DNA from: Planctomycetota bacterium
Lineage (GTDB): Bacteria; Planctomycetota; UBA8108; SXIK01
Length of the DNA stretch: 64,000 bases
Reading direction: 5' to 3'
Assembly: GCA_965223845.1 (NCBI GenBank)
Contig: CBDCXR010000004.1
Coordinates: 5,184,001-5,248,000, forward strand
Below are positions 1 to 64,000 of this stretch, one piece after another. The translations under genes and the position numbers were made by a program. Each line of letters begins with the position of its first letter. Position 1 is the first letter of the stretch. Under the pieces are notes generated by a model. That model was not told the origin of the DNA, ran no database searches, and worked only from the letters and a program-made list of their open reading frames with translations.

Positions 1-732
1 CGCCGTCCGAAGACGACTCTTTCCGTCGGAGAAGACCTTGCTGTGGTACCGCGCGACCTTCTTCTTGAGCGTTGCGGTCAAGTACGACTCATTGATCCGA
101 CTCAGCGACTCGAGCGCCTTCTTGTAGTCCCGATCGTTGATCAGCTTCCGCGCCTTGCTGAGGCGCTCCTCGACCTTCGGCGCGTAGGCTTGCTTCCGCG
201 CCGAAATCGCGCGCGCCACGGCGAGGCCCTTCAGACAGTCACGAGGCTCCGTGCAACGCTGCGTTTTGTAGAGAAGCGTGCCGTCGAGGTCGAGCGCCAA
301 CACGGAAGGCTTCTTCGAGTCGAGCTCGAAGCTCGCGTAGAGCTCGCGGCCGATACCGTGATCGCGGTTGAAGCGAAACGGAACCGCTCCGCCGCGCGCG
401 TACTTCACGAGGCGCGGGGACCGGAAGAGCGTACGCTCGTAGTTCGCCGCGCAACAATCCTTCCCGTCGCTCGGCGACACGAGAAGGACGAGGGCGACCT
501 TACCCTTCTCTTTGCGAGCCGCCTTCGCGATCTCCGAGATGCCCACCGCGTCAGAACGCCAGGCGAGCTGCTCGTTCTCCATGGGTGAGTACGGCGCCTG
601 ACCGCCGATACCACCGCCGCCGCCTCCGCTCCCACCCGGGGAGCCACCGCCGCCGCATCAGCTGCCGGAGAGGCTTTGCGGACTTAGCCAGAGGAAGAGG
701 AAGGACGCGAGGAGAAACCCCGTAACTCTCAT
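1..732 (-). CDS. Partial (runs off left edge) secreted thioredoxin-fold-like protein with an in-frame TGA at 658-660; candidate selenoprotein
   Basis: Manual translation: ATG at 732 with AGAGG upstream, MRVTGFLLASFLFLWLSPQSLSGS-TGA-CGGGGSPGGSGGGGGGIGGQAPYSPMENEQLAW...KGKVALVLLVSPSDGKDCCAANYERTLF...PSVLALDLDG..., open to base 1. Fallback start is ATG at 582. Fold assignment is by pattern only. Confidence 0.7.
628..644 (-). promoter_or_regulatory. Candidate bacterial SECIS hairpin
   Basis: GCUCCC-CGGGU-GGGAGC stem-loop whose G-rich loop lies ~20 nt 3' of the in-frame UGA. Confidence 0.45.
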
Positions 733-886
733 GGCTTGACCTCTTTAGATATGCGGATAGCCCCGGACGGATCCCCCTGCGGACGCGAGCGCCGCGGTCC
801 GGCGGGCGTGTCGCTCCAGAGCGACTCCATCGTTCTACTTCTCCCGCGCCGCCCAAGCAAGAAACGATCGGCGCGAAATGTTCGAT

Positions 887-2071
887 TCAGGGGCACGAGG
901 CTCGACAGCCGAGGAGCGGCCGATTCGGGACCCCGCAGCCCGGGTACGGCCGTGGCGGCGGGGATCCGCCGAGGAAGAGGAAGCGAAGGAGGAAGAGCCC
1001 GTCGACGAAATCCGCCCGCTCGTTCCCGTCGGCGTCGGCGGCAGCCGGACATTCCACGCCGGTCGCGAGGCCGAGCGAGCGGAGAATCACGCTCACCGCA
1101 TCGGCGATGCGGACGCCGCCATCGCCGTCGACGTCCCCCCGAACAAACCGCGGCGGCCAAGGAACCGTGGTGTCAGGTTCGATCGGCCTGCCCTCCGTCC
1201 TTTTCGGAACTTCTAGCCCGAGCGCGACGAGGATGGTGGGGAAGGTATCGGAGACTCTCACCGGCTCGGCGAGCTCCCGGTAACCGCCCCACTCTCCGCC
1301 AGCCGCGACCCACGGCACGGTCCTCACCTCGGCGACGGGATCGACGTGAGCGTGGCCGACTCCGCCGTGGTCGGAGGTGACGAAGACGGTCGTCTCGGCG
1401 AGATCGAGCACTGCGGTGGCCTTCGCGAGAAGCTGGTCCGTCTCCGCGACGGCCGACAGATACTCGGGCGACATCCACCCGTACCGGTGGCCGGTCGAGT
1501 CCGGCGCAGCGAAGTGGAGAAACGCGAGGTAGTTCGCTGCGCCGAGCGTTCGGAGGTCGTCCGTGAACGCCCTTGTCGCCTCCGCACCGCCCGGCGCGAT
1601 CAAGCACCGATCGAGGGAAGGGTGGCAGAGGAGATCGAGCTTTTCCTTCGTGAGGTAGGCGCGGGCCGAGAACCCCGCCGCCTGCGCCAGCGCGAGAACA
1701 GTACCTTCGATCGTGATGTCGCCCGCGTCGACCGCCTCGACGACTCCGTGTGTCTCTGGCGAGAGCCCGGTCAACATCGAAACGTGGTTCGGAATCGTGA
1801 ACGTGGGCTCGTGGTTCTGCGCGTTGAGCGTGTACGAACCTCGCTCGAGAAGAGTCCACAGAGCCGGCGTTCCGACGGCGCTCACGGCATCGGCCCGGAG
1901 CCCGTCGATCGACACGAGGAGCACGCTCTCCGCTCGCGCGTTCGCGTACAGGACGACGGCAGAGAAAAGGTAGCCCGCTACACCCAGCGCCGTCGGAGGC
2001 CGTGGTCGACGCACCAGAGGGCGCGGTGGGTGATTTCGAATCGGTAGCGATCGGCGAGCGCAGGAGGTCAT
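887..2071 (-). CDS. Alkaline phosphatase superfamily (nucleotide pyrophosphatase/phosphodiesterase-like) secreted enzyme with C-terminal dockerin-like domain; true start probably ~2014
   Basis: SIDGLR, T(I)PNHxSMLTG, PDxxGH, TSDHG metal-site motifs; C-terminal FVRGDVDGDG...C..AADADGN..DFVD..LFLGG..P.PYP.CG. Confidence 0.85.
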   Translation of the reverse strand: MTSCARRSLPIRNHPPRPLVRRPRPPTALGVAGYLFSAVVLYANARAESVLLVSIDGLRADAVSAVGTPALWTLLERGSYTLNAQNHEPTFTIPNHVSMLTGLSPETHGVVEAVDAGDITIEGTVLALAQAAGFSARAYLTKEKLDLLCHPSLDRCLIAPGGAEATRAFTDDLRTLGAANYLAFLHFAAPDSTGHRYGWMSPEYLSAVAETDQLLAKATAVLDLAETTVFVTSDHGGVGHAHVDPVAEVRTVPWVAAGGEWGGYRELAEPVRVSDTFPTILVALGLEVPKRTEGRPIEPDTTVPWPPRFVRGDVDGDGGVRIADAVSVILRSLGLATGVECPAAADADGNERADFVDGLFLLRFLFLGGSPPPRPYPGCGVPNRPLLGCRASCP

Positions 2072-2111
2072 TCGTCGGCGCGTCCGGAACGGAGGACGGG
2101 AGAAGACGGGG

Positions 2112-2197
2112 ACGAGAGAAAGAGTCGACTCCCGAGGAGCGGATCCGCCGGAGAGGGCGTTCAGCGGGTTCGCCGAGCTCGGGAGTCTTCTCCTCGT
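2112..2197. repeat. Long imperfect inverted repeat in a divergent intergenic region
   Basis: GACTCCCGAG (2127-2136) / CTCGGGAGTC (2178-2187) perfect; inner GCGGATCCGC / GCGGGTTCGC; outer ACGAG-AGAA / TTCT-C-CTCGT. Confidence 0.6.
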
Positions 2198-2495
2198 TCG
2201 TTTCGTGGCGTCGTCCGGAGGGAACCGGCGAACGACTCGGCCGTAAACGTAGCCCGAAGCGAATTGTCTTTCAAGATCTTTTTGTATTTTAAGAAATATC
2301 TGTCGGTCCGAACCTACCGTCGGGATCGAGAACGAACGCGCATCAAATCGATGGCGGTCTCGGCGACGGGCGGCCGATAGAGGAGGAACGGACGCCCCCC
2401 GCGCGAATCACGCCGCCGAGAGTAGATCGCGCTGCGTGGCCGGTAATCTTCGTGCCGGCGCGACGCCGGGCTCGGATCTCATCCCCTAGAACCAC

Positions 2496-3689
2496 ATGCC
2501 ACAGCACACAGCGAAAGCTCGAGCTGAACGACGGTCCTCGCGTCGCATCGCGCTTGCCATCACTTCACTCCTCCTCTGCGTCCACTCGTCCCGAGTCGAA
2601 GCCGACGAAGAGTCGATTCTGACCGACTCCTCCGTGATCGGGCAGAATTTCGGCTACCCGTCCGGCGATCCACTCTTCCCGTCGAGCGATTCGCCGGTGG
2701 GCGCGATCGAGCTCGGCGTCGAAGGCCTCTTCTTCTTCAAGAACCTCGAGCTCACCGATCTCGATCAGAACGGCATCGACGGCGAGACCTTCGTCGGCTT
2801 CCTCGCCCCGCTGCGACTTCGCTACCGAGTCCACGAGAAGGTCTTCATCGAAGCGGGCGCGGTCGTCGGACAGAACTACGGCGACGAGGACGAGCTCGAC
2901 ATCGCCGAGCCGCTCGCCCGGCTCGTGTTAGAACCCGTCGAGAAGTTCTTCATCATCGGCGGAACTCTCATCCCGACCCACGCGATCCACGACGCGCTCC
3001 TCGACGACATTCAGATCTTTCGCATCGGCGCCGAGCAGGGATTTCAGGCCCGCACCGACTGGGAGCGTTATCGAAGCGACACCTGGCTCAATTGGCGGGT
3101 GCGCGAGACGGACACCGATCCCGAAGAGTTCGAGGTCGGCCACGTGAGCAAGCTCCTCTTCGGCGGAGCCGAGCTCGACGGACAAGTCCTCTGGGCACAC
3201 GTCGGCGGTCAGCAGAACGCGTCCGATCGAGTCGAGAACAATCTGCAGATCCTCCTCGGCGGATCGTTCGGAATCGCGCTTTCGGATCTCATCGCGGATC
3301 TTCGCGCGCACGCACATTACCTGCACTCGTTCGACGAGTCTCGCGTGACGGACGATATTCACGGCGACGGCATCGAAGTTCGCGTGAGCGCGGATCTCGT
3401 TCCGATTCCCGAGCTCCTCGTTCGTCTTCACGCATCGTATTTTCGCGGCGACGACATCATTCCGCGCCGCGGCGATCCGCTCTACAGTCTCGACGAGTAC
3501 TCGCAGCTCGGCATCCATACCGTCTGGACGTTCGCGGCTGGAGTGCGAGTCGAAGGTGGACTCGTCGGTCAAGTCGGCGACGGTGAGCTCGTGAGCACCT
3601 ACTTCCTCAACTTCGTTTGGGGGAGAAACTTTCACGTCTTCACCTACGATCCCACTCGAAGAGCTCCCGAAGCGAACACGACGCCCTAG
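2496..3689 (+). CDS. Hypothetical secreted protein, probable outer-membrane beta-barrel
   Basis: Signal peptide (…LCVHSSRVEA), many alternating amphipathic beta-strand segments, aromatic-rich last strand (TYFLNFVWG). Confidence 0.6.
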   Translation: MPQHTAKARAERRSSRRIALAITSLLLCVHSSRVEADEESILTDSSVIGQNFGYPSGDPLFPSSDSPVGAIELGVEGLFFFKNLELTDLDQNGIDGETFVGFLAPLRLRYRVHEKVFIEAGAVVGQNYGDEDELDIAEPLARLVLEPVEKFFIIGGTLIPTHAIHDALLDDIQIFRIGAEQGFQARTDWERYRSDTWLNWRVRETDTDPEEFEVGHVSKLLFGGAELDGQVLWAHVGGQQNASDRVENNLQILLGGSFGIALSDLIADLRAHAHYLHSFDESRVTDDIHGDGIEVRVSADLVPIPELLVRLHASYFRGDDIIPRRGDPLYSLDEYSQLGIHTVWTFAAGVRVEGGLVGQVGDGELVSTYFLNFVWGRNFHVFTYDPTRRAPEANTTP

Positions 3690-4016
3690 CCTGGCCGCTC
3701 TCAACCCGTCCGGCGCGATCTCGCCGGTCCCGTGGGAGAAGAGAGTTAGCCAAATCGCTGCGTGATGCGCGCGTTACGGAAGCGAGCGCTCGCTCCCCTA
3801 CCGGTGTGCGTTCGCGATTGCTCCGCGATCGCGCGCAACGGTAGAATGGCCGCCTTGGGTCGAAACTCGAGGAAGCGGCCGGGCGCGACGGTCGTGTCGC
3901 GTCGTATTCGAGGCTCGCAAACGGTCGCGCGATGACGATCGCGGCAAGCGAGGATTCGCTAGCTAGATCCGCGCCGTCACCTCGGCGAACCGGAACGCGA
4001 CGTACGGAGTCCCTCT

Positions 4017-7000
4017 ATGTGCCGCCGCAGCGAAACGACGCAATCCGTCGCGCGATCGCTCTGGATCGCCGCCGCAATCGTCGCCCTCGCCGGCGGAGGC
4101 GCACGACTCGGCGCGCAAGACATTCCCGATGATCCGAACCCGCAGGGGTTCATTCTGACGTCGGGATACAACCTTCTCTTTCCGCTCGGGAATCCGTACG
4201 GATGCGACGGCGGGGGACAGAACAATCTCCTCCGCGCGTGGCTCGCGCCGCGCGCGCCGGAGACGGAAACGGCGCGGCCCGGCGACGAGTGGAATGACAT
4301 CGACTTCGGCGGCGCGGCCGCGGCTACCGGATTCGAGGCGTCCGAGTTCTACGCCGAACTCGGCGAATCGGGCGCGCCCGTTTGGCACAGTCTCTCGTCT
4401 CTGCAGAAGCTCGGTTCCAACCTGCCGCAGACTCCCCCCGCGCTCCCGAACGTCGACGGCGTCGGCTTTCAGCTTCTTCTCAACGAGTTGAACACCAATT
4501 GGGTTTCACAACTTCCCGGCACGCGCCGTCTGCCGACGGACAATGTGGTCGGTGCGGCGCAGACCTTCATCGAAAACAACCGGGAAGGAGTGATCTGCGC
4601 TTCGCTCTGCGTCGCGAGCGACGACTCGATCCAGATTTGGCTGAACGGCGTCCTCGTCCAAAACACGAGCGCGTGCCGCGGACTCGACCAAGGCTGCGCC
4701 GAGATCTCGCCGGTCGAGTTTCTGCCCGGGATGAACCGCCTCACCGTCCTCTGCTGGGAAGGTGTCGGCGATTGGAGCTTTCGGATCGCAGTTCGCGACG
4801 GCCAGGGACAGCTCCTCAGCAACAACAATCAGGACGAGCTCACCTTCCACGGTGCGGAGCCACCGCAGGGAAATATCGGGGGCGCGTTCTCCGTTCGACG
4901 AACGGTTGCGAATCCGGATTGCTGCCCGGCGGGCGAATTCGTTCGCGTCAGTTTGCGCGGAAGCGGACCGCGATCGGGCAACGTCACATTGATCGAAGAG
5001 TACAGCGGCGATCAGCCCGTCGAAGACGTAGCAAACGTGACCGCCGGCGGCGAAGTCATCTCTTTCGGTGAGAACGAAGGGTTCTTCATTCGCTGGACCG
5101 TCCCGGCGTCGACTCTCCGATCGACCGGTGTTCGCTACGATCTCAAGGTCACTCCCGGAGCGGAGGCCATCCCGGTCGGATTTCTCGAGCCGTGCTTCAC
5201 TCGCATCGTCGGTGAACCCATCGTGAAGGGAGCGCTTCCGAATTCGGGCCCGATCGGCATCCTCGACGACTCCCACGCGATCGGTCGCGCCACCGATCTC
5301 GCCGATGGGCTCGGCTCGCTCTCCTTCAGCGCTGGGCGCGACGGTGAGGTCGGCACCCCCGACGATCGGTACACCATGGTCGGGGCGGGCGCGGACATCT
5401 GGAACACCGGCGATTCGTTCCACTTCGGCTACCGCGAGCTCGAGGGCAACTTCCGCGTGCGAGTGCGCATCGCGAGCCGTGGATTTCCGCAATCCGGCGG
5501 CCGCTGGGGACGCTACGGGCTCATGGCCCGGCGCGACTGCGCGCCGAATTCGCAGTACTCCATGGTGCACGCGAATCTCGAAGCGGATCCCGGTCCGAAC
5601 GCCGACCATCCGCAGGGCGATGCTGTCTTCTGGCAGTTCCGCCGCGCCCATCGCACCGACGGCGGCAACGACAACGCTCAGTCGGTGTTCTTTCCCGATC
5701 CCGATGGAAACGGTCCGCTGCAGCTGAACCAGCCGAATTGGTTTCGCCTCGAGCGCCGCGGATCGACGTTTTTCGGCTACGCGTCGTTTGACGGTGACGA
5801 CTGGAAGCTCATCGGCTCGAACACTTGGCCCGACCTTGCAGCGGACGATGCGGTCCTCGTCGGCATCGCGTATTCGAAGCACAGCTCGGCATCGAACGCA
5901 GGGACCGTCGTCTTCTCGAACCTCGAGTACGGCGAGTCCGAGCGGGCGGAGATCTTCGACAACGATCGAAATCGCCCCGGTCGCGTCATCTTTCAAAACA
6001 ACTTCAATAATGTTGCCAACAACACGCTCCCGGCTCAGCTGCAGGGGAACTGCGCATTCAACTGCGACGGTGCCGGAGGCTTTCGTCCGCGAGTCATCAA
6101 CGGGCGCCTTCGCCTCACGCAAGAGGGCGTGGGCGACAATGCGACGAGCGTCTTTCTGCGGACGCCGCTCCCCGCCGACTCGGGGGCGCTCGTCATCGAG
6201 TACACCGCGTTCGCGAGGCACAGCGGGATCACCGGGCAGCCCGTGCTCGGCGATCCAAATCCCGCCGACGGAATGACGATGTCCGTGATCGCGGGGAACG
6301 ATCCCGGCCTCGTCGGCGACGGGGGCGGCGGTCTCGGCTACAACGGCATCGGACGCGGCTTCGATCGCGCTCGGCCGAGCCTATCGGTAGAAGCCGACAC
6401 GTGGGCGGGCGCATTCAACAACGAAGGGACCGGGGCGCCCGAGAACGACGGCACGTGGCATCTCGGCATCAACACCGGCGGGAATCTTCATTCGGTAGCG
6501 ATCAACAAGGATCCTCTCCCCGATCTCTTCGCGCCCGAAGGTGTGCGCCACCGCGTCGTGATCACGTCGGAAGGAAAGGTCTCCGTATTCCTTCTCGGCG
6601 ACGGACGAGCGGGCGGAGTCGACGACGGCGAGCCCGCCGCCGAAGCGACGGTCGAGCCGCTCGGAGCGAGCGGCGAGATGGAGGCGGTCGTCGGGTTTAC
6701 CGGCGCAACGGGCGGAGCGTCGCAGACGTCGGAAATCGACGACGTCACCGTGACCGTGCTCGAGTGCGACGACAATCCCGAGCGAGCCGAGATCGACGGC
6801 CCCGCAGCCGCCGACCCCGGAGACGAGATCCGCCTCGACGCGAGGCGCTCGACCGCGGGCGCGGGCGACGCCGACGAGACTCTCACCTACAACTGGACGG
6901 CAGTTCGAAACGTCACCATCCTCTCCGATCCGACGCTCCCGGAGATCACGGCGCGCGTCGGCGACGGCGAGGTCATCGTGCGCGTCGAGGTCGACGACGG

Positions 7001-7316
7001 CCACTGCCGGAACTCCGACGTCGAAGAGTTCATGCTCGACACGTCGGGCGGCGACGAGAACAACTGGGTTTCCTACGACCTAAACGGCGACGGTCTCTTC
7101 GACATCTCCGACCCGGCCTGGCACTTCAACTTCCTCTTCGGGACGGGAGGCGCCCCGCGGTGCCAAGAAGCAGCAGATTTCAATCTCGATGGGGAACGAA
7201 ACATCGCCGACCCCATCGCTGCGCTCAACTTCCTCTTCGGCAGAGGCTTCGCGCCGCGGCGCGGGCTCGGGTGTCAGAGCTATCCGACGTGCGGGGCGGG
7301 CGCGGGTTGCCCGTAG
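4017..7316 (+). CDS. Large secreted multi-beta-sandwich protein (PA14/galactose-binding-like, ConA-like, legume-lectin-like, PKD-like) with C-terminal dockerin-like domain
   Basis: Signal peptide; SDDSIQIWLNG; GAGADIWNTGDSFHF...GLMAR; RLRLT...ADG...VEADTW...VGFTGATGG; YDLNGDG.FDISD...ADFNLDG..NIAD tail. Confidence 0.8.
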   Translation: MCRRSETTQSVARSLWIAAAIVALAGGGARLGAQDIPDDPNPQGFILTSGYNLLFPLGNPYGCDGGGQNNLLRAWLAPRAPETETARPGDEWNDIDFGGAAAATGFEASEFYAELGESGAPVWHSLSSLQKLGSNLPQTPPALPNVDGVGFQLLLNELNTNWVSQLPGTRRLPTDNVVGAAQTFIENNREGVICASLCVASDDSIQIWLNGVLVQNTSACRGLDQGCAEISPVEFLPGMNRLTVLCWEGVGDWSFRIAVRDGQGQLLSNNNQDELTFHGAEPPQGNIGGAFSVRRTVANPDCCPAGEFVRVSLRGSGPRSGNVTLIEEYSGDQPVEDVANVTAGGEVISFGENEGFFIRWTVPASTLRSTGVRYDLKVTPGAEAIPVGFLEPCFTRIVGEPIVKGALPNSGPIGILDDSHAIGRATDLADGLGSLSFSAGRDGEVGTPDDRYTMVGAGADIWNTGDSFHFGYRELEGNFRVRVRIASRGFPQSGGRWGRYGLMARRDCAPNSQYSMVHANLEADPGPNADHPQGDAVFWQFRRAHRTDGGNDNAQSVFFPDPDGNGPLQLNQPNWFRLERRGSTFFGYASFDGDDWKLIGSNTWPDLAADDAVLVGIAYSKHSSASNAGTVVFSNLEYGESERAEIFDNDRNRPGRVIFQNNFNNVANNTLPAQLQGNCAFNCDGAGGFRPRVINGRLRLTQEGVGDNATSVFLRTPLPADSGALVIEYTAFARHSGITGQPVLGDPNPADGMTMSVIAGNDPGLVGDGGGGLGYNGIGRGFDRARPSLSVEADTWAGAFNNEGTGAPENDGTWHLGINTGGNLHSVAINKDPLPDLFAPEGVRHRVVITSEGKVSVFLLGDGRAGGVDDGEPAAEATVEPLGASGEMEAVVGFTGATGGASQTSEIDDVTVTVLECDDNPERAEIDGPAAADPGDEIRLDARRSTAGAGDADETLTYNWTAVRNVTILSDPTLPEITARVGDGEVIVRVEVDDGHCRNSDVEEFMLDTSGGDENNWVSYDLNGDGLFDISDPAWHFNFLFGTGGAPRCQEAADFNLDGERNIADPIAALNFLFGRGFAPRRGLGCQSYPTCGAGAGCP

Positions 7317-7569
7317 CCGGAGGGCGCACAACAAACGAGGCTTCCGGTTGTCCCCGCGGAGGATCGCCGCGAAAAAACTTGCGAGGAATGCGCTCGGCGT
7401 CGAGGTCTTGAACCGCCTCGCCGAGCGGAATGCGTTGTCGCGCTTGGCTTCAACGCCGCAGAATCTGGTGCGGCCGCGGGATTCGCCGGGCCACCGTGCT
7501 TCCCGCCACCCAGCTTCGAAACGAGCGGATACGAGATCGTCCGCGGAGGAAAGAGAACGCACTACGTCG

Positions 7570-8127
7570 ATGTTGACTCAGGCCAACATAGTCGCAATCT
7601 ACGACCTACTCGCGTTCAGCTCAGTGCCGCTCGGCTTCTTTTTTCGTGAGGATTCTCAGGCCGCACTCAACCTTCCCGACCCGATCCCGTCTCCTCGCGA
7701 AGTCGTGCCGTTCTTTTCTGAGGCCATCACCTCCGGACTGATGGTACTGAGGGACAGAGACAGCAATGAGCTGAAGAACGATCCCCCCAGGGGACCGACG
7801 GTTGATTACACTCGATGCGCGGAGCTCACATCCAAAGGCGGGCAACTCTGGGAACGACGCTGCCCGTACGATTGGGATTCTCACGTAACTCGTTCGTATT
7901 CGGGAGCGGAAAGCCACTGGGCGCTGAACCATCTCTGCGTTTCGCTTGAGTGTCTTTGGGAAGTTCGACTATCGCTCTTTTCAGGTATTTCTCATCGGGA
8001 ATACAGAAAGATCTCTATTGGAGCCGTTGAAAAGCGCGGGCCATCGCCCATTACCTATTGGAAGTCTATGGACTGCTGGGGGTTTAGCATCACGTGGGAT
8101 AAGGATCTCGGTCCCTATTTCATCTAG
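7570..8127 (+). CDS. Hypothetical protein (lower GC than flanks)
   Basis: 3' part of ORF 7189..8127 from MLTQANIV reads as a real protein; the 5' extension is Arg-rich shadow sequence. Confidence 0.5.
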   Translation: MLTQANIVAIYDLLAFSSVPLGFFFREDSQAALNLPDPIPSPREVVPFFSEAITSGLMVLRDRDSNELKNDPPRGPTVDYTRCAELTSKGGQLWERRCPYDWDSHVTRSYSGAESHWALNHLCVSLECLWEVRLSLFSGISHREYRKISIGAVEKRGPSPITYWKSMDCWGFSITWDKDLGPYFI

Positions 8128-8186
8128 CCTCGGCAGATCAGTGGTCGCCCCGATTCGTGAGCGCGCCGAAATGGCAAGAGCCACGA

Positions 8187-8224
8187 ACGAACTTGAGTTC
8201 GGACGAACTTGAGTTCGGACGAAC
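8187..8224. repeat. Tandem 16-bp repeat ACGAACTTGAGTTCGG x2.4, each unit palindromic (CGAAC-N4-GTTCG)
   Basis: Copies at 8187-8202 and 8203-8218, partial at 8219-8224. Confidence 0.85.
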
Positions 8225-8232
8225 GTGACAAC

Positions 8233-8620
8233 GATGCATCGGCGGAAGATCCATCGAGCCGCAGTGCTTCTCGCCGTGACGGCGATCATGTTCGGTCCCT
8301 TCTTCCTCCGATCCTGCAACCCTGGTGGTCTCTCGGAATCACTCTGGGTGCTCGCGTTCGGAGAAGACACGGAGTACGCGCCGGGATACTCCAACTACAA
8401 TTTCTCCCGAGTGCGAGTCGGCATGTCCGGTGCCGAAGTAAAAGCACTGCTCGGGCCGCCTCTGTCGGTGCGAACTGATCCCTACGCGCTGCGCCACGGA
8501 GGCGATTTCGCGTGGGCGTACACTCGATCCCCGGGATACACCGACTACAGATTGAGATTGATCGTTTTCGATCTATACCGAGGAGTCCGAAGAAAAGAGG
8601 CCAGCTTTTGGGGTGACTAG
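8233..8620 (+). CDS. Small membrane-anchored protein with a BamE/SmpA-OmlA-like domain
   Basis: N-terminal TM; FSRVRVGMSGAEVKALLGPP...WAY motif. Confidence 0.65.
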
Positions 8621-8654
8621 CTCTTCCCGCGAGGAGCCGGCGCCGACCGAGAGA

Positions 8655-10436
8655 TCAGAAGATCTCGGGCTCCTTCTCCTCGTCGATGCGGAGCAGGTGG
8701 TCGAGCGAGAACGGCCCGGAGCCGCGCCACACGAGGAGGATCAGGGAGAAGAACACGAGCAGCGTGAACTGGAACCCCAGGTTCGATCCCCAAAGGCTTC
8801 CTTCCGCGCCCGTGACGCTCACGATCACGGCTCCCAGCATGACCACCGCGTTGACTCCCGCGGCAGCTCTCGTCACGAATCCGAGCGCGAGGCTCGCGCC
8901 CCCGATCACGTGAGCGAACACGACCGACCAGGCGATCATCTGCTGCCCGAGGCCGAGACCGTCGCTGAGCGAGGCCTCGAGCTCGGACATGTTCATGATG
9001 TAGTAGACGCCTTTGATCAGGAGCGCGATGCCGAGGTAGATCCGCAAGGCATCCATCGGACGGATGTGGCGGATTCCCGGGACGAGATCGCGGACCGGCT
9101 TGCGGTACCTGCGCTCGACTCGACGCCGCTCGATCGCTCGTTGGAACTCCTCGGAGGCGGCCTTCTCCTGGGCGGGGCTGAAGCGCACGAGAAACGCTGC
9201 GAACGCGCAGAAGGCGACACAGCACCCGAGGATAAGGAATGCGTCCCGATAGGATATGTTCTCGGCTCGGAGGAGGAAGCCGGCACAGACGGCGCCCATG
9301 TTTCCTCCGGCGCCCACGATTCCGGCGACCGCACCGAGCGCCTTCTTGTTGATGAACGGGACGACCGAGTAGGTCGCACCTTCGGACATCTGAACGAAGA
9401 GGCTGAAGACGATCATCGACGGGATCGCCAAGGCGATCACGGTCATCCGGGAGAAGAAAACGAGAGCGACGCCTTCGATGAGGAGAGCGATGAAGAGCCA
9501 CCGGACGCGGCCTCGGAGACCTCCGTTGCGGACGAACCGGTCGCTGATGTAGCCGCCGAGCGTGCGCGCGAAGATGTTCATGAGGCCGAAGAGTCCGGCG
9601 ACCAGCCCGGCGGTCTTGAGGCCGAGTCCGAAGTAGTCCCGGTAGTAGATCGCAGCGACATTGTTGATCGTGAGCTCGATCCCGAAACATGCCGCATAGA
9701 TGACGAAGAGCGCCCACACCCGATAGTCCTTCACCGCGGACCAGAAGGCGCCCTTCGACTTGGCGACGGTCGTCAGCTCACCTTTCTCGCGCAGCTCCTT
9801 AAAGTTCCCGTCCGGCAGATCGGTCGTGACGAACCAGTACGCGATTCCGGTGATGAGGCAGACCGCGCCGGCGACCACCATCGACGCGCGCCAGCTCGCG
9901 GCGTCCGAAAGGCCCATCGTGAGAAAGGCGGCCATGACGAGCGGCATCACCATCTGCGTGACGCCTCCTCCCAGGTTGCCCCAGCCGGCCGAGGTGGCAT
10001 TGGCCGTTCCCACGACGTTCGGAGCGAACATCACCGAAGTGTGATACTGGGTGATGACGAACGAAGCGCCGATGGTCCCGATTCCGAGACGGAACAAGAG
10101 GAACGTGGTGTAGTCCTGCGCGAGGCCGATCCCCATCACCGGCAGCGACCCGAGAACGAGAAGGATCGTGTAGCTCTTCCGCGGACCGATCCGGTCGCAG
10201 AGCCAGCCGATGAAGAGGCGCGCGAAGATCGTGATCGCGACGGAAGCGATGATCGTGTTTCCGATCTGCTGTTTCGTGAGCGACAGCTCCTCTCGCACGA
10301 CCGCCATCAAAGGGGCGATGCCGAACCACGCGAAGAAGCAGAGGAAGAAGGAGAACCACGTCATGTGGAACGCCCGCATCTGACGCGTCTTCAGCGTGAA
10401 GAGATCGATGCTCGTTGCCTTGTTCCGAACTTCCAC
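8655..10436 (-). CDS. narK: NNP-family nitrate transporter (NarK1/NRT2-like) fused to a C-terminal DoxX domain
   Basis: GWGNLGGG nitrate signature, 12-TM MFS; tail LRIYLG...HVIGGASLALGFVTR...GSGPFSLD. Start moved to GTG 10436 (GGAG RBS, downstream of the sigma54-like promoter). Confidence 0.9.
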   Translation of the reverse strand: MEVRNKATSIDLFTLKTRQMRAFHMTWFSFFLCFFAWFGIAPLMAVVREELSLTKQQIGNTIIASVAITIFARLFIGWLCDRIGPRKSYTILLVLGSLPVMGIGLAQDYTTFLLFRLGIGTIGASFVITQYHTSVMFAPNVVGTANATSAGWGNLGGGVTQMVMPLVMAAFLTMGLSDAASWRASMVVAGAVCLITGIAYWFVTTDLPDGNFKELREKGELTTVAKSKGAFWSAVKDYRVWALFVIYAACFGIELTINNVAAIYYRDYFGLGLKTAGLVAGLFGLMNIFARTLGGYISDRFVRNGGLRGRVRWLFIALLIEGVALVFFSRMTVIALAIPSMIVFSLFVQMSEGATYSVVPFINKKALGAVAGIVGAGGNMGAVCAGFLLRAENISYRDAFLILGCCVAFCAFAAFLVRFSPAQEKAASEEFQRAIERRRVERRYRKPVRDLVPGIRHIRPMDALRIYLGIALLIKGVYYIMNMSELEASLSDGLGLGQQMIAWSVVFAHVIGGASLALGFVTRAAAGVNAVVMLGAVIVSVTGAEGSLWGSNLGFQFTLLVFFSLILLVWRGSGPFSLDHLLRIDEEKEPEIF

Positions 10437-10495
10437 GGTTGGTTCTCCGGGCGGTAAACCGGTTCTCTGTGCACGCACTCCGTCATCCGCCGACA

Positions 10496-10511
10496 AGAAA
10501 ACTCCGTGCCA
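10496..10511 (-). promoter_or_regulatory. sigma54-like -24/-12 promoter of narK1-doxX
   Basis: TGGCACG-GAGT-TTTCT; perfect -24, -12 has T in place of the consensus G. Confidence 0.65.
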
Positions 10512-10667
10512 TCCGACAGACGGAGCTTCTCGCGAAACACAAGCCGCCGAACGATAGCGACTTACCGTGAAGTCCGGCCCGCATCTCGCACCGTGTTCAC
10601 GTGCGGGTGTGTGTACTTACGAAGGCTGTGACTCGACGCCCAAACGTACAACTACGTCTGACGCGGC

Positions 10668-10697
10668 GAGTTGCGTGCGCATACGGCCGTATGCGCA
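10668..10697. promoter_or_regulatory. Putative enhancer (UAS) for the sigma54 activator
   Basis: GAGTTGCGTGCGCATACGGCCGTATGC, 24/27 identical to 28542-28568; includes the perfect 22-bp palindrome TGCGCATACGGCCGTATGCGCA (10676-10697). Confidence 0.7.
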
Positions 10698-10788
10698 GCC
10701 GGATGCTAAGTGCGACACCCATGCAGCATTCGCCGGGCATTCGGCGACGAATACGCGCCGTCCTCGGATCCCCGCGTCGAGCCGTCTC

Positions 10789-11697
10789 TCAGACTTGGAG
10801 AAGACGGGCGAGATTCTCGGCGAAGATGAGTTGCTTGACCGAATCATCGACACCGAGCTGGTCGAGGGCCGCGTCCTGCGCCTCGAAGAGATCGCGTCGC
10901 CACCCGCGCGGAAACGTGGATGAGTCCGTGCCGAAGAGGATGCGCTCCGAACCGAACACTCCGAGCGCCCGCTCGAAAACATCGCGGAGCTGTGTCGGCG
11001 TCGGCTGGGCGGACATCCACGAGTTCGAGCTCGACGTGTCGACGTACACGTTGGGGCTCTGAGCACCGGCGAGGAGCGCCTCGCTCAGGAACCCGCCCCC
11101 GAAGTGGGGAAGGACGAACGTCACGCCCGGATGGCGCTCCGCCGCCGCCGACACGGCGAGCGGTGTCGCGCAGCGAATATCGTAGGTCGGACGGACGCCG
11201 AGAAGATCTCGAAGCTTGATCGCGAGAACGCCACAGTGGACGACGATCGGTGCGCGGCTCGCTTTCGCCTGCTCGTAGAGCGGATCGAGAGCTTCCGAGC
11301 TCGGATCGAAGTACCCAATCGCCGGGAAGAGAAGTACGCCGCGGCCGCCGCGGCGGAGCCCTTCGGCCGCGGCTTCGACGCCGCCGGGCTGCGACGGATC
11401 GCACGCGAGATACGGGATCAAGCGGTTCCCGCTCGACGCGCAGGCCTCGAGCACGGTGGGCCCTTCCGGGGGCACGCTCGCGAAGCTCACGGCACAGTTG
11501 ACGCTGTTCCCGTCGAGCTCGCGGATCCAACGTTTCGTGTGATCGGACGTGACCTGAGAAGGGAGCTCGATGCCGGTCTTTTCGACGATCTGAGCGAGTA
11601 GCTCACTCGCTTCACTCTCGGACTTCGATGCGGCCTGGCTCGCCAAGGTGCTAAAGAAGCCGTACGAGAAGAAATGGGTGTGAGCGTCGCAGATCAT
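10789..11697 (-). CDS. Amidohydrolase_2 family metal-dependent hydrolase
   Basis: DAHTH, VVHCG, LPHFGGG, YVDTS, ILFGTD motifs. Confidence 0.9.
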   Translation of the reverse strand: MICDAHTHFFSYGFFSTLASQAASKSESEASELLAQIVEKTGIELPSQVTSDHTKRWIRELDGNSVNCAVSFASVPPEGPTVLEACASSGNRLIPYLACDPSQPGGVEAAAEGLRRGGRGVLLFPAIGYFDPSSEALDPLYEQAKASRAPIVVHCGVLAIKLRDLLGVRPTYDIRCATPLAVSAAAERHPGVTFVLPHFGGGFLSEALLAGAQSPNVYVDTSSSNSWMSAQPTPTQLRDVFERALGVFGSERILFGTDSSTFPRGWRRDLFEAQDAALDQLGVDDSVKQLIFAENLARLLQV

Positions 11698-11721
11698 GAT
11701 CCACCGCCGAGTCCGATGTTT

Positions 11722-12924
11722 CTACTGGTGGTGTTCGAGGCTCTCCGTCAAGCGGGGATCCGTCGTCGGGATGATAGGTGCTCGACCGAGGTTTCGGAAG
11801 AACACCAAAGCAAAGAGCGACAGGACACCGAGCACCGGGAAGATCTCCCACACGCCGAGCGGTGGCCCTTCCCGGTGAAACGGAGGCTCGATCATCAGAT
11901 AGAGATCGAGCCAGCGCCCCACGATCAACAGCCCGCTGATCGTGAGCAGTGTGTTGGCGCTCCGCTTGGCGCTCCGAGGAAGAAGGACTAGGAACGGAAT
12001 CAACCAGTTGACGACCAGGTTGAGGACGAAGAGGACCCCCCACGTTCCCTTCTGTCGCGCGATGAAGTGAGACGTCTCCTCCGGGATGTTCGCATACCAG
12101 ATCAGCATGTACTGGCAGAACCAGATGTACGCCCAGAACGTGCTGAAGCTGATCAACAGCTTTCCTAAATCGTGGAGGTGATCCTCGCGAACCAATCCAC
12201 CGAGCGGGCCGAGTCGCGTCAGGATGATCACCGTGAAGGTGACCACGGCGAGACCACCGACGAAGAGCCCGGAAAAGTTGTAGAGGGCGAACGCCGTGCT
12301 GAACCAATGGGGCTCGAGCGACATGATCCAGTCGAAGCAGATCACGGAGAACGTAATCGCAAAGACGGCGAGAAAAATTCCCGAAGCTCCAACGGGGCGA
12401 TCGTGGGCATCGCTCGCTCCCGCCGACTCTTTTCGTCTCGGGGCCACGACGAGGAAGTAGGAGAAGACGAGCCAGCAGGCCGCACAGATCACGGTGCGGA
12501 CGATGAAGAAGAGCGGATCGAGCCAAGCGCTCTTGCCCTCGAGGATCGGGTCGGCGGCGACGACCTCGGCGTGACTCCATTCGTAGAGAATCGGGATCAG
12601 CGAGAGGACCGCGACCGAGAGAAGGACGGCCAAAGGCAGCGTCATCGCCATCGCTTCGGGCACCCGGCGGAGCACGACGCTCCACGAGGCCGAAGTGACG
12701 TTCTGAAACGCGACGAAGAGGAGGCCCGCCAATCCGAGCCCCAGGACGTAGAACACGCCGACGAGGATGTTCGCTCCCATCCTCTCCGGCGCGACGAAGA
12801 GACCGATGATCGCAGCGGCCACGCCGACGATCGCGAGAGTCGTCAGCGCGCGGCTCCAGACCTCGGGCAGCTTGGCGATAGGCGTCGAGCGCGAGACGCT
12901 TCGGTGTGCGGTTTCGGTGGTCAT
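11722..12924 (-). CDS. actF: Alternative complex III subunit F (NrfD-like membrane protein)
   Basis: WSVVLRRVPE, DWIMSLEPHWFST, HLHDLGK, FWAYIWFCQYMLIWYANIPEET. Confidence 0.9.
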   Translation of the reverse strand: MTTETAHRSVSRSTPIAKLPEVWSRALTTLAIVGVAAAIIGLFVAPERMGANILVGVFYVLGLGLAGLLFVAFQNVTSASWSVVLRRVPEAMAMTLPLAVLLSVAVLSLIPILYEWSHAEVVAADPILEGKSAWLDPLFFIVRTVICAACWLVFSYFLVVAPRRKESAGASDAHDRPVGASGIFLAVFAITFSVICFDWIMSLEPHWFSTAFALYNFSGLFVGGLAVVTFTVIILTRLGPLGGLVREDHLHDLGKLLISFSTFWAYIWFCQYMLIWYANIPEETSHFIARQKGTWGVLFVLNLVVNWLIPFLVLLPRSAKRSANTLLTISGLLIVGRWLDLYLMIEPPFHREGPPLGVWEIFPVLGVLSLFALVFFRNLGRAPIIPTTDPRLTESLEHHQ

Positions 12925-13508
12925 CGTGAGGAGTCTTCCGGCGCCGCCTGTTGCAGCGAGCGCACGTACAAGATCACTTTCCAGCGATCACTTCGCTCGA
13001 CCTGCGAGGCGTAAGAAGCCATGTTGCCCTGCCCGAGAGTCAGAACGTGGTACATCTGCCCGTCCTTCATCTCGCGTGCTCTCTCGGCGAGCAGCGAGGG
13101 CGGCGGGGGAACGCCGCGCTTCGTCATCGGGCCCTGCCCGCTTCCATTGGCCGCGTGACACATCTCGCAGAACGTCCGGTAGACGAAAGCTCCCCGCTCG
13201 ACCGCTCGGGCGTCTTCTGCGCTCTCGGGATTCCGCAGCTCCTCGCCTGCCCGGAGGGCTTCTTCCGGCGTCGGCGAGTAACGGAATGCCGGATACCCCA
13301 CGGCAGCCGACCCCGGCGGCGGAAGCAGGCCGCTCCCATCTCCCGTGACCGGAGTCGATCCCTGCGAGTCGTAGGGAACGGAATCGTGCATGTCCGCGAG
13401 GATCTGAAAACTGCGCTGGCTGCGGTCGGGGATCACGGCGAAGTGGAGAAGAACGACCAGCACGATCGCCGCGACGAGTAGCTTGCCTCCGAGTCCAAGA
13501 CTGCTCAC
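12921..13508 (-). CDS. actE: Alternative complex III subunit E, monoheme cytochrome c
   Basis: GTG start overlapping the actD stop; DMHDSV, CEMCH, DGQMYHV..G.GNM.SY, DRWKVILYVRSLQ. Confidence 0.88.
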   Translation of the reverse strand: MSSLGLGGKLLVAAIVLVVLLHFAVIPDRSQRSFQILADMHDSVPYDSQGSTPVTGDGSGLLPPPGSAAVGYPAFRYSPTPEEALRAGEELRNPESAEDARAVERGAFVYRTFCEMCHAANGSGQGPMTKRGVPPPPSLLAERAREMKDGQMYHVLTLGQGNMASYASQVERSDRWKVILYVRSLQQAAPEDSSR

Positions 13509-14044
13509 CGCGTCACCTCCTCGTAGCCAGTCACGACCTCGACGGCGCCGAACTCCTCGAGCAGTCGGTTCACCGTGTCCGGATTCTGCGACGCATCCGC
13601 CAAGCGAAGCACGATGGCGAAACGGTCGTCCGTCACCCGCGGATGCACGAGCTGCGCGCGCCTCCCCGGTAGGAGTCGGCGATGGAAGAGCAGGGCGAAG
13701 ATCACTCCGTAGCCGCCGCACAGGACGACCATCTCGAAAACGATCGGAATGACCGCCGGGAGCGAGTTGAACGGTTTGCCGCCGATATTCGTCGGCCAAT
13801 CGACGGCCAGCGTCCAGGTAGCAAGCCAGAGCATGCCTGCGCCCCCGAGGAGTCCACAGATGAAGCAGACCCACGGCAGCCAGGAGCGCCTGAGCCCCAT
13901 CGCTTCGTCGAGGCCGTGCACGGCGTAAGGCGAGTACACATCTACGATCTGAAGGCCGAGACGGCGCGACTCGCGAGTGACCCCGAGGATCGATTCTTCG
14001 TTGTCGAAGATTCCGGTCCATTGCCGGACGCCGAGCACGCTCAT
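13505..14044 (-). CDS. actD: Alternative complex III subunit D (DUF3341)
   Basis: [38 protein letters not shown]. Confidence 0.92.
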
Positions 14045-15405
14045 TCGTCACCTCCCTTCTCGGACTTGCCGACGTGGAGGACACCCTTGACCTCGGCGAT
14101 GGCGATCATCGGGAGGAAACGGCAAAAAAGGAGAAAGCACGTGAAAAAGAGCCCGAAGCTCCCGAGCAGCGTAGCGAGCTCGATGGACGTCGGAGCGTAG
14201 CTCGACCAACTCGACGGCAGAAAGTCTCGGTGGAGCGAAGTGACGATGATCACGAAGCGTTCGAACCACATGCCGAGGTTGACGAGGATCGTGATCGCGA
14301 ACACGAGGGCGATGTTCGCTCGCACCCGCTTGAACCAGAGAAGCTGCGGTACGATGACGTTGCAAGCCACCATGATCCAGTACGACCAACCCATCGGCCC
14401 CGCGGCGCGATTGAAGAAGGCGAACTGTTCGTACTCGTTCCCGGAATACCACGCGGTGAAGAACTCGGTGCCGTAGGCGAGTCCGACCATCAAGCCGGTG
14501 GCGAGCACGAGCTTGCACATGGCATCGATATGCCGAGTCGTGATGTACTGCTCGAAGCGCATGACCCGGCGCGCGATGATCATCAAGGTGAGAACCATCG
14601 ACATACCGCTGAAGATCGCTCCGGCTACGAAGTAGGGCGGAAGGATCGTGGTATGCCAGCCCGGTATGACCGAGGTGGCGAAGTCGAAGCTGACGATCGT
14701 GTGCACCGACAGAACGAGCGGCGTCGCGAGACCGGCCAAGAGGAGGTAGACGATCTCGTAGTGCGACCAAGTCCTCTGCGACCCGTTCCAGCCCAGGCTG
14801 AAGAACGCCAAGATGGCGCGGCGCACCTTGGACGTCGCGCGATCCCGCAGTGTTGCCAAGTCGGGAACGAGTCCTAGCAGCCAGAAGCCGAGCGAGATGA
14901 GGAAGTAGGTGCTGATCGCGAAAACATCCCAGAGGAGAGCCGAGCGAAAGTTCACCCACAGTGGCCCTCGAGTATTCGGGTAAGGGAGAACCCAGTAGGC
15001 TAGCCAAGGCCGACCCATGTGAATGAGAGGAAAGATGCCGGCGCACATCACGGCGAAGATCGTCATCGCTTCCGCCGAACGGTTCACGGCGGTGCGCCAG
15101 CGCTGACGGAAGAGGAAGAGGATCGCCGAGATCAGAGTGCCGGCGTGGCCGATACCGATCCAAAAGACGAAGTTGGTGATGTCGAAGGCCCAGCCGACGG
15201 TCCGGTTGAGGCCCCAGGTCCCGATGCCCAAAACCGTCTGATAGGTGACGGCTGCGATGCCGAGGATCATGACCGCGAACGAGACGAAGAACGCGATGTA
15301 CCATGCGCGCGTCGGTCTCCGCTCGAGCGGCGAGCATACGTCCCTCGTCACTTGCCCGAGGCTCTTGCCTCCGTCGACGAGCGGAGGAATGACCCGGCTA
15401 GCCAT
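14041..15405 (-). CDS. actC: Alternative complex III subunit C (NrfD/PsrC quinol-binding subunit)
   Basis: [55 protein letters not shown]; start at MASRVIPP. Confidence 0.95.
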
Positions 15406-18400
15406 GACGCGCCTCCCCTTCCTCGCGCCCGCCCTCGTGCCCACCTTCGTAATTGCGCACCTTTCTCAGATAGCCCACCGAGGGGAGGACGTTCAGCTCC
15501 TCGAGGACGTGGTAGTGGCGGGGATCGCCTCGCTGCCTCGCGATCGCGCTCTCACGGTCGTTGCGGTCGCCGAACACGATGGCCTGAGCGGGGCATGACT
15601 GGACGCAGGCGGGTTGAATTTCTCCGTCGCGCACCGAGCGGCCTTCGCGCTTCGCTTCGATCTTTGCCTCCTGGATGCGCTGAACGCAGAAACTGCACTT
15701 CTCCATGATCCCGCGCGAGCGCACCGTCACATCCGGGTTGAGAACCATGTTCTCGAGCTGGTCGTCGCGGGGGTAGTCGAACCAGTTGAAGCGGCGTGTC
15801 TTGTAGGGACAGTTGTTCGCGCAGTAACGCGTGCCGACGCAGCGGTTGTAGACCTGCTGATTGAGCCCCTCGTCGCTGTGGACCGTGGCCAGCACTGGGC
15901 ACACGTTCTCGCAGGGAGCGTTGTCGCAGTGTTGACACATCATCGGTTGGTGCGCGACCCGGACATCGTCCCCCTCTCCGCTGTAGTAGCGGTCGATGCG
16001 AATCCAGCTCATCTCGCGATTGCGCGCGACCTCGTCCTTGCCCACGACGGGGATGTTGTTCTCGGCTTGGCAGCCGATGACGCATCCGCTGCACCCGGTA
16101 CAACGCGAGAGGTCGACGGCCATCGCCCAGTGATGTCCGTCGTAGGAATGATCCTCGGGCCACATCGACTTCAGCTCGTGAGTGGGATGTCCACCGGCGT
16201 GCGGGTCCTTCTGATACTTCGCGAGCGTCGTCTCTTGGACAATGGGACGCGGATGCGCGTGACCCGCGGTGAGATGCTTCGGCACCTCGAGTGAGTGGTA
16301 CTCTTGCGTGCGAGCCAGCGTGCGAGTCTCGTTGGTCCTCGCAACCTCGACGACCGTTCCACCGTAGCGCAGCCCGCCGCCCGCAAAGGAGAGCAGCGGT
16401 GCCGCGTTCACGCCGACCGTCTCACCCGCCTCGACGGTGGGTCGGGCCTCGATCCACTGGGGGCCGACGTTCAGGAAGCGGTCGGTTCCCGTGCGGCCGT
16501 AGCCGAGCGCGACAGCGATCGTCGCAGCGTGTTGACCCGGCTGGACCAGAGCCGGGAGCTCGATCGTCACCGAGGCGCCGTCGGCCGACGATCGCGTCAG
16601 GCGCAGGACATCTCCGGTCTCGACGCCGAGATCTGCGGCGTACGCAGGTGCGATGGCGGCGTAGTTGTCCCAGGCGACCTTGCTGATCGGATCGGGCAGT
16701 TCCTGCAGCCACGCGTTATGCGCGTGGCTGCCATCGCGCAGCCCGATCTTCTCGTAGAGCAGCACTTCGACTCCGCTCGCGACACCGGTCGCAGGCGCAG
16801 CGATCGTCGGCTCTCGATACTCCGTCGGCGCCGTCGACGCAGGAGCGACCTCGACGAATCCGCGCTGGAGCGTGTCATCCCAAAGTCGGTCGAGCGACCG
16901 GTCCGAGTCCGGAAGCTCGGATCGCGGCAGTATGGCGCTTCGCCAGTGGTCTCGCAGTATGTCGAGGTGGCTTCGTGCCCCGCCGCTCCAAGCGGCCAGG
17001 CTTTCGACGACGGAACGCGTCTTTCCGAAGGGCCTCACCACGGGCTGCGTCACCGTGACGACGCCGGCCACAGGCTCTGAGTCGCCCCAACTTTCGAGGA
17101 AGTGGTGATCCGGACAGACGAAGTGTGCCTGCGCCGCGGTTTCATCCACGCGTTCCGCGAAACTGACGATCACGGAGGCCTTTCCGAGTGCGCTGCTCAG
17201 CTCGGTGCTCGTCGGGAGATCGTAGGCAGGGTTGACCCCGTGGACGAAGACGGTTCCGACCTTTCCTTCACGCAGCTCCGAGAGGAGATCGATCAGATCC
17301 CGATCGTTTCCGCGCCGCTGGAACGACGGGCGTTGAAGATCGATCGCCTCCGAGCCCGAGCCGACGTTCTTCAGAAGGTTGTTGGTCCACGCCGTGACGC
17401 GCTGCGCCTCGAGGTCGTTCGCACCGCAGACGATGAGAGTTCGTCCTCTCGGTGCGCTCCACAGGCGCGCGGCGAGCCGCTCGACGACGCCGGGGTCGAG
17501 AGGGCCGCCCGCAGGCTGCGCCCAGGGCGGAGTGGCGCCGGCCTCGGCGGCTACCGCCGCCGCGAGCTGCGCGATCGCCGCGTGAAGCTGGGAGGGACGC
17601 ACGGTCCAGCGGTCGTCGGCGTTGCTTCCGGTCACCGAAAGACCGGACTCGATCTGGGCGTGGTACGCCACGCGCGAGTTGGCGCCGTCGAGCTTGCGTC
17701 CCTCGAAGTACGAAGCGGTGAACTCGACCGGCGAGATCCAGGCGCCGAGAAAATCCGCCTCGAACCCCACGATCACCTCGGCGCGATCGAAGCGAAGGCG
17801 GGGAAGGACTCGGACCCCGTAGGCTTCCTCTTGGGCGTCGAGGAGCGCGGACGCGGATACCGGGTCGTACTCGACGAGCTTTCCATCGGGGAACGTCGAC
17901 AGGAACGCTTCGATGCTCGCGCGAAGCGTCGGGCTCGTGATGCTTCGCGACAGAAACCGCACCGCGCCTCCTCCTGCGCGAACGCGATCGAGCTCGGCGC
18001 GAAGCGCGGGATCGAGCTCCGCCCAGTCCTTCGCTGCGCCGCGGAGGAGCGGCCCCTTCAGGCGCTTCGAGTCGTAGAGCCCGAGCAGGCTCGCCTGTCC
18101 GACCGCGCACAGCCCGCCCTTCGACACCGGCTGCTCGAGACCCTCGAGCTTGATCGGTCGGCCGTCGCGGTTCTTCGTGAGGACGCCACAGCTCGCCGTG
18201 CAAGCCCCGCAGGTCGACGCGTACCACGTCGCTCTTCCCGGCGTGATCTCCTCCGGCTTGACGAGGTAGGGGATGAGCTTTTCCTCGCGCCCGCGGGTGC
18301 AACCGGTGAGGGCCGTTCCGCCGAGGGAGAATCCGGCGAGCTTCAGAAAGGATCGACGATCGACGCCTTCCCGCTCGCCGCTCTCCGGCTCGCGTCCTCC

Positions 18401-18427
18401 ACTATCGATCGATTCTCCGGGCCTCAT
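15398..18427 (-). CDS. actB: Alternative complex III subunit B (TAT-exported molybdopterin-fold plus Fe-S domain)
   Basis: RRSFLK...LTGC TAT lipoprotein signal; DGRPIKLEG; [11 protein letters not shown]; [41 protein letters not shown]...CVQSCP. Confidence 0.95.
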
Positions 18428-18442
18428 GGCTTTCTCTGCGTT

Positions 18443-19093
18443 TCAGTAGTGGCATGCCGAACAATCTGTCGAGGCGTCCACGTGTCCCTGCGCGGGGTCC
18501 TCGCTCTCGTGACGGTGGCAGTTCACACACCAGCCCATCGACAGAGTCTCCACTTGATGCATTCGCTCCATCGTCTCGACGGCACCGTGACAGCGGCGGC
18601 AGTCGATGCCGGCGGCGACATGGGGCCGGTGGTCGAAATAGACGTAGTCCGGAACGCGGTGCACCCGAACCCACTCGATCGGGCGCGTCGTCCGGGCGGG
18701 GTCCGGCTTCAGGTTCTCGTCGAGGCCGAATGCGTCGTACAGCTTTCGAAGCTCGGGAGAGACGACCAGACGCGCCTTGCGGCCCTCGGTCTCGGCGAGC
18801 TTCTCTTCCGCGCGGACATCGATCATCGGGGCCGTGACGAAGTTGTGGCAGTTCATGCACACGTCGGCTGACGGAATGCCGGCGTGCCGGCTCTTCTCGG
18901 CCCCCGAGTGGCAATAGAGGCAGGGGACGCCGAGCTCGCCCGCGTGGAGTCGGTGAGAGTAGGCGATCGGCTGCTCCGGTGAGTATCCCTGGTCGTTCCC
19001 CGGCAGGTGGACGGTGCCGAGAAGACTCACCAGCGAAATCGTGCTGTAGAGGAGTGCCAGAACCAGAAGAATGGTCAGTGTCCGACCGTGCAT
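18443..19093 (-). CDS. actA: Alternative complex III subunit A, pentaheme cytochrome c
   Basis: N-terminal TM, GYSPEQPIAYSH, five CxxCH (CLYCH, CMNCH, CRRCH, CVNCH, CSACH). Confidence 0.93.
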   Translation of the reverse strand: MHGRTLTILLVLALLYSTISLVSLLGTVHLPGNDQGYSPEQPIAYSHRLHAGELGVPCLYCHSGAEKSRHAGIPSADVCMNCHNFVTAPMIDVRAEEKLAETEGRKARLVVSPELRKLYDAFGLDENLKPDPARTTRPIEWVRVHRVPDYVYFDHRPHVAAGIDCRRCHGAVETMERMHQVETLSMGWCVNCHRHESEDPAQGHVDASTDCSACHY

Positions 19094-19106
19094 CGACGTC
19101 TTTCCT

Positions 19107-20723
19107 TCAGCACGAGATCTCTGCGTTCTTCCGGGCGTAGAACCACCAGTTCACTGCCAGGCAAGAGAGGTAGTAGCCCGCGAATCCGTAGAGCGCGTAC
19201 TGGGGTGTCCCCGCTTTGATCTGAGTCGCGAAGATTTTGGGGATCAGATAGGCACCGTAGGCCGCGATCGCGGAGGTCCACCCGAGCACGGGGCCGCGCT
19301 GGTCCTTGTCGAAAATCACGCCGATCATGCGGAACGTCGATCCGTTGCCGATTCCCGTGGTGGCGAAGAGCACGATGAACGTGAGCAGGAACGGAATGAA
19401 GTACTGCTGCGGCCGGTCGGACTCCATCGCGAGGGCACAGAAGTATCCCGCCGCGATGGTCGCAACGATCATGACGATCGTGTCCCAATGGGTGACCCGC
19501 GCGCCGCCGAGCTTGTCGGATAACCAACCTCCCAAGGGGCGGATCAGCGCGCCGACCCCCGCTCCGATGTAGATGTATCCCGCGCTCGAGAGGCCGGTGA
19601 GCTGGCCTGCATTCTCGCCGACGCGGTACTGGCCGAAGACGTCATCGATGAGCTTCGGGAAGGCATTCGCGTAGCCGATGAACGAACCGAACGTCATGAC
19701 GTAGAGCCACGTCATGATCCAGTTGTGCTTGTGCTTGAAGATTGCGAACTGCCCCTGGAGATTCGACTGCGTCTCCTTCGGCGTTAGGTAGCGCATCGCG
19801 AGCAGTGTGACCGCGACCGCGACGACGACGACGAGGAAGGTCTTCAAGAGAACCGGGAAGCCTCCCCACGGTAGGATGAGAAGGGCGATTCCAGAGACCG
19901 CCCCGAGGTAACCCAGCGCGGTCAACCACAGGAATTTCGCGCAGGCGATGGGAGTCGGACCACACTTGTGGAACGGCAAGTTGTCCATAAAGAAGAACGC
20001 GAGCACGAGGCAGGTGACGAGAATCGGCACCCAGACGAGTCCAGCGTTCTGGATCCACAGGTTGCTCGTCGCTCCCCCCTCAACCGTCACGTAGGGGTCG
20101 CCGCCGAGCTCGCCGAACAGCCCGAAGGTGATCACCCATGGAATGAGGAACTGCATGACGCTGACCCCGAGGTTGCCGAGGCCGGCGTTGAGTCCGAGCG
20201 CGAGCCCCTGCATCCGCTTCGGGTAGAAGAAGCTGATGTTGGACATCGACGAGGCGAATGCGCCGCCGCCCACTCCGGAGAGACCGGCGAGGATGATGAA
20301 GATATAGAAAGGCGTCTCGTGGTTCTGCAGCGCGAAACCAGCTCCGATTGCGGGCAGGATTAAGAGCAGCGTCGTCATGAACTTAACGTTCCGGCCGCCG
20401 CAGATCGCGATCATGAACGAGTTCGGGATCCTGAGTGTCGCACCCGCCAGACCGGCCACTGCGGGGAGCGTGAACAGGAGAGCCCGGTAGCCGTCGTTGT
20501 CGAACGGCTGCCCATCGTTCATGAAGGTGAAGTTGAAGAGATCTCCTTCGGAGGCGAAGTGGAGCTTCTGAATGTACTTGGCCACCATGCCCCAGTAGAT
20601 CCAGACGGAGAATCCCAGCAGGAGGTTGGGGATCGAGATCCACAGGTTCCGTTTGGCTACGGACTTACCCGTGCTCTCCCAAAACTGTTCGTTCTCAGGA
20701 TCCCAATGCTCGATGCGCGCCAT
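19107..20723 (-). CDS. narK: Nitrate/nitrite antiporter, NarK2-type
   Basis: WDPENEQFWE...RNLWISIP, FASSMSNISFFYP, AGLGNLG, YVMTFGSFIG, TGIGNGSTFRMI. Confidence 0.93.
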   Translation of the reverse strand: MARIEHWDPENEQFWESTGKSVAKRNLWISIPNLLLGFSVWIYWGMVAKYIQKLHFASEGDLFNFTFMNDGQPFDNDGYRALLFTLPAVAGLAGATLRIPNSFMIAICGGRNVKFMTTLLLILPAIGAGFALQNHETPFYIFIILAGLSGVGGGAFASSMSNISFFYPKRMQGLALGLNAGLGNLGVSVMQFLIPWVITFGLFGELGGDPYVTVEGGATSNLWIQNAGLVWVPILVTCLVLAFFFMDNLPFHKCGPTPIACAKFLWLTALGYLGAVSGIALLILPWGGFPVLLKTFLVVVVAVAVTLLAMRYLTPKETQSNLQGQFAIFKHKHNWIMTWLYVMTFGSFIGYANAFPKLIDDVFGQYRVGENAGQLTGLSSAGYIYIGAGVGALIRPLGGWLSDKLGGARVTHWDTIVMIVATIAAGYFCALAMESDRPQQYFIPFLLTFIVLFATTGIGNGSTFRMIGVIFDKDQRGPVLGWTSAIAAYGAYLIPKIFATQIKAGTPQYALYGFAGYYLSCLAVNWWFYARKNAEISC

Positions 20724-20935
20724 CGCGGGCTCCTCTATTCGACGGGCCGCGTGACGGACCGTCGCGACTGATCAGCTTCGCGGTCTCGATGAATGCCGAG
20801 AAGCATGGATATCCGGGCTTCCGCCGGGAGGGAGATACGGGACCGTTCACGCAGCGGTGTAGCCTTCCGGCCGCTGCCCAACACTGCGCTCCCCGCCGGA
20901 GACGCGAAGTCCCCGAATACGTTTGGGTGGTCGAG

Positions 20936-21697
20936 TCAGGAATCGGTCTTCCACGCCGCACTTCGGTTCGCCTCACTTTGCCGGATCTTCGTGCGATCCC
21001 AGTTCCAACGAACGACCTGCGCGCGCCTCCAGAGATACATGTTCGGAATGACGAGAATGTGAACGAGTCGCGTGAAGGGAAAGACTGCGATCAACAGGAA
21101 CGCGCACACGATGTGGATCTTTACCCACGGAGGCATCGACTCGACGTAGGAGATGTCCGGGCTCAGCTGCACGAGCGACCAGAGGTACGGACTCAGAGCG
21201 GCCGCAAACCAGGAAGAGCCCCAACCGACGAATACCGCGACGTAGATCCCGCTGAAAATCTGCAGAAGGAGGAGTCCGTACACGACCCAGTCGGCCTTGG
21301 TCGTCACGATCCGCAGTTTCGGATTCGTCCACTTCCGCACGATGATATTGATCAAGCCCACGAACGTGAGCAGGCCGAAGATGAGCGCGGCGATCTCGAG
21401 GATGTAGAGCCGCAGTGGCTCTTGGTTCCAAAGAAGCACTTGTCGCGGAATCAGGAACGCGATGACGTGCCCGAGGAGGATGACGAGGATTCCGTAGTGA
21501 AACGGAACCATGCCCCAGAAGTGGTGGCGATTCTCGAGGAACTGCGACGACAAGCTGGAGTAAGTAAACGACTGCATTCGGTAGCGCTGAATCGTCATGA
21601 GTATGAATATGACGAACGCCACATACGGCAGTACGGCGAACAAGACTTGGTCGAGATAGTGCAGTCCCTTTAGATCGAGGAAGGCTAGCCAGTTCAT
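20936..21697 (-). CDS. narI: Respiratory nitrate reductase gamma subunit (diheme b)
   Basis: SSLSSQFLE, FHYGIL...GH, KIH...FPFTRLVH: all four heme His present; ATG overlaps the narJ stop. Confidence 0.95.
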   Translation of the reverse strand: MNWLAFLDLKGLHYLDQVLFAVLPYVAFVIFILMTIQRYRMQSFTYSSLSSQFLENRHHFWGMVPFHYGILVILLGHVIAFLIPRQVLLWNQEPLRLYILEIAALIFGLLTFVGLINIIVRKWTNPKLRIVTTKADWVVYGLLLLQIFSGIYVAVFVGWGSSWFAAALSPYLWSLVQLSPDISYVESMPPWVKIHIVCAFLLIAVFPFTRLVHILVIPNMYLWRRAQVVRWNWDRTKIRQSEANRSAAWKTDS

Positions 21698-22317
21698 GCC
21701 GTGCCTCCGCATTGGCTCTGGCATCCGGGAGGCAGCACGTCCAACTCCCGGAAGTACGGTAATGCTTCCTTTCCTGCCGTCAGCTCCTCCTCGATGGAGA
21801 ACAGCTCACGGGCGACACGTTCCACCGCTTCGAAGACGCACGCGTAGGGACGGTCCTCGGGCATCTGCTTCTGCATCTTCGCGAGAGCCGGAAGCAGGTA
21901 GTCTCGGCAGAGTTGGCGAGCCTCCTCCTCGGCGAGGCGTCCGATGACCTGAAGCACGTGGCTGAGGTGGTCCGGAAGCTCGGCGGTTTCCGCCAGGCCG
22001 AGAGCTCGCATGTGACCTCGCATCTCCACCAGGAACGCGCCTCTGGTGTAGTTCTCGCCGTAGAGGTGCCAGCCGATCTCGAGTGCGCAGTCCGGGGAGA
22101 TGTCGAAGGTCCGCGTGTACGCCTCCTCGAGCGCGAACGGCTCGAGGGTATCGACGTGCTCGCGCAGCGGCCCGAGGGTCGTCTCGAGTCCCGCACACCA
22201 GCTCTCGAGATACGCGATCGCCTCTCGCACCCGTGCGGCGTAGTTCGCATTCGGGTAGGCGAGGAGCGACGCGAGGTCGTCGAACAGCGCGATTCGGTGT
22301 TCGGTGGTCAGAGTCAT
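21694..22317 (-). CDS. narJ: Nitrate reductase molybdenum cofactor assembly chaperone (delta)
   Basis: LLAYP, EEAYTRTFD, GENYTRG, ELPDHL. Confidence 0.92.
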   Translation of the reverse strand: MTLTTEHRIALFDDLASLLAYPNANYAARVREAIAYLESWCAGLETTLGPLREHVDTLEPFALEEAYTRTFDISPDCALEIGWHLYGENYTRGAFLVEMRGHMRALGLAETAELPDHLSHVLQVIGRLAEEEARQLCRDYLLPALAKMQKQMPEDRPYACVFEAVERVARELFSIEEELTAGKEALPYFRELDVLPPGCQSQCGGTA

Positions 22318-23807
22318 CAGAGACCTCGCTTCGGACCGGACACGAAGCCGAATCCGGCGCTCTGCCGGTGTTCGTGGGGATCCTTCATCATTTCCATGGC
22401 TTCCTCCCGGTGCGCCGGCGGGATCACGAAACGATCGTCGAAGGTGCAGAGAGAGGTGAGCTTGTAGATCGCATCGGCCTCTTCCGCCGAACAGTCCGCC
22501 AGTTGCAGAGCACGGGAGGCAGCCTCCTGATCCAAATCACCGACAGTCAGGGAGCGCCGGAAGGCTCGGACGGCCATCTGCTTGCGAAGGGCGTACGTGA
22601 CCTTGCCGATATTGCCGCCGCCGAAGAGATTGCCGAGAAAGGCCAGCGGCACGCGGGCTTCCTCGATCTCGTGGAAGAATTCGTCCGACACGCTGCCGAC
22701 CGTCTTGTCGCCTCGCTTCGACATCACGGGAAGAAGCGGAGGTACGTAGAAGAGCATCGGCAGGGTTCGGTATTCGATGTGCGGCGGAAGCGCGATCTTC
22801 CAGACCTTGACGAACTGGTAGACCGGCGAGTGTTGCGCCGACTCGATGACCGAGTCGTGAATGCCGTTTTGCCGCGCGGCCCGAATTACGGCCGGGTCGT
22901 GCGGATCGAGGATCATGTCCCGCTGCGCCTCGACGAGCTCGTCGTTCGGCATCTTCGCGATCTCTTCGATGCGATCGGCATCGTAGAGAAGTACGCCGAG
23001 GTATCGGATGCGCCCGACGCACGAGTGGAAGCAGGCTGGTGCCTGTCCGGTCTCGAGTCGAGGGAAGCAGAGGATGCATTTCTCCGACTTCCCCGTGAAC
23101 CAGTTGTAGTAGGTCTTCTTGTAGGGACAGGCGGCAACGCACGAGCGCCAGGCGCGACAGACCTTCTGGTCGATGAGCACGATGCCGTCCTCACCTCGCT
23201 TGTAGAGCGCACCCGAGGGGCACGACGCCACGCAAGATGGGTTCAGGCAGTGGTTGCAGATGCGGGGGAAGTAGAAGAAGACCAGCCGCTCGATGGCGAA
23301 GAGCTGCGCTCTTTCCTCGGGCGTCAAGGATTCGAGGTTGGGATCGTTCTCTGCGTAGACCGGAGAGCCACCGAGATCGTCGTCCCAGTTGGGCCCGGCC
23401 TCGATGTTCATGTACTCGCCGGTGATCTGCGAGATCGGCCGAGCCGTCGGCTGATCGTCTCCCTCCGGCGCGTTAAAGAGATCCTCGTACTTGTACGTCC
23501 AGGGCTCGTAGTACTCGTCGAGGCTCGGCTGCGAAGGATTGTGAAAAATATTGGGGACGACGCGCTTGCGGCTCGTCGAGCGCAGGCGAAGGCGGTCGCC
23601 GTCGGATTCCCAGCCGCCGCGGTACTTCTCCTGACTTTCCCACTGCGTCGGGAAACCCGTGCCCGGCTTCGTCTCGACGTTGTTCCACCACATGTACTCC
23701 GTGCCCTTTCGGTCGGTCCACACGTTCTTACAGGCGATGCTGCAGGTGTGGCACCCGATGCACTTGTCGAGGTGAAAGACCATCGATACTTGCGAGCGAA
23801 CGTCCAT
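22317..23807 (-). CDS. narH: Respiratory nitrate reductase beta subunit
   Basis: LDKCIGCHTCSIACK, WNNVETKPG, CNHCLNPSCVASCPSGA, CRAWRSCVAACPY, EKCILC. Confidence 0.98.
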   Translation of the reverse strand: MDVRSQVSMVFHLDKCIGCHTCSIACKNVWTDRKGTEYMWWNNVETKPGTGFPTQWESQEKYRGGWESDGDRLRLRSTSRKRVVPNIFHNPSQPSLDEYYEPWTYKYEDLFNAPEGDDQPTARPISQITGEYMNIEAGPNWDDDLGGSPVYAENDPNLESLTPEERAQLFAIERLVFFYFPRICNHCLNPSCVASCPSGALYKRGEDGIVLIDQKVCRAWRSCVAACPYKKTYYNWFTGKSEKCILCFPRLETGQAPACFHSCVGRIRYLGVLLYDADRIEEIAKMPNDELVEAQRDMILDPHDPAVIRAARQNGIHDSVIESAQHSPVYQFVKVWKIALPPHIEYRTLPMLFYVPPLLPVMSKRGDKTVGSVSDEFFHEIEEARVPLAFLGNLFGGGNIGKVTYALRKQMAVRAFRRSLTVGDLDQEAASRALQLADCSAEEADAIYKLTSLCTFDDRFVIPPAHREEAMEMMKDPHEHRQSAGFGFVSGPKRGL

Positions 23808-23823
23808 GCGGAACTTCCCTTCC

Positions 23824-26800
23824 TTACCACACGAGTTCTGGCAGCTTGCGGACGTAGATATGCGTGTCCCGGTTGCAGCCCGTGGGGCCCCAATAGTTGA
23901 AGTGATAGGTAAACTGCCCGTAGCCGCCGACCATCAGGTTCGGCTTGAGACGCGTTCGAGTCAGGCTGTTGTGTCCACCCGCTCGTCGGTAGTTCCGGAG
24001 TGGGGATTTCGGGACTCCGTACGTTCGCTCGGGCGAATGATAGATGATGCAGACGCCTCGAGGGATCCGCGCACTGACCGCCGCTCGAGTCACCACGACC
24101 CCGTGGTCGTTGTGCACCTCGACGTAGTCGTTGTCGTCGATGTCGAGCTCGGCCGCGTCCTTGTCGTTGATCCAGAACGGCTCGCAGCCGCGGGACAGCG
24201 TGGTCATCCGTTCGTTGTCGCCGTACGTCGAGTGGATGTGCCACTTGCCGTGCGGCGTGAGGTAGTTGAGCGTCTTTGTCGGTCCGCGTTCTTCTGAGAA
24301 GCGCAGGTCCGCGTACTCGGTGGGAAGCGGCTTCGGCTTGTAGGTCGGCAGGTGCTCGCCGAACTCCAAGTAGCCCGGGTGATCGAGATAGAGGTGCTGG
24401 CGGCCGGTGAGCGTCCTCCAGGGAACCAAAGTCTCCTTGTTGTAGGTGAACGGCGCGTACGCGCGCCCGTTCTCGATCAAGCCCGACCACATAGGGCTGT
24501 TGTTGAAGCGGAATGGAGAACCCTGAAGACCGTCGTAATCCACCGATCGGCTGCGCTGCTTCTCGGCGAGGTGCGCGAGCGGCACTCCGACCTTCTTCTC
24601 CATGTTCTTGTAAGAGCGGTAGGCGAGCTCACCGTTGGTGACGGTCGCGAGCCTCAGAATCGTGTTGCAGACCTCGACGTCCTTATGAATCGACGGATAC
24701 TTCTCGCCCGCAATCTCGACGGCGGGATGAATCTGAAACAGCTCTTCGTAGTAGTCCTTACATTCGTAGTGCGTACCGTGCGCTCCGAGACCGTTGTCCC
24801 GAATCTGAGGCCCGAGCGAGATGAACCGCTTGTAGAGGTTCACGTAGTCGCGCGTCATGACCTTGATGCCGGGCATCGTCTTCCCGGGAATCGCCTCGAT
24901 TTCGCCGCTAAACCAGTCCTTGATCTCGGGCTGAGCAATCTCGGCGGGAGTGTCGTGCGCGAGCGGTACGACGACGACATCCTTCACGGGCTCGGGGAAG
25001 TGGCGGGGTGCGAGCTCCGAGAACCTCTTGGCGATCGACCGGAAGATGTCCCAATCGCTCTTCGATTCCCAACAAGGCGGCACGGCCTGCGACAGCGGGT
25101 GGATGAAGCTGTGCATGTCCGTGGAATTGAGATCCGCCTTCTCGTACCACGTCGCGGCAGGGAGCACGATGTCGGAGTAGAGCGCCGACGTGTCCATGCG
25201 GAAGTTTAGGTCGACGACGAGGTCCATCTTTCCCTGCGGGGCGTGCTCGTGCCACGCGACCTCTTTCACCGAGTCCTGCGCGATGTCCTCGGCGACGTCG
25301 TTGTGGTGAGTACCCAGGTAGTGCTTGAGGAAATACTCGTGCCCCTTGCTGGACGACATCAGCGCATTGCCGCGCCAGATGTACCAGACGCGCGGCCAGT
25401 TCTCCTCGGAGTCGGGATCCTCGATCGAGAACTGGAGCGAGCGATCCTTGAGACGCTCCACCACGCGGGCAGCGATCTCGGCGTCAGTGGTCGCGCCGGA
25501 CTCGATGGCCTCGCGGGCGACTTCGAGGCTGTTCTCTTTGAACTGCGGATAGAACGGCAGCCAGCCGCTCCGGACGGCCCGCACTTGCACGTCCATCGTG
25601 TGGCCGTGGTTGAGGGCCCCCTTCTTGTCTGGGACGGTGTGGTAGTCCGTGAACTCTTTCTCGTATCTCCACTGGTCCGTGTGAACGTAGTGCCAACTCG
25701 GCGCGTTCTGCAGTCGCGATGCGGGGTGCCAGTCTTTCCCGAGTGCGATCGCCGCCCAAGGCTCCGCCGGCGCGAGCTTCTCCTGCCCGACGTAGTGCGC
25801 TAGTCCACCTCCGTTCACACCCACGCATCCGCAGAAAAGAAGCGCGTGGATTCCCGCTCGGTACATCAGATTGGCGTGGTACCAGTGGTTGATGCCGGCA
25901 CCGATGATGATCGTGCACTTACCGTTCGTGAACTCAGCGGTCGTGCCCCACTCCCGGGCGAACTGGATCAGATCCTTGCGATCGATTCCGGTGTAACGCT
26001 CCGCCCAGGCGGGGGTGTACGGTTTGGTCTCGTCGTCGTAGCTCTCGGGGTAGTCTCCGTCGAGTCCCCGCGGAACGCCGTACTGCGCGAGCAGAAGGTC
26101 GTAGACGGTGGCGACGACGACCGTCTTGCCGTCGGCGGTCTCGATGCGCCTCACCGGGACGTGCCGCTCGAGAGTCCGTCCCTCGCCGAAATCATCGAAG
26201 CGCACCGAGACGGTGCCCTCGCCGTCGTCGAGGAACGAAAGCTGCGGGTCGATCGCGCTGCCATCGATCTCGTCTTCGAGCTTGAGGTTCCACTTGCCGT
26301 GCGCTTCGCCCCAACGAGCGCCGACGCTTCCCTGCGGGACCTTGACGCGACCTTCGGCCTGATCCCACATGAGGAACTTCCACTCGCCATTCTCGAGATC
26401 CGCGTACGACTCGAGTCGCCCGGCGCGCAGCAGTTGCCCCGCTTCGTGAACCTTGCCCTCGCCAGACTCTTTCAGCTCGACGAGAAACGGTGAGTCCGTG
26501 AAGCGCTTCGCGTAGTCGAGGAAATAGGGGACCTGCTTCTCGCAGTGGAACTCTTTGAGGAGGACGTGGTTCACCGCCATCCACCACGCGCCATCCTGTC
26601 CCGCGTTGATCGATACCCAGTTGTCCGCGTACTTGGACACCTGGCTGAAGTCCGGCGAGAAGACCCACATCTTCGTGCCGTTGTGGCGCGCTTCGGCGGC
26701 GAAGTGGCAGTCCGGCGTGCGGGTCATGTTGAGGTTGGACCCCATCACGGCCAAGAGCTTCGCGTTGTACCAGTCGGCCGACTCGTTGACGTCCGTCTGC

Positions 26801-27468
26801 TCGCCCCAGGTCTCCGGCGACGCGTTCGGAAGATCGCAGTACCAATCGTAGAAGGAGAGCGAGATCCCCCCCATGAGCTGCATGAGCCGCGCTCCGGACG
26901 CGTAGCTCACCATCGACATCGCGGGAATCGGCGAGAATCCGGCGATGCGATCGGGGCCGTGCTTCTTCGTCGTGTGGAGATTGGCCGCGGCCATGATCTC
27001 GAGCACGGTGTCCCAGTCGGTTCTCCTCAGTCCTCCTTTCCCTCGCGCTCGCTGCCAGCGAGCGCGCGTCTCGGGGTTCTCGACCATCGAGGTCCACGCG
27101 TCGACCGGGTCATCGTGCTGCGCGCGGGCCGCGCGCCACGCATCGAGAAGCGCTCCGCGGATGTAGGGGTACTTGACGCGTAGAGGGCTGTAGAGGTACC
27201 AGGAGTACGAGATGCCTCGCTGGCAACCACGCGGCTCGTACGGAGGCAAGCCGTGCTCGAGCGACGGGTAGTCGAGACCTTGCATCTCCCACGTGACGAT
27301 GCCGTCCTTGACGTGGATCTGCCAAGTGCAGCTCCCCGTGCAGTTGACGCCGTGAGTCGAGCGCACGACCTTGTCGTACTGCCAGCGGTTGCGATAGAAC
27401 TCCTCCCATCCTCGACTCTTCGGGCTGACCTCGTCGTGGATCCAGGGGTTCTTCCCGTTCGAGCTCAT
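23824..27468 (-). CDS. narG: Respiratory nitrate reductase alpha subunit (cytoplasmic, no TAT signal)
   Basis: [55 protein letters not shown]; real start MSSNGK overlaps the narC stop. Confidence 0.98.
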
Positions 27469-28334
27469 GACGTTACTTTCACCTTGGAGGTTGGAGCGAG
27501 CGTCTGGCGGACCGCGCGCAGTCGTCCGCGCCAGACTTGTCCCATGAGGAACAGTCCGGCGACGGTGCCCGCGAACGCGAGCAAGAGGAAAAGGAGCGTG
27601 CCCGACGAGTGTGTCTCCTCTTCGGTGCTCGCCCTCTCCTCGAAGTACGCCACGAGGGCGAGGATCTCCTCGGCCTCGAACGAGTGATCTTTGAACGTGG
27701 CCTGCATCATCGGAGTCGCCGGGGCGGACAGCCACGCGACGAGCCCTTTGCGCGCTTGAAGTCGCTCGTAGACCTTCGTCAGATCCGGGGCGAGGCGTCC
27801 GCCGCCCAGACCGCCGAGCCCGGAGATCGCGTGACAGGAGATGCACGCCGCGCCACCGTTGGCGAGAGGTGTCTGCCCCGTGAAGATGGTGCGTCCCCGT
27901 TCGACGTCCGCGGGCGTGAGGGGACGTTCGCTGACCTGCGTTCCGGCAAACTGGGACTCCTCGAGCTGGGACTCGGCCGCAATTAGATCGAGCAGCAGCT
28001 CGGCGCGCTCGGTCGTCATGCCGGGAAGGCCGGGCATCACCACGCCACGGTATTCGTCCTTCATCGCGAGGGCGTAGGCGTCACCGGAGTCGAGCACCGC
28101 CGCGGGGTCTTGAATGAAGCGGATGAGCCACGCTCGGTCCTTCCGCTCCTCCACGTTCTTGAGGTCGGGTCCGGTGATCCGTCCTCCGCCGATCGTGTGG
28201 CAGCTGGCGCAGTTCTTCTTGAAGTCCTCGATCACCGCGTCCTGCGCGGTGACCGCACCGGTCGCGGCGAAACACGACAGCAGGACGACGACGATCCGGT
28301 GTGGCTCGCGATTTCGTCGTGCTGATTCTTCCAT
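27465..28334 (-). CDS. narC: Diheme c-type cytochrome, periplasmic with C-terminal membrane anchor (NarC-like)
   Basis: Signal peptide, CASCH..GPDL, CISCH..APDL, C-terminal TM; first gene of the nar operon as in Thermus narCGHJIK. Confidence 0.8.
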
Positions 28335-28369
28335 CGAACTCTCCTACTCAGGGTTCGACGGGCGCTCAT

Positions 28370-28385
28370 AGAGAATGCCGTGCCA
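28370..28385 (-). promoter_or_regulatory. sigma54-like -24/-12 promoter of the narC operon
   Basis: TGGCACG-GCAT-TCTCT, 36 bp before the narC ATG. Confidence 0.65.
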
Positions 28386-28541
28386 CGCGACGAGGGCGCG
28401 CGAGGTTGGCCGTAACTGACTTCGGTTTAGGCGTTTGTGGCGGTAGCCATACCGGGGTGCCAGCCCCCTGAGCGCGCCGTGTGTGCGTACCGCGGTTGGC
28501 GGCGGAGAGCCGTCGTCGACGCTAAGGAAGCGACGAGAACG

Positions 28542-28568
28542 GAGTTGCGTCCGCATACGGCAGTACGC
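28542..28568. promoter_or_regulatory. Putative enhancer (UAS) of the narC operon
   Basis: GAGTTGCGTCCGCATACGGCAGTACGC; 157 bp from the -24 T, the same offset as the copy at 10668. Confidence 0.7.
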
Positions 28569-28633
28569 AGTTCCCGGCGGAGGTCGCAGCACCGGGATGC
28601 GGTCCGGATGGGAGCGCGCTCACATTTAGCGCC

Positions 28634-29926
28634 TGTCCCCCAGCCCGAGATCTTTGCCTGAGAATTGAGCCCCCGAAGTAGAGGGATTCGCCGGACCTGA
28701 GAGGCGGCCGAGCCGCCAGAAAGGACCGGAGATGTCCCAGGCGATTCAGCACGAGGGAGAGTGGGAAGAGAGAACAGGCGAGCGCCGGACGGAACGCGAG
28801 GCCGGGGATCCCGCGACGAGGGAGGGTGAGAGCCTCGGAGGAAGCGAGACCCGGGACGCAGAGGAGGCGAGCGGAGTTACGACTCCGCGGGAGGATCTGG
28901 GTGGGCCCGAGCTCGACCCAGAGCTCGCCCCGGAGGCGGAGGGATCTGAGAGCACCGAAGCCGCCGAAGGCCCGGAACACCCGGCGCTCCCGTTCCCGCT
29001 TCCGCGGCTTGCCGCCCGCCGCCGGGGCGGTCGCCGTCTTGCGAAGCCGAAGGAACGCGTCGTCCTCACGGCCGAGCAGCGTCTCCTGTTGCTCGATACT
29101 TGGCGCCGGAGTGGTCTTCCTGCGCGCGACTTTTCTGCGTTCGTCGGCGTCTCTCGCCACACGCTCTACGCGTGGAAGCGTCGGTTCAAGGACCGCGGCC
29201 CCGCGGGGCTTGTCGACGAGCCGCGCGGTCGTCCTCGGGGGAGCCGTCTCTCGGAGATTACCAAGCGGACGATCGTGATGCTGAAGGAGGAACATCCAGA
29301 GTGGGGCTGCGAGCGGATCAGCGACACGCTCCTTCGCGGTCCCGCGCTCTCGGCCAGTCCGTCGGCGGTCGCTCGTGTTCTTCGCGAAGCGGGCTACGAG
29401 CTCGAGGAGTCCCGGAGTCGCGTTCACCGCGATCACCCTCGGCGCTTCGAGCGCGAGCGGGCGAACGAGCTCTGGCAAACGGATCTCTACGTTCGTCCTC
29501 AAGCGTCAGAACCGCCGGGTGTACCTCGTCGCCTTCCTCGACGACCACAGCCGCTTCATTGTGGGCTGGGGTCTTCGCAGCTCGCAGTCGACGGATCTCG
29601 TCATGGAAACTCTGCGCTCGGCGATCGTGAACTACCGCACGCCGCGGGAGATCCTCACCGACAACGGCAGCCAATACGTCACGTGGCGCGGGAAGAGCCA
29701 GTTCGCCCGAGAGCTCGAGCGCCGCGGGGTGAAGCAGATCGTGGCGACGCCGCGGCGACCGCAGACGCTCGGGAAGATCGAGCGGTTTTGGGGAAGTCGT
29801 TGGCGCGAGTGTCTCGAAGTCGCGTTGTTCGTCGATCTCGAAGACGCTCGAAGACGTCTCGGGCACTACATCGACCACTACAACTTCCAGCGTCCGCACC
29901 AAGGGATCGGTGGACTCGTTCCCTGA
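28634..29926 (+). mobile_element. Truncated IS481-like insertion sequence
   Basis: Possible TGT left end at 28634; HTH plus rve/DDE transposase; no matching right end seen. Confidence 0.7.
28732..29926 (+). pseudogene. IS481-like DDE transposase, frameshifted near 29489 and 3'-truncated
   Basis: Frame 1 runs to NELWQTDL; continuation TFVLKRQNRRVYLVAFLDDHSRF...LTDNGSQY...GKIERF...YNFQRPHQGIGGLVP* is in another frame. Confidence 0.85.
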
Positions 29927-29957
29927 AAGGGCGCAGTTTTCGGCAAGGATTAGCTAG

Positions 29958-30290
29958 GTGGTACAAGTTATCGGCGGCATCTGCGTGGGCCGCAAGATGG
30001 GAAAAGAGGCGGTGAGCAAGCAGGATCTCTGCAGCTGCATGGACGGCGATTCCAGTGGTATTATTGAAGGGTTGGACATGGACAGCCGAGCGCATGACTT
30101 AATGGAGCCGATGTGGCAGCTTTCGCCCGGCGAAGAAATGTCGTTTTTCTACCAGCATTGCCATGATTGCAACATTAGTTACATGGGGCCAAATAGTAGC
30201 CCTAACGCCCCTTCTCAGTTTTCCGCCTTTCCGTTTGCGGAAATGTATGGAGATTTGGGTGTTGACCGGGAAGATGTTGATATTAACTAA
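29958..30290 (+). other. Low-GC ORF fragment of unknown function
   Basis: AT-richer sequence abutting the truncated transposase; no recognisable family. Confidence 0.3.
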
Positions 30291-30433
30291 CGAGGTTTTC
30301 TCGTATGAGTCAATTCCACGTCGCCTCCTTCCGCGATCGTTGGTCAGGTCCGTCTTGCCGTGAAATAGATTTTTGGTGTCAGCCGATTGATCGACAGTCG
30401 GTCGAGGCTTACAACCGAACGAGGCGCAATGCG

Positions 30434-30877
30434 CTATTGACGTTTGTAGATGGACCGCGCGGTGTCGTCCTCGATGAATAGATCTCCGGAATCCGAAAAC
30501 CCGTAAGTACATTCGTAATGTATAAATCTGTCGCCTGTTTCCGGGTACACCTTTAGCCGATTTCCTCTTAAAGAAAACGGAAGTCGCAATGTCTTAGGCC
30601 CATCCTCGAACGGCGACTTGATAAGAATATGCCTATCTCTGCTAATGGTTATTTCAGAGCTTAGAGGGGGATGGTAAAAGGAGGTTCTTTTTCTCTCATT
30701 GAGAAACTCCAGTTGTCGATTTTCCCAAACACCCACTAATTCCCTCAAGTGATGCCATTCGACAATTGTGTTCCACCGCAGGGCGAGCAAGGCGACGAGG
30801 GATATAGTTAGTGATCCGAAAAGCAGGGTGACTATCTTTCCTCTCATGACGAACCTCGCGCGCAGTTTCGAAGCCAT
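30434..30877 (-). CDS. Hypothetical low-GC membrane-anchored protein (possible lipocalin-like beta domain); start may be 30847
   Basis: N-terminal TM then LVGVWE and beta-rich segments. Confidence 0.55.
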   Translation of the reverse strand: MASKLRARFVMRGKIVTLLFGSLTISLVALLALRWNTIVEWHHLRELVGVWENRQLEFLNERKRTSFYHPPLSSEITISRDRHILIKSPFEDGPKTLRLPFSLRGNRLKVYPETGDRFIHYECTYGFSDSGDLFIEDDTARSIYKRQ

Positions 30878-31155
30878 ACCTCAAATCCAACGAATCTAAA
30901 CTCGAGTCGAAAGAACCCCACCGAACGAGTGTCCAGGCTCGATCTTCGACCGCAATCGAATAGGTGTGCAATTGTCGCGGCTAACGGGAGTGGCGTCAAA
31001 AGCCGGGAAGCCCCCGAACCCAAAGATGTTAACGCCCAGCCGACACAGCCTCGAACCCGGTCACCGTGGGGAGTGGCAAAATAGAAGTAGGCGATAAAGA
31101 CTGTGGTGGCGCGGGCCCCGAGGGTCGAATGCGACTCCGGCCGTGCCCCAACTCG

Positions 31156-31462
31156 CCCGAATCAATCGAAGTTGCCGCCCGGCGGCAAGCACTCAGTCGC
31201 TAACCGCGAACCTGGGAGCAGCCCTTCCCCACCAGCGCGCCCGTTACTGGCGCGCTCAAAGAAGCCCCCGAATCCGGTCCATCCATAGGAGACTACGTAT
31301 AAACAACTATATCGTCGCGAATCTCAACTGCCGAGTGGTACTCGAAACGTGCTCGGGCTCTCCCGAATCAACAGCATTCGCCCTCGCGCACCAACTTCTC
31401 AATCACAAACCCCAATCCGGAAGCAGCCCCTCCCCGCCAGCGCGCCGGTAATTGGCGCACTC
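31156..31462 (+). repeat. Degenerate ~100-bp direct repeat, two copies ~205 bp apart
   Basis: Cores 31217-31257 and 31422-31462 match at 35/41; both are preceded by CCCGAATCAA (31156, 31362). Confidence 0.7.
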
Positions 31463-31724
31463 GGATCGCGATCGAACGCGGTCAGAGCCCAGTCAGAGCC
31501 GCCCGGGCGCGCGATTCTTCGTCCCGCCTGTGAGCGCTCAAACGCTCAAGTCGCTCGTCCGATCGTCAGGCTGTCAATGCCGGCCGAAAAGCTCGCCTAT
31601 TCGCCGGGGAACGCGGAGTTTCGGGCGCACGCCGAGCTACCCCGCGACTCCGCTTCGCGATGCATCTCCGTACCCCGACTTCCGGTAAGCAGCGGATGCC
31701 TCAGACCGGACACCCCCGACCGGG

Positions 31725-33182
31725 CTAAACCGATTCGTCGTCGAGGAACGCGGCGCGGTCGACCTTGAGCGCACGCATGATGCGCTGGAGAGCGGCACGA
31801 GTGAGACCACAACTCTGTGCGGCCTTGGTGACGTTTCCGTGCGCTCGCCGGAGAGCGTCCTGAACGTACTGGCGCTGGAAACGCTCGACGGCTCGCTTCT
31901 TCCCCTCGTCGTAGCTCAGGTCCTCGTCGAGCGGGTTCGGCGATGCGTCCTTCGAGTCGTCGAGACCGAGATTGTGGGCCCGGATCGTATCCCCGTGCGT
32001 GAGCACGAGCGCTCTCTGGATCGCGTTCTCGAGCTCACGCACGTTTCCCGGCCAGTCGTAGGCCTCCAGCTCGAGGAGCGCGTCCTCGCCGAGACGCGGT
32101 GGAATGCCTCCGTCTCGGCCTCTGAGCTTCGAGCCGTAGAGCCCGAGGAAATGTGCTGCGAGCGGCGCGATGTCGGCGCGTCGCTCTCGGAGCGGAGGGA
32201 CCCGGAGCGTGACCACCGTGAGGCGGAAATAAAGATCCGCGTGAAACTCGTTCTGAGCGATGAGGTCCTTGAGGTCGCGGTTCGTTGCCGCTACGAGCCG
32301 AAAGTCGACGGCGATGGGAGTCGTCGTGCCGAGTGGGGTGACGGTCCTCTCCTGGAGCACGCGCAGGAGCTTCTCCTGAAACGCCCGCGACATCAGCCCG
32401 ATTTCGTCGAGGAAGACCGTTCCCCCGCGCGCCGACTCGAAGATCCCCTTGCGATCCATGTCGGCTCCCGTGAACGCCCCTTTGCGGTGGCCGAAGAGCT
32501 CCGACTCGATGAGCGTATCCGGAAGCGCAGCGGCGTTGACGGCGAGGAACGGACGGTCTCGATTCGGGCTCTCCGCATGAAGCGCTCGAGCGATCTGCTC
32601 CTTCCCCGTTCCGCTCTCTCCTTCGATCAGCACGGTCATCGGCGAAGCCGCGACCTCGCGGACGACACCGATCAGCTCGCGCATCTTGGTGTCCTCGGCG
32701 ATGAGAGATTCGCCGTGATCCGTTCCGGAGCTCGCGGCGTTTCCGTTCGCCTGAACCATCCGCCGAACTCGCTCGTTGACGAGAGCTTCCTGGCCGTAGC
32801 GACGCAGCGAGCGGAGGATTTCCTGGTTGTCGAAGGGCTTGGTGATGAAGTGAACCGCGCCCGCTTGGAGTGCGGTGACGGCCATGTTGATCGTGCCGAA
32901 TCCAGTGATGAGGATCACGACGATCGTATCGTCGAGCCGTTTGATCTCCGCCAAGAGTTCCAGACCGGATCTTCCGGGCATCGTGATGTCGGAAACGACC
33001 AGGTGCGGCTTCTCTCGAGCGATCAGTTCGAGCGCCTCCTCGGCTGAAGCGGCAGTGTCGACGTCAGCCTCGAGAGACTTGGCGAGCATCTCCAGACCGA
33101 GGAGCACATCCGGCTCGTCGTCGACGATGAGGACACGGAGCTCTCCCTGCTTCCAGAGGGGTTCACGATCACGCTCCGACAT
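31725..33182 (-). CDS. sigma54-dependent NtrC/AtoC-family response regulator
   Basis: Receiver (VDDE, SDITMPG, KPF), GESGTGKE, intact [22 protein letters not shown], Fis HTH. Confidence 0.95.
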
Positions 33183-35400
33183 CGACTCTCCCCAGCGATG
33201 GCGACTTGCTACTGATCTCGCTCGGGCGACCTCGTCCCCCGAGCGTCGACTGTCCGCTGCGAGGAATCTCCAACGAGAAGATGGTCTCGCCCGGATCGGA
33301 GACCTTCAGCACGAGCCGCCCGCCGTGGGCCTCGGCGATCCTCTTCGAGGTCGACAAGCCGAGTCCCGTTCCAGTTCCCGGCCGCTTCGTCGAGAAGAAC
33401 GGATCGAAGACTCTTCCGCGGATACTCTCCGGGACGCCCGGCCCGTCGTCGACGACCTCGATCGTGACTCGCTCCGCGTCCTGGTGTGCGCGGACGACGA
33501 CGCTGCCCGGCGTATCTCCTGCGGCCTGAACGGCGTTCATCACGAGGTTGACCAGCACCTGCCTGATTTGGAGCTCGTCACCGCGAAGGACGATCGGCTC
33601 CTCTGGAGTCTCGATCTCGAACTGCTTCGTCTTGCGTTCGATCAGAGGACGGAGAAACTCAGCCACCTCGAGAAGTAGGTCCGCGACCTCGATCTCGCTG
33701 ATCTCAGGCGCGGGATATGCGGACATCTCGAGGAGATTCGAGACGGTTCGCCGGCAGGCCTCGGCGTTCCGCAGAATCACATCCGCGTGCTTCTTCAGAT
33801 CGGCACTCTGACCGCGACCGGAGCCGTTCTCGAGCGCTTCGGAAATCATCTGGCTGAACATGACGATCGCGGCCAGCGGATTGTTCACCTCGTGCGCGAC
33901 GACGGCGGCGAGCTCGCCGACCACATGGATGCGCTCCTGGTGCGCCTGCCGCTGCGCCGCTTCCACCCGCTCGGTGACATCGCGGCTGACGTAGACTCCT
34001 TCGGGCGGATGTCCGACGCGAGTCGGCAGCGGAGTCACGTGGATCTCGTAGACGCGGTCGTTCGACCGAATCATGCACGATCCGGGCAGAGCTTTTTCGC
34101 GCGCCAGGCAGGTGAGACAGTTGCTGTTCTCGGCGTCGAGATGCGTACAGAGCAGTCGCTCCCGAGTCGATCCCGACTCGTTGAGTCGATCGACCAGCGT
34201 ATGGCCGGCAGCGTTTGAGAACGTCACCTCGCCCGCGTTGTTCATGATGAAGAGACCGTCTTGCATCGAGCGGATGAGGACCTCGAGGCGATCGCGTTCG
34301 AACCGGACGAGCGACTGCTGGCGTTCGAGCTTCAGCGCGGAGTCTTTTAGTCGTTTGGAGCGCTCGGCGACGGCTTTGGCCATAACATTGAAGGCTCGCG
34401 ACAAATCTCCGATCTCGTCGTTCGAGCGTGTGTCGGGAACGCGAACCGTCTCGTCCCCGGCCGTCATCTTCTGGGCGGCTTGCCGCAGCTGGAGCAGCGG
34501 GCGCAGAAGGAAGCGGGCGGGGAAGAACAGAAAGGCCAAGCTGACCGCCAGGAGAGTTGCGCAGATCGTGAGGAAGCGCCTCGTCAGCGTCGTGATCGGG
34601 GCAATCGCGGCGAGCCGATCCATGGTTACGTCGAGCGTCCATCCCGCGAGACCGAGCGGGAGCTCGTGCCGGATGAGAGGACGCTCCGCGCGCTCGGGTG
34701 CCGTCGTCTCGGCGGAACCGATGATCGGCACCGTGTGTCCACCCGGATCGTGCAAGAGCAGGGAGCGTTGATCGAGTCCGTCTCGCGGTCCGAGGAGCGG
34801 CGTGCTCGCAATTCCCTCCAGCCACCGATCGAGGTCGAGGACGATCTGGAGGTGTCCGATCTCTCCTTGACCGTCGAGCGTCCTGAGCGTCGTCGTGACC
34901 GTGCAGGCTCGGAAATCGCGTTCGGGTTCGACCGGCAGCACCGAGCTGACCGTCGTCGTTTTGATGGGCGCGAACGCGACCTCGGGGTAGGAGTCATCGA
35001 CGCGAACGAGCCATCTACCGTCGAGACCGATCACGGCGGCGTTAGCGAAGGACGGAACCAGGTTCAGCTTGTTCTCGTCGAGGTGGCGACGCAAACGACG
35101 CTCGATCTCGCTGCGGGCCGCGTCGTCCTCGGCTGCGGCCAGAGCCTCTGTCTGAACACGGATGAAGCCGTCGGAGGCGAAGTCCTCGATTCGTCGAGCG
35201 ACGAGATCGAACCCGGCGTCCACGGCTTGTTTCGCCAGAAGAGCTTGCGTCTCGAGCTCGCGGCGTATGCGTTCCTCGAGAGCCTGTCGCGTGTCCGTCG
35301 TCACGAGGTAGCCGCCGATGCCAAACGCAGTCACGTACAGGACCGAGAAAGCCAGCGGCAGCTTGTACTTGATCGGTACCCAGTGAAGGGGATCACGCAT
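33169..35400 (-). CDS. Membrane sensor histidine kinase (periplasmic domain, HAMP, Cys-rich PAS, HisKA, HATPase)
   Basis: Two TMs, DEIGDLSRAFNVMA, AHEVNNPL, NLVMNA, DDGPG, FDPFFSTK, GTGLGL. Confidence 0.95.
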   Translation of the reverse strand: MRDPLHWVPIKYKLPLAFSVLYVTAFGIGGYLVTTDTRQALEERIRRELETQALLAKQAVDAGFDLVARRIEDFASDGFIRVQTEALAAAEDDAARSEIERRLRRHLDENKLNLVPSFANAAVIGLDGRWLVRVDDSYPEVAFAPIKTTTVSSVLPVEPERDFRACTVTTTLRTLDGQGEIGHLQIVLDLDRWLEGIASTPLLGPRDGLDQRSLLLHDPGGHTVPIIGSAETTAPERAERPLIRHELPLGLAGWTLDVTMDRLAAIAPITTLTRRFLTICATLLAVSLAFLFFPARFLLRPLLQLRQAAQKMTAGDETVRVPDTRSNDEIGDLSRAFNVMAKAVAERSKRLKDSALKLERQQSLVRFERDRLEVLIRSMQDGLFIMNNAGEVTFSNAAGHTLVDRLNESGSTRERLLCTHLDAENSNCLTCLAREKALPGSCMIRSNDRVYEIHVTPLPTRVGHPPEGVYVSRDVTERVEAAQRQAHQERIHVVGELAAVVAHEVNNPLAAIVMFSQMISEALENGSGRGQSADLKKHADVILRNAEACRRTVSNLLEMSAYPAPEISEIEVADLLLEVAEFLRPLIERKTKQFEIETPEEPIVLRGDELQIRQVLVNLVMNAVQAAGDTPGSVVVRAHQDAERVTIEVVDDGPGVPESIRGRVFDPFFSTKRPGTGTGLGLSTSKRIAEAHGGRLVLKVSDPGETIFSLEIPRSGQSTLGGRGRPSEISSKSPSLGRVDVGA

Positions 35401-35471
35401 GTTCGAGACTCAGATCTCGGCCGGCGCAACGCGCGGATTCACACGAAGGAAGAAGACCGTTCGACGCGTGG

Positions 35472-36188
35472 TCAAGACCCTCGTTCGTACGCGGCGCGAG
35501 CTCGCGGGTGCAGGATGTTGTTCTCGAGGTGGATGTGTAATTGAAGATCGCGGCCCAGCTCGGCGAGTCCGGCGTAGAGAGAGCGGTACGCATCGGATGC
35601 CTCTTCCGGGGCGCGGAAGTCGTTGGTGAGCTGACGCAGCTTCCGAAACGAATCACGTGCCTGATCGTGCTCCTCCTCCATCACCCGCATCGGCGACTCG
35701 GGAATCTCGTGACCTTTCTCGGGCTCGGCTTCTATCTGGCGGAGGCGTGGAAACAGAATCTGCTCCTCCTTCTGCAGGTGCTCTCCCAGTTCCGTGAAGA
35801 GAGGCGCGACGATCTTCGCGACCTCGTGGAGCTCCGGTCGCCGGTCGCCGAACTTTTGGATGACCTCTCTCAAGAGATTCCACAGTGCCGGGAGTGCGTT
35901 CTTCGTGAACGCGTGATGCGTCGCGACGATGTGATCCAGCAGAGCCCCGATGGGTTCCGTGGTCCAGTTCGGCTCGACCGGGCCGGTCGGCAGGGCGAGC
36001 AACTCTCCCAAGACTTCGTCCAGGTGAACCCCGGCGCGGTCGACAGCTGCCGCGAGCGGTGTCGGCTCGGAGCCGCAAAAATCGATCCACAGGCGCTGGA
36101 AGACGGGAATGGCGGCGGGCTGTCGGAGGGCGATCGTGGCGGTGGGTGTATCGGGATGGATCGCGCCGTCGCCGGTCGGTAGGGACAT
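35472..36188 (-). CDS. ric: Repair-of-iron-centres di-iron protein (YtfE/ScdA/DnrN)
   Basis: IDFC N-domain, HIVATHH, HLQKEEQILFP, MEEEH, HIHLENNILHP; start MSLPTG with AGAGG RBS. Confidence 0.9.
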   Translation of the reverse strand: MSLPTGDGAIHPDTPTATIALRQPAAIPVFQRLWIDFCGSEPTPLAAAVDRAGVHLDEVLGELLALPTGPVEPNWTTEPIGALLDHIVATHHAFTKNALPALWNLLREVIQKFGDRRPELHEVAKIVAPLFTELGEHLQKEEQILFPRLRQIEAEPEKGHEIPESPMRVMEEEHDQARDSFRKLRQLTNDFRAPEEASDAYRSLYAGLAELGRDLQLHIHLENNILHPRARAAYERGS

Positions 36189-36266
36189 GGATGGTTCCTC
36201 TAAGGCCGCTGAATCGAATCGTGGACGAGCACCGTGGCGACGAAACGTCACCGTGCGCGGACGGGT

Positions 36267-36282
36267 CGAGAGTGATTTGCCA
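36267..36282 (-). promoter_or_regulatory. Weaker sigma54-like promoter upstream of ric
   Basis: TGGCAAA-TCAC-TCTCG; partial UAS match GTTACGTGCG at 36437-36446. Confidence 0.4.
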
Positions 36283-36931
36283 GCTCGTCGACGGTCTGGG
36301 AGCCGGCGCAGGAATCGAATTCGGCCGGAATACGGTCCGCTCGGGCAGCCTCCGGAATCGCCTGGCGAGGATTTAGGCCGGTCGAAGCCGTGTTGGCTGG
36401 CGCATTCGCCGCGAGAACATCGGTGGCGCCGATCATGTTACGTGCGGCCGGAGTAAGACGGATGAGCATTTCGGTCCGACTCTCGAACTCTCACCCGGAT
36501 TCGTCTACCGCGATCTCGACAGCGGATGAATTGGGGAATTGCTCATCCTTTCGCGAGTTTTTTCGCACCGGCCCCTCCAGCCCGCATGCGCGCGGAAGGC
36601 CCGCTTCGGACGCTTGGCGGCTCCCAACTCTCTCAACCAGCGCTGCGCCGTGAGGGGACGACCGGGCCTCGCGACGCTCGGAAGGATTCAGGTCGAGCTC
36701 GTCGACGAGCACGTCTGCGGCGTCTGAACGTCCTCGCGTGATGTCGCGATTCTACCGCGATTCGAAACCGCGCCTCGGGGCCGAGCATCCGCTTCTCGCC
36801 GCGATCATCGTCTTCGGTGTGTAGGGCGTCCGGCGGCTCAAACAACCGATGGAGATGCGCAGGTCGGCGATGTAAGGTCGCTCCGATGTCTCCCGGTCCA
36901 TTTCATCAACGCCTGCGAGAATCGAACCCCG

Positions 36932-37249
36932 ATGTCGAATCCTCCGAAATTCTACGAGCAGATGAAGGCCCAGCATCCCGAGGTGTTCACCGCGTACGAG
37001 GCGCTCGCTGACGTCGCGCGGAGCGCCGGGCCGCTCGATCCGAAGACAGCGGCGATGGTAAAGCTCGCGATCAGTCTCGGCGCCGGTCTCGAAGGCGCCG
37101 TGCATTCGAGCGTCCGCAAAGCGCTCGCGGCCGGCTGCACTGCGGACGAGCTGCGTCATGTCGTGATGTTAGGCGTGACCACGATCGGCTTCCCTTCGAC
37201 CATGCGCGCACGCGCATGGACGGAAGACGTGCTGGGCGCCGGGAGCTGA
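36932..37249 (+). CDS. Carboxymuconolactone decarboxylase (AhpD-like) family protein
   Basis: GPLDPKTAAMVKLAIS...EGAVHS.VRKAL..G....EL.H...TTIGFP. Confidence 0.85.
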   Translation: MSNPPKFYEQMKAQHPEVFTAYEALADVARSAGPLDPKTAAMVKLAISLGAGLEGAVHSSVRKALAAGCTADELRHVVMLGVTTIGFPSTMRARAWTEDVLGAGS

Positions 37250-37326
37250 TCGGCAGGCTCCAGGTGTGTGGAGGCGCTTCGAGTGCGCCCCTTCGCCGAA
37301 GGCTCGAGTGCACTCGGAAAACTCGT

Positions 37327-37357
37327 TTGACTCTCCCCTTACTGGAGACCCTAGGGT
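37327..37357 (+). promoter_or_regulatory. MerR-type promoter/operator
   Basis: -35 TTGACT (37327-37332), 19-bp spacer, -10 TAGGGT (37352-37357), dyad TCTCC-N7-GGAGA in the spacer region. Confidence 0.8.
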
Positions 37358-37403
37358 CCCCCACCTGTCCTGGTTTTCAGGTTGTCAAGGGATCCCAGAG
37401 TCG

Positions 37404-38222
37404 ATGAAGTACTCGATCGGCGAGTTCTCCCGCATCAGCCGCCTGACCGTCAAGACGCTCCGCTTCTATCACGAGAAGGGGCTGCTGGTCCCAGCGACGG
37501 TCGATCGTGAATCCGGCTATCGTTACTACGACGACGAGAACTTACGAACGGCGCGTACGATCGTCACCCTCCGGGACCTCGAGTTCTCCCTCGCGGACAT
37601 CACGGAGATCCTCTCTTCCACTGATCGCGACGTCGATATCGTTCGCCATCTCGAGCGACGAAGAGAATCCGTGCGGGAGAGCGTCACCCACTACCGCGAC
37701 TTGGCGAAACGCATCGAGCAGGTGATCGCCATGGAACGCGAAGCACGGGAGGTCGAAGACATGCGCCCAAGTTTGATGACGATCGACGATCGCACGATCG
37801 AGCCGATTCTCGTCGCCGGATTGCGAATGAAGGGGAGATACCGAGACTGCGGCGAAGGGTTTTCGCGGCTCGCGAAACTCGTCGGTCGCTACATCTCCGG
37901 CAAGCCGATGCTACTCTGCTACGATGACGAGTACCGAGAAGATGACGCGGACTTCGAGCCGTGCTTCCCAATCCGTCGGAAGATCACCGCCGAGGGAGTC
38001 GACGTTCGCCAGCTTCCCGGTCGGCGCTGCATGACGCTCCATCACCGCGGGCCGTACGATTCGATCGGGGAAGCCTACGCACGGGCACATGCGCACGCGA
38101 AAGCTCGCGGCTACGCGTTCAGCCTCCCGTCGCGCGAAGTGTACCTGAAGGGCCCGGGACTCCTCTGGAAGGGAAATCCAAAGCGGTACCTCACCGAGAT
38201 TCAGCTGCCCATCGAGGAGTGA
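37404..38222 (+). CDS. MerR-family regulator with GyrI-like effector domain (BmrR type)
   Basis: YSIGEFS...VKTLRFYHEKGLL.P...SGYRYY; C-terminal HRGPYD...REVYL.GPG...TEIQLP. Confidence 0.92.
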   Translation: MKYSIGEFSRISRLTVKTLRFYHEKGLLVPATVDRESGYRYYDDENLRTARTIVTLRDLEFSLADITEILSSTDRDVDIVRHLERRRESVRESVTHYRDLAKRIEQVIAMEREAREVEDMRPSLMTIDDRTIEPILVAGLRMKGRYRDCGEGFSRLAKLVGRYISGKPMLLCYDDEYREDDADFEPCFPIRRKITAEGVDVRQLPGRRCMTLHHRGPYDSIGEAYARAHAHAKARGYAFSLPSREVYLKGPGLLWKGNPKRYLTEIQLPIEE

Positions 38223-38225
38223 CCC

Positions 38226-38708
38226 ATGGCCGTCAAAAAGAAAACCTGGCGTGAGAAGCTCGAGGACGACAAAGATCTGCCGAAGGTCGAAAAGATCACG
38301 GGCAAGATGACGAAACGATGGGGCCGCGGTACGGTCGTGATCCCGGCCCCGCGCGAAGTCGACGCCGCAATGCGCAAAGTGCGCCGAGGGAAGCTCGTCA
38401 CCGTCGATCTCCTTCGCGAGGCGCTTGCGACGAAGCACGGCGCGACGATCGCCTGTCCGCTCACGACCGGAATCTTCGCTTGGATTTCCGCCAACGCCGC
38501 CGACGAAGCCGAAAGCGCAGGGAAGAAGCGCATCACACCCTATTGGCGAACGCTCAAGACGGGCGGGCAGCTCAATCCCAAATACCCCGGTGGCGAAAAG
38601 AACGTCGCCGCGCGCCTCCGAGAAGAGGGGCACACCGTCGTCAAAAAGGGGAAACGCTACGTCGTCAAAGACTTCGAGTGCTCGCTCGCGCGAGTGCGAC
38701 TCGATTGA
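38226..38708 (+). CDS. MGMT-family / alkyltransferase-like DNA-binding protein
   Basis: VRRGKLVT, ACPLTTGIF, TPYWR, GQLNPKYPGG, LREEGH. Confidence 0.75.
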   Translation: MAVKKKTWREKLEDDKDLPKVEKITGKMTKRWGRGTVVIPAPREVDAAMRKVRRGKLVTVDLLREALATKHGATIACPLTTGIFAWISANAADEAESAGKKRITPYWRTLKTGGQLNPKYPGGEKNVAARLREEGHTVVKKGKRYVVKDFECSLARVRLD

Positions 38709-38730
38709 AACGCGGCCGTCTCGGAGCGCG

Positions 38731-38938
38731 GATTTCACACGAAGAGCGCGAAGGACCGCGAAGACGGACGAAGGAAGAGGGAGAGGGAGGGATGTGAATC
38801 AAAACCCGTGGTGAGAGGACGGTTCTCGCGAGCGGGAGCGGAATGGACGAACGCCGAGCGTTGGAACACTCCAGCACATTCTCCAAGTTGTTTCTCTTCG
38901 TCTGTCTTCGCGGTCCTTCGCGCTCTTCGTGTGAAATC
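38731..38938. repeat. REP/MITE-like element with 43-bp inverted arms (copy 1)
   Basis: GATTTCACACGAAGAGCGCGAAGGACCGCGAAGACGGACGAAG at 38731-38773 and its reverse complement (42/43) at 38896-38938. Confidence 0.9.
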
Positions 38939-39039
38939 TCTCTTCAAGAATCATCAAGCAAAACGCCCCCGCCGCCGAGCCAAACGGACTCGGAGGCGGG
39001 GGCGATTCGCGATGAAGAGCGAACGCTCGACCTAGCCGA

Positions 39040-40947
39040 TCACTCGCAGGTCGCGCGACAACCGTCGCCTGGAAGTGGAACGCACTCCGCGATCGGACCG
39101 GGCCCGTCGCCGAAGAGGTGCGTCGCAAGACCCACCACGTCGACGATGTTGAATCCCCCGTCGCGGTTCACGTCGAGTACCTGCGTCGTTCCGTCGGTCG
39201 ACTCGCACGGAGCCAAGGCGTCCGAAAGCAACAGGAATCCCGGGAACAAGTTCGCCACCATGCACGTCACGTCGGCGATGGTGTTGCGACCGTTTCCGTC
39301 GCAGTCTCCCGAGCTGATCGGAGTCAGCGACGACGCATCCGCGCCGAAGCGAACGCGGATATTGTCGAAATCGTAGTTGTCCGCAGCGCCTCCCGTCCGG
39401 GCGGCGACTCCCACCCGAACTGGATTCATGATCTGAAGGTCCGGCACGAGGCCCGAGAGGCCGTGCACGCTTCCGTCCGTTCCGTCCACGATCCGGAACG
39501 CGACTTCCGTGCCGCCATCGGTCTGAACGAATCGCACGAAGCACTCGTTGAACACCCCGTTCACGAGATCGATCTCCGTTTCGCGGTCGAATCGCTGGGC
39601 GACGATGACGCTCCCGTTCCAGTTGAGCGAGACGTGGTTCCCCACGTTCGGCTCCGGGTTCGCGACCCCTTCCGTGTCGCCCGTCGTGTCGTTGCTGAAC
39701 GTGTCGAAGCCGACACCGATCGTCCCCGCGAGGTTCGGCTCTTCCCAAGGAACGAAATCCATGAACTGGTCGCCGCCCGTATCGCCCCACATCGTCGTAT
39801 CGAAGAGAAGAAACGACCCGCCGTCGGCGCGGCCCGCCGCACCTCCGTCGAGACCGCGGTACTGAAACCGCGCTTCGATGATCGCCGTGTCGTCCGACGT
39901 CTTGTCGAACACGCACAGGTTGCTCTGGCTGCCTACTTCCGGAGCCGCTCTCAGGAAAGCGTCCGCCTCGGTCGGCTCGGTCGGAACAAACGGGGTGTTC
40001 GGCTGGATCGACGGACCGGGACCGCTCGAAAGCTGGACGAGCGAGAACGGAGTTCCGCCTACCAATGTCGGCGGCGTCGCCGGCGTTATGTCGACCGGAT
40101 CTTCGAACGTCTCGACAAGGGTCGCCGCTATGGGCAGCTCGTTTCCTACCCCTGCGAGTATGTTGTCGAGATCCTGGTTCGCATTCGCGCCGCCGGTTCG
40201 GCCGTGGAAGGCGAGCCGAAATTCGTACGGGGTGAGGCCGGGGACGGGTACGTCGAGGATCGGTGCGATCGCACTTCCGCCGCCCACGATATTGACCGTC
40301 ACCAACGGATCTCCATCGCCGAACTGAACAAAAATATTGGCGACAAAAACCGTGGCGGGATCTGCCGTTTCAAAGAGTGGAATATCAGTGTCGGCGATCG
40401 AGACGTGCTCGAGAAGTTGACCGTCGTAGTGGAGCGACACCGAGTTGGGCTCACTCGCATTCAGGTCCGGCTCGTCCGTACCCGCGTTGTTGAACGTGTC
40501 GAAGCCCACTCCGAGGGAGCCGGCGAGGTTCGGTTCCTCGGAGAACCCTGGCGCCGGATTCGTCGCATCCGCACCGTGAATCGCCGTATCGAGAAGCGCG
40601 ACGCCGAATCCGTCCGCACCGCCGGGACCGTTGTCGATGCGGAATTCGAACGCCGCGGCGGCGTACGTATTCCCCGTCATGTCGATCGCCTGGTTGAACG
40701 ACAGGCTGTTGCTCTGGCTGTTCACCGCCTCGGTGAGGCGACAAAAGTTGCCGTCCCAGCCGCCCGGATCGATCGACGGACCGGGATCCGACCCGAACTG
40801 ATCGAGACGCAGTCGAGGCGGGTCGGCTGGGGGATGGAACACCGACGTGAAATTCTGCTCGGTATCGGCAGCAGAGACGGGTGCTGCGGTCGCCGACAGA
40901 AGCGCGAGACTTCCGAGCGTAGCAGCGACGAGGAAACGCGAACGCAT
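39040..40947 (-). CDS. Secreted protein with two legume-lectin-like domains and a C-terminal dockerin-like domain
   Basis: Signal peptide MRSRFLVAAT; duplicated ADG...EEPNLAG..GVGFDTF...VSL...RTGGA...DNI; tail GDCDGNG...DVNRDGGFNIVD. Confidence 0.8.
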   Translation of the reverse strand: MRSRFLVAATLGSLALLSATAAPVSAADTEQNFTSVFHPPADPPRLRLDQFGSDPGPSIDPGGWDGNFCRLTEAVNSQSNSLSFNQAIDMTGNTYAAAAFEFRIDNGPGGADGFGVALLDTAIHGADATNPAPGFSEEPNLAGSLGVGFDTFNNAGTDEPDLNASEPNSVSLHYDGQLLEHVSIADTDIPLFETADPATVFVANIFVQFGDGDPLVTVNIVGGGSAIAPILDVPVPGLTPYEFRLAFHGRTGGANANQDLDNILAGVGNELPIAATLVETFEDPVDITPATPPTLVGGTPFSLVQLSSGPGPSIQPNTPFVPTEPTEADAFLRAAPEVGSQSNLCVFDKTSDDTAIIEARFQYRGLDGGAAGRADGGSFLLFDTTMWGDTGGDQFMDFVPWEEPNLAGTIGVGFDTFSNDTTGDTEGVANPEPNVGNHVSLNWNGSVIVAQRFDRETEIDLVNGVFNECFVRFVQTDGGTEVAFRIVDGTDGSVHGLSGLVPDLQIMNPVRVGVAARTGGAADNYDFDNIRVRFGADASSLTPISSGDCDGNGRNTIADVTCMVANLFPGFLLLSDALAPCESTDGTTQVLDVNRDGGFNIVDVVGLATHLFGDGPGPIAECVPLPGDGCRATCE

Positions 40948-41291
40948 GAGACCCTCCTTCTCCCTCGAGGGATGCGGCCACACGGCGGTTCCGGATTCCT
41001 CGAGCTAGATCAACAGCGCCTCCGACTCGTCGAAACGAGCGGAGCGGACACACCCCGGCACATCAGCCCAACCCTACACGGAATTCAGTATAGAGATTTT
41101 GACCGCCGCCAGATACGGCGTTGTCGGAATCGGGGGGTAGTCCGGCGAGGGCTCCCGAACAAGAGGCGAATGCGACATCGGGGGTGATCGCCCCCCAACA
41201 AGCGTGAACTCGAATGTTCACGCGCTTCCCGAGTCCGTCGTTTCGGCTCCTTCGGGAACGGGAACGTGTACGGGGAAGAAAGCCAAGACGC

Positions 41292-43793
41292 CTACTTGTT
41301 CGCGCACTCCCGCGACACGAGCCGGAAACCGAACGTCGAGCTGCGTGCCGTCGGCACGTACCCGAATCGCGTAGCGGCACGAAAGTGACGCGCGGCAACG
41401 AGGTTCCACGATCCGCCGCGAAGGGCGCGGGTTCCGCTCTTCTCGTCGAACCAGCTCTGCGTCCATTCGCGGATCGTGCCCGCGAGATCCCGGACCCCGT
41501 AGGGCGACACGTCCTCCGCGAACGCGCCGACCGGCTCAGGTTGCGCGAGCTCGGGGCGCGAGAGACCGCCCTTCGCAAACGTCCACTCGAAGCGATCGCC
41601 CCAGGGGTGAAAGCGCCCGTCGGCGCCGCGGGCGGCCTTCTCCCAAGCGTCCTCGGTGGGGAGCTCGTACCTTCGATCGTCGCGCTTCGAGCGCCACTCG
41701 GCGTACGCGACCGCCGAGTGCCAGCTGACGCCGAAGACGGGACAGCTCAGCTCGAATCCGGCCGCGTACCGCGTTCGCACATCACCTTCGACGAGCCCTT
41801 CGACGGGGCGGTGCTTCCCGCCCGCGTCGCGTTCGACGAACACCTCGTTCGCCTGTCGTGGGACGTGCTCTTCCGCGTCGTCGCCGAGCGCGTCGAGAAA
41901 CTCGCAATATTCGCCGAGTGTCACGGGAAAACGCGCTACGTAGACATCGTCCACGTAGACCGAAGTCGAAGCCGCGCCGCCGTAACTCTCCGGATCGCCG
42001 CCACACGTCACCTCACCGGCGGGAATGTAGAGGAATCCCTCGCCGATCTCGCGCTCCGTTCGCAGCGTCACCGAAATCGATTTCGACTCGGAGCGCCCGA
42101 TCACGACCGGAACCGACGTATCGCGGAAGCCGTCCTTTCGGATCGTGACGAGATAGGATCCCATCGGAAGCGAGAGCTCCGCGACCGGAGTTTCGCCGAG
42201 ACTGCGCACTTCGATCGGCGTGAGGACGCGCCCCTTCTCCTCGTAGCGATGAAGCACCGCCGTTCCGCCCGGAGGATCCGTCTCGACCGCGAGCGAGCCG
42301 TCTCCCTTCAGCTTCTCGGCGTACCGCCCGTCGTCGTGCGCCTCGACGAGATCGCGGTACACCGCGGCGTCGCGTGCTCGCCGTTCTTCTTCCGCACGTA
42401 CGAACCACTGCCAATACAGATCCGCGAGGGCCCCCCGCGCTTCCTCGCAGTCGGGATCGGTCTGAAGCGCCGCGTTGAGCGATGCGACGGCGCGCGACGA
42501 CAGCCGCGTCCCGTCCATCTCCAGCTTTTGAATCGCGTCCTCGATGCGCCAGAGGAGTTTTTTCTTTTCGACGTCGTCGTGGGCGGCGATCACCGCGCTC
42601 GTCGATTCTGCTTGCTCGCGAAGACGCGCGCGCTTCTCTTCGAGAGTGTCGTACTCGCGGAGCAGTGTCCGGCTCTCGCTGACGAGCTCTAGAGCCTCGT
42701 TCCGCCTCCGCTCGCGATCTCGCGTACCTTCGATGTAGCTCTGAAGGTCGCTCTGAAACTCACGCGCGTCGGCGTGTCGCTCACTTCGATCGGCCGAGAG
42801 CGCCTTCATGCAGATCGCTTCGAGGACCGGAGGGATGCGCGCCCCGGGCGCGACGTCACTCGGCGCAGCGACCTCGCCTCGACGCGCGAGATCGAGAATC
42901 TCCATCACGTTCCGGCCGACGAACGGCGGGCGAAAACAGAGGCATTCGTAGAGAACACCGCCGAGACCGAAGACGTCGGCGCGGCTGTCGAGCGAGTCGA
43001 TCTCGCCGCGCGCCGCCTCGGGCGAGATGTAGGACGGAGTTCCCTGGACTGCGCCGGCGAGCGTCGATATCCCGCTCTCCGTCCGCGCGGTGAGCACGGG
43101 GTCCTCGCCGCTGAGATCGGGATCGCTCGGCGCGTCGATGACTTTCGCGAGCCCCCAGTCCATGACGAGGACCTCTCCGTAGTCCCCCACCATGATGTTC
43201 TCCGGCTTGAGATCGCGATGGAGCACGCCGCGCACATTCGCGTAGTGAACTCCCATCGCCGCCTGCTGGAGCGTTTGCGCGATGCGGATCGGCGTAAACT
43301 CCCGGCGGACGTCCGGGCGACCGAGAGCGAGATCGCGCGCGATCTCGCGGAGAGTTCGCCCCTTCACGAGCTTCATCGTGAAGAAGACACGCCCGTCGGC
43401 TTGGACGCCCATCTCGTGAACGGGCGGAATGTTCGGGTGCTCGAGCTGCCCGCAGACCTGCGCCTCCTCGACAAAGCGGCTCAGCTTGTCGACGTTCTGC
43501 CCGATGTCCTCGCGGACGACCTTCATCGCGACCCAGCGGCGAAGGTCGTTGTCGTAAGCCTTGAGCACGGAACCCATTCCGCCGCGACCGATCTCGCTCG
43601 CCACCTCGTACTTGTCTTCGGGAGGCGATGATCCGACGACAGGGGGCGCGTCCGCACTGCCGTCCGGGCGGAGCGGCGGCGCGTCGGAGGCGTCGCCGAG
43701 GACGTCCTGAAGAAGATGGAGGATGCTCTGCGTTCCGACGACGTGTTCCGTCACCGTCCGCTTGAGCGGTTTTCCCTCGGGGCTCTTCGCCAT
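41292..43793 (-). CDS. Ser/Thr protein kinase with PEGA-like and FGE-sulfatase (SUMF1) domains
   Basis: IGRGGMG, VAMK, HRDLKPEN, MDWG, GTPSYISPE; VETDPPG; LPTEDAWEKAARG, DLAGTIREW, RGGSW, FGFR. Confidence 0.92.
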   Translation of the reverse strand: MAKSPEGKPLKRTVTEHVVGTQSILHLLQDVLGDASDAPPLRPDGSADAPPVVGSSPPEDKYEVASEIGRGGMGSVLKAYDNDLRRWVAMKVVREDIGQNVDKLSRFVEEAQVCGQLEHPNIPPVHEMGVQADGRVFFTMKLVKGRTLREIARDLALGRPDVRREFTPIRIAQTLQQAAMGVHYANVRGVLHRDLKPENIMVGDYGEVLVMDWGLAKVIDAPSDPDLSGEDPVLTARTESGISTLAGAVQGTPSYISPEAARGEIDSLDSRADVFGLGGVLYECLCFRPPFVGRNVMEILDLARRGEVAAPSDVAPGARIPPVLEAICMKALSADRSERHADAREFQSDLQSYIEGTRDRERRRNEALELVSESRTLLREYDTLEEKRARLREQAESTSAVIAAHDDVEKKKLLWRIEDAIQKLEMDGTRLSSRAVASLNAALQTDPDCEEARGALADLYWQWFVRAEEERRARDAAVYRDLVEAHDDGRYAEKLKGDGSLAVETDPPGGTAVLHRYEEKGRVLTPIEVRSLGETPVAELSLPMGSYLVTIRKDGFRDTSVPVVIGRSESKSISVTLRTEREIGEGFLYIPAGEVTCGGDPESYGGAASTSVYVDDVYVARFPVTLGEYCEFLDALGDDAEEHVPRQANEVFVERDAGGKHRPVEGLVEGDVRTRYAAGFELSCPVFGVSWHSAVAYAEWRSKRDDRRYELPTEDAWEKAARGADGRFHPWGDRFEWTFAKGGLSRPELAQPEPVGAFAEDVSPYGVRDLAGTIREWTQSWFDEKSGTRALRGGSWNLVAARHFRAATRFGYVPTARSSTFGFRLVSRECANK

Positions 43794-43943
43794 CGCGCGA
43801 CTCGACTACCGGATCCCGGGACCGAGTCGCACGGCGCGACGCGGATCCGTGGGTTCATAGTAGTCGGCGCGTCGTGGGTCTGGAAAGAGGTCGTGGTGAA
43901 CTCCTCTTCAAGGACGAGAACACGCGCCGGCAGTACCAACGGC

Positions 43944-44540
43944 TCAAGTCAAGAGCTCCCGCAGCCTCCGCGCCGCGCGCATCTCACGCATGCGAACCGC
44001 CTCCGCGGAGATGCCGAGCTCGCGGCCGATCTCCGGCGAATTCTTGCCGGCGATACGAAGCTCGAGCACTCGTCGCTGGTCGTCCGGAAGCTGCGCGAGC
44101 GCGTCCTTCAGCTTCGCGCGAAGCTCGGACTTGACGAGCGCGGCGAGCGGATCGCGCGCTCCCGTCTCTCCGCCCTCGTCGGGAACGACATCGTCCGCCG
44201 CGTCGAAACCGATCTGCGGACGCTTTCGGCGCACCGCACGGCCGATCTTTCGCCGGAGGATGGTGCGCATCCAGCGGAAAAACTCGCCCTCCGATTCCCC
44301 GCGAAACTGTGACGCGTCGAGCCACCCGCTTCGAAGGGCGCTCTGCATGAGGTCGAGACTGTCGACGATGTCGCGCGCCCGATCGGACTGCGGGAGGAGC
44401 TTCCGCGCGATCGCGTGGAGCTGTCGCCCTTCCTGTTCGCGGCTCGCGAGCCGTTCGAAGATCGCGTTCCACGCCTCGCGGTCTCCGGCTCGCGCGCCGG
44501 TGAGGAGAAGTCGAAATTCGTTGTCATCGTTCGGAGCCAT
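43944..44540 (-). CDS. ECF sigma-70 factor
   Basis: ARAGDREAW, DLMQSA, F.GES..EFFRWM..I, LAQLPDDQRRVL, EIGRELGISAEAVRMR; start MAPNDD. Confidence 0.9.
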   Translation of the reverse strand: MAPNDDNEFRLLLTGARAGDREAWNAIFERLASREQEGRQLHAIARKLLPQSDRARDIVDSLDLMQSALRSGWLDASQFRGESEGEFFRWMRTILRRKIGRAVRRKRPQIGFDAADDVVPDEGGETGARDPLAALVKSELRAKLKDALAQLPDDQRRVLELRIAGKNSPEIGRELGISAEAVRMREMRAARRLRELLT

Positions 44541-45025
44541 CCCCTCGAAAGTAGTCCGGACGGACAGCGGAATCGACTGGAAACTCGTCGGGGTCACGCG
44601 GAGGCCCGCGGGCCCTTCGACGCCCACGATCGTGCGCTCCGCGTCCGTCCCGTCGCGACCACACGGGCCGTCGCAGCGATTTCTCGAATTGCGCTCGCAG
44701 CCACCGCCAAACTCGGTCGACGATCTGTCTCATCGGTGCCCCCTCTCGTTCGGGCTCGCTTGCGGTTCGAGCCCGGACGCGGCGAGACGCCGAATGATCC
44801 CAGGCTCTCTACGGTATCTGTGCCAGTCGGGGGGAGTGGCGTAACGCCGGGATCAGAATTTTCTTCCTTCTCGCCCGTTTCAGGCCCGACGAGAGGAGGC
44901 GCGGCACTCGTCGCGATTGGGTATAACGAGAGCTCCCTTCCGTGAAGGACCCCGAATGCCCTCGTGCTCGGCGCGGGAAGACTCCCGATCGAGCTCGACT
45001 CGCGAGGAGAAACACCGAGAACAGC

Positions 45026-46786
45026 ATGAAGCGAACCAGATTCATCGGAGTGTCTCTCCGCGCACTCCTTTTCGTGGCGATCGCCTCAGCGTGCGCCGCT
45101 GCCCCCGCCCAATCGATCCGCATCGATCCGTCGAGAACGCACTGGATCTGGCTCACCGAGCCCGCAGACGGAGACACGGCGTACTTTCGCCGCCGATTCG
45201 AGCTCCGGAGCGTTCGTTCGGCTCATGTCACGATCACGTGCGACAACGTCTACGAGCTGTTCGTGAATGGCGCCTACGTCGGCGCCGATCGCGAATGGAC
45301 GGAAGCGGAGACGTACGACATTTCGAAACACTTGAGGAGCGGGATGAACGTCGTCGCGGTACGCGGCACGAACGAAGGCGGCCCCGCCGCTCTCTCCGCT
45401 CAGATCAGCGTGGAGACCGATAGCGGCGAGACCGTCGTCATCGGAACCGACCGATCCTGGCGAGCACGTCAATCCCTCGTCCCGCGATGGACGGAGGCCG
45501 GAACCGATGCCGGCGACTGGCCTCCCGCCCGCGACCTCGGTGCGTTCGGCAGCACGCCGCCGTGGGGAAGCACCGTTCGCGTCGCGCAAACGCTGACTGC
45601 GCTCAGCGAATCCAGCGAGCGGCCAGAGCGCTCGGGAGAGCTCGTCGTCCTCCTCGGGAATACCGCGATCGAGCGCGAAGGTCGCTACGGCTACCTCGAG
45701 ACGGCGCTCACGATTCTCGCGCCGGGGGAACCGCTCCTCTTTCGCAATCTCGGCTGGAGCGGGGACACGGTCTTCGGTCACGCGCGCTCGTACTTCGGCC
45801 CCCCCGCCGAAGGCTTCGAGCGACTCCGGCGCCACCTCCGGCGCTTGCGGCCCGATCGAGTCCTCGTCGCCTACGGTGCGGTGGCTGCGTTCGAGGGTGA
45901 GCGCGGACTCGAAAAATTCACGCAAGGCTACCGGGTGCTCCTCGACAGCATCGCCGAAACCGGCGCGAAGGCGACACTCGTCACTCCGCTCCCGCACGAG
46001 AATCTCGGGATCCCACTCCCGAGCCCGCGCGCATACAACGAGAAGCTTGCGCTCTACGTCCGGCGCGTTCGCTCGATCGGAGCGGAGCGAGGCCTCGACG
46101 TCGTCGATCTCCACGGCCCCGTTCGCGACCATTTTCGATCGTCTCCGCAGTGGCGACTCACCGACAACAATGTCCACCTCACCGCCTTCGGTTACTGGTG
46201 GCTCGCGCCGGTCCTCGCGCGCGTGCTCGGAAGCGCGGATCCCACCTGGCGCGTGAGTGTCGCCCGCGAGAGCGTTTCCCCAGAGACGATCGGAACCAAG
46301 CTCACGAATCTTCGCCGGAGCGCCGAAGCCGTTTCGTTTTCCCTCCTCGACGATCGACTCCCGCTGCCGCCCCCGCCCGCGTCGAGCCCCGGGAGCGCGA
46401 CGGCGCTCGCTCCAACGCGGCTCCTCGTCGTCGAAGGGCTCCGACCGGGAATCTACGAGCTTCGCATCGACGGTGTTCCCGTTGCTCGGCATCGCGCGGC
46501 CGTCTGGGGAGACGGTGTCCGCGTGGCGCGCGGTCCGGAGTTCGACCAAGCTGACGCCCTGCGGCGGCTCGTCCTCACGAAGAACGAGCTCTACTTTCAT
46601 CGGTGGCGACCGCAAAACGAAACCTATCTCTTCGGCTTTCGTAAGCACGAGCAGGGCGAGCACGCGGTTGAAATCCCGATGTTCGACCCGCTCGTCGACG
46701 CAAAGGAAGTCGAGATCGCCGCGCTCAGAAAACCGCGGTCGCACGACTACACGCTCGCGCGCGTAGGAGAGGAGGCGAACCGATGA
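45026..46786 (+). CDS. Secreted SGNH/GDSL-like hydrolase with N-terminal galactose-binding (rhamnosidase-N-like) domain
   Basis: Signal peptide; WIW...YFRRRF...TCDNVYELFVNG; LLGNT, RNLGWSGD, TDNNVHL; WRPQNETYLFGFRKHEQG. Confidence 0.8.
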   Translation: MKRTRFIGVSLRALLFVAIASACAAAPAQSIRIDPSRTHWIWLTEPADGDTAYFRRRFELRSVRSAHVTITCDNVYELFVNGAYVGADREWTEAETYDISKHLRSGMNVVAVRGTNEGGPAALSAQISVETDSGETVVIGTDRSWRARQSLVPRWTEAGTDAGDWPPARDLGAFGSTPPWGSTVRVAQTLTALSESSERPERSGELVVLLGNTAIEREGRYGYLETALTILAPGEPLLFRNLGWSGDTVFGHARSYFGPPAEGFERLRRHLRRLRPDRVLVAYGAVAAFEGERGLEKFTQGYRVLLDSIAETGAKATLVTPLPHENLGIPLPSPRAYNEKLALYVRRVRSIGAERGLDVVDLHGPVRDHFRSSPQWRLTDNNVHLTAFGYWWLAPVLARVLGSADPTWRVSVARESVSPETIGTKLTNLRRSAEAVSFSLLDDRLPLPPPPASSPGSATALAPTRLLVVEGLRPGIYELRIDGVPVARHRAAVWGDGVRVARGPEFDQADALRRLVLTKNELYFHRWRPQNETYLFGFRKHEQGEHAVEIPMFDPLVDAKEVEIAALRKPRSHDYTLARVGEEANR

Positions 46787-49700
46787 AATCCTCCGTCACC
46801 GCCTCCATTCTTCCGACTCGCGCACTCGCGCTCGTTCTTTCGCTCGCGCCGCTTGCCGCGCTCGACGCTCAGCGCGGCCTCAAAAACATTCCCGATCCGA
46901 ATCCCGAGCTCGAGCGCCGATCGTTCGAGGTCGCCGAGGGGTTCGACGTGAATCTCTTCGCGTCCGAGCCGATGGTCCGGAATCCGATCCACATGAACTG
47001 GGACTCGGAGGGACGCCTCTGGGTCGCGACGAGCCCGATCTACCCGCACATCGAGCCGGGCGCTGAGGCGAACGATCAGATCGTCGTCCTCGAGGACGTC
47101 GACGGAGACGGCGTCGCCGACCGACACACGGTGTTCGCCGACGACCTCCTCATCCCGACGGCGGTCGTGCCGGGAGACGGCGGCGCATACGTGGCAAACT
47201 CGACCGAGCTCCTCCACATGGTCGACACCGACGGCGACGGACGCGCCGATCGCACGCGCGTCGTTCTCAGTGGATTCGGAACCGAGGACACGCACCACAT
47301 CCTCCACACGATCCTCTTCGGTCCCGACGGGCGCCTCTACTTCAACCAGTCGATCTACATCCACTCCCACGTGGAGACTCCGCACGGGGTTCGGCGTCTC
47401 GGCGGTGGCGGCGCGTGGCGATTCCGGCCGGAAACGATGGCGCTCGACGTGTTCATCCGCGGCTTCGTCAACTCCTGGGGTCACCGCTTCGACCGCTGGG
47501 GCCAGTCGTTCTTCACCGATGGGGCCTACGGTGAAGGCATCAACTACGCGTTTCCCGGCGCGGTCTTCGTGACCGCTGTGGGCGCGAAGCGCATCCTTCG
47601 CGGCCTCAACCCCGGCCAGCCGAAAGAGTGCGGACTCGAAGTCCTGAGTGGGAGACATCTCCCTGAGGACTGGTCCGGCTCTCTCGTCACGAACGACTTT
47701 CGCGCGAACCGCGTCGTGCGGTTCGCTCTCACCGAAGATGGGAGCGGGTTCGCATCGCGCCAAGTCGAAGACCTCGTCCGGACGAAGCATGTCGCGTTTC
47801 GGCCGATCGACGTCAAGATGGGACCCGACGGCGCGATCTACGTCGCCGACTGGTACAACCCGATCATCCAGCACGGAGAGGTGAGTTTTCGCGACGATCG
47901 TCGCGACCACGTTCACGGGCGCATCTGGCGGTTCACGAAGAAGGGCCGACCGCTCGCGCCTCGTCCGCACATCGTGGGCGCCGAAATCGCTCACCTTCTC
48001 GAGCTGCTCAAAGCGCCCGAAGATTGGACGCGACTCCACGCAAAGCTCGAATTGAAGGGCCGCGGCGCCGACGCGGTGACTCCCGCACTCGGTGAGTGGG
48101 TCGAAACGCTAGCGAGGAGCGATCCCGCGTTCGAGCACCACCGACTCGAGGCCCTCTGGACGTTTCAAGCCCTCGACTCGGTACACGACCCTCTGCTTCG
48201 CGCCGTGCTGGCGTCGCGCGATCACCGCGCGCGCGCGGCGGCGGTCCGTGTGCTCGCGGAGTGGCAGCCGCGGTTTCCCGACGCGCACGAGCTCCTGATG
48301 AGCGCCGTTCTCGACGGACATCCCCGCGTTCGCCTAGAGGCCGTGAACGCACTCCGCGCGAACGGATCGGCACGCGCGGCTGAGATCGCGATGCGCGCCC
48401 TCGACCAGCCGGTCGACGAGTTTCTCGACTTTGCGCTCTGGCTCACGGCGCGCGATCTTCAACCCGTGTGGCTCCCCGCGTTCGAGCGCGGGGAGATCAC
48501 CTTCGGCGGGAATCTCGATCACGTCGCATTCGCTCTTCGGTCGACGGGCAACTCGGCTGTACTCCGGCCTCTCATCGCCATGCTGCGCGGGGGGAAGATC
48601 ACCGCGGATAAGCGAGACGATGTGCTCGCCTTCGTCGCCGATGTCGGCGGAGCGGAGGAGCTGCAACTCGCGTTCGACTTCGCGCGGGACACTCGTGTGG
48701 GATCCGCCCTCGAACGAGCGCGCCTCCTCGATCGTCTTGTCGCGGCAAGCGAGCGACGGGGAGTCGTCGCAAGTGGCGCCGGCCCCGGCGTTCTCGAGCT
48801 GCTGAGATCGGACGACGCCCGACTCGCGCGCGCGGGAACTCGCGCGGCCGCCGCGTGGAAGATCGCCGATGCCGTCCCGCACCTCGTCGCGCTCGCGCGC
48901 GGACCGTCGAGCGTTCGCGCCGACGCGATCGACGCGCTCGGGTCGTTCGAAGACACCGGCGCGCGCGACGCTCTGCGCGCGTTCAGCACGTCCGCGGACA
49001 GCTTCTCGCTCCGATCGCGCGCGGCCGCCGCGCTCGCGCGGGTCGACCGATCCGCCGGCATCGCGCACGCGGTTCAGCTCCTTGGGTCTGCGTCCGCCGA
49101 AGAGGATCCGGCGCTGCTTCTGAACGCGATTCTTCGCCTCAAGGACGGTGCGGAGCAGCTCGCAGCGGCGATCGCCGGGACACGGATCGATCCCGCCGTC
49201 GCGCAAGCTGCGATCAACGCGGCCGAATCCACCGGACGAGAACTCGGCGAGCTCGTCAGCGCGCTCCGGGCGTCCGCCGGACTGACTCCGGTCGCGTCGC
49301 TCGGCGCGGAGAAGCTCGAACGACTCGCGACCGAGATCCTCACGAAGGGAAATCCGGCGCGCGGAGAATCGATCTACCGTCGGACTTCGCTCGCGTGCAC
49401 GACCTGTCACGCGATCGCGGGCGCGGGCGGCAAAGTCGGCCCGGACCTCATCAGTATCGGTGCGAGCGCACCGGTCGACTACCTCATCGACTCGCTCCTC
49501 GAGCCCAACAAGAAGATCAAGGAGGGATACCACCTCGTCGAGATCGTGACGAAAGACTTCGAGATCTACTCCGGAACGCTCGTCGGAAAGGACAAGGACC
49601 GCATCGTTCTCCGCGAGGCGTCGGGGGACGAAGTCGAACTCGCGACGGCCAACGTCGAAGAGGAGAACGTCGTCAATCGCTCGATGATGCCGGCGGGGCT

Positions 49701-50214
49701 GGTCGCGAACCTCTCGCGTGCCGAGCTCGTCGACCTCGTCCGTTTCCTCGCGGCACTCGGAAAAGACGTGACCGTCTCGAACGAACCGCTCGTCCGTCGG
49801 TGGCGCTCGCTCGCCGCCGCCTCGGCGAACGCGCCCCCGGCGGCGATCGTCGACGCGGGGAGCGCCGTCGAATGGAAGCCGGTCTACAGCCGAGTCGATG
49901 GATCGCTGCCTCTCAGTGAACTCGAGGCTGCGAGCGACGGACGCCGATGGGTGTTCTTCGAAGTCGAGGTGACAACGCCGGGAAGAATCCGTTTCGAGAT
50001 CGAAGGGTTGTCGCCGGACCGACGCGCGAGCACGGAACTGTGGTTCGGCGGCTCCCGGGTCGCGGGCGACTCTCGACATATCGTGAATGCTCCGAGCGGG
50101 GTCCACCGCGTGACGCTCGCGATCGACGCGCGCTCGGGCGGGGAAGGGGTGACTGTTGCGCTGGTCGGTGTTCCCGGCTCGGCGGCGAACGCCCGGGTCC
50201 TGGGGGGGAACTAG
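46783..50214 (+). CDS. PVC-type heme-binding CxxCH protein (dehydrogenase-like beta-propeller, HEAT repeats, cytochrome c)
   Basis: LFASEP, GFGTEDTHH, FRPIDVKMGPDGAIYVADWYN..IQH, HGRIWR; CTTCH..VGPDL, SMMPAGL. Confidence 0.9.
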   Translation: MKSSVTASILPTRALALVLSLAPLAALDAQRGLKNIPDPNPELERRSFEVAEGFDVNLFASEPMVRNPIHMNWDSEGRLWVATSPIYPHIEPGAEANDQIVVLEDVDGDGVADRHTVFADDLLIPTAVVPGDGGAYVANSTELLHMVDTDGDGRADRTRVVLSGFGTEDTHHILHTILFGPDGRLYFNQSIYIHSHVETPHGVRRLGGGGAWRFRPETMALDVFIRGFVNSWGHRFDRWGQSFFTDGAYGEGINYAFPGAVFVTAVGAKRILRGLNPGQPKECGLEVLSGRHLPEDWSGSLVTNDFRANRVVRFALTEDGSGFASRQVEDLVRTKHVAFRPIDVKMGPDGAIYVADWYNPIIQHGEVSFRDDRRDHVHGRIWRFTKKGRPLAPRPHIVGAEIAHLLELLKAPEDWTRLHAKLELKGRGADAVTPALGEWVETLARSDPAFEHHRLEALWTFQALDSVHDPLLRAVLASRDHRARAAAVRVLAEWQPRFPDAHELLMSAVLDGHPRVRLEAVNALRANGSARAAEIAMRALDQPVDEFLDFALWLTARDLQPVWLPAFERGEITFGGNLDHVAFALRSTGNSAVLRPLIAMLRGGKITADKRDDVLAFVADVGGAEELQLAFDFARDTRVGSALERARLLDRLVAASERRGVVASGAGPGVLELLRSDDARLARAGTRAAAAWKIADAVPHLVALARGPSSVRADAIDALGSFEDTGARDALRAFSTSADSFSLRSRAAAALARVDRSAGIAHAVQLLGSASAEEDPALLLNAILRLKDGAEQLAAAIAGTRIDPAVAQAAINAAESTGRELGELVSALRASAGLTPVASLGAEKLERLATEILTKGNPARGESIYRRTSLACTTCHAIAGAGGKVGPDLISIGASAPVDYLIDSLLEPNKKIKEGYHLVEIVTKDFEIYSGTLVGKDKDRIVLREASGDEVELATANVEEENVVNRSMMPAGLVANLSRAELVDLVRFLAALGKDVTVSNEPLVRRWRSLAAASANAPPAAIVDAGSAVEWKPVYSRVDGSLPLSELEAASDGRRWVFFEVEVTTPGRIRFEIEGLSPDRRASTELWFGGSRVAGDSRHIVNAPSGVHRVTLAIDARSGGEGVTVALVGVPGSAANARVLGGN

Positions 50215-50245
50215 AAGCTCGAGGCCCGCTCGAACACTGAAGGGA

Positions 50246-50426
50246 GATTTCACACGAAGTGACGCGAAGGACCGCGAAGTAAGACGAAGGAGGAGAGATG
50301 CGGTTTGTTCGATGGAGAACTGAAGTCTTCCGTTCGCGACTGAAACGATCGCTGTCCATATACTTCTAGATTCTCTTTTCCTTCCTTCGTCTTACTTCGC
50401 GGTCCTTCGCGCTCTTCGTGTGAATC
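50246..50426. repeat. REP/MITE-like element (copy 2)
   Basis: GATTTCACACGAAGTGACGCGAAGGACCGCGAAGTAAGACGAAGG ... CCTTCGTCTTACTTCGCGGTCCTTCGCGCTCTTCGTGTGAATC. Confidence 0.88.
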
Positions 50427-50436
50427 CTGTCTTACG

Positions 50437-51852
50437 ATGACCAAGCGCAAGACGATCAAGAAACGCGAGCTCGCCGGACTCGGAGTCCCGCCCGGCGACC
50501 CGATGCGCATCGCCGGTGAGTCGGTGCAGCAGGCCCTCGCCGCCGGTCGGACGCGCGACGAGATCCGCGCGGCCGTTCGCGACGTCGTCGGTGCGCCCGA
50601 GGAGTTTTTAGACGAGCCTCACTTCGCATCGCTCGCCCGAGCTCTCGGTCGGGTGGCCGAGTCACAAAGGCACTTTCGTCCGCGCTCCTCCCCCGCGCCG
50701 TACGCGCGCTGGGGTGACGAGATCGACGACGCGTCCGTCGAGCAGATGGAGAGCGCCTGCGCGCTTCCCGTTTCGGTGCGCGGCGCCCTCATGCCCGACG
50801 CTCACGTCGGCTACGGCCTTCCGATCGGCGGAGTCCTTGCGACGCACAACTCCGTCATTCCTTACGCCGTCGGTGTCGATATCGCGTGCCGCATGAAGAT
50901 GACCGTTCTCGATCTTCCCGAGACCGCCCTTCGCGGGGAGACCGACCGGCTGAAGAATGCACTCCAGCGCGAAACGTCGTTCGGGATCGGAGCGAAGTTC
51001 AAGAATCGCCGTCAGCACGACGTGCTCGATGAAGATTGGTCCGTGACGAAGATCACGCAGGATCACCGCGACAAGGCGTGGTCGCAGCTCGGTACGAGCG
51101 GCAGCGGGAATCACTTCGTCGAGTTCGGGGAGCTCGTCGTTGCGGATGCTCGCGTCGGGATCGAGCCGGGAAGGTACGTCGCGCTCCTCAGTCACAGCGG
51201 CAGCCGCGGAACGGGCGCGGCGGTGGCAAGCCATTACAGTCGAGTCGCGATGGATCAGCACCCGGAGTTGCCGAAACAACTCCGTCACCTCGCGTGGCTC
51301 GATCTCGACTCGGAGCCCGGCGCCGAGTACTGGGCGGCGATGGAGCTCATGGGGAAGTACGCCGCGGCGAATCACGCGGTGATCCATCGCCATATGGCGA
51401 AGAATCTCGGTGCCAAGGTGCTCCTCGACATCGAAAACCATCACAACTTTGCGTGGAAAGAGACTCACGACGGTGAAGAGGTGATCGTGCACCGTAAAGG
51501 GGCGACTCCCGCTGGTGAGGGTGCGATCGGAATCATCCCCGGATCGATGGCTTCGCCGGCCTACATCGTGCGCGGCCTCGGTGATCCGGCCTCGCTCGAT
51601 TCGGCGTCGCACGGTGCCGGACGGCGCATGAGCCGAAAGCGCGCCAAAGAGTCGTTCACCTGGTCGGAAGCGAACAAGCTGCTCCGCGAACGCGGCGTGA
51701 CGCTCTTGTCCGCCGGACTGGACGAAGTCCCGATGGCGTACAAGGACATCGACGAAGTGATGGGCGCGCAGCGAGACCTCGTCGAGCCCCTCGCGAAGTT
51801 CCATCCGCGCCTCGTTCGAATGGCGCCGGCCGGGGAGCGACCCGAGGACTGA
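50437..51852 (+). CDS. rtcB: RNA-splicing/repair ligase RtcB
   Basis: MPDAHVGYGLPIGGV, GVDIAC, LGTSGSGNHF, HSGSRG, HHNFAW, HRKGAT, HGAGR, DEVPMAYK. Confidence 0.95.
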   Translation: MTKRKTIKKRELAGLGVPPGDPMRIAGESVQQALAAGRTRDEIRAAVRDVVGAPEEFLDEPHFASLARALGRVAESQRHFRPRSSPAPYARWGDEIDDASVEQMESACALPVSVRGALMPDAHVGYGLPIGGVLATHNSVIPYAVGVDIACRMKMTVLDLPETALRGETDRLKNALQRETSFGIGAKFKNRRQHDVLDEDWSVTKITQDHRDKAWSQLGTSGSGNHFVEFGELVVADARVGIEPGRYVALLSHSGSRGTGAAVASHYSRVAMDQHPELPKQLRHLAWLDLDSEPGAEYWAAMELMGKYAAANHAVIHRHMAKNLGAKVLLDIENHHNFAWKETHDGEEVIVHRKGATPAGEGAIGIIPGSMASPAYIVRGLGDPASLDSASHGAGRRMSRKRAKESFTWSEANKLLRERGVTLLSAGLDEVPMAYKDIDEVMGAQRDLVEPLAKFHPRLVRMAPAGERPED

Positions 51853-51858
51853 CTTTCG

Positions 51859-52413
51859 ATGCGCACCGGCTCGAACTCGAGGGACGCCCCGGAGACCCCG
51901 TGGGACGAGCTCGTCTCGTCGAAGTTCGTCGGAGCCGTACGCCGCCGATGCGCGCGTCGGACACTCGAAATGTACCACGCGATCTTGCTCGGTCCGGTGG
52001 TGATCGGATTCGTCGGATTGCGCTGGGGCGGATTGTTGGCCGCCGCCGTCGGATCGCTCTCAACGCTTTTTTTCACCGTCCCCGGCGCGCTCGTGATCGC
52101 GTTCGCTCACCAACACGCCGAGCTCCGGCCGGGACGCAGGCATCCGATTCGAAGCTCTTGGGGTCGACTCCACCGAACCATCGGATTCTGCATCTCGATC
52201 TACACCGTGATCTTCATGCTCAGCCTCTACCCGGCATGGCATTCCGCGATTCGATACGGGATCGATACCCAGACCGTAATCGGAGTCGCCCTCTTGGGAT
52301 TCACTGGAATCCGCATCGCGTCGCTCGTCTGGGAGCTTCGCGGCGTGCGGGGCGCAATGCTCGAGATCAAAGAAGTTCCTCTCCCGCGACGCCGAAGAGC
52401 CGCCCCACCGTAA
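51859..52413 (+). CDS. Hypothetical membrane protein
   Basis: About 4 hydrophobic segments; 6-bp gap after rtcB; start could be 51970. Confidence 0.55.
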   Translation: MRTGSNSRDAPETPWDELVSSKFVGAVRRRCARRTLEMYHAILLGPVVIGFVGLRWGGLLAAAVGSLSTLFFTVPGALVIAFAHQHAELRPGRRHPIRSSWGRLHRTIGFCISIYTVIFMLSLYPAWHSAIRYGIDTQTVIGVALLGFTGIRIASLVWELRGVRGAMLEIKEVPLPRRRRAAPP

Positions 52414-52451
52414 AGCCTCGAGTCCTTTCCACTCGAATCATCTCTTCCTCC

Positions 52452-52491
52452 CTTCGTCTTCCTTCGCGGTCATTCGCGCCCTTCGTGTGAA
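52452..52491. repeat. Solo arm of the REP-like repeat between convergent genes
   Basis: CTTCGTCTTCCTTCGCGGTCATTCGCGCCCTTCGTGTGAA. Confidence 0.75.
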
Positions 52492-52519
52492 CCCTCCTCC
52501 GTGAGAGATTTCGAGCTCT

Positions 52520-53830
52520 TCACAAGAGATGACGAGCCTTGACGTCGAGGTACTGATTCACGACCGCAGTGGACAGCTCATGCGGGAGCACCTCGAGCAC
52601 GATCACCCCGGCGTTGCGCAGCTCCGCGATGCGACGCGTCTGCGTCGCGAGGAGCTCGGCGCCCGCCGCGACGTGGAACGCCTCGATGTCCGATTCGGGA
52701 ACTCGATTCGCCAGCTCGGACAAAGCGACGTCGCGGAGAAACACACAGACGAGCACGTGGGGTGAAGTCAGCGTTCGCAGGTAGCCCGAGATCGCGTCCA
52801 AGTGCTGTTCGTCGAGCGTGTGGGTGATGAGAAGGACGAGTGCGCGCTTCCGCTGGCGCCGGAGCAGCTCTTCGCAGGCGAGGCCGTAGTCCGCCGCCTC
52901 CCAGCGCGCCTCGATGTCGTAGAGTTGCTGAATGATCGCTTGAATGGCCGTGCGGCCGCGGACCGGACCGACGTGACGCTCGATGCGATCGGAGAACGCG
53001 ACGAGCGAAACATTGTCCCCCTGACGAAGCGCGACGTAGCTGAGAATGGTCGCCGCGTTGAGACCACGATCGAGGTGTGTCACGCCGCCCGTTTCGTTTC
53101 CCATCGATCGGCCGCAGTCGAGGAGAAGGACGATGTTCTGGTTCCGCTCAACGGTGAACTCACGGCTGATGAGCCGGTCATACTTTGCCGTCGCCTTCCA
53201 ATCGACGTCGCGGAGCTCGTCCTCGCGGCGGTACTCCCGAAGGCGTTCGAACTCGCCGCCGCGGCCACGCTGGCGAACGCGATGGACACCGATCTCATCG
53301 AGTCGATTCTTCACGGCGAGGAGATCGAACTGCCGCACCGCCTGGATGTCCGGAAAAACGCGAACGTCTTCCGGCAGGGCTCGGCGTTCGACGCGACTCC
53401 ACAATCCGAGCACGGTGCTGAATCGCAGGTGGACGGCCTCGAAGCGAGCCCGACCCCGCCGCGCGGGTTCGAGCTGGTAGGTGCCCGTGAGCTCTCGATC
53501 CGGTGGGATCTCGAGGCGAATCCGGCCGTCGCGAGAGCGACTCGGCTCGGGGGGCTCGTCGACGAGCTCGACGCGAAGGATCGACCGTCCGCGGTTTGTG
53601 GCCGTGAGCGAGATCGCGTTCCACGTCCCGACACTCAAGACGGGCGAGACGTTCCGCCGGACATCGACCACTCGGGTCGACGGTGAGACGGCGAGGTCGG
53701 CGACCGCGAGTCCGAACAAACAGGCATTGAAGAAGAGAGCGGCGAGATGCGCCGTCGGACTCCAAGCTCCGACGGCGAAGAGGGCCACGCCGAGGAGGGA
53801 GAGCCCGACGAGGGAGCCGCGCGGAGTCAT
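52520..53830 (-). CDS. DUF58 (vWA-like) protein
   Basis: GEFERLREY..DELRDVDWKATA, LLDCGRSM; start MTPRG overlaps the moxR stop. Confidence 0.9.
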   Translation of the reverse strand: MTPRGSLVGLSLLGVALFAVGAWSPTAHLAALFFNACLFGLAVADLAVSPSTRVVDVRRNVSPVLSVGTWNAISLTATNRGRSILRVELVDEPPEPSRSRDGRIRLEIPPDRELTGTYQLEPARRGRARFEAVHLRFSTVLGLWSRVERRALPEDVRVFPDIQAVRQFDLLAVKNRLDEIGVHRVRQRGRGGEFERLREYRREDELRDVDWKATAKYDRLISREFTVERNQNIVLLLDCGRSMGNETGGVTHLDRGLNAATILSYVALRQGDNVSLVAFSDRIERHVGPVRGRTAIQAIIQQLYDIEARWEAADYGLACEELLRRQRKRALVLLITHTLDEQHLDAISGYLRTLTSPHVLVCVFLRDVALSELANRVPESDIEAFHVAAGAELLATQTRRIAELRNAGVIVLEVLPHELSTAVVNQYLDVKARHLL

Positions 53831-54786
53831 GAGCGCGGAACCTCGACGTCTTCGAGCACCTGCTGGACGACGTGGTCGGAAGAGAGCCCTTCGATCTCGG
53901 CCTCGGGTCGAAGGAGGATGCGGTGGCGGAGCACCCAGGGCGCGATCTCCTTGACGTCGTCCGGAGTCACAAAATCGCGGCCCTGGCACGCCGCGTACGT
54001 GCGCGACGCGAGGAAGAGATTGACGCTCCCACGCGGGCTCGCACCGACCGAGACACCGTGCCAGTCGCGCGTCCGGGCGACGATCGACGTGATGTAGTGA
54101 ATGATCTTCGGCTCGACGATCACCGTGGCGACCGCCGATTGAATCGCCGCGAGGAGATCACGGTCGAGGAGCGCTTTCACCTCATAGGTTTCGAGACGCC
54201 GCCAGTCTTGTCCCGAAGCAAGGTGCGTCAGAATCGTCGATTCCTCTTCTTGCGTGGGATAGTCGACGAGAAGCTTGAACATGAAGCGATCGACTTGCGC
54301 CTCCGGGAGCGGGTACGTCCCCTCGTGCTCGATCGGATTCTGCGTGCCGATCACGAGAAACGGAGACTCGAGCGCGTACGTCTTCCCGTCGACCGTGACC
54401 TGACGTTCCTGCATCGCCTCGAGCAACGCAGATTGCGTCTTGGGCGGCGATCGATTGATTTCGTCGGCGAGGAGCAGGTTCGTGAAGATCGGACCGGCGC
54501 TGAAGTGAAACTGTTTCTCCGCGAGATCGTAGACATTGTGGCCGGTGAGATCTGACGGCATCAGATCCGGCGTGAATTGAACGCGCTTGAAGTCGCAGGA
54601 GAGCACCTTCGACAGTGTGTTGACGAGGAGCGTCTTCCCGAGTCCGGGCACGCCTTCGATGAGGACGCTGCCCTCGGAAAGAAGTGCAACCAGCAGGCCT
54701 TCGACGAGCTCGGCCTGGCCGACGATCACCTTGCCGACTTCTCCGACGACCGCGTTGAACGTCTCCGCGACGCGGTTCAGTTCCAT
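53827..54786 (-). CDS. MoxR family AAA+ ATPase
   Basis: EGVPGLGKT, QFTPDLMPSD, LADEINR, AMQERQVT, TQNPIE.EGTYPLPEAQ.DRF. Confidence 0.95.
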   Translation of the reverse strand: MELNRVAETFNAVVGEVGKVIVGQAELVEGLLVALLSEGSVLIEGVPGLGKTLLVNTLSKVLSCDFKRVQFTPDLMPSDLTGHNVYDLAEKQFHFSAGPIFTNLLLADEINRSPPKTQSALLEAMQERQVTVDGKTYALESPFLVIGTQNPIEHEGTYPLPEAQVDRFMFKLLVDYPTQEEESTILTHLASGQDWRRLETYEVKALLDRDLLAAIQSAVATVIVEPKIIHYITSIVARTRDWHGVSVGASPRGSVNLFLASRTYAACQGRDFVTPDDVKEIAPWVLRHRILLRPEAEIEGLSSDHVVQQVLEDVEVPRS

Positions 54787-54787
54787 T

Positions 54788-56032
54788 TCAGGCTCCTTGT
54801 GAAGATTCGATGCGCTGCTTGATGCGCGCGAGGGCGCGGATCACCGAGGCCGTGTCGCCCGACGAGAGTCGCCCGGAATTGATGGCCCGATCCGCCTCTT
54901 CGAGTGCGCGCAAGACTTCGTCCGCGTCGGCGTCGGCCGCACGCGCGAGCCACTCCGCGGTCGCGCGGAGTTCGCGGCCGGCGCGAGAGCGGCGCGTGAA
55001 GCGCGTCCCGATCAGCTCCCGCTGGAAATACTCGAGAAAGTGGTGCACGGCGTGCTGTCCCGTTCCCGCTTTGTAGTGGAGATTGCCGAGCGCGAACGCG
55101 TGCTCGCGGATGCTTCGGCGAGATTCGAGTGGCAGTGGGCGCGGCGGCCCGAGTCGCCGGCTGCGCCACCACGCGAAGAGAACGGCGACGAGAACGAGCT
55201 GAAGCGTCATGTGACGAAGGATCGGATCGAACAGGATTCCGAACACCTTCGGTGCGCTCGCGGCGTTGATTGATTCATCGAAGACGATCGCTCCCTCAAC
55301 GCCGCACTCCTCGAGGAGGCGGAGCGCGAGAACGGCGTTCGCGTGGCGCTCATCAGCGAGCTCAGCGTTCGAAAAGATCGCGTCGTTGGCGACGACGACG
55401 ATCACACCTCTGCCCACGCGCCGGCGGACCGCGACCGGTAGGCCAGCGCGCCGAACGAGGACTTCGAAGCCGGAGCCGCGGATCCACCCTCGCTCGTGCC
55501 AGCGGAACGGCTCGGAGGTGAGCAGAGTCTCGTTCTCGGTCGAGAACTCGTCGTCGGGATACGACCGCGCTCGAAACGCCTCGCCGAGATTGACCGACGG
55601 GAGGCTCGGGGCGGACTCGTCGTCGAGCTCTTCGCCCCCGACTTCGATCGCCGAGGAAACCTCGATGGGGAACGGTGCCAGATCGACGTTCGGTCCCATC
55701 GCGCGGCGAGCATAGAGAAGTCGTCCGCCGCCGCGCACCCAGTCGTAGAGCGCATCCCAGTCGCGAGGGCCGATGTCGTCCGCCGGGCCGAGCAGACAGA
55801 GGATGTCCATCCAGTCGAGTGCGCCGGCGAGGAGGTCCTGGTTCCGCGACGCGCCGTAGAGATCATCGACGAGACGAAAGTAGACGGTCTTCCCTTCGAT
55901 CGCCGTGCTGTACGTGTCACTGCGCGTCGTCCTCTCGCCCGGGAACCACCAGATCCCGAGGAGGAGCACGAACCCGACGAGGGCGCACCACAGCCATTCA
56001 GTCCGCAGTCGCGGCGAGCTCTTCTTCGTCAC
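54788..56032 (-). CDS. DUF4350-like membrane protein
   Basis: N-terminal TM, DWVRGGGRL, IFSNAEL, VFDES, second TM then RRLGPP, ALGNLHY. Confidence 0.75.
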   Translation of the reverse strand: MTKKSSPRLRTEWLWCALVGFVLLLGIWWFPGERTTRSDTYSTAIEGKTVYFRLVDDLYGASRNQDLLAGALDWMDILCLLGPADDIGPRDWDALYDWVRGGGRLLYARRAMGPNVDLAPFPIEVSSAIEVGGEELDDESAPSLPSVNLGEAFRARSYPDDEFSTENETLLTSEPFRWHERGWIRGSGFEVLVRRAGLPVAVRRRVGRGVIVVVANDAIFSNAELADERHANAVLALRLLEECGVEGAIVFDESINAASAPKVFGILFDPILRHMTLQLVLVAVLFAWWRSRRLGPPRPLPLESRRSIREHAFALGNLHYKAGTGQHAVHHFLEYFQRELIGTRFTRRSRAGRELRATAEWLARAADADADEVLRALEEADRAINSGRLSSGDTASVIRALARIKQRIESSQGA

Positions 56033-56891
56033 GAAATCCCGCGCGATACGCGCGCATGCAATCGTCGAATCTCTCTGCGGACGCCGCTCGGCGGCCGAAG
56101 AACACTTCCTCGAAATTCGCTACCACGCGAGAGAGAGCGTCATGGGCATCGCCGCGGCTCCGCACGGCTCGCAGGTAGCTCCGATTCGTTAGTCCGGCTC
56201 GATAACGGATGAGGCGTCTCCGCTCGATCCAGCTCAGCCCCGCGAGCAAGATCTCCCGCACGCCGCTTCGATAGTCTCCCTTCGCGGCGGCGCGCTCCGC
56301 GCGATCGAGATACTCCTCCGGTGGGAGATCACCGGGGGGACCGCTCAAGTCGAGTGCGGCGCTTTCGCTGAGTTCGCCCGGCGAAACTTCTCCGTCGCGC
56401 GCGGCGCGGCGTTCCGCGAGCGCCTTGACGAAGAAGAACGCGACCACGAGCACGGCGAGGATGATGAGAAGCTTGAGCGCCGTGCCGAACGCCTCATCCG
56501 CGGTGAAGCTCAAGCTGCCGGCGCCTCCACCTCCACCGAACAGCCACCCCAAGAATCGATTCAGCCAGTCCGGAGTGCGCCAGCTTCTCTTCGGTGCGTC
56601 GGATCTCGCATTCTCCGTCCTCAGATGCCGAAGATCATTCTGCGAGAGAATCCGCTCGAGCGACTCCTTCACCGCAGTGGAAGCGGATTCGTCGCCCTGT
56701 GCATCAGCGATCACGGGCGGCGCCCATACCGTCACCGCGAAAACGACCACGAGCGGCGCAAAGACACTCGGTGCCTGCCCAGGAAACTGCATTCGGCCGC
56801 CGATCGGTTCCCTCGGACGGATTCCGCGTCGCGAATCCTCGACGATTTCTCTAGCCAACCGGCCGAAGAGTGGACCGCAGATTCCGCTCAT
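55998..56891 (-). CDS. DUF4129-like protein (start uncertain)
   Basis: AAKGDYRSGVR...GLTNRSYL...FEEVFFG; ATG 56891 overlaps the upstream stop. Confidence 0.7.
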   Translation of the reverse strand: MSGICGPLFGRLAREIVEDSRRGIRPREPIGGRMQFPGQAPSVFAPLVVVFAVTVWAPPVIADAQGDESASTAVKESLERILSQNDLRHLRTENARSDAPKRSWRTPDWLNRFLGWLFGGGGGAGSLSFTADEAFGTALKLLIILAVLVVAFFFVKALAERRAARDGEVSPGELSESAALDLSGPPGDLPPEEYLDRAERAAAKGDYRSGVREILLAGLSWIERRRLIRYRAGLTNRSYLRAVRSRGDAHDALSRVVANFEEVFFGRRAASAERFDDCMRAYRAGFRDEEELAATAD

Positions 56892-57751
56892 TGCAGCCCC
56901 TCCAGCTTCGCCGCCTGGATTCGCGCATCGAGCTCGAGGTCCCAGCACTCCCGCCGGATGCGCTGATCGAGATAGGAAAGAAAGAGGGTCAAGCGCGCCC
57001 ACGGATAGACCGCCCAGAAGATCATCTGAAGCACGACCACGACACGCACGTCGCCTCGCAGAAGGTAGACCGAGGACCGAAACGCGTTTTCCCAGGTGAA
57101 CCGGCTCAAGAAGATCGGGTAACGGAGCACGTAGCCGCAGAAGAGATCGACGAGGAGGAAGAGCAGGCCGCAAGTCACCGCGTAGAGCCCCAGCATCTGA
57201 AGGTAGCGACCGAACGCACCGCCGCCGACGTCGCTCCGGCGCAGATCCTTGATGCGCCGGCGCAGCCGCTCGCCCTGCAGTTTTTCGAGCACGATCGCCT
57301 CGCGCACGAACGTCGACGAAGAGGAAACGAAGGGAACGAAGATGAGAACGAGCGCTAGCGATGCGGGCTCGCTCGCGTAGAGAAACGCGCCGACGGCGAG
57401 GATCACCAAGCGAACCGGATAGATGCGCGCGATCACCGAAGCGAAATGCGGCTTGAACGCTCTCCACGCGCGTCCGGCGGATAGGCTCTCCCCGAACGCC
57501 CGCGGACCTTCGCCGGCGACGATGACTCCACCGACAATCGGCATCGCGAGGTAGAGATAAGCGAGGGTGACGAGAAACCCGTCTGGAGTGTAGCGCGGGG
57601 CGAGATAGGCGAGCGCGAGTCCCGGCACAGCTCCGAACGCGACGATCGCGAGGATGTGGCGAAGATCGGTGAAATAAAGGCGCAGGGCGAGGTCCGAGGT
57701 CTCGCCGAAGTCGCGCTCTTCGATCGGGATCGTCACGCCGTCGAGCTTCAT
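56888..57751 (-). CDS. Hypothetical integral membrane protein of the MoxR/RDD cluster
   Basis: Multiple TMs; C-terminal YLDQRIRRECWDLE motif. Confidence 0.75.
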   Translation of the reverse strand: MKLDGVTIPIEERDFGETSDLALRLYFTDLRHILAIVAFGAVPGLALAYLAPRYTPDGFLVTLAYLYLAMPIVGGVIVAGEGPRAFGESLSAGRAWRAFKPHFASVIARIYPVRLVILAVGAFLYASEPASLALVLIFVPFVSSSSTFVREAIVLEKLQGERLRRRIKDLRRSDVGGGAFGRYLQMLGLYAVTCGLLFLLVDLFCGYVLRYPIFLSRFTWENAFRSSVYLLRGDVRVVVVLQMIFWAVYPWARLTLFLSYLDQRIRRECWDLELDARIQAAKLEGLQ

Positions 57752-57818
57752 TCCCTACCGCTCACCTCGATTCGATCCCGAGGCGGCGAAACATGGCGAG
57801 CGAACGCGGTTTTCGCCG

Positions 57819-58796
57819 TCATTTTCTCGCAACCTTCGGATCAAGTCTGCGTCCAGCGCGGACGAGGTACAGGACGACGCAAATCCAGAGCAGAGAACCG
57901 ACGAAATACTTGATCTGGTTCGGCGCTGCGGACGGAGACCAAAAGCCTTCGATCACCGCCGCGACGGCGAGCATCGCGCCGGCGCCGGCGGCGAGACGGA
58001 TCGCGTCGGCGCCGCGGACTCGGAGTGCGTCGAGACGTCGGTAGGGGCCGGGGTGGACGAGCGCGTGTCCGACGATCAAGCCTGCGGCTCCTGCGATGAC
58101 GATCGCCGTAAGCTCGAAGCTGCCGTGCGAGATCACGAAGCTGAAAAAGCGCTCGCTGTAGCCCTTCGCGACGAGGTACGCCGCAGTGGTACCGATCGCG
58201 AGGCTGTTGAAGATCAGAAAATAGATCGTCCCGATCCCGAAGAAGATGCCCGTCGCGAAGCAGCGAAACGCGATTCCGATGTTGTTGTACACATAGAATC
58301 CCGTCATGGTCGCTTCGCTACGAGCCGGGACCTCGCTCATTTCGTCCGAGTACATGAGCTCGTACATCGCGAGCTGCTCGGGCGAGAGGATCTTTCCTGC
58401 GACGTCGGGATCGCGGCTCACGAATCCGCCGGCAACGAGTCCCGGAAGGACGAACAAGACGAGCGACGCCCAAAAGTACCGCTGATTCGCGCGCAGAAGC
58501 CGCGGAAAGTGCGCGGTGAAAAACTGAACCACGGCGCGCGGCCGGCCGGGAGGTTCGCGATAGAAGCGGTGGTACCCCCGCGCGACGAGCGCGTTGAGCA
58601 GATCTTCGAGATCGCGGCCCCACTCGCGCGAGCGCACGGTCGAAAGGTCGTAGCAGATTCCGCGAAAGAGTCGCGACATCTCCGAGATCTCTTCGCCGTC
58701 GAGTCGCCCGCCTCGGATGCGTCCGGATTTCTTGAGCAGCTCGTCGAATCGATCCCACGCGGGGCGACGCGCCTCGATGAATCGGTTTTTCGTCAT
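57819..58796 (-). CDS. Stage II sporulation protein M (SpoIIM/DUF95) family membrane protein
   Basis: NNIGIAF, HGSFELTAIVIAGAAG, AAVIEGFWSP. Confidence 0.9.
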   Translation of the reverse strand: MTKNRFIEARRPAWDRFDELLKKSGRIRGGRLDGEEISEMSRLFRGICYDLSTVRSREWGRDLEDLLNALVARGYHRFYREPPGRPRAVVQFFTAHFPRLLRANQRYFWASLVLFVLPGLVAGGFVSRDPDVAGKILSPEQLAMYELMYSDEMSEVPARSEATMTGFYVYNNIGIAFRCFATGIFFGIGTIYFLIFNSLAIGTTAAYLVAKGYSERFFSFVISHGSFELTAIVIAGAAGLIVGHALVHPGPYRRLDALRVRGADAIRLAAGAGAMLAVAAVIEGFWSPSAAPNQIKYFVGSLLWICVVLYLVRAGRRLDPKVARK

Positions 58797-59650
58797 CGCT
58801 TGGCCCCCTGGGCACGCGCCGCTTTGCGCCTCCGCTTGGGCGGCGCGCCGTTCGCCGCCTCGGCGAGCGCCTCCTCGTCGAACTCCCCGAAAGTGCGGAG
58901 GACGCGCAGAAGAAAGCGATGTGGGTTCTGGGCCGGATCGGAATCGATGTCCTCACCCCGATATCCGAGGCGCTCGGCGACGATCGGCGCGAGGATCGAC
59001 GCGACCTCGTTCGCCCGCGCCACGCCGAGGCGCTGCACGCGTCGCGCGAACCGATCGATGAGACCGAGAGTCCGTTCCGACGGGCGATGACCTCCGGAGA
59101 GTTCGGTTCGCTCGAACGGATCGACGTCCGCGAGAACCGGAGGCGGCGCCGCGATCGCGAGCTTCTTCTCGCGGACAACCATCGTTCCCGCGACGAGATC
59201 ACCGAGCCGCTGCAGCTTCGGCGAGCAGAGCATCGTGATGAGACCGACACCGTAGCCGAATGGCAGTACGTCGGCCGCACGGAGGAGATTCCGCATCATC
59301 GCGTCGAAGAATCCGAGCGGGTAGCCTCCTTCCTTCACGACGCGCAGGCCCACCGCCTTCTTTCCCGGAGTCCGTCCTCCCCAGAACGCCTCGAAGAGCC
59401 AGGCGTACGCCCATTCGAGCAGAAACATCAAGATGAGGAATGTGAACCCGGAAAAATCGGCGGCGTAGAACAAAAACGGAAAGAGCGCACGCCCGACGAG
59501 CAAGAGCACGAACACCCCGGCCCAACGAAGGACGAGGTCGAGCGCGTACGCGTACATCCGCGTCGCCGGTCCGGCGAGACGAAACTCGAGAACGACGTTC
59601 TCGGGCGTCTCGATGCGGAGGCGATTGTCGACGAGAGGAGGCGCGGTCAT
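58793..59650 (-). CDS. RDD family protein
   Basis: IETPENV...AGPATR..A..LD, GRTPGK..VGLRVV, RNLLR..D, QRLGDLVAGT. Confidence 0.9.
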   Translation of the reverse strand: MTAPPLVDNRLRIETPENVVLEFRLAGPATRMYAYALDLVLRWAGVFVLLLVGRALFPFLFYAADFSGFTFLILMFLLEWAYAWLFEAFWGGRTPGKKAVGLRVVKEGGYPLGFFDAMMRNLLRAADVLPFGYGVGLITMLCSPKLQRLGDLVAGTMVVREKKLAIAAPPPVLADVDPFERTELSGGHRPSERTLGLIDRFARRVQRLGVARANEVASILAPIVAERLGYRGEDIDSDPAQNPHRFLLRVLRTFGEFDEEALAEAANGAPPKRRRKAARAQGAKR

Positions 59651-59711
59651 GAGCTCACTCGTCCTTCCCCCAGACGCGCCACCGAGCCGCTCGATCGACT
59701 CGTCGCGGCTC

Positions 59712-60260
59712 TCACACCACGTCGACGACCTTCGTCCCCGCAAGGAAGTCGTGGAGGCACCGCCGCTCCGAATTAAAAATGAGGAGGACGTCGATCAGGT
59801 TGATCAGGCCTCCGACCGGAACGAGGCCCACAAACATGAATACGATGTAGCGCACGAGACCGGCGCGAAGGAATCCCGGGTTGCTTTCGTCCGAAACGAG
59901 GACGATGCGAATCCCGAGCACTCGCTTGAAGATCGTCTGTCCGCGCTGGGAGAGCCAGACGAGGTTGACGGTGAGAATCGCGAGCCAGATCACCGCGGAG
60001 ACGATCCCGAGCGGAGCGGAAAAGACCTCGCCGTAGTCGATCCCGAGCTCCGAGTCATCCGAGTTCGCGAGGGTCTCGAACATCACGAACCCACCGGGGA
60101 TCCACGCGATACCGTAAAGCAGTCCGTCGAGAATCGCGGCGAGGAGCCGCGTCCCGCGTCCCGCGAGCGGAGCACCGCCGGTCGCGGTCTCGATCTGCGC
60201 CTCCGGAGTCGCGTACGGGTTGGTTTCCGCGTCCGGGTTTTCGTTCGGCTCGAAATCCAT
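59712..60260 (-). CDS. RDD family protein
   Basis: NPYATP, LAGRGTRLLAAILD, GQTIFKRVLGIRIV, RRCLHDFLAGT. Confidence 0.9.
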   Translation of the reverse strand: MDFEPNENPDAETNPYATPEAQIETATGGAPLAGRGTRLLAAILDGLLYGIAWIPGGFVMFETLANSDDSELGIDYGEVFSAPLGIVSAVIWLAILTVNLVWLSQRGQTIFKRVLGIRIVLVSDESNPGFLRAGLVRYIVFMFVGLVPVGGLINLIDVLLIFNSERRCLHDFLAGTKVVDVV

Positions 60261-60435
60261 CGCGCTCTCCCCAACTCAACCATCAGCCCCACCCCGCCGA
60301 GCGGCCGCGGCATTGTACTCTTGGAACATCGACGATTCCACCGCTCGCGAATCGGCGTCAGCAGTTGCTCATGACTCGCAGGGTCCCCTAAGATAGAGTT
60401 CGCTAGTTTGGTCTTCGCGCCAGGAGCACATCTCG

Positions 60436-61290
60436 ATGACACCGCGTCTCGCCGCCACGATCGCGCTCGCCGCCCTGCTCACTCCATCGGTTGCCGCTCT
60501 CCCCGAAGCGCCGGCGAAGGCGAGCGCGACGATCGGATTCGACGAAGAGAAGAAATCGAGAGGGCGGAGCCGGGGTGGACGGAAGGATGACTCGTCCCTC
60601 CCGAGTGCGGGTTATGCGAAGAAGCTCCGCACGAACATGGTCGAGACCGTCAGCGTTGGCGACCTCGAGATGCGCGTCGCCTACCTTCCCGACGTCTATC
60701 TCTACGAGATGGCCCTCGGGATGGACGAGCTCCGAAAGCGCGGAGTCGCCGGCGAAAAGCTCGTCGAGAAGCTGCGCGCGCTCCACCGAAAGCACAAGAA
60801 GGACCAGCGGAAGACGCGGTTCTTCGTCGAGCTCGTCCCGAAGAAGGGCAGCTTCATCTTTCTTTCGAGCAAACCGAAGAACCAGTTCCTACTTCGTGAG
60901 AAGAGGAAGCGGAGCTTCACGATGAAGCTGGTGAAGGGGAAGCTTCAGCCGACGCGCTGGCAGATCTTCGAGTATCCGCCGAATCAGCCGAGGAAGACTT
61001 ACTTCAAGACGCTCGCACGCGTCGAGAAGCCGATCTCGCTGACCCTCGTCACGAATGCGATCAAACGCGGTGGGACGGATCCGATCTTCGTCGAGCTCGC
61101 GAGTGTGGTTCAACAGAAGGCGAGCAAGGATCCCGCCGACAGCATCAACCAGTCTCGCCGGCAGCTCTCGTGCGTCGAGTGGGGCCAGGTCGTCTCGGAG
61201 CCGCTCGGCGTCGTCTTCTATCCGAAAAAGTGGAAGCGGCCGAAGCCGCCCAAGGGCTTCCGTTCACTGATCGAGCAGCTCAATCAGTGA
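60436..61290 (+). CDS. Hypothetical secreted Lys-rich protein
   Basis: Signal peptide, AGGAG RBS, stop overlaps the cinA start. Confidence 0.7.
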   Translation: MTPRLAATIALAALLTPSVAALPEAPAKASATIGFDEEKKSRGRSRGGRKDDSSLPSAGYAKKLRTNMVETVSVGDLEMRVAYLPDVYLYEMALGMDELRKRGVAGEKLVEKLRALHRKHKKDQRKTRFFVELVPKKGSFIFLSSKPKNQFLLREKRKRSFTMKLVKGKLQPTRWQIFEYPPNQPRKTYFKTLARVEKPISLTLVTNAIKRGGTDPIFVELASVVQQKASKDPADSINQSRRQLSCVEWGQVVSEPLGVVFYPKKWKRPKPPKGFRSLIEQLNQ

Positions 61291-62642
61291 CGGCGTCGGA
61301 TGAGACGGGCCCCGCGTCGCCGACCGCAATCGTCCTCCTGACGGGATCGGAGCTCGTCCGCGGAGAGACGCGGGACGAAAACGGTGCGTACCTCGGCCGG
61401 CAGCTCACCCTTCTCGGTGTACGCGTGCGCGAGGTGCTTGTCATTCCCGACGATCCCGCGTTCATTCGAGATGAAATCCGGCGGGCCGTCGAATCAGCCG
61501 ACGTCGTAGTTTCAAGCGGAGGGCTCGGTCCGACCGCCGACGATCACGTCGTCGCGGCCGCGGCGGAGGCGCTCGGCCGAGGAGTCGTGCGCGACGAGGA
61601 GGCCGCCGCCCGCATGGAACGCCGCGTGCGCGAGAGGCTCGGTCCGGACCACCGACTCCCGAGCAACTTCTTTCATCAAGCCGACGTCGTGGAAGGCGCC
61701 GAAGTGCTTCAAAACCCGGTCGGACTCGCGCCCGGGATCGTCGTCGACACGAAACGCGGCTTCCTCGCGATTCTTCCCGGCGTGCCGCGTGAGTTCCGCG
61801 CGCTCGTCGAGCGCGAAGTTCTTCCGCGCGTTCGCGACCGATTCGAGCTCGAGCCGCCACGCGTCTTTCGAGCGAAGCTCATCGGCGAGAAGGAGTCGTG
61901 GGCCGAAGAGAAGCTCCAAGGCCTCGGGCTCGATCTCGAGCGCCTCGAGTACGGGATCACCGCGAAGCCCGGCGACCTCACGATCAAGCTCATCGCGCAC
62001 CGGCCGAAGGATTACCCTCTCGTCGACGACGCGAAGGAATGTCTAGCCGCCGCGTTCGGAGATGCGTTCGTCCCCCTCCCCGAAGGCCTCGACGCCACTA
62101 CGACCGAAATGCCCGGGCGCGCGGCGTCGCTCACGCTTCACTCGCGCGTCGTTCACGAAGCGCTCCTCGCCGCGAAGAAGAAGCTCGCGACCGCGGAATC
62201 CTGCACGGGCGGACTCATCGCCGCCGAGCTCACGCATCACGCCGGGTCGTCGGAATACCTGCTCGGCGGGATCGTCTCGTACGCAAACGAAGTCAAAGCC
62301 GGCGCGCTCGGCGTCGCGGAGAAGCTCCTCGAGGAGCACGGCGCGGTTTCGGAGCCCGTGTGCCGCGCGATGGTCACGGGTGCGCTCACGAAGCTCGGCG
62401 CGGACATCGCCGTTGCGACCACGGGCATCGCCGGCCCCGGAGGCGGAAGCGCGGAAAAGCCCGTCGGGCTCGTCTACATCGGCGCGGGAACGGTCGAAGG
62501 GGCGGGCGAACCGGCGATCACTGTCGCGCGCCACGAGTTCTACGGCGATCGCGACGCGGTCCGACGTCAGGCAGCGCTCCACGCGCTCGAGATGGTGCGG
62601 CGGCTGGTTGTGCGCGGAGAGAACGAGAACCACGGACGATAG
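61287..62642 (+). CDS. cinA: CinA: MoCF-like domain fused to NMN deamidase PncC
   Basis: TGSELVRG...DEN, SGGLGPTADD, LPGVPRE; TAESCTGG, HGAVSE, TTGIAGPGGG..EKPVGLV; GTG start. Confidence 0.93.
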   Translation: MTASDETGPASPTAIVLLTGSELVRGETRDENGAYLGRQLTLLGVRVREVLVIPDDPAFIRDEIRRAVESADVVVSSGGLGPTADDHVVAAAAEALGRGVVRDEEAAARMERRVRERLGPDHRLPSNFFHQADVVEGAEVLQNPVGLAPGIVVDTKRGFLAILPGVPREFRALVEREVLPRVRDRFELEPPRVFRAKLIGEKESWAEEKLQGLGLDLERLEYGITAKPGDLTIKLIAHRPKDYPLVDDAKECLAAAFGDAFVPLPEGLDATTTEMPGRAASLTLHSRVVHEALLAAKKKLATAESCTGGLIAAELTHHAGSSEYLLGGIVSYANEVKAGALGVAEKLLEEHGAVSEPVCRAMVTGALTKLGADIAVATTGIAGPGGGSAEKPVGLVYIGAGTVEGAGEPAITVARHEFYGDRDAVRRQAALHALEMVRRLVVRGENENHGR

Positions 62643-62816
62643 GCTACGTTTCCGCGGACTGAAAGAACGTCACCTCGTAGCGACTGAGGTCGGTGACACC
62701 CTCCTCGGGGAAGTGCACTTCGACCGCCCGCTCGGGGAAATCTCTCCGGAGCTTTGTTTCCCATCGCGGAGCCGCGAATCTTGGCCGGGAGAGCCGGTCC
62801 GTGCTAAGCTCGGCGT

Positions 62817-63098
62817 ATGGAGCAAAGTCTTCAAAACCTCACGCCTGAAGCGCGAGAAGCCGTCGAGAGGCGTGCGCGCGAGAGCGGCCGTTCCGTCGAT
62901 GACGTACTCTCTGAGCTTGTCGTGCTCGGAGCTGCCAACGGGTCTCGGTCAGCGAGCAAAGACAACGACGCGCTGCTCGAAGAGATTCGAGCCTTTGCGC
63001 TCCAGTATCGGGCCTTCGGGTTTGGAGCGACACCGCGCGGGAACTTCTGGAAGCAACGCGACTCGCATCGGAGCTGTCGAAAACCTCCTACGACATGA
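62817..63098 (+). CDS. Small ribbon-helix-helix/antitoxin-like protein
   Basis: NLTPEAREAVERRARESGRSVDDVLSELV pattern. Confidence 0.45.
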   Translation: MEQSLQNLTPEAREAVERRARESGRSVDDVLSELVVLGAANGSRSASKDNDALLEEIRAFALQYRAFGFGATPRGNFWKQRDSHRSCRKPPTT

Positions 63099-63564
63099 GC
63101 TACCTGTTTCTCGCGACCGAGCTCGAGTGCCGGTGGTGCACAGCCGACGAGAAGGCGGTGAGAGGGCAAGGCGAGAAGTTTCCGCTTGAGCGAGTCGAGC
63201 TCCTCGCTGACCGGGGCTGACGAGGAGGCAAACAAACGCCTCGATTCGCTTCCCCCCTGAAGAAAAAACGAGGACCCAAGGCGCGTCGATTCGCCCGCGC
63301 CTCGAAGCTCGCTCGCCAAGTGCTCCCATCTCTCCGCGAGAAGCGGCTGCGCGTCGCGTGCCCCCTGCGCGAGAGGCTCGAAGACGTCCACGAGGCGTCG
63401 CCGCTCCGAAGCGATCTCTTTGCCGAGCTCGCGCTCGGTCGCAGCAGCGTCCGATCCGGCGACAACTCCGCCACGCTGCCTCGACCCCCCAACGAAATCC
63501 GGAGACGATCGGCCGATGATCCTCGCGAGTCTCTCCGTCACCCACTCAGCGATCTCGCGCGATC

Positions 63565-63819
63565 CTACCGAACCGCGCGGACAGCGCCCGAGAACGCCAC
63601 CTCGGATTCGCCGCCGCGATCGAACGAGCGAAAGAAACCCGCGGCCGATTCACGGCTCTCGAGGAGGGAAGCGGCCGACGTTGCGACCGAGAACAAGAAC
63701 CAAAGCCCCAGAGCAAAGAGCGCGAATGAGACGGATGTGGCGACCAGAGTCTCCGAGGGGTCGGAATCGCGCGCGGGGTCGGTCGACTGGGTCGTCTCGG
63801 GGTACTGCGTGGAGTTCAT
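63565..63819 (-). CDS. Short hypothetical single-TM protein, possibly a gene remnant
   Basis: AGGAG RBS, one hydrophobic segment; no family recognised. Confidence 0.3.
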   Translation of the reverse strand: MNSTQYPETTQSTDPARDSDPSETLVATSVSFALFALGLWFLFSVATSAASLLESRESAAGFFRSFDRGGESEVAFSGAVRAVR

Positions 63820-64000
63820 GGTCCCGACTGCTCCTGGTTCGTGATCGTCAGGGCGACAACCGCCCTCTGTCCGATCACGCGCAATCGGAGTGCGAGATCC
63901 GTCAAGATTCTCCGAGCGAGCTCTTCCCCGTTCGACGGACCCGTCCGCGGACTAGGCACAAACGGCTTGAACGACGAGACTTACGCGTCGACGCCGCTTC

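Follow-up and report, generated by a model that had tools for sequence, protein, structure and literature searches.

The window, as we call the whole 64-kb stretch of planctomycete DNA analysed here, carries at its edge, on the minus strand, a gene that very probably encodes an exported selenoprotein of a Planctomycetota family that has apparently not been described before. Judged from this gene and its relatives, an in-frame UGA at codon 25, just behind a signal peptide, is with high probability a site of selenocysteine (Sec, U) insertion. As the earlier note on this DNA had expected, the public version of the gene is called from an internal methionine (Met 582) and misses both the signal peptide and the UGA (P0002, 243 residues). 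Read through the UGA, the precursor has 293 residues, of which 244 lie inside the window and about 49 beyond its edge, as reckoned from the length of P0002 (Table 1).

The ribosome-binding site and the ATG at 732, which the earlier note had proposed with the strand left unstated, are real: a Shine-Dalgarno-like hexamer precedes this start codon, and its duplex with a short anti-Shine-Dalgarno motif is worth -6.5 kcal/mol, as compared with -2.5 kcal/mol at ATG 582. The 24 codons from ATG 732 to the TGA encode MRVTGFLLASFLFLWLSPQSLSGS, with a basic start and a hydrophobic core (maximal KD8 of 2.72; 2.3-3.5 in 11 homologs). This segment is signal-like, as claimed before, but the signal peptide more probably measures 23 than 24 residues. 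Ser24 is the likely mature N-terminus, and the mature protein would start with X-U-C, because the homologs read LxG|Q-U. The TGA-TGC dyad follows in frame, the Gly-rich linker behind it counts 18 residues (14 of them Gly) instead of the previously estimated 17 or so, and the reading frame then stays open up to the edge of the window. In the 11 genes that could be matched from the domain start, 26-49 codons separate the TGA from the folded domain. The protein is basic, with a pI of 10.1 (family median 9.5).

Table 1. Features of the gene and its surroundings, in window coordinates.
Feature	Position	Strand	Basis
Shine-Dalgarno-like AGAGGT	739..744	-	6 nt before ATG 732
Signal peptide, about residues 1-23 (LSG| cleavage predicted), plus Ser24	661..732	-	basic N-terminal end, hydrophobic core
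In-frame UGA, codon 25, predicted selenocysteine	658..660	-	TGA in 11/11 homologous loci, exchanging with TGC/TGT
Cys26, which completes the U-C dyad	655..657	-	C in 6, U in 3, G in 3 of 12 genes
18-residue tether, flexible and rich in Gly	601..654	-	equivalent region of L001 at pLDDT <50
Candidate bacterial SECIS, GCTCCC-CGGGT-GGGAGC	628..644	-	inside the Gly linker; loop 19 nt after the UGA
Conserved Q-x-PY-x-P-x-EN-xx-L-x-W motif, opens the folded domain and holds Met51 (ATG 582)	559..600	-	alignments A2 and A5
Thioredoxin-fold domain (DsbD-gamma / DsbH / Thioredoxin_7 type)	187..573	-	AF2 pLDDT 96
Domain motifs: D-C93-C94-AANYER (456-451), KKP loop, Q-x-C160 (255-253), C166	within 187..573	-	conserved cysteines
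Start of a basic TPR-like helical domain	1..186	-	DSSP helices, weak TPR matches, length of P0002

Within positions 1-1100 of the window, neither a sigma-70-like promoter nor a terminator was found. The next gene upstream on the same strand (887-2071, 154 nt from ATG 732) encodes a phosphodiesterase/sulfatase-type domain and a C-terminal repeat, which we take to be dockerin-like. Elsewhere in the window, a minus-strand respiratory cluster (8655-28343) holds a molybdopterin oxidoreductase and a nitrate reductase beta subunit, together with genes that we read as nitrate-type MFS transporters and alternative-complex-III-like genes. A frame at 29285-29926, just before the stretch of lowest GC content (56.5% at 30001-32000), reads as an integrase- or transposase-like gene. 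An RtcB-family RNA ligase is found at 50344-51852.

Searches for related proteins, together with a complete scan of 1.84 billion representatives, yielded 46 family proteins, including P0002, and a later search added none; we discarded two further candidates, P0032 and P0038, which are spurious repeat proteins. The sole name attached to these database homologs is 'hypothetical protein, Planctomycetes bacterium'. No top-scoring stretch in the protein search begins before query residue 27, and a signal-like N-terminus is present in only two of the 46 database proteins, P0040 and P0044, in both of which the CC motif and third cysteine of the domain are absent. P0044 is a divergent homolog with a signal peptide, a Q-D-C start and three further cysteines in short repeated C-P motifs.

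At the genome level, a single-protein query retrieved no locus (0 of 190 stretches), and the wide alignment A2 proved too variable for the scan, whereas the narrower alignment A3 succeeded. With the pattern [DSN]CCA[AQM]N[FY]ER, 19 stretches of GTDB genomes were matched and 12 were confirmed as family loci, at 26-45% identity; the pattern demands the CC, so that these loci are intact members and a biased sample of the family. By title, ten belong to Planctomycetota, one to Proteobacteria and one to an uncultured organism. One locus (L006) is cut by a contig end, which leaves 11 loci with upstream DNA, from 10 genomes. In each of these 11, the first in-frame stop met on going upstream is a TGA that directly follows a signal peptide, 22-29 codons past a start preceded by a Shine-Dalgarno-like sequence, and the frame is open on both sides of it, as it is in the window; G|Q or A|Q precedes the dyad in nine of them.

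The dyad itself is variable. It reads UC in the window, L005, L007, L010, L011 and L012, UU in L004 and L008, and CU in L009; L001 and L003 have U-G-A-G-G-C (UxxxxC) instead, and L002 has a lone U and no arm cysteine. With U in 11 and C in one of the 12 genes at its first position, and C, U or G at its second, TGA therefore swaps with TGC or TGT at both positions. The earlier note had named Gly, Trp or Arg at this codon as signs of a nonsense mutation or a sequencing error; none of them ever occupies the first dyad position, which is a TGA or Cys codon in 11/11 loci. In a tree of 52 rows, each of the three main clades has UGA loci, and no all-Cys full-length ortholog was found among the family homologs. 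L002 and L004, sister rows in this tree, are two paralogs in one genome, with a lone U and UU, respectively.

We rejected several other accounts of the N-terminal region. A global reassignment of UGA is at odds with the 80 of 150 called open reading frames that end in TGA, among them the family genes of L001 and L011. Lipoproteins carry the lipobox [LVI][ASTVI][GAS]C at the signal peptidase II site; on inspection by eye, none of the 12 genes shows such an L/V/I box with the U or C at its end, and Gln precedes the dyad in nine of the 12. A Gln at the N-terminus after cleavage resembles the Q-rule of Bacteroidetes (PMC5837995).

The earlier note had also pointed to a hairpin with a G-rich loop about 20 nt past the UGA as a bacterial SECIS element. 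This hairpin is present at that place, but taken alone it does not rise above chance, and it is the weakest in the family. It has a z-score of -0.25 to -1.24 against dinucleotide shuffles and p=0.13 against synonymous shuffles, and a covariance model from which the window had been left out (R2) did not list it at E<=10; the leave-one-out model likewise misses the L011 hairpin. The match of another model (R1) was discarded, because the window was part of its training set. With -9.6 kcal/mol, the window hairpin lies within the constraints for bacterial SECIS elements that appear in the accessible text of PMC13188914, i.e. a loop of 3-9 nt with a G in its first two bases, placed 16-37 nt after the UGA, and a stability of -7.5 kcal/mol or below. 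Applied by our own script to contiguous stems, a procedure distinct from bSECISearch, these constraints are satisfied by 14/14 family TGAs as against 10 of 150 ordinary stops; the terminal TGAs of the L001 and L011 genes fail them.

When codons were resampled under a fixed peptide, the hairpin was significant at p<0.05 in 10 of 12 genes, with a combined Fisher p of 1.4e-10 that is overstated, as the genes are related. In an alignment of 10 hairpins, for which we centred the stretches on their loops and the stronger of two hairpins was taken for L005, 92.5% of the cells pair, both sides change in five of the seven stem pairs, and the covariation score was reached by none of 500 shuffles. The usual loop form is C-GGN-G, so that Ser/Pro-Gly-Gly codons spell out the stem-loop and the tether serves at the same time as SECIS. 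In the two genes with a tandem TGA-TGA at the mature N-terminus (L004, 4572-4577; L008, 3180-3185), a single hairpin lies within reach of both UGAs, at distances of 27/24 and 19/16 nt. No further candidate for a UGA with a hairpin was found in the 64-kb window.

Neither selA, selB nor selD was found in the window or in the flanks of the 12 loci (Pfam, applied to 61 of 114 flank open reading frames), and Rfam at its gathering score detected ordinary tRNAs only, with no tRNA-Sec, in the window and the 12 loci. Full sets of Sec genes are reported for four other planctomycetes in the accessible text of PMC4807772. The L002 genome has TGA at textbook CxxC sites of further proteins with thioredoxin, DsbD-like and HMA domains, each followed by a hairpin with a G in its loop. 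One of them, on the plus strand (TGA at 161, frame to 736), combines a Thioredoxin_7 domain carrying W-U-G-P-C with a helical C-terminal domain as in the family, and is likely an unannotated selenoprotein and a distant paralog. Another, on the minus strand (TGA at 13979), is a DsbD-like thioredoxin domain with T-U-A-N-C, with a strong hairpin (loop GCAT) 25 nt downstream. The third, at 4659-4991 on the minus strand and divergent from the family gene, is a membrane-anchored HMA-domain protein with G-L-H-U-S-M-W-U (two TGAs), which scores below the cut-off of the known models for metal-binding selenoproteins. These three extra candidates in a single 16-kb flank suggest that further selenoproteins lie hidden in these genomes.

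The thioredoxin-like domain that the earlier note had recognised downstream of the linker is borne out by structure prediction as well as by structural and profile comparisons. The AF2 model of P0002, based on 37 sequences, shows a thioredoxin fold followed by long helical hairpins. Its top structural matches are DsbD-gamma, DsbH, 2lst, 2kuc and YbbN; VIA-align gives Z 14.0 for 2lst (rmsd 5.1, 127 aligned) and Z 13.8 for 3f9u (rmsd 2.2, 121 aligned), and the profile match to 2kuc has an E-value of 2.8e-6. In a model of full-length L001, residues 17-44, which comprise the dyad and the tether, are predicted to be disordered. The vicinal cysteines of GKDCCAA, which had been equated with the CxxC site of thioredoxin folds, are present as C93 and C94 of the precursor and lie where the active-site loop meets the start of the helix, but their register relative to a CxxC is ambiguous: HHalign places C93 opposite the second cysteine of U-G-P-C, with a two-residue gap, whereas counting back from the conserved Phe without gaps assigns the pair to the two middle positions of the CxxC site. 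The active-site helix does not open with a CxxC or UxxC; the motif there is D-C-C-A-A-N-Y-E-R. Among the proteins that cover the respective site, 39 of 43 retain the CC and 39 of 42 the third cysteine, in Q-x-C. This third cysteine, C160, presumably lies near the CC, judging from general knowledge of the fold. The proline of the KKP loop, a candidate for the cis-proline position, is conserved to at least 90%. The canonical U-G-P-C protein of L002 aligns with the family over 202 columns (probability 74.6). As it shares the entire layout of thioredoxin domain and helices, we suggest that the family may descend from a standard exported oxidoreductase.

Taken together, these features lead us to a mechanistic proposal. 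Translation would begin at ATG 732, and SelB, bound to the hairpin within the Gly-linker codons, would recode UGA 25 as selenocysteine. Cleavage of the signal peptide after Gly23 would then expose X-Sec-Cys at the N-terminus of the mature, periplasmic protein. There, a disordered, Gly-rich tether would link the dyad to the thioredoxin fold, which lacks a CxxC; its Cys93-Cys94 are placed at the active-site helix, presumably with Cys160 next to this pair, and TPR-like helices come behind it. The selenolate of the arm might attack either oxidants or substrate disulfides, the resulting selenylsulfide or diselenide could be resolved by the domain cysteines, and the helical domain would hold the client. 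In the absence of selenium, the only product would be a peptide of 24 residues, and expression would therefore depend on selenium.

An envelope oxidoreductase or redox chaperone whose swinging Sec arm works against Cys93, Cys94 and Cys160 is, on balance, the probable function. We favour it because the fold and the nearest relatives are those of disulfide oxidoreductases, because the arm and the domain cysteines were lost together in two arm-less homologs, and because the arm variants match both types of thioredoxin reductase arm that are given in the accessible part of PMC6272602, i.e. mammalian GCUG and Plasmodium GCGGGKCG. The comparison of the Sec-Cys arm with a mirror image of the C-terminal arm of animal thioredoxin reductase, drawn in the earlier note, gains support from these variants and still has the standing of an analogy. 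Since L002 has a lone U and no arm cysteine, the essential partner of Sec would be a cysteine of the domain or of the substrate, and a ring within the arm would not be required. Neither Pfam nor fold searches found an FAD or NADPH domain. Across the loci, we found no conserved partner gene or operon. Six loci (L004, L005, L006, L007, L009 and L010) have downstream neighbours that recur within one clade, each at 3-5 loci: a putative aminopeptidase (PF10023), an ECF sigma factor with a zf-HC2 anti-sigma factor, and a tRNA-Leu(TAA). An operon-based assignment of function was rejected, as these neighbours are missing on the readable side of the window.

The main rival to a redox function is a role of the arm as a ligand for soft metals or metalloids, in which U-C would close over C93-C94/C160 and bind periplasmic Cu, Hg, Ag or As, with the protein serving as chaperone or scavenger. 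The loss of the CxxC alongside the retention of three cysteines would fit such a site, as would the free exchange of U and C within the dyad, and the accessible text of bioRxiv 10.1101/2022.07.06.499078 treats CU/CC dyads as marks of proteins linked to heavy metals, such as SaoB/C/L and the N-terminal extension of HgcA. Furthermore, the HMA-domain gene with its U-xxx-U adjoins L002. Yet this neighbour occurs at just one of 12 loci, a P-type ATPase is found near L011 only, and no metal-transport neighbour is conserved; the nearest folds are disulfide oxidoreductases, and the lone-U and UxxxxC forms would alter the geometry of the ligand, so that we consider metal binding rather unlikely. Less probable still is a catalytically inactive thioredoxin domain, in which C93, C94 and C160 form structural disulfides in a holdase of the YbbN/CnoX kind and the arm acts as an oxidation sensor or as a covalent link to clients. 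CnoX is a cytoplasmic chaperedoxin that is not known to have a canonical CxxC or a Sec arm. Like the family, the CnoX/YbbN proteins combine a thioredoxin domain with helical repeats, and YbbN (3qou) and its Salmonella relative 3qdn are among the top Foldseek matches (E 2e-4 to 3e-4), yet the whole-chain fit is poor (TM 0.31-0.35, rmsd about 16). In distinction from these proteins, all 12 family genes have a signal-like segment, and the joint absence of UGA arm and domain cysteines in two homologs (n=2) suggests that the two are coupled.

Two further explanations concern the reading of the UGA itself. It is very unlikely that the UGA is a true stop, either in a damaged gene or behind a short peptide that precedes a cytoplasmic protein starting at Met 582. 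The weakness of the window hairpin would agree with this, and a MEN start at the equivalent position is found in eight of the 46 database homologs, all from the wider clade of the window; the remaining starts are scattered, so that Met 582 is not the consistent start that the earlier note had listed as a point against a selenoprotein. Moreover, the TGA is retained, in exchange with Cys codons, in 11/11 loci at the low identities given above, L001, the locus nearest to the window, carries a Phe where the window has Met 582, and ATG 582 lacks a good Shine-Dalgarno sequence. An ATG that overlaps the TGA lies in another frame and is missing in L001 and L003; translational coupling through TGATG was accordingly rejected. 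A second, internal start may also be used. Finally, a selC*-type tRNA-Cys(UCA) could read the UGA as cysteine, either always or under selenium scarcity, which we regard as highly improbable. Such tRNAs are known to suppress UGA, and the sequence pattern would be the same for Cys and Sec. However, the accessible text of PMC5389517 names Firmicutes, Thermodesulfobacteria, Nitrospirae and Proteobacteria as groups with selC*, makes no mention of Planctomycetes, and describes the co-occurrence of selC* with a full Sec system, and several planctomycetes are among the organisms reported to have such a system (PMC4807772, likewise in its accessible part).

The closest known counterparts of the family each share some of its features. 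Bacterial selenoproteins with a thioredoxin fold, such as UxxC thioredoxin, NF041199, TsoB (NF045694) and the DsbD-gamma/DsbH group, belong to the same fold subgroup, likewise have a UGA with a G-loop hairpin, and show weak HMM similarity to the family. By contrast, the family has its predicted Sec on a disordered N-terminal arm outside the active site, and has a vicinal CC and a third cysteine in place of a CxxC. The best NCBIfam E-values are 0.0024 (Trx7/PDZ, NF041199) and 0.00022 (TsoB, NF045694), each reached by single members out of 14, with all scores well short of the cut-offs; the window protein matches neither at E<=0.1. The CU extension of HgcA, as described together with the CU/CC proteins of the SAO system by Haft and Gwadz in the accessible text, comes nearest to being a precedent for this annotation error (bioRxiv 10.1101/2022.07.06.499078): there, too, an N-terminal Cys/Sec dyad was missed because annotation starts past the UGA, and SaoB and SaoC are exported. 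The family differs from them, as far as that text describes them, in that it lacks the PCUGP motif, a corrinoid or ABC domain and a conserved operon, and in that its order is mostly U-C. The terminal arm of high-Mr thioredoxin reductase, within the accessible part of its description, is flexible too and carries either a vicinal dyad or two residues with four others between them. The likeness is one of analogy only: in the family, the arm is at the opposite terminus, there are no FAD/NADPH domains and no homology, and the protein is exported. Lastly, the algal PDI_e (GUGUU), a thioredoxin-fold protein with two consecutive Sec, is described as the first such case in the accessible part of PMC7539508. 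This eukaryotic protein relies on a SECIS in the 3'UTR, whereas the UU pair of the family is bacterial, lies at the mature N-terminus and has an in-frame hairpin 16-27 nt from both UGAs.

We found no earlier account of the family or of a bacterial UU in the literature searched, which consisted largely of journals free of subscription. No Pfam or NCBIfam model (June 2026) reaches its cut-off for the family, a search of PDB sequences returned no family above the cut-off, and plasmids gave no match. Within its accessible text, the catalogue of 119 families in PMC13188914 lists neither this architecture nor a UU motif, and Planctomycetes and signal peptides are not mentioned there. Likewise, Planctomycetes go unmentioned in the main texts, as accessible, of BSepDB (PMC13326102) and deep-Sep (PMC12013277), whose supplements and online database may list members under other names. 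The families of Haft and Tolstoy (2025) were compared through a review table and the NCBIfam models.

More tentatively, and with somewhat less conviction than for the redox function, we propose that this is a selenium-obligate family of exported thioredoxin-TPR proteins that has no all-Cys ortholog, in which the catalytic chalcogen has moved from the CxxC onto an N-terminal arm, and some members of which would form a vicinal diselenide through a tandem UGA-UGA served by one SECIS. If true, its selenium-obligate arm would be a bacterial, periplasmic counterpart of the thioredoxin reductase arm. The series of U, UC, CU, UU and UxxxxC on one scaffold allows a direct test of Sec versus Cys, and the UU members allow testing whether bacterial SelB decodes two adjacent UGAs from a single hairpin. 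Beyond the family itself, these proteins point to redox or metal chemistry in the planctomycete envelope that depends on selenium.
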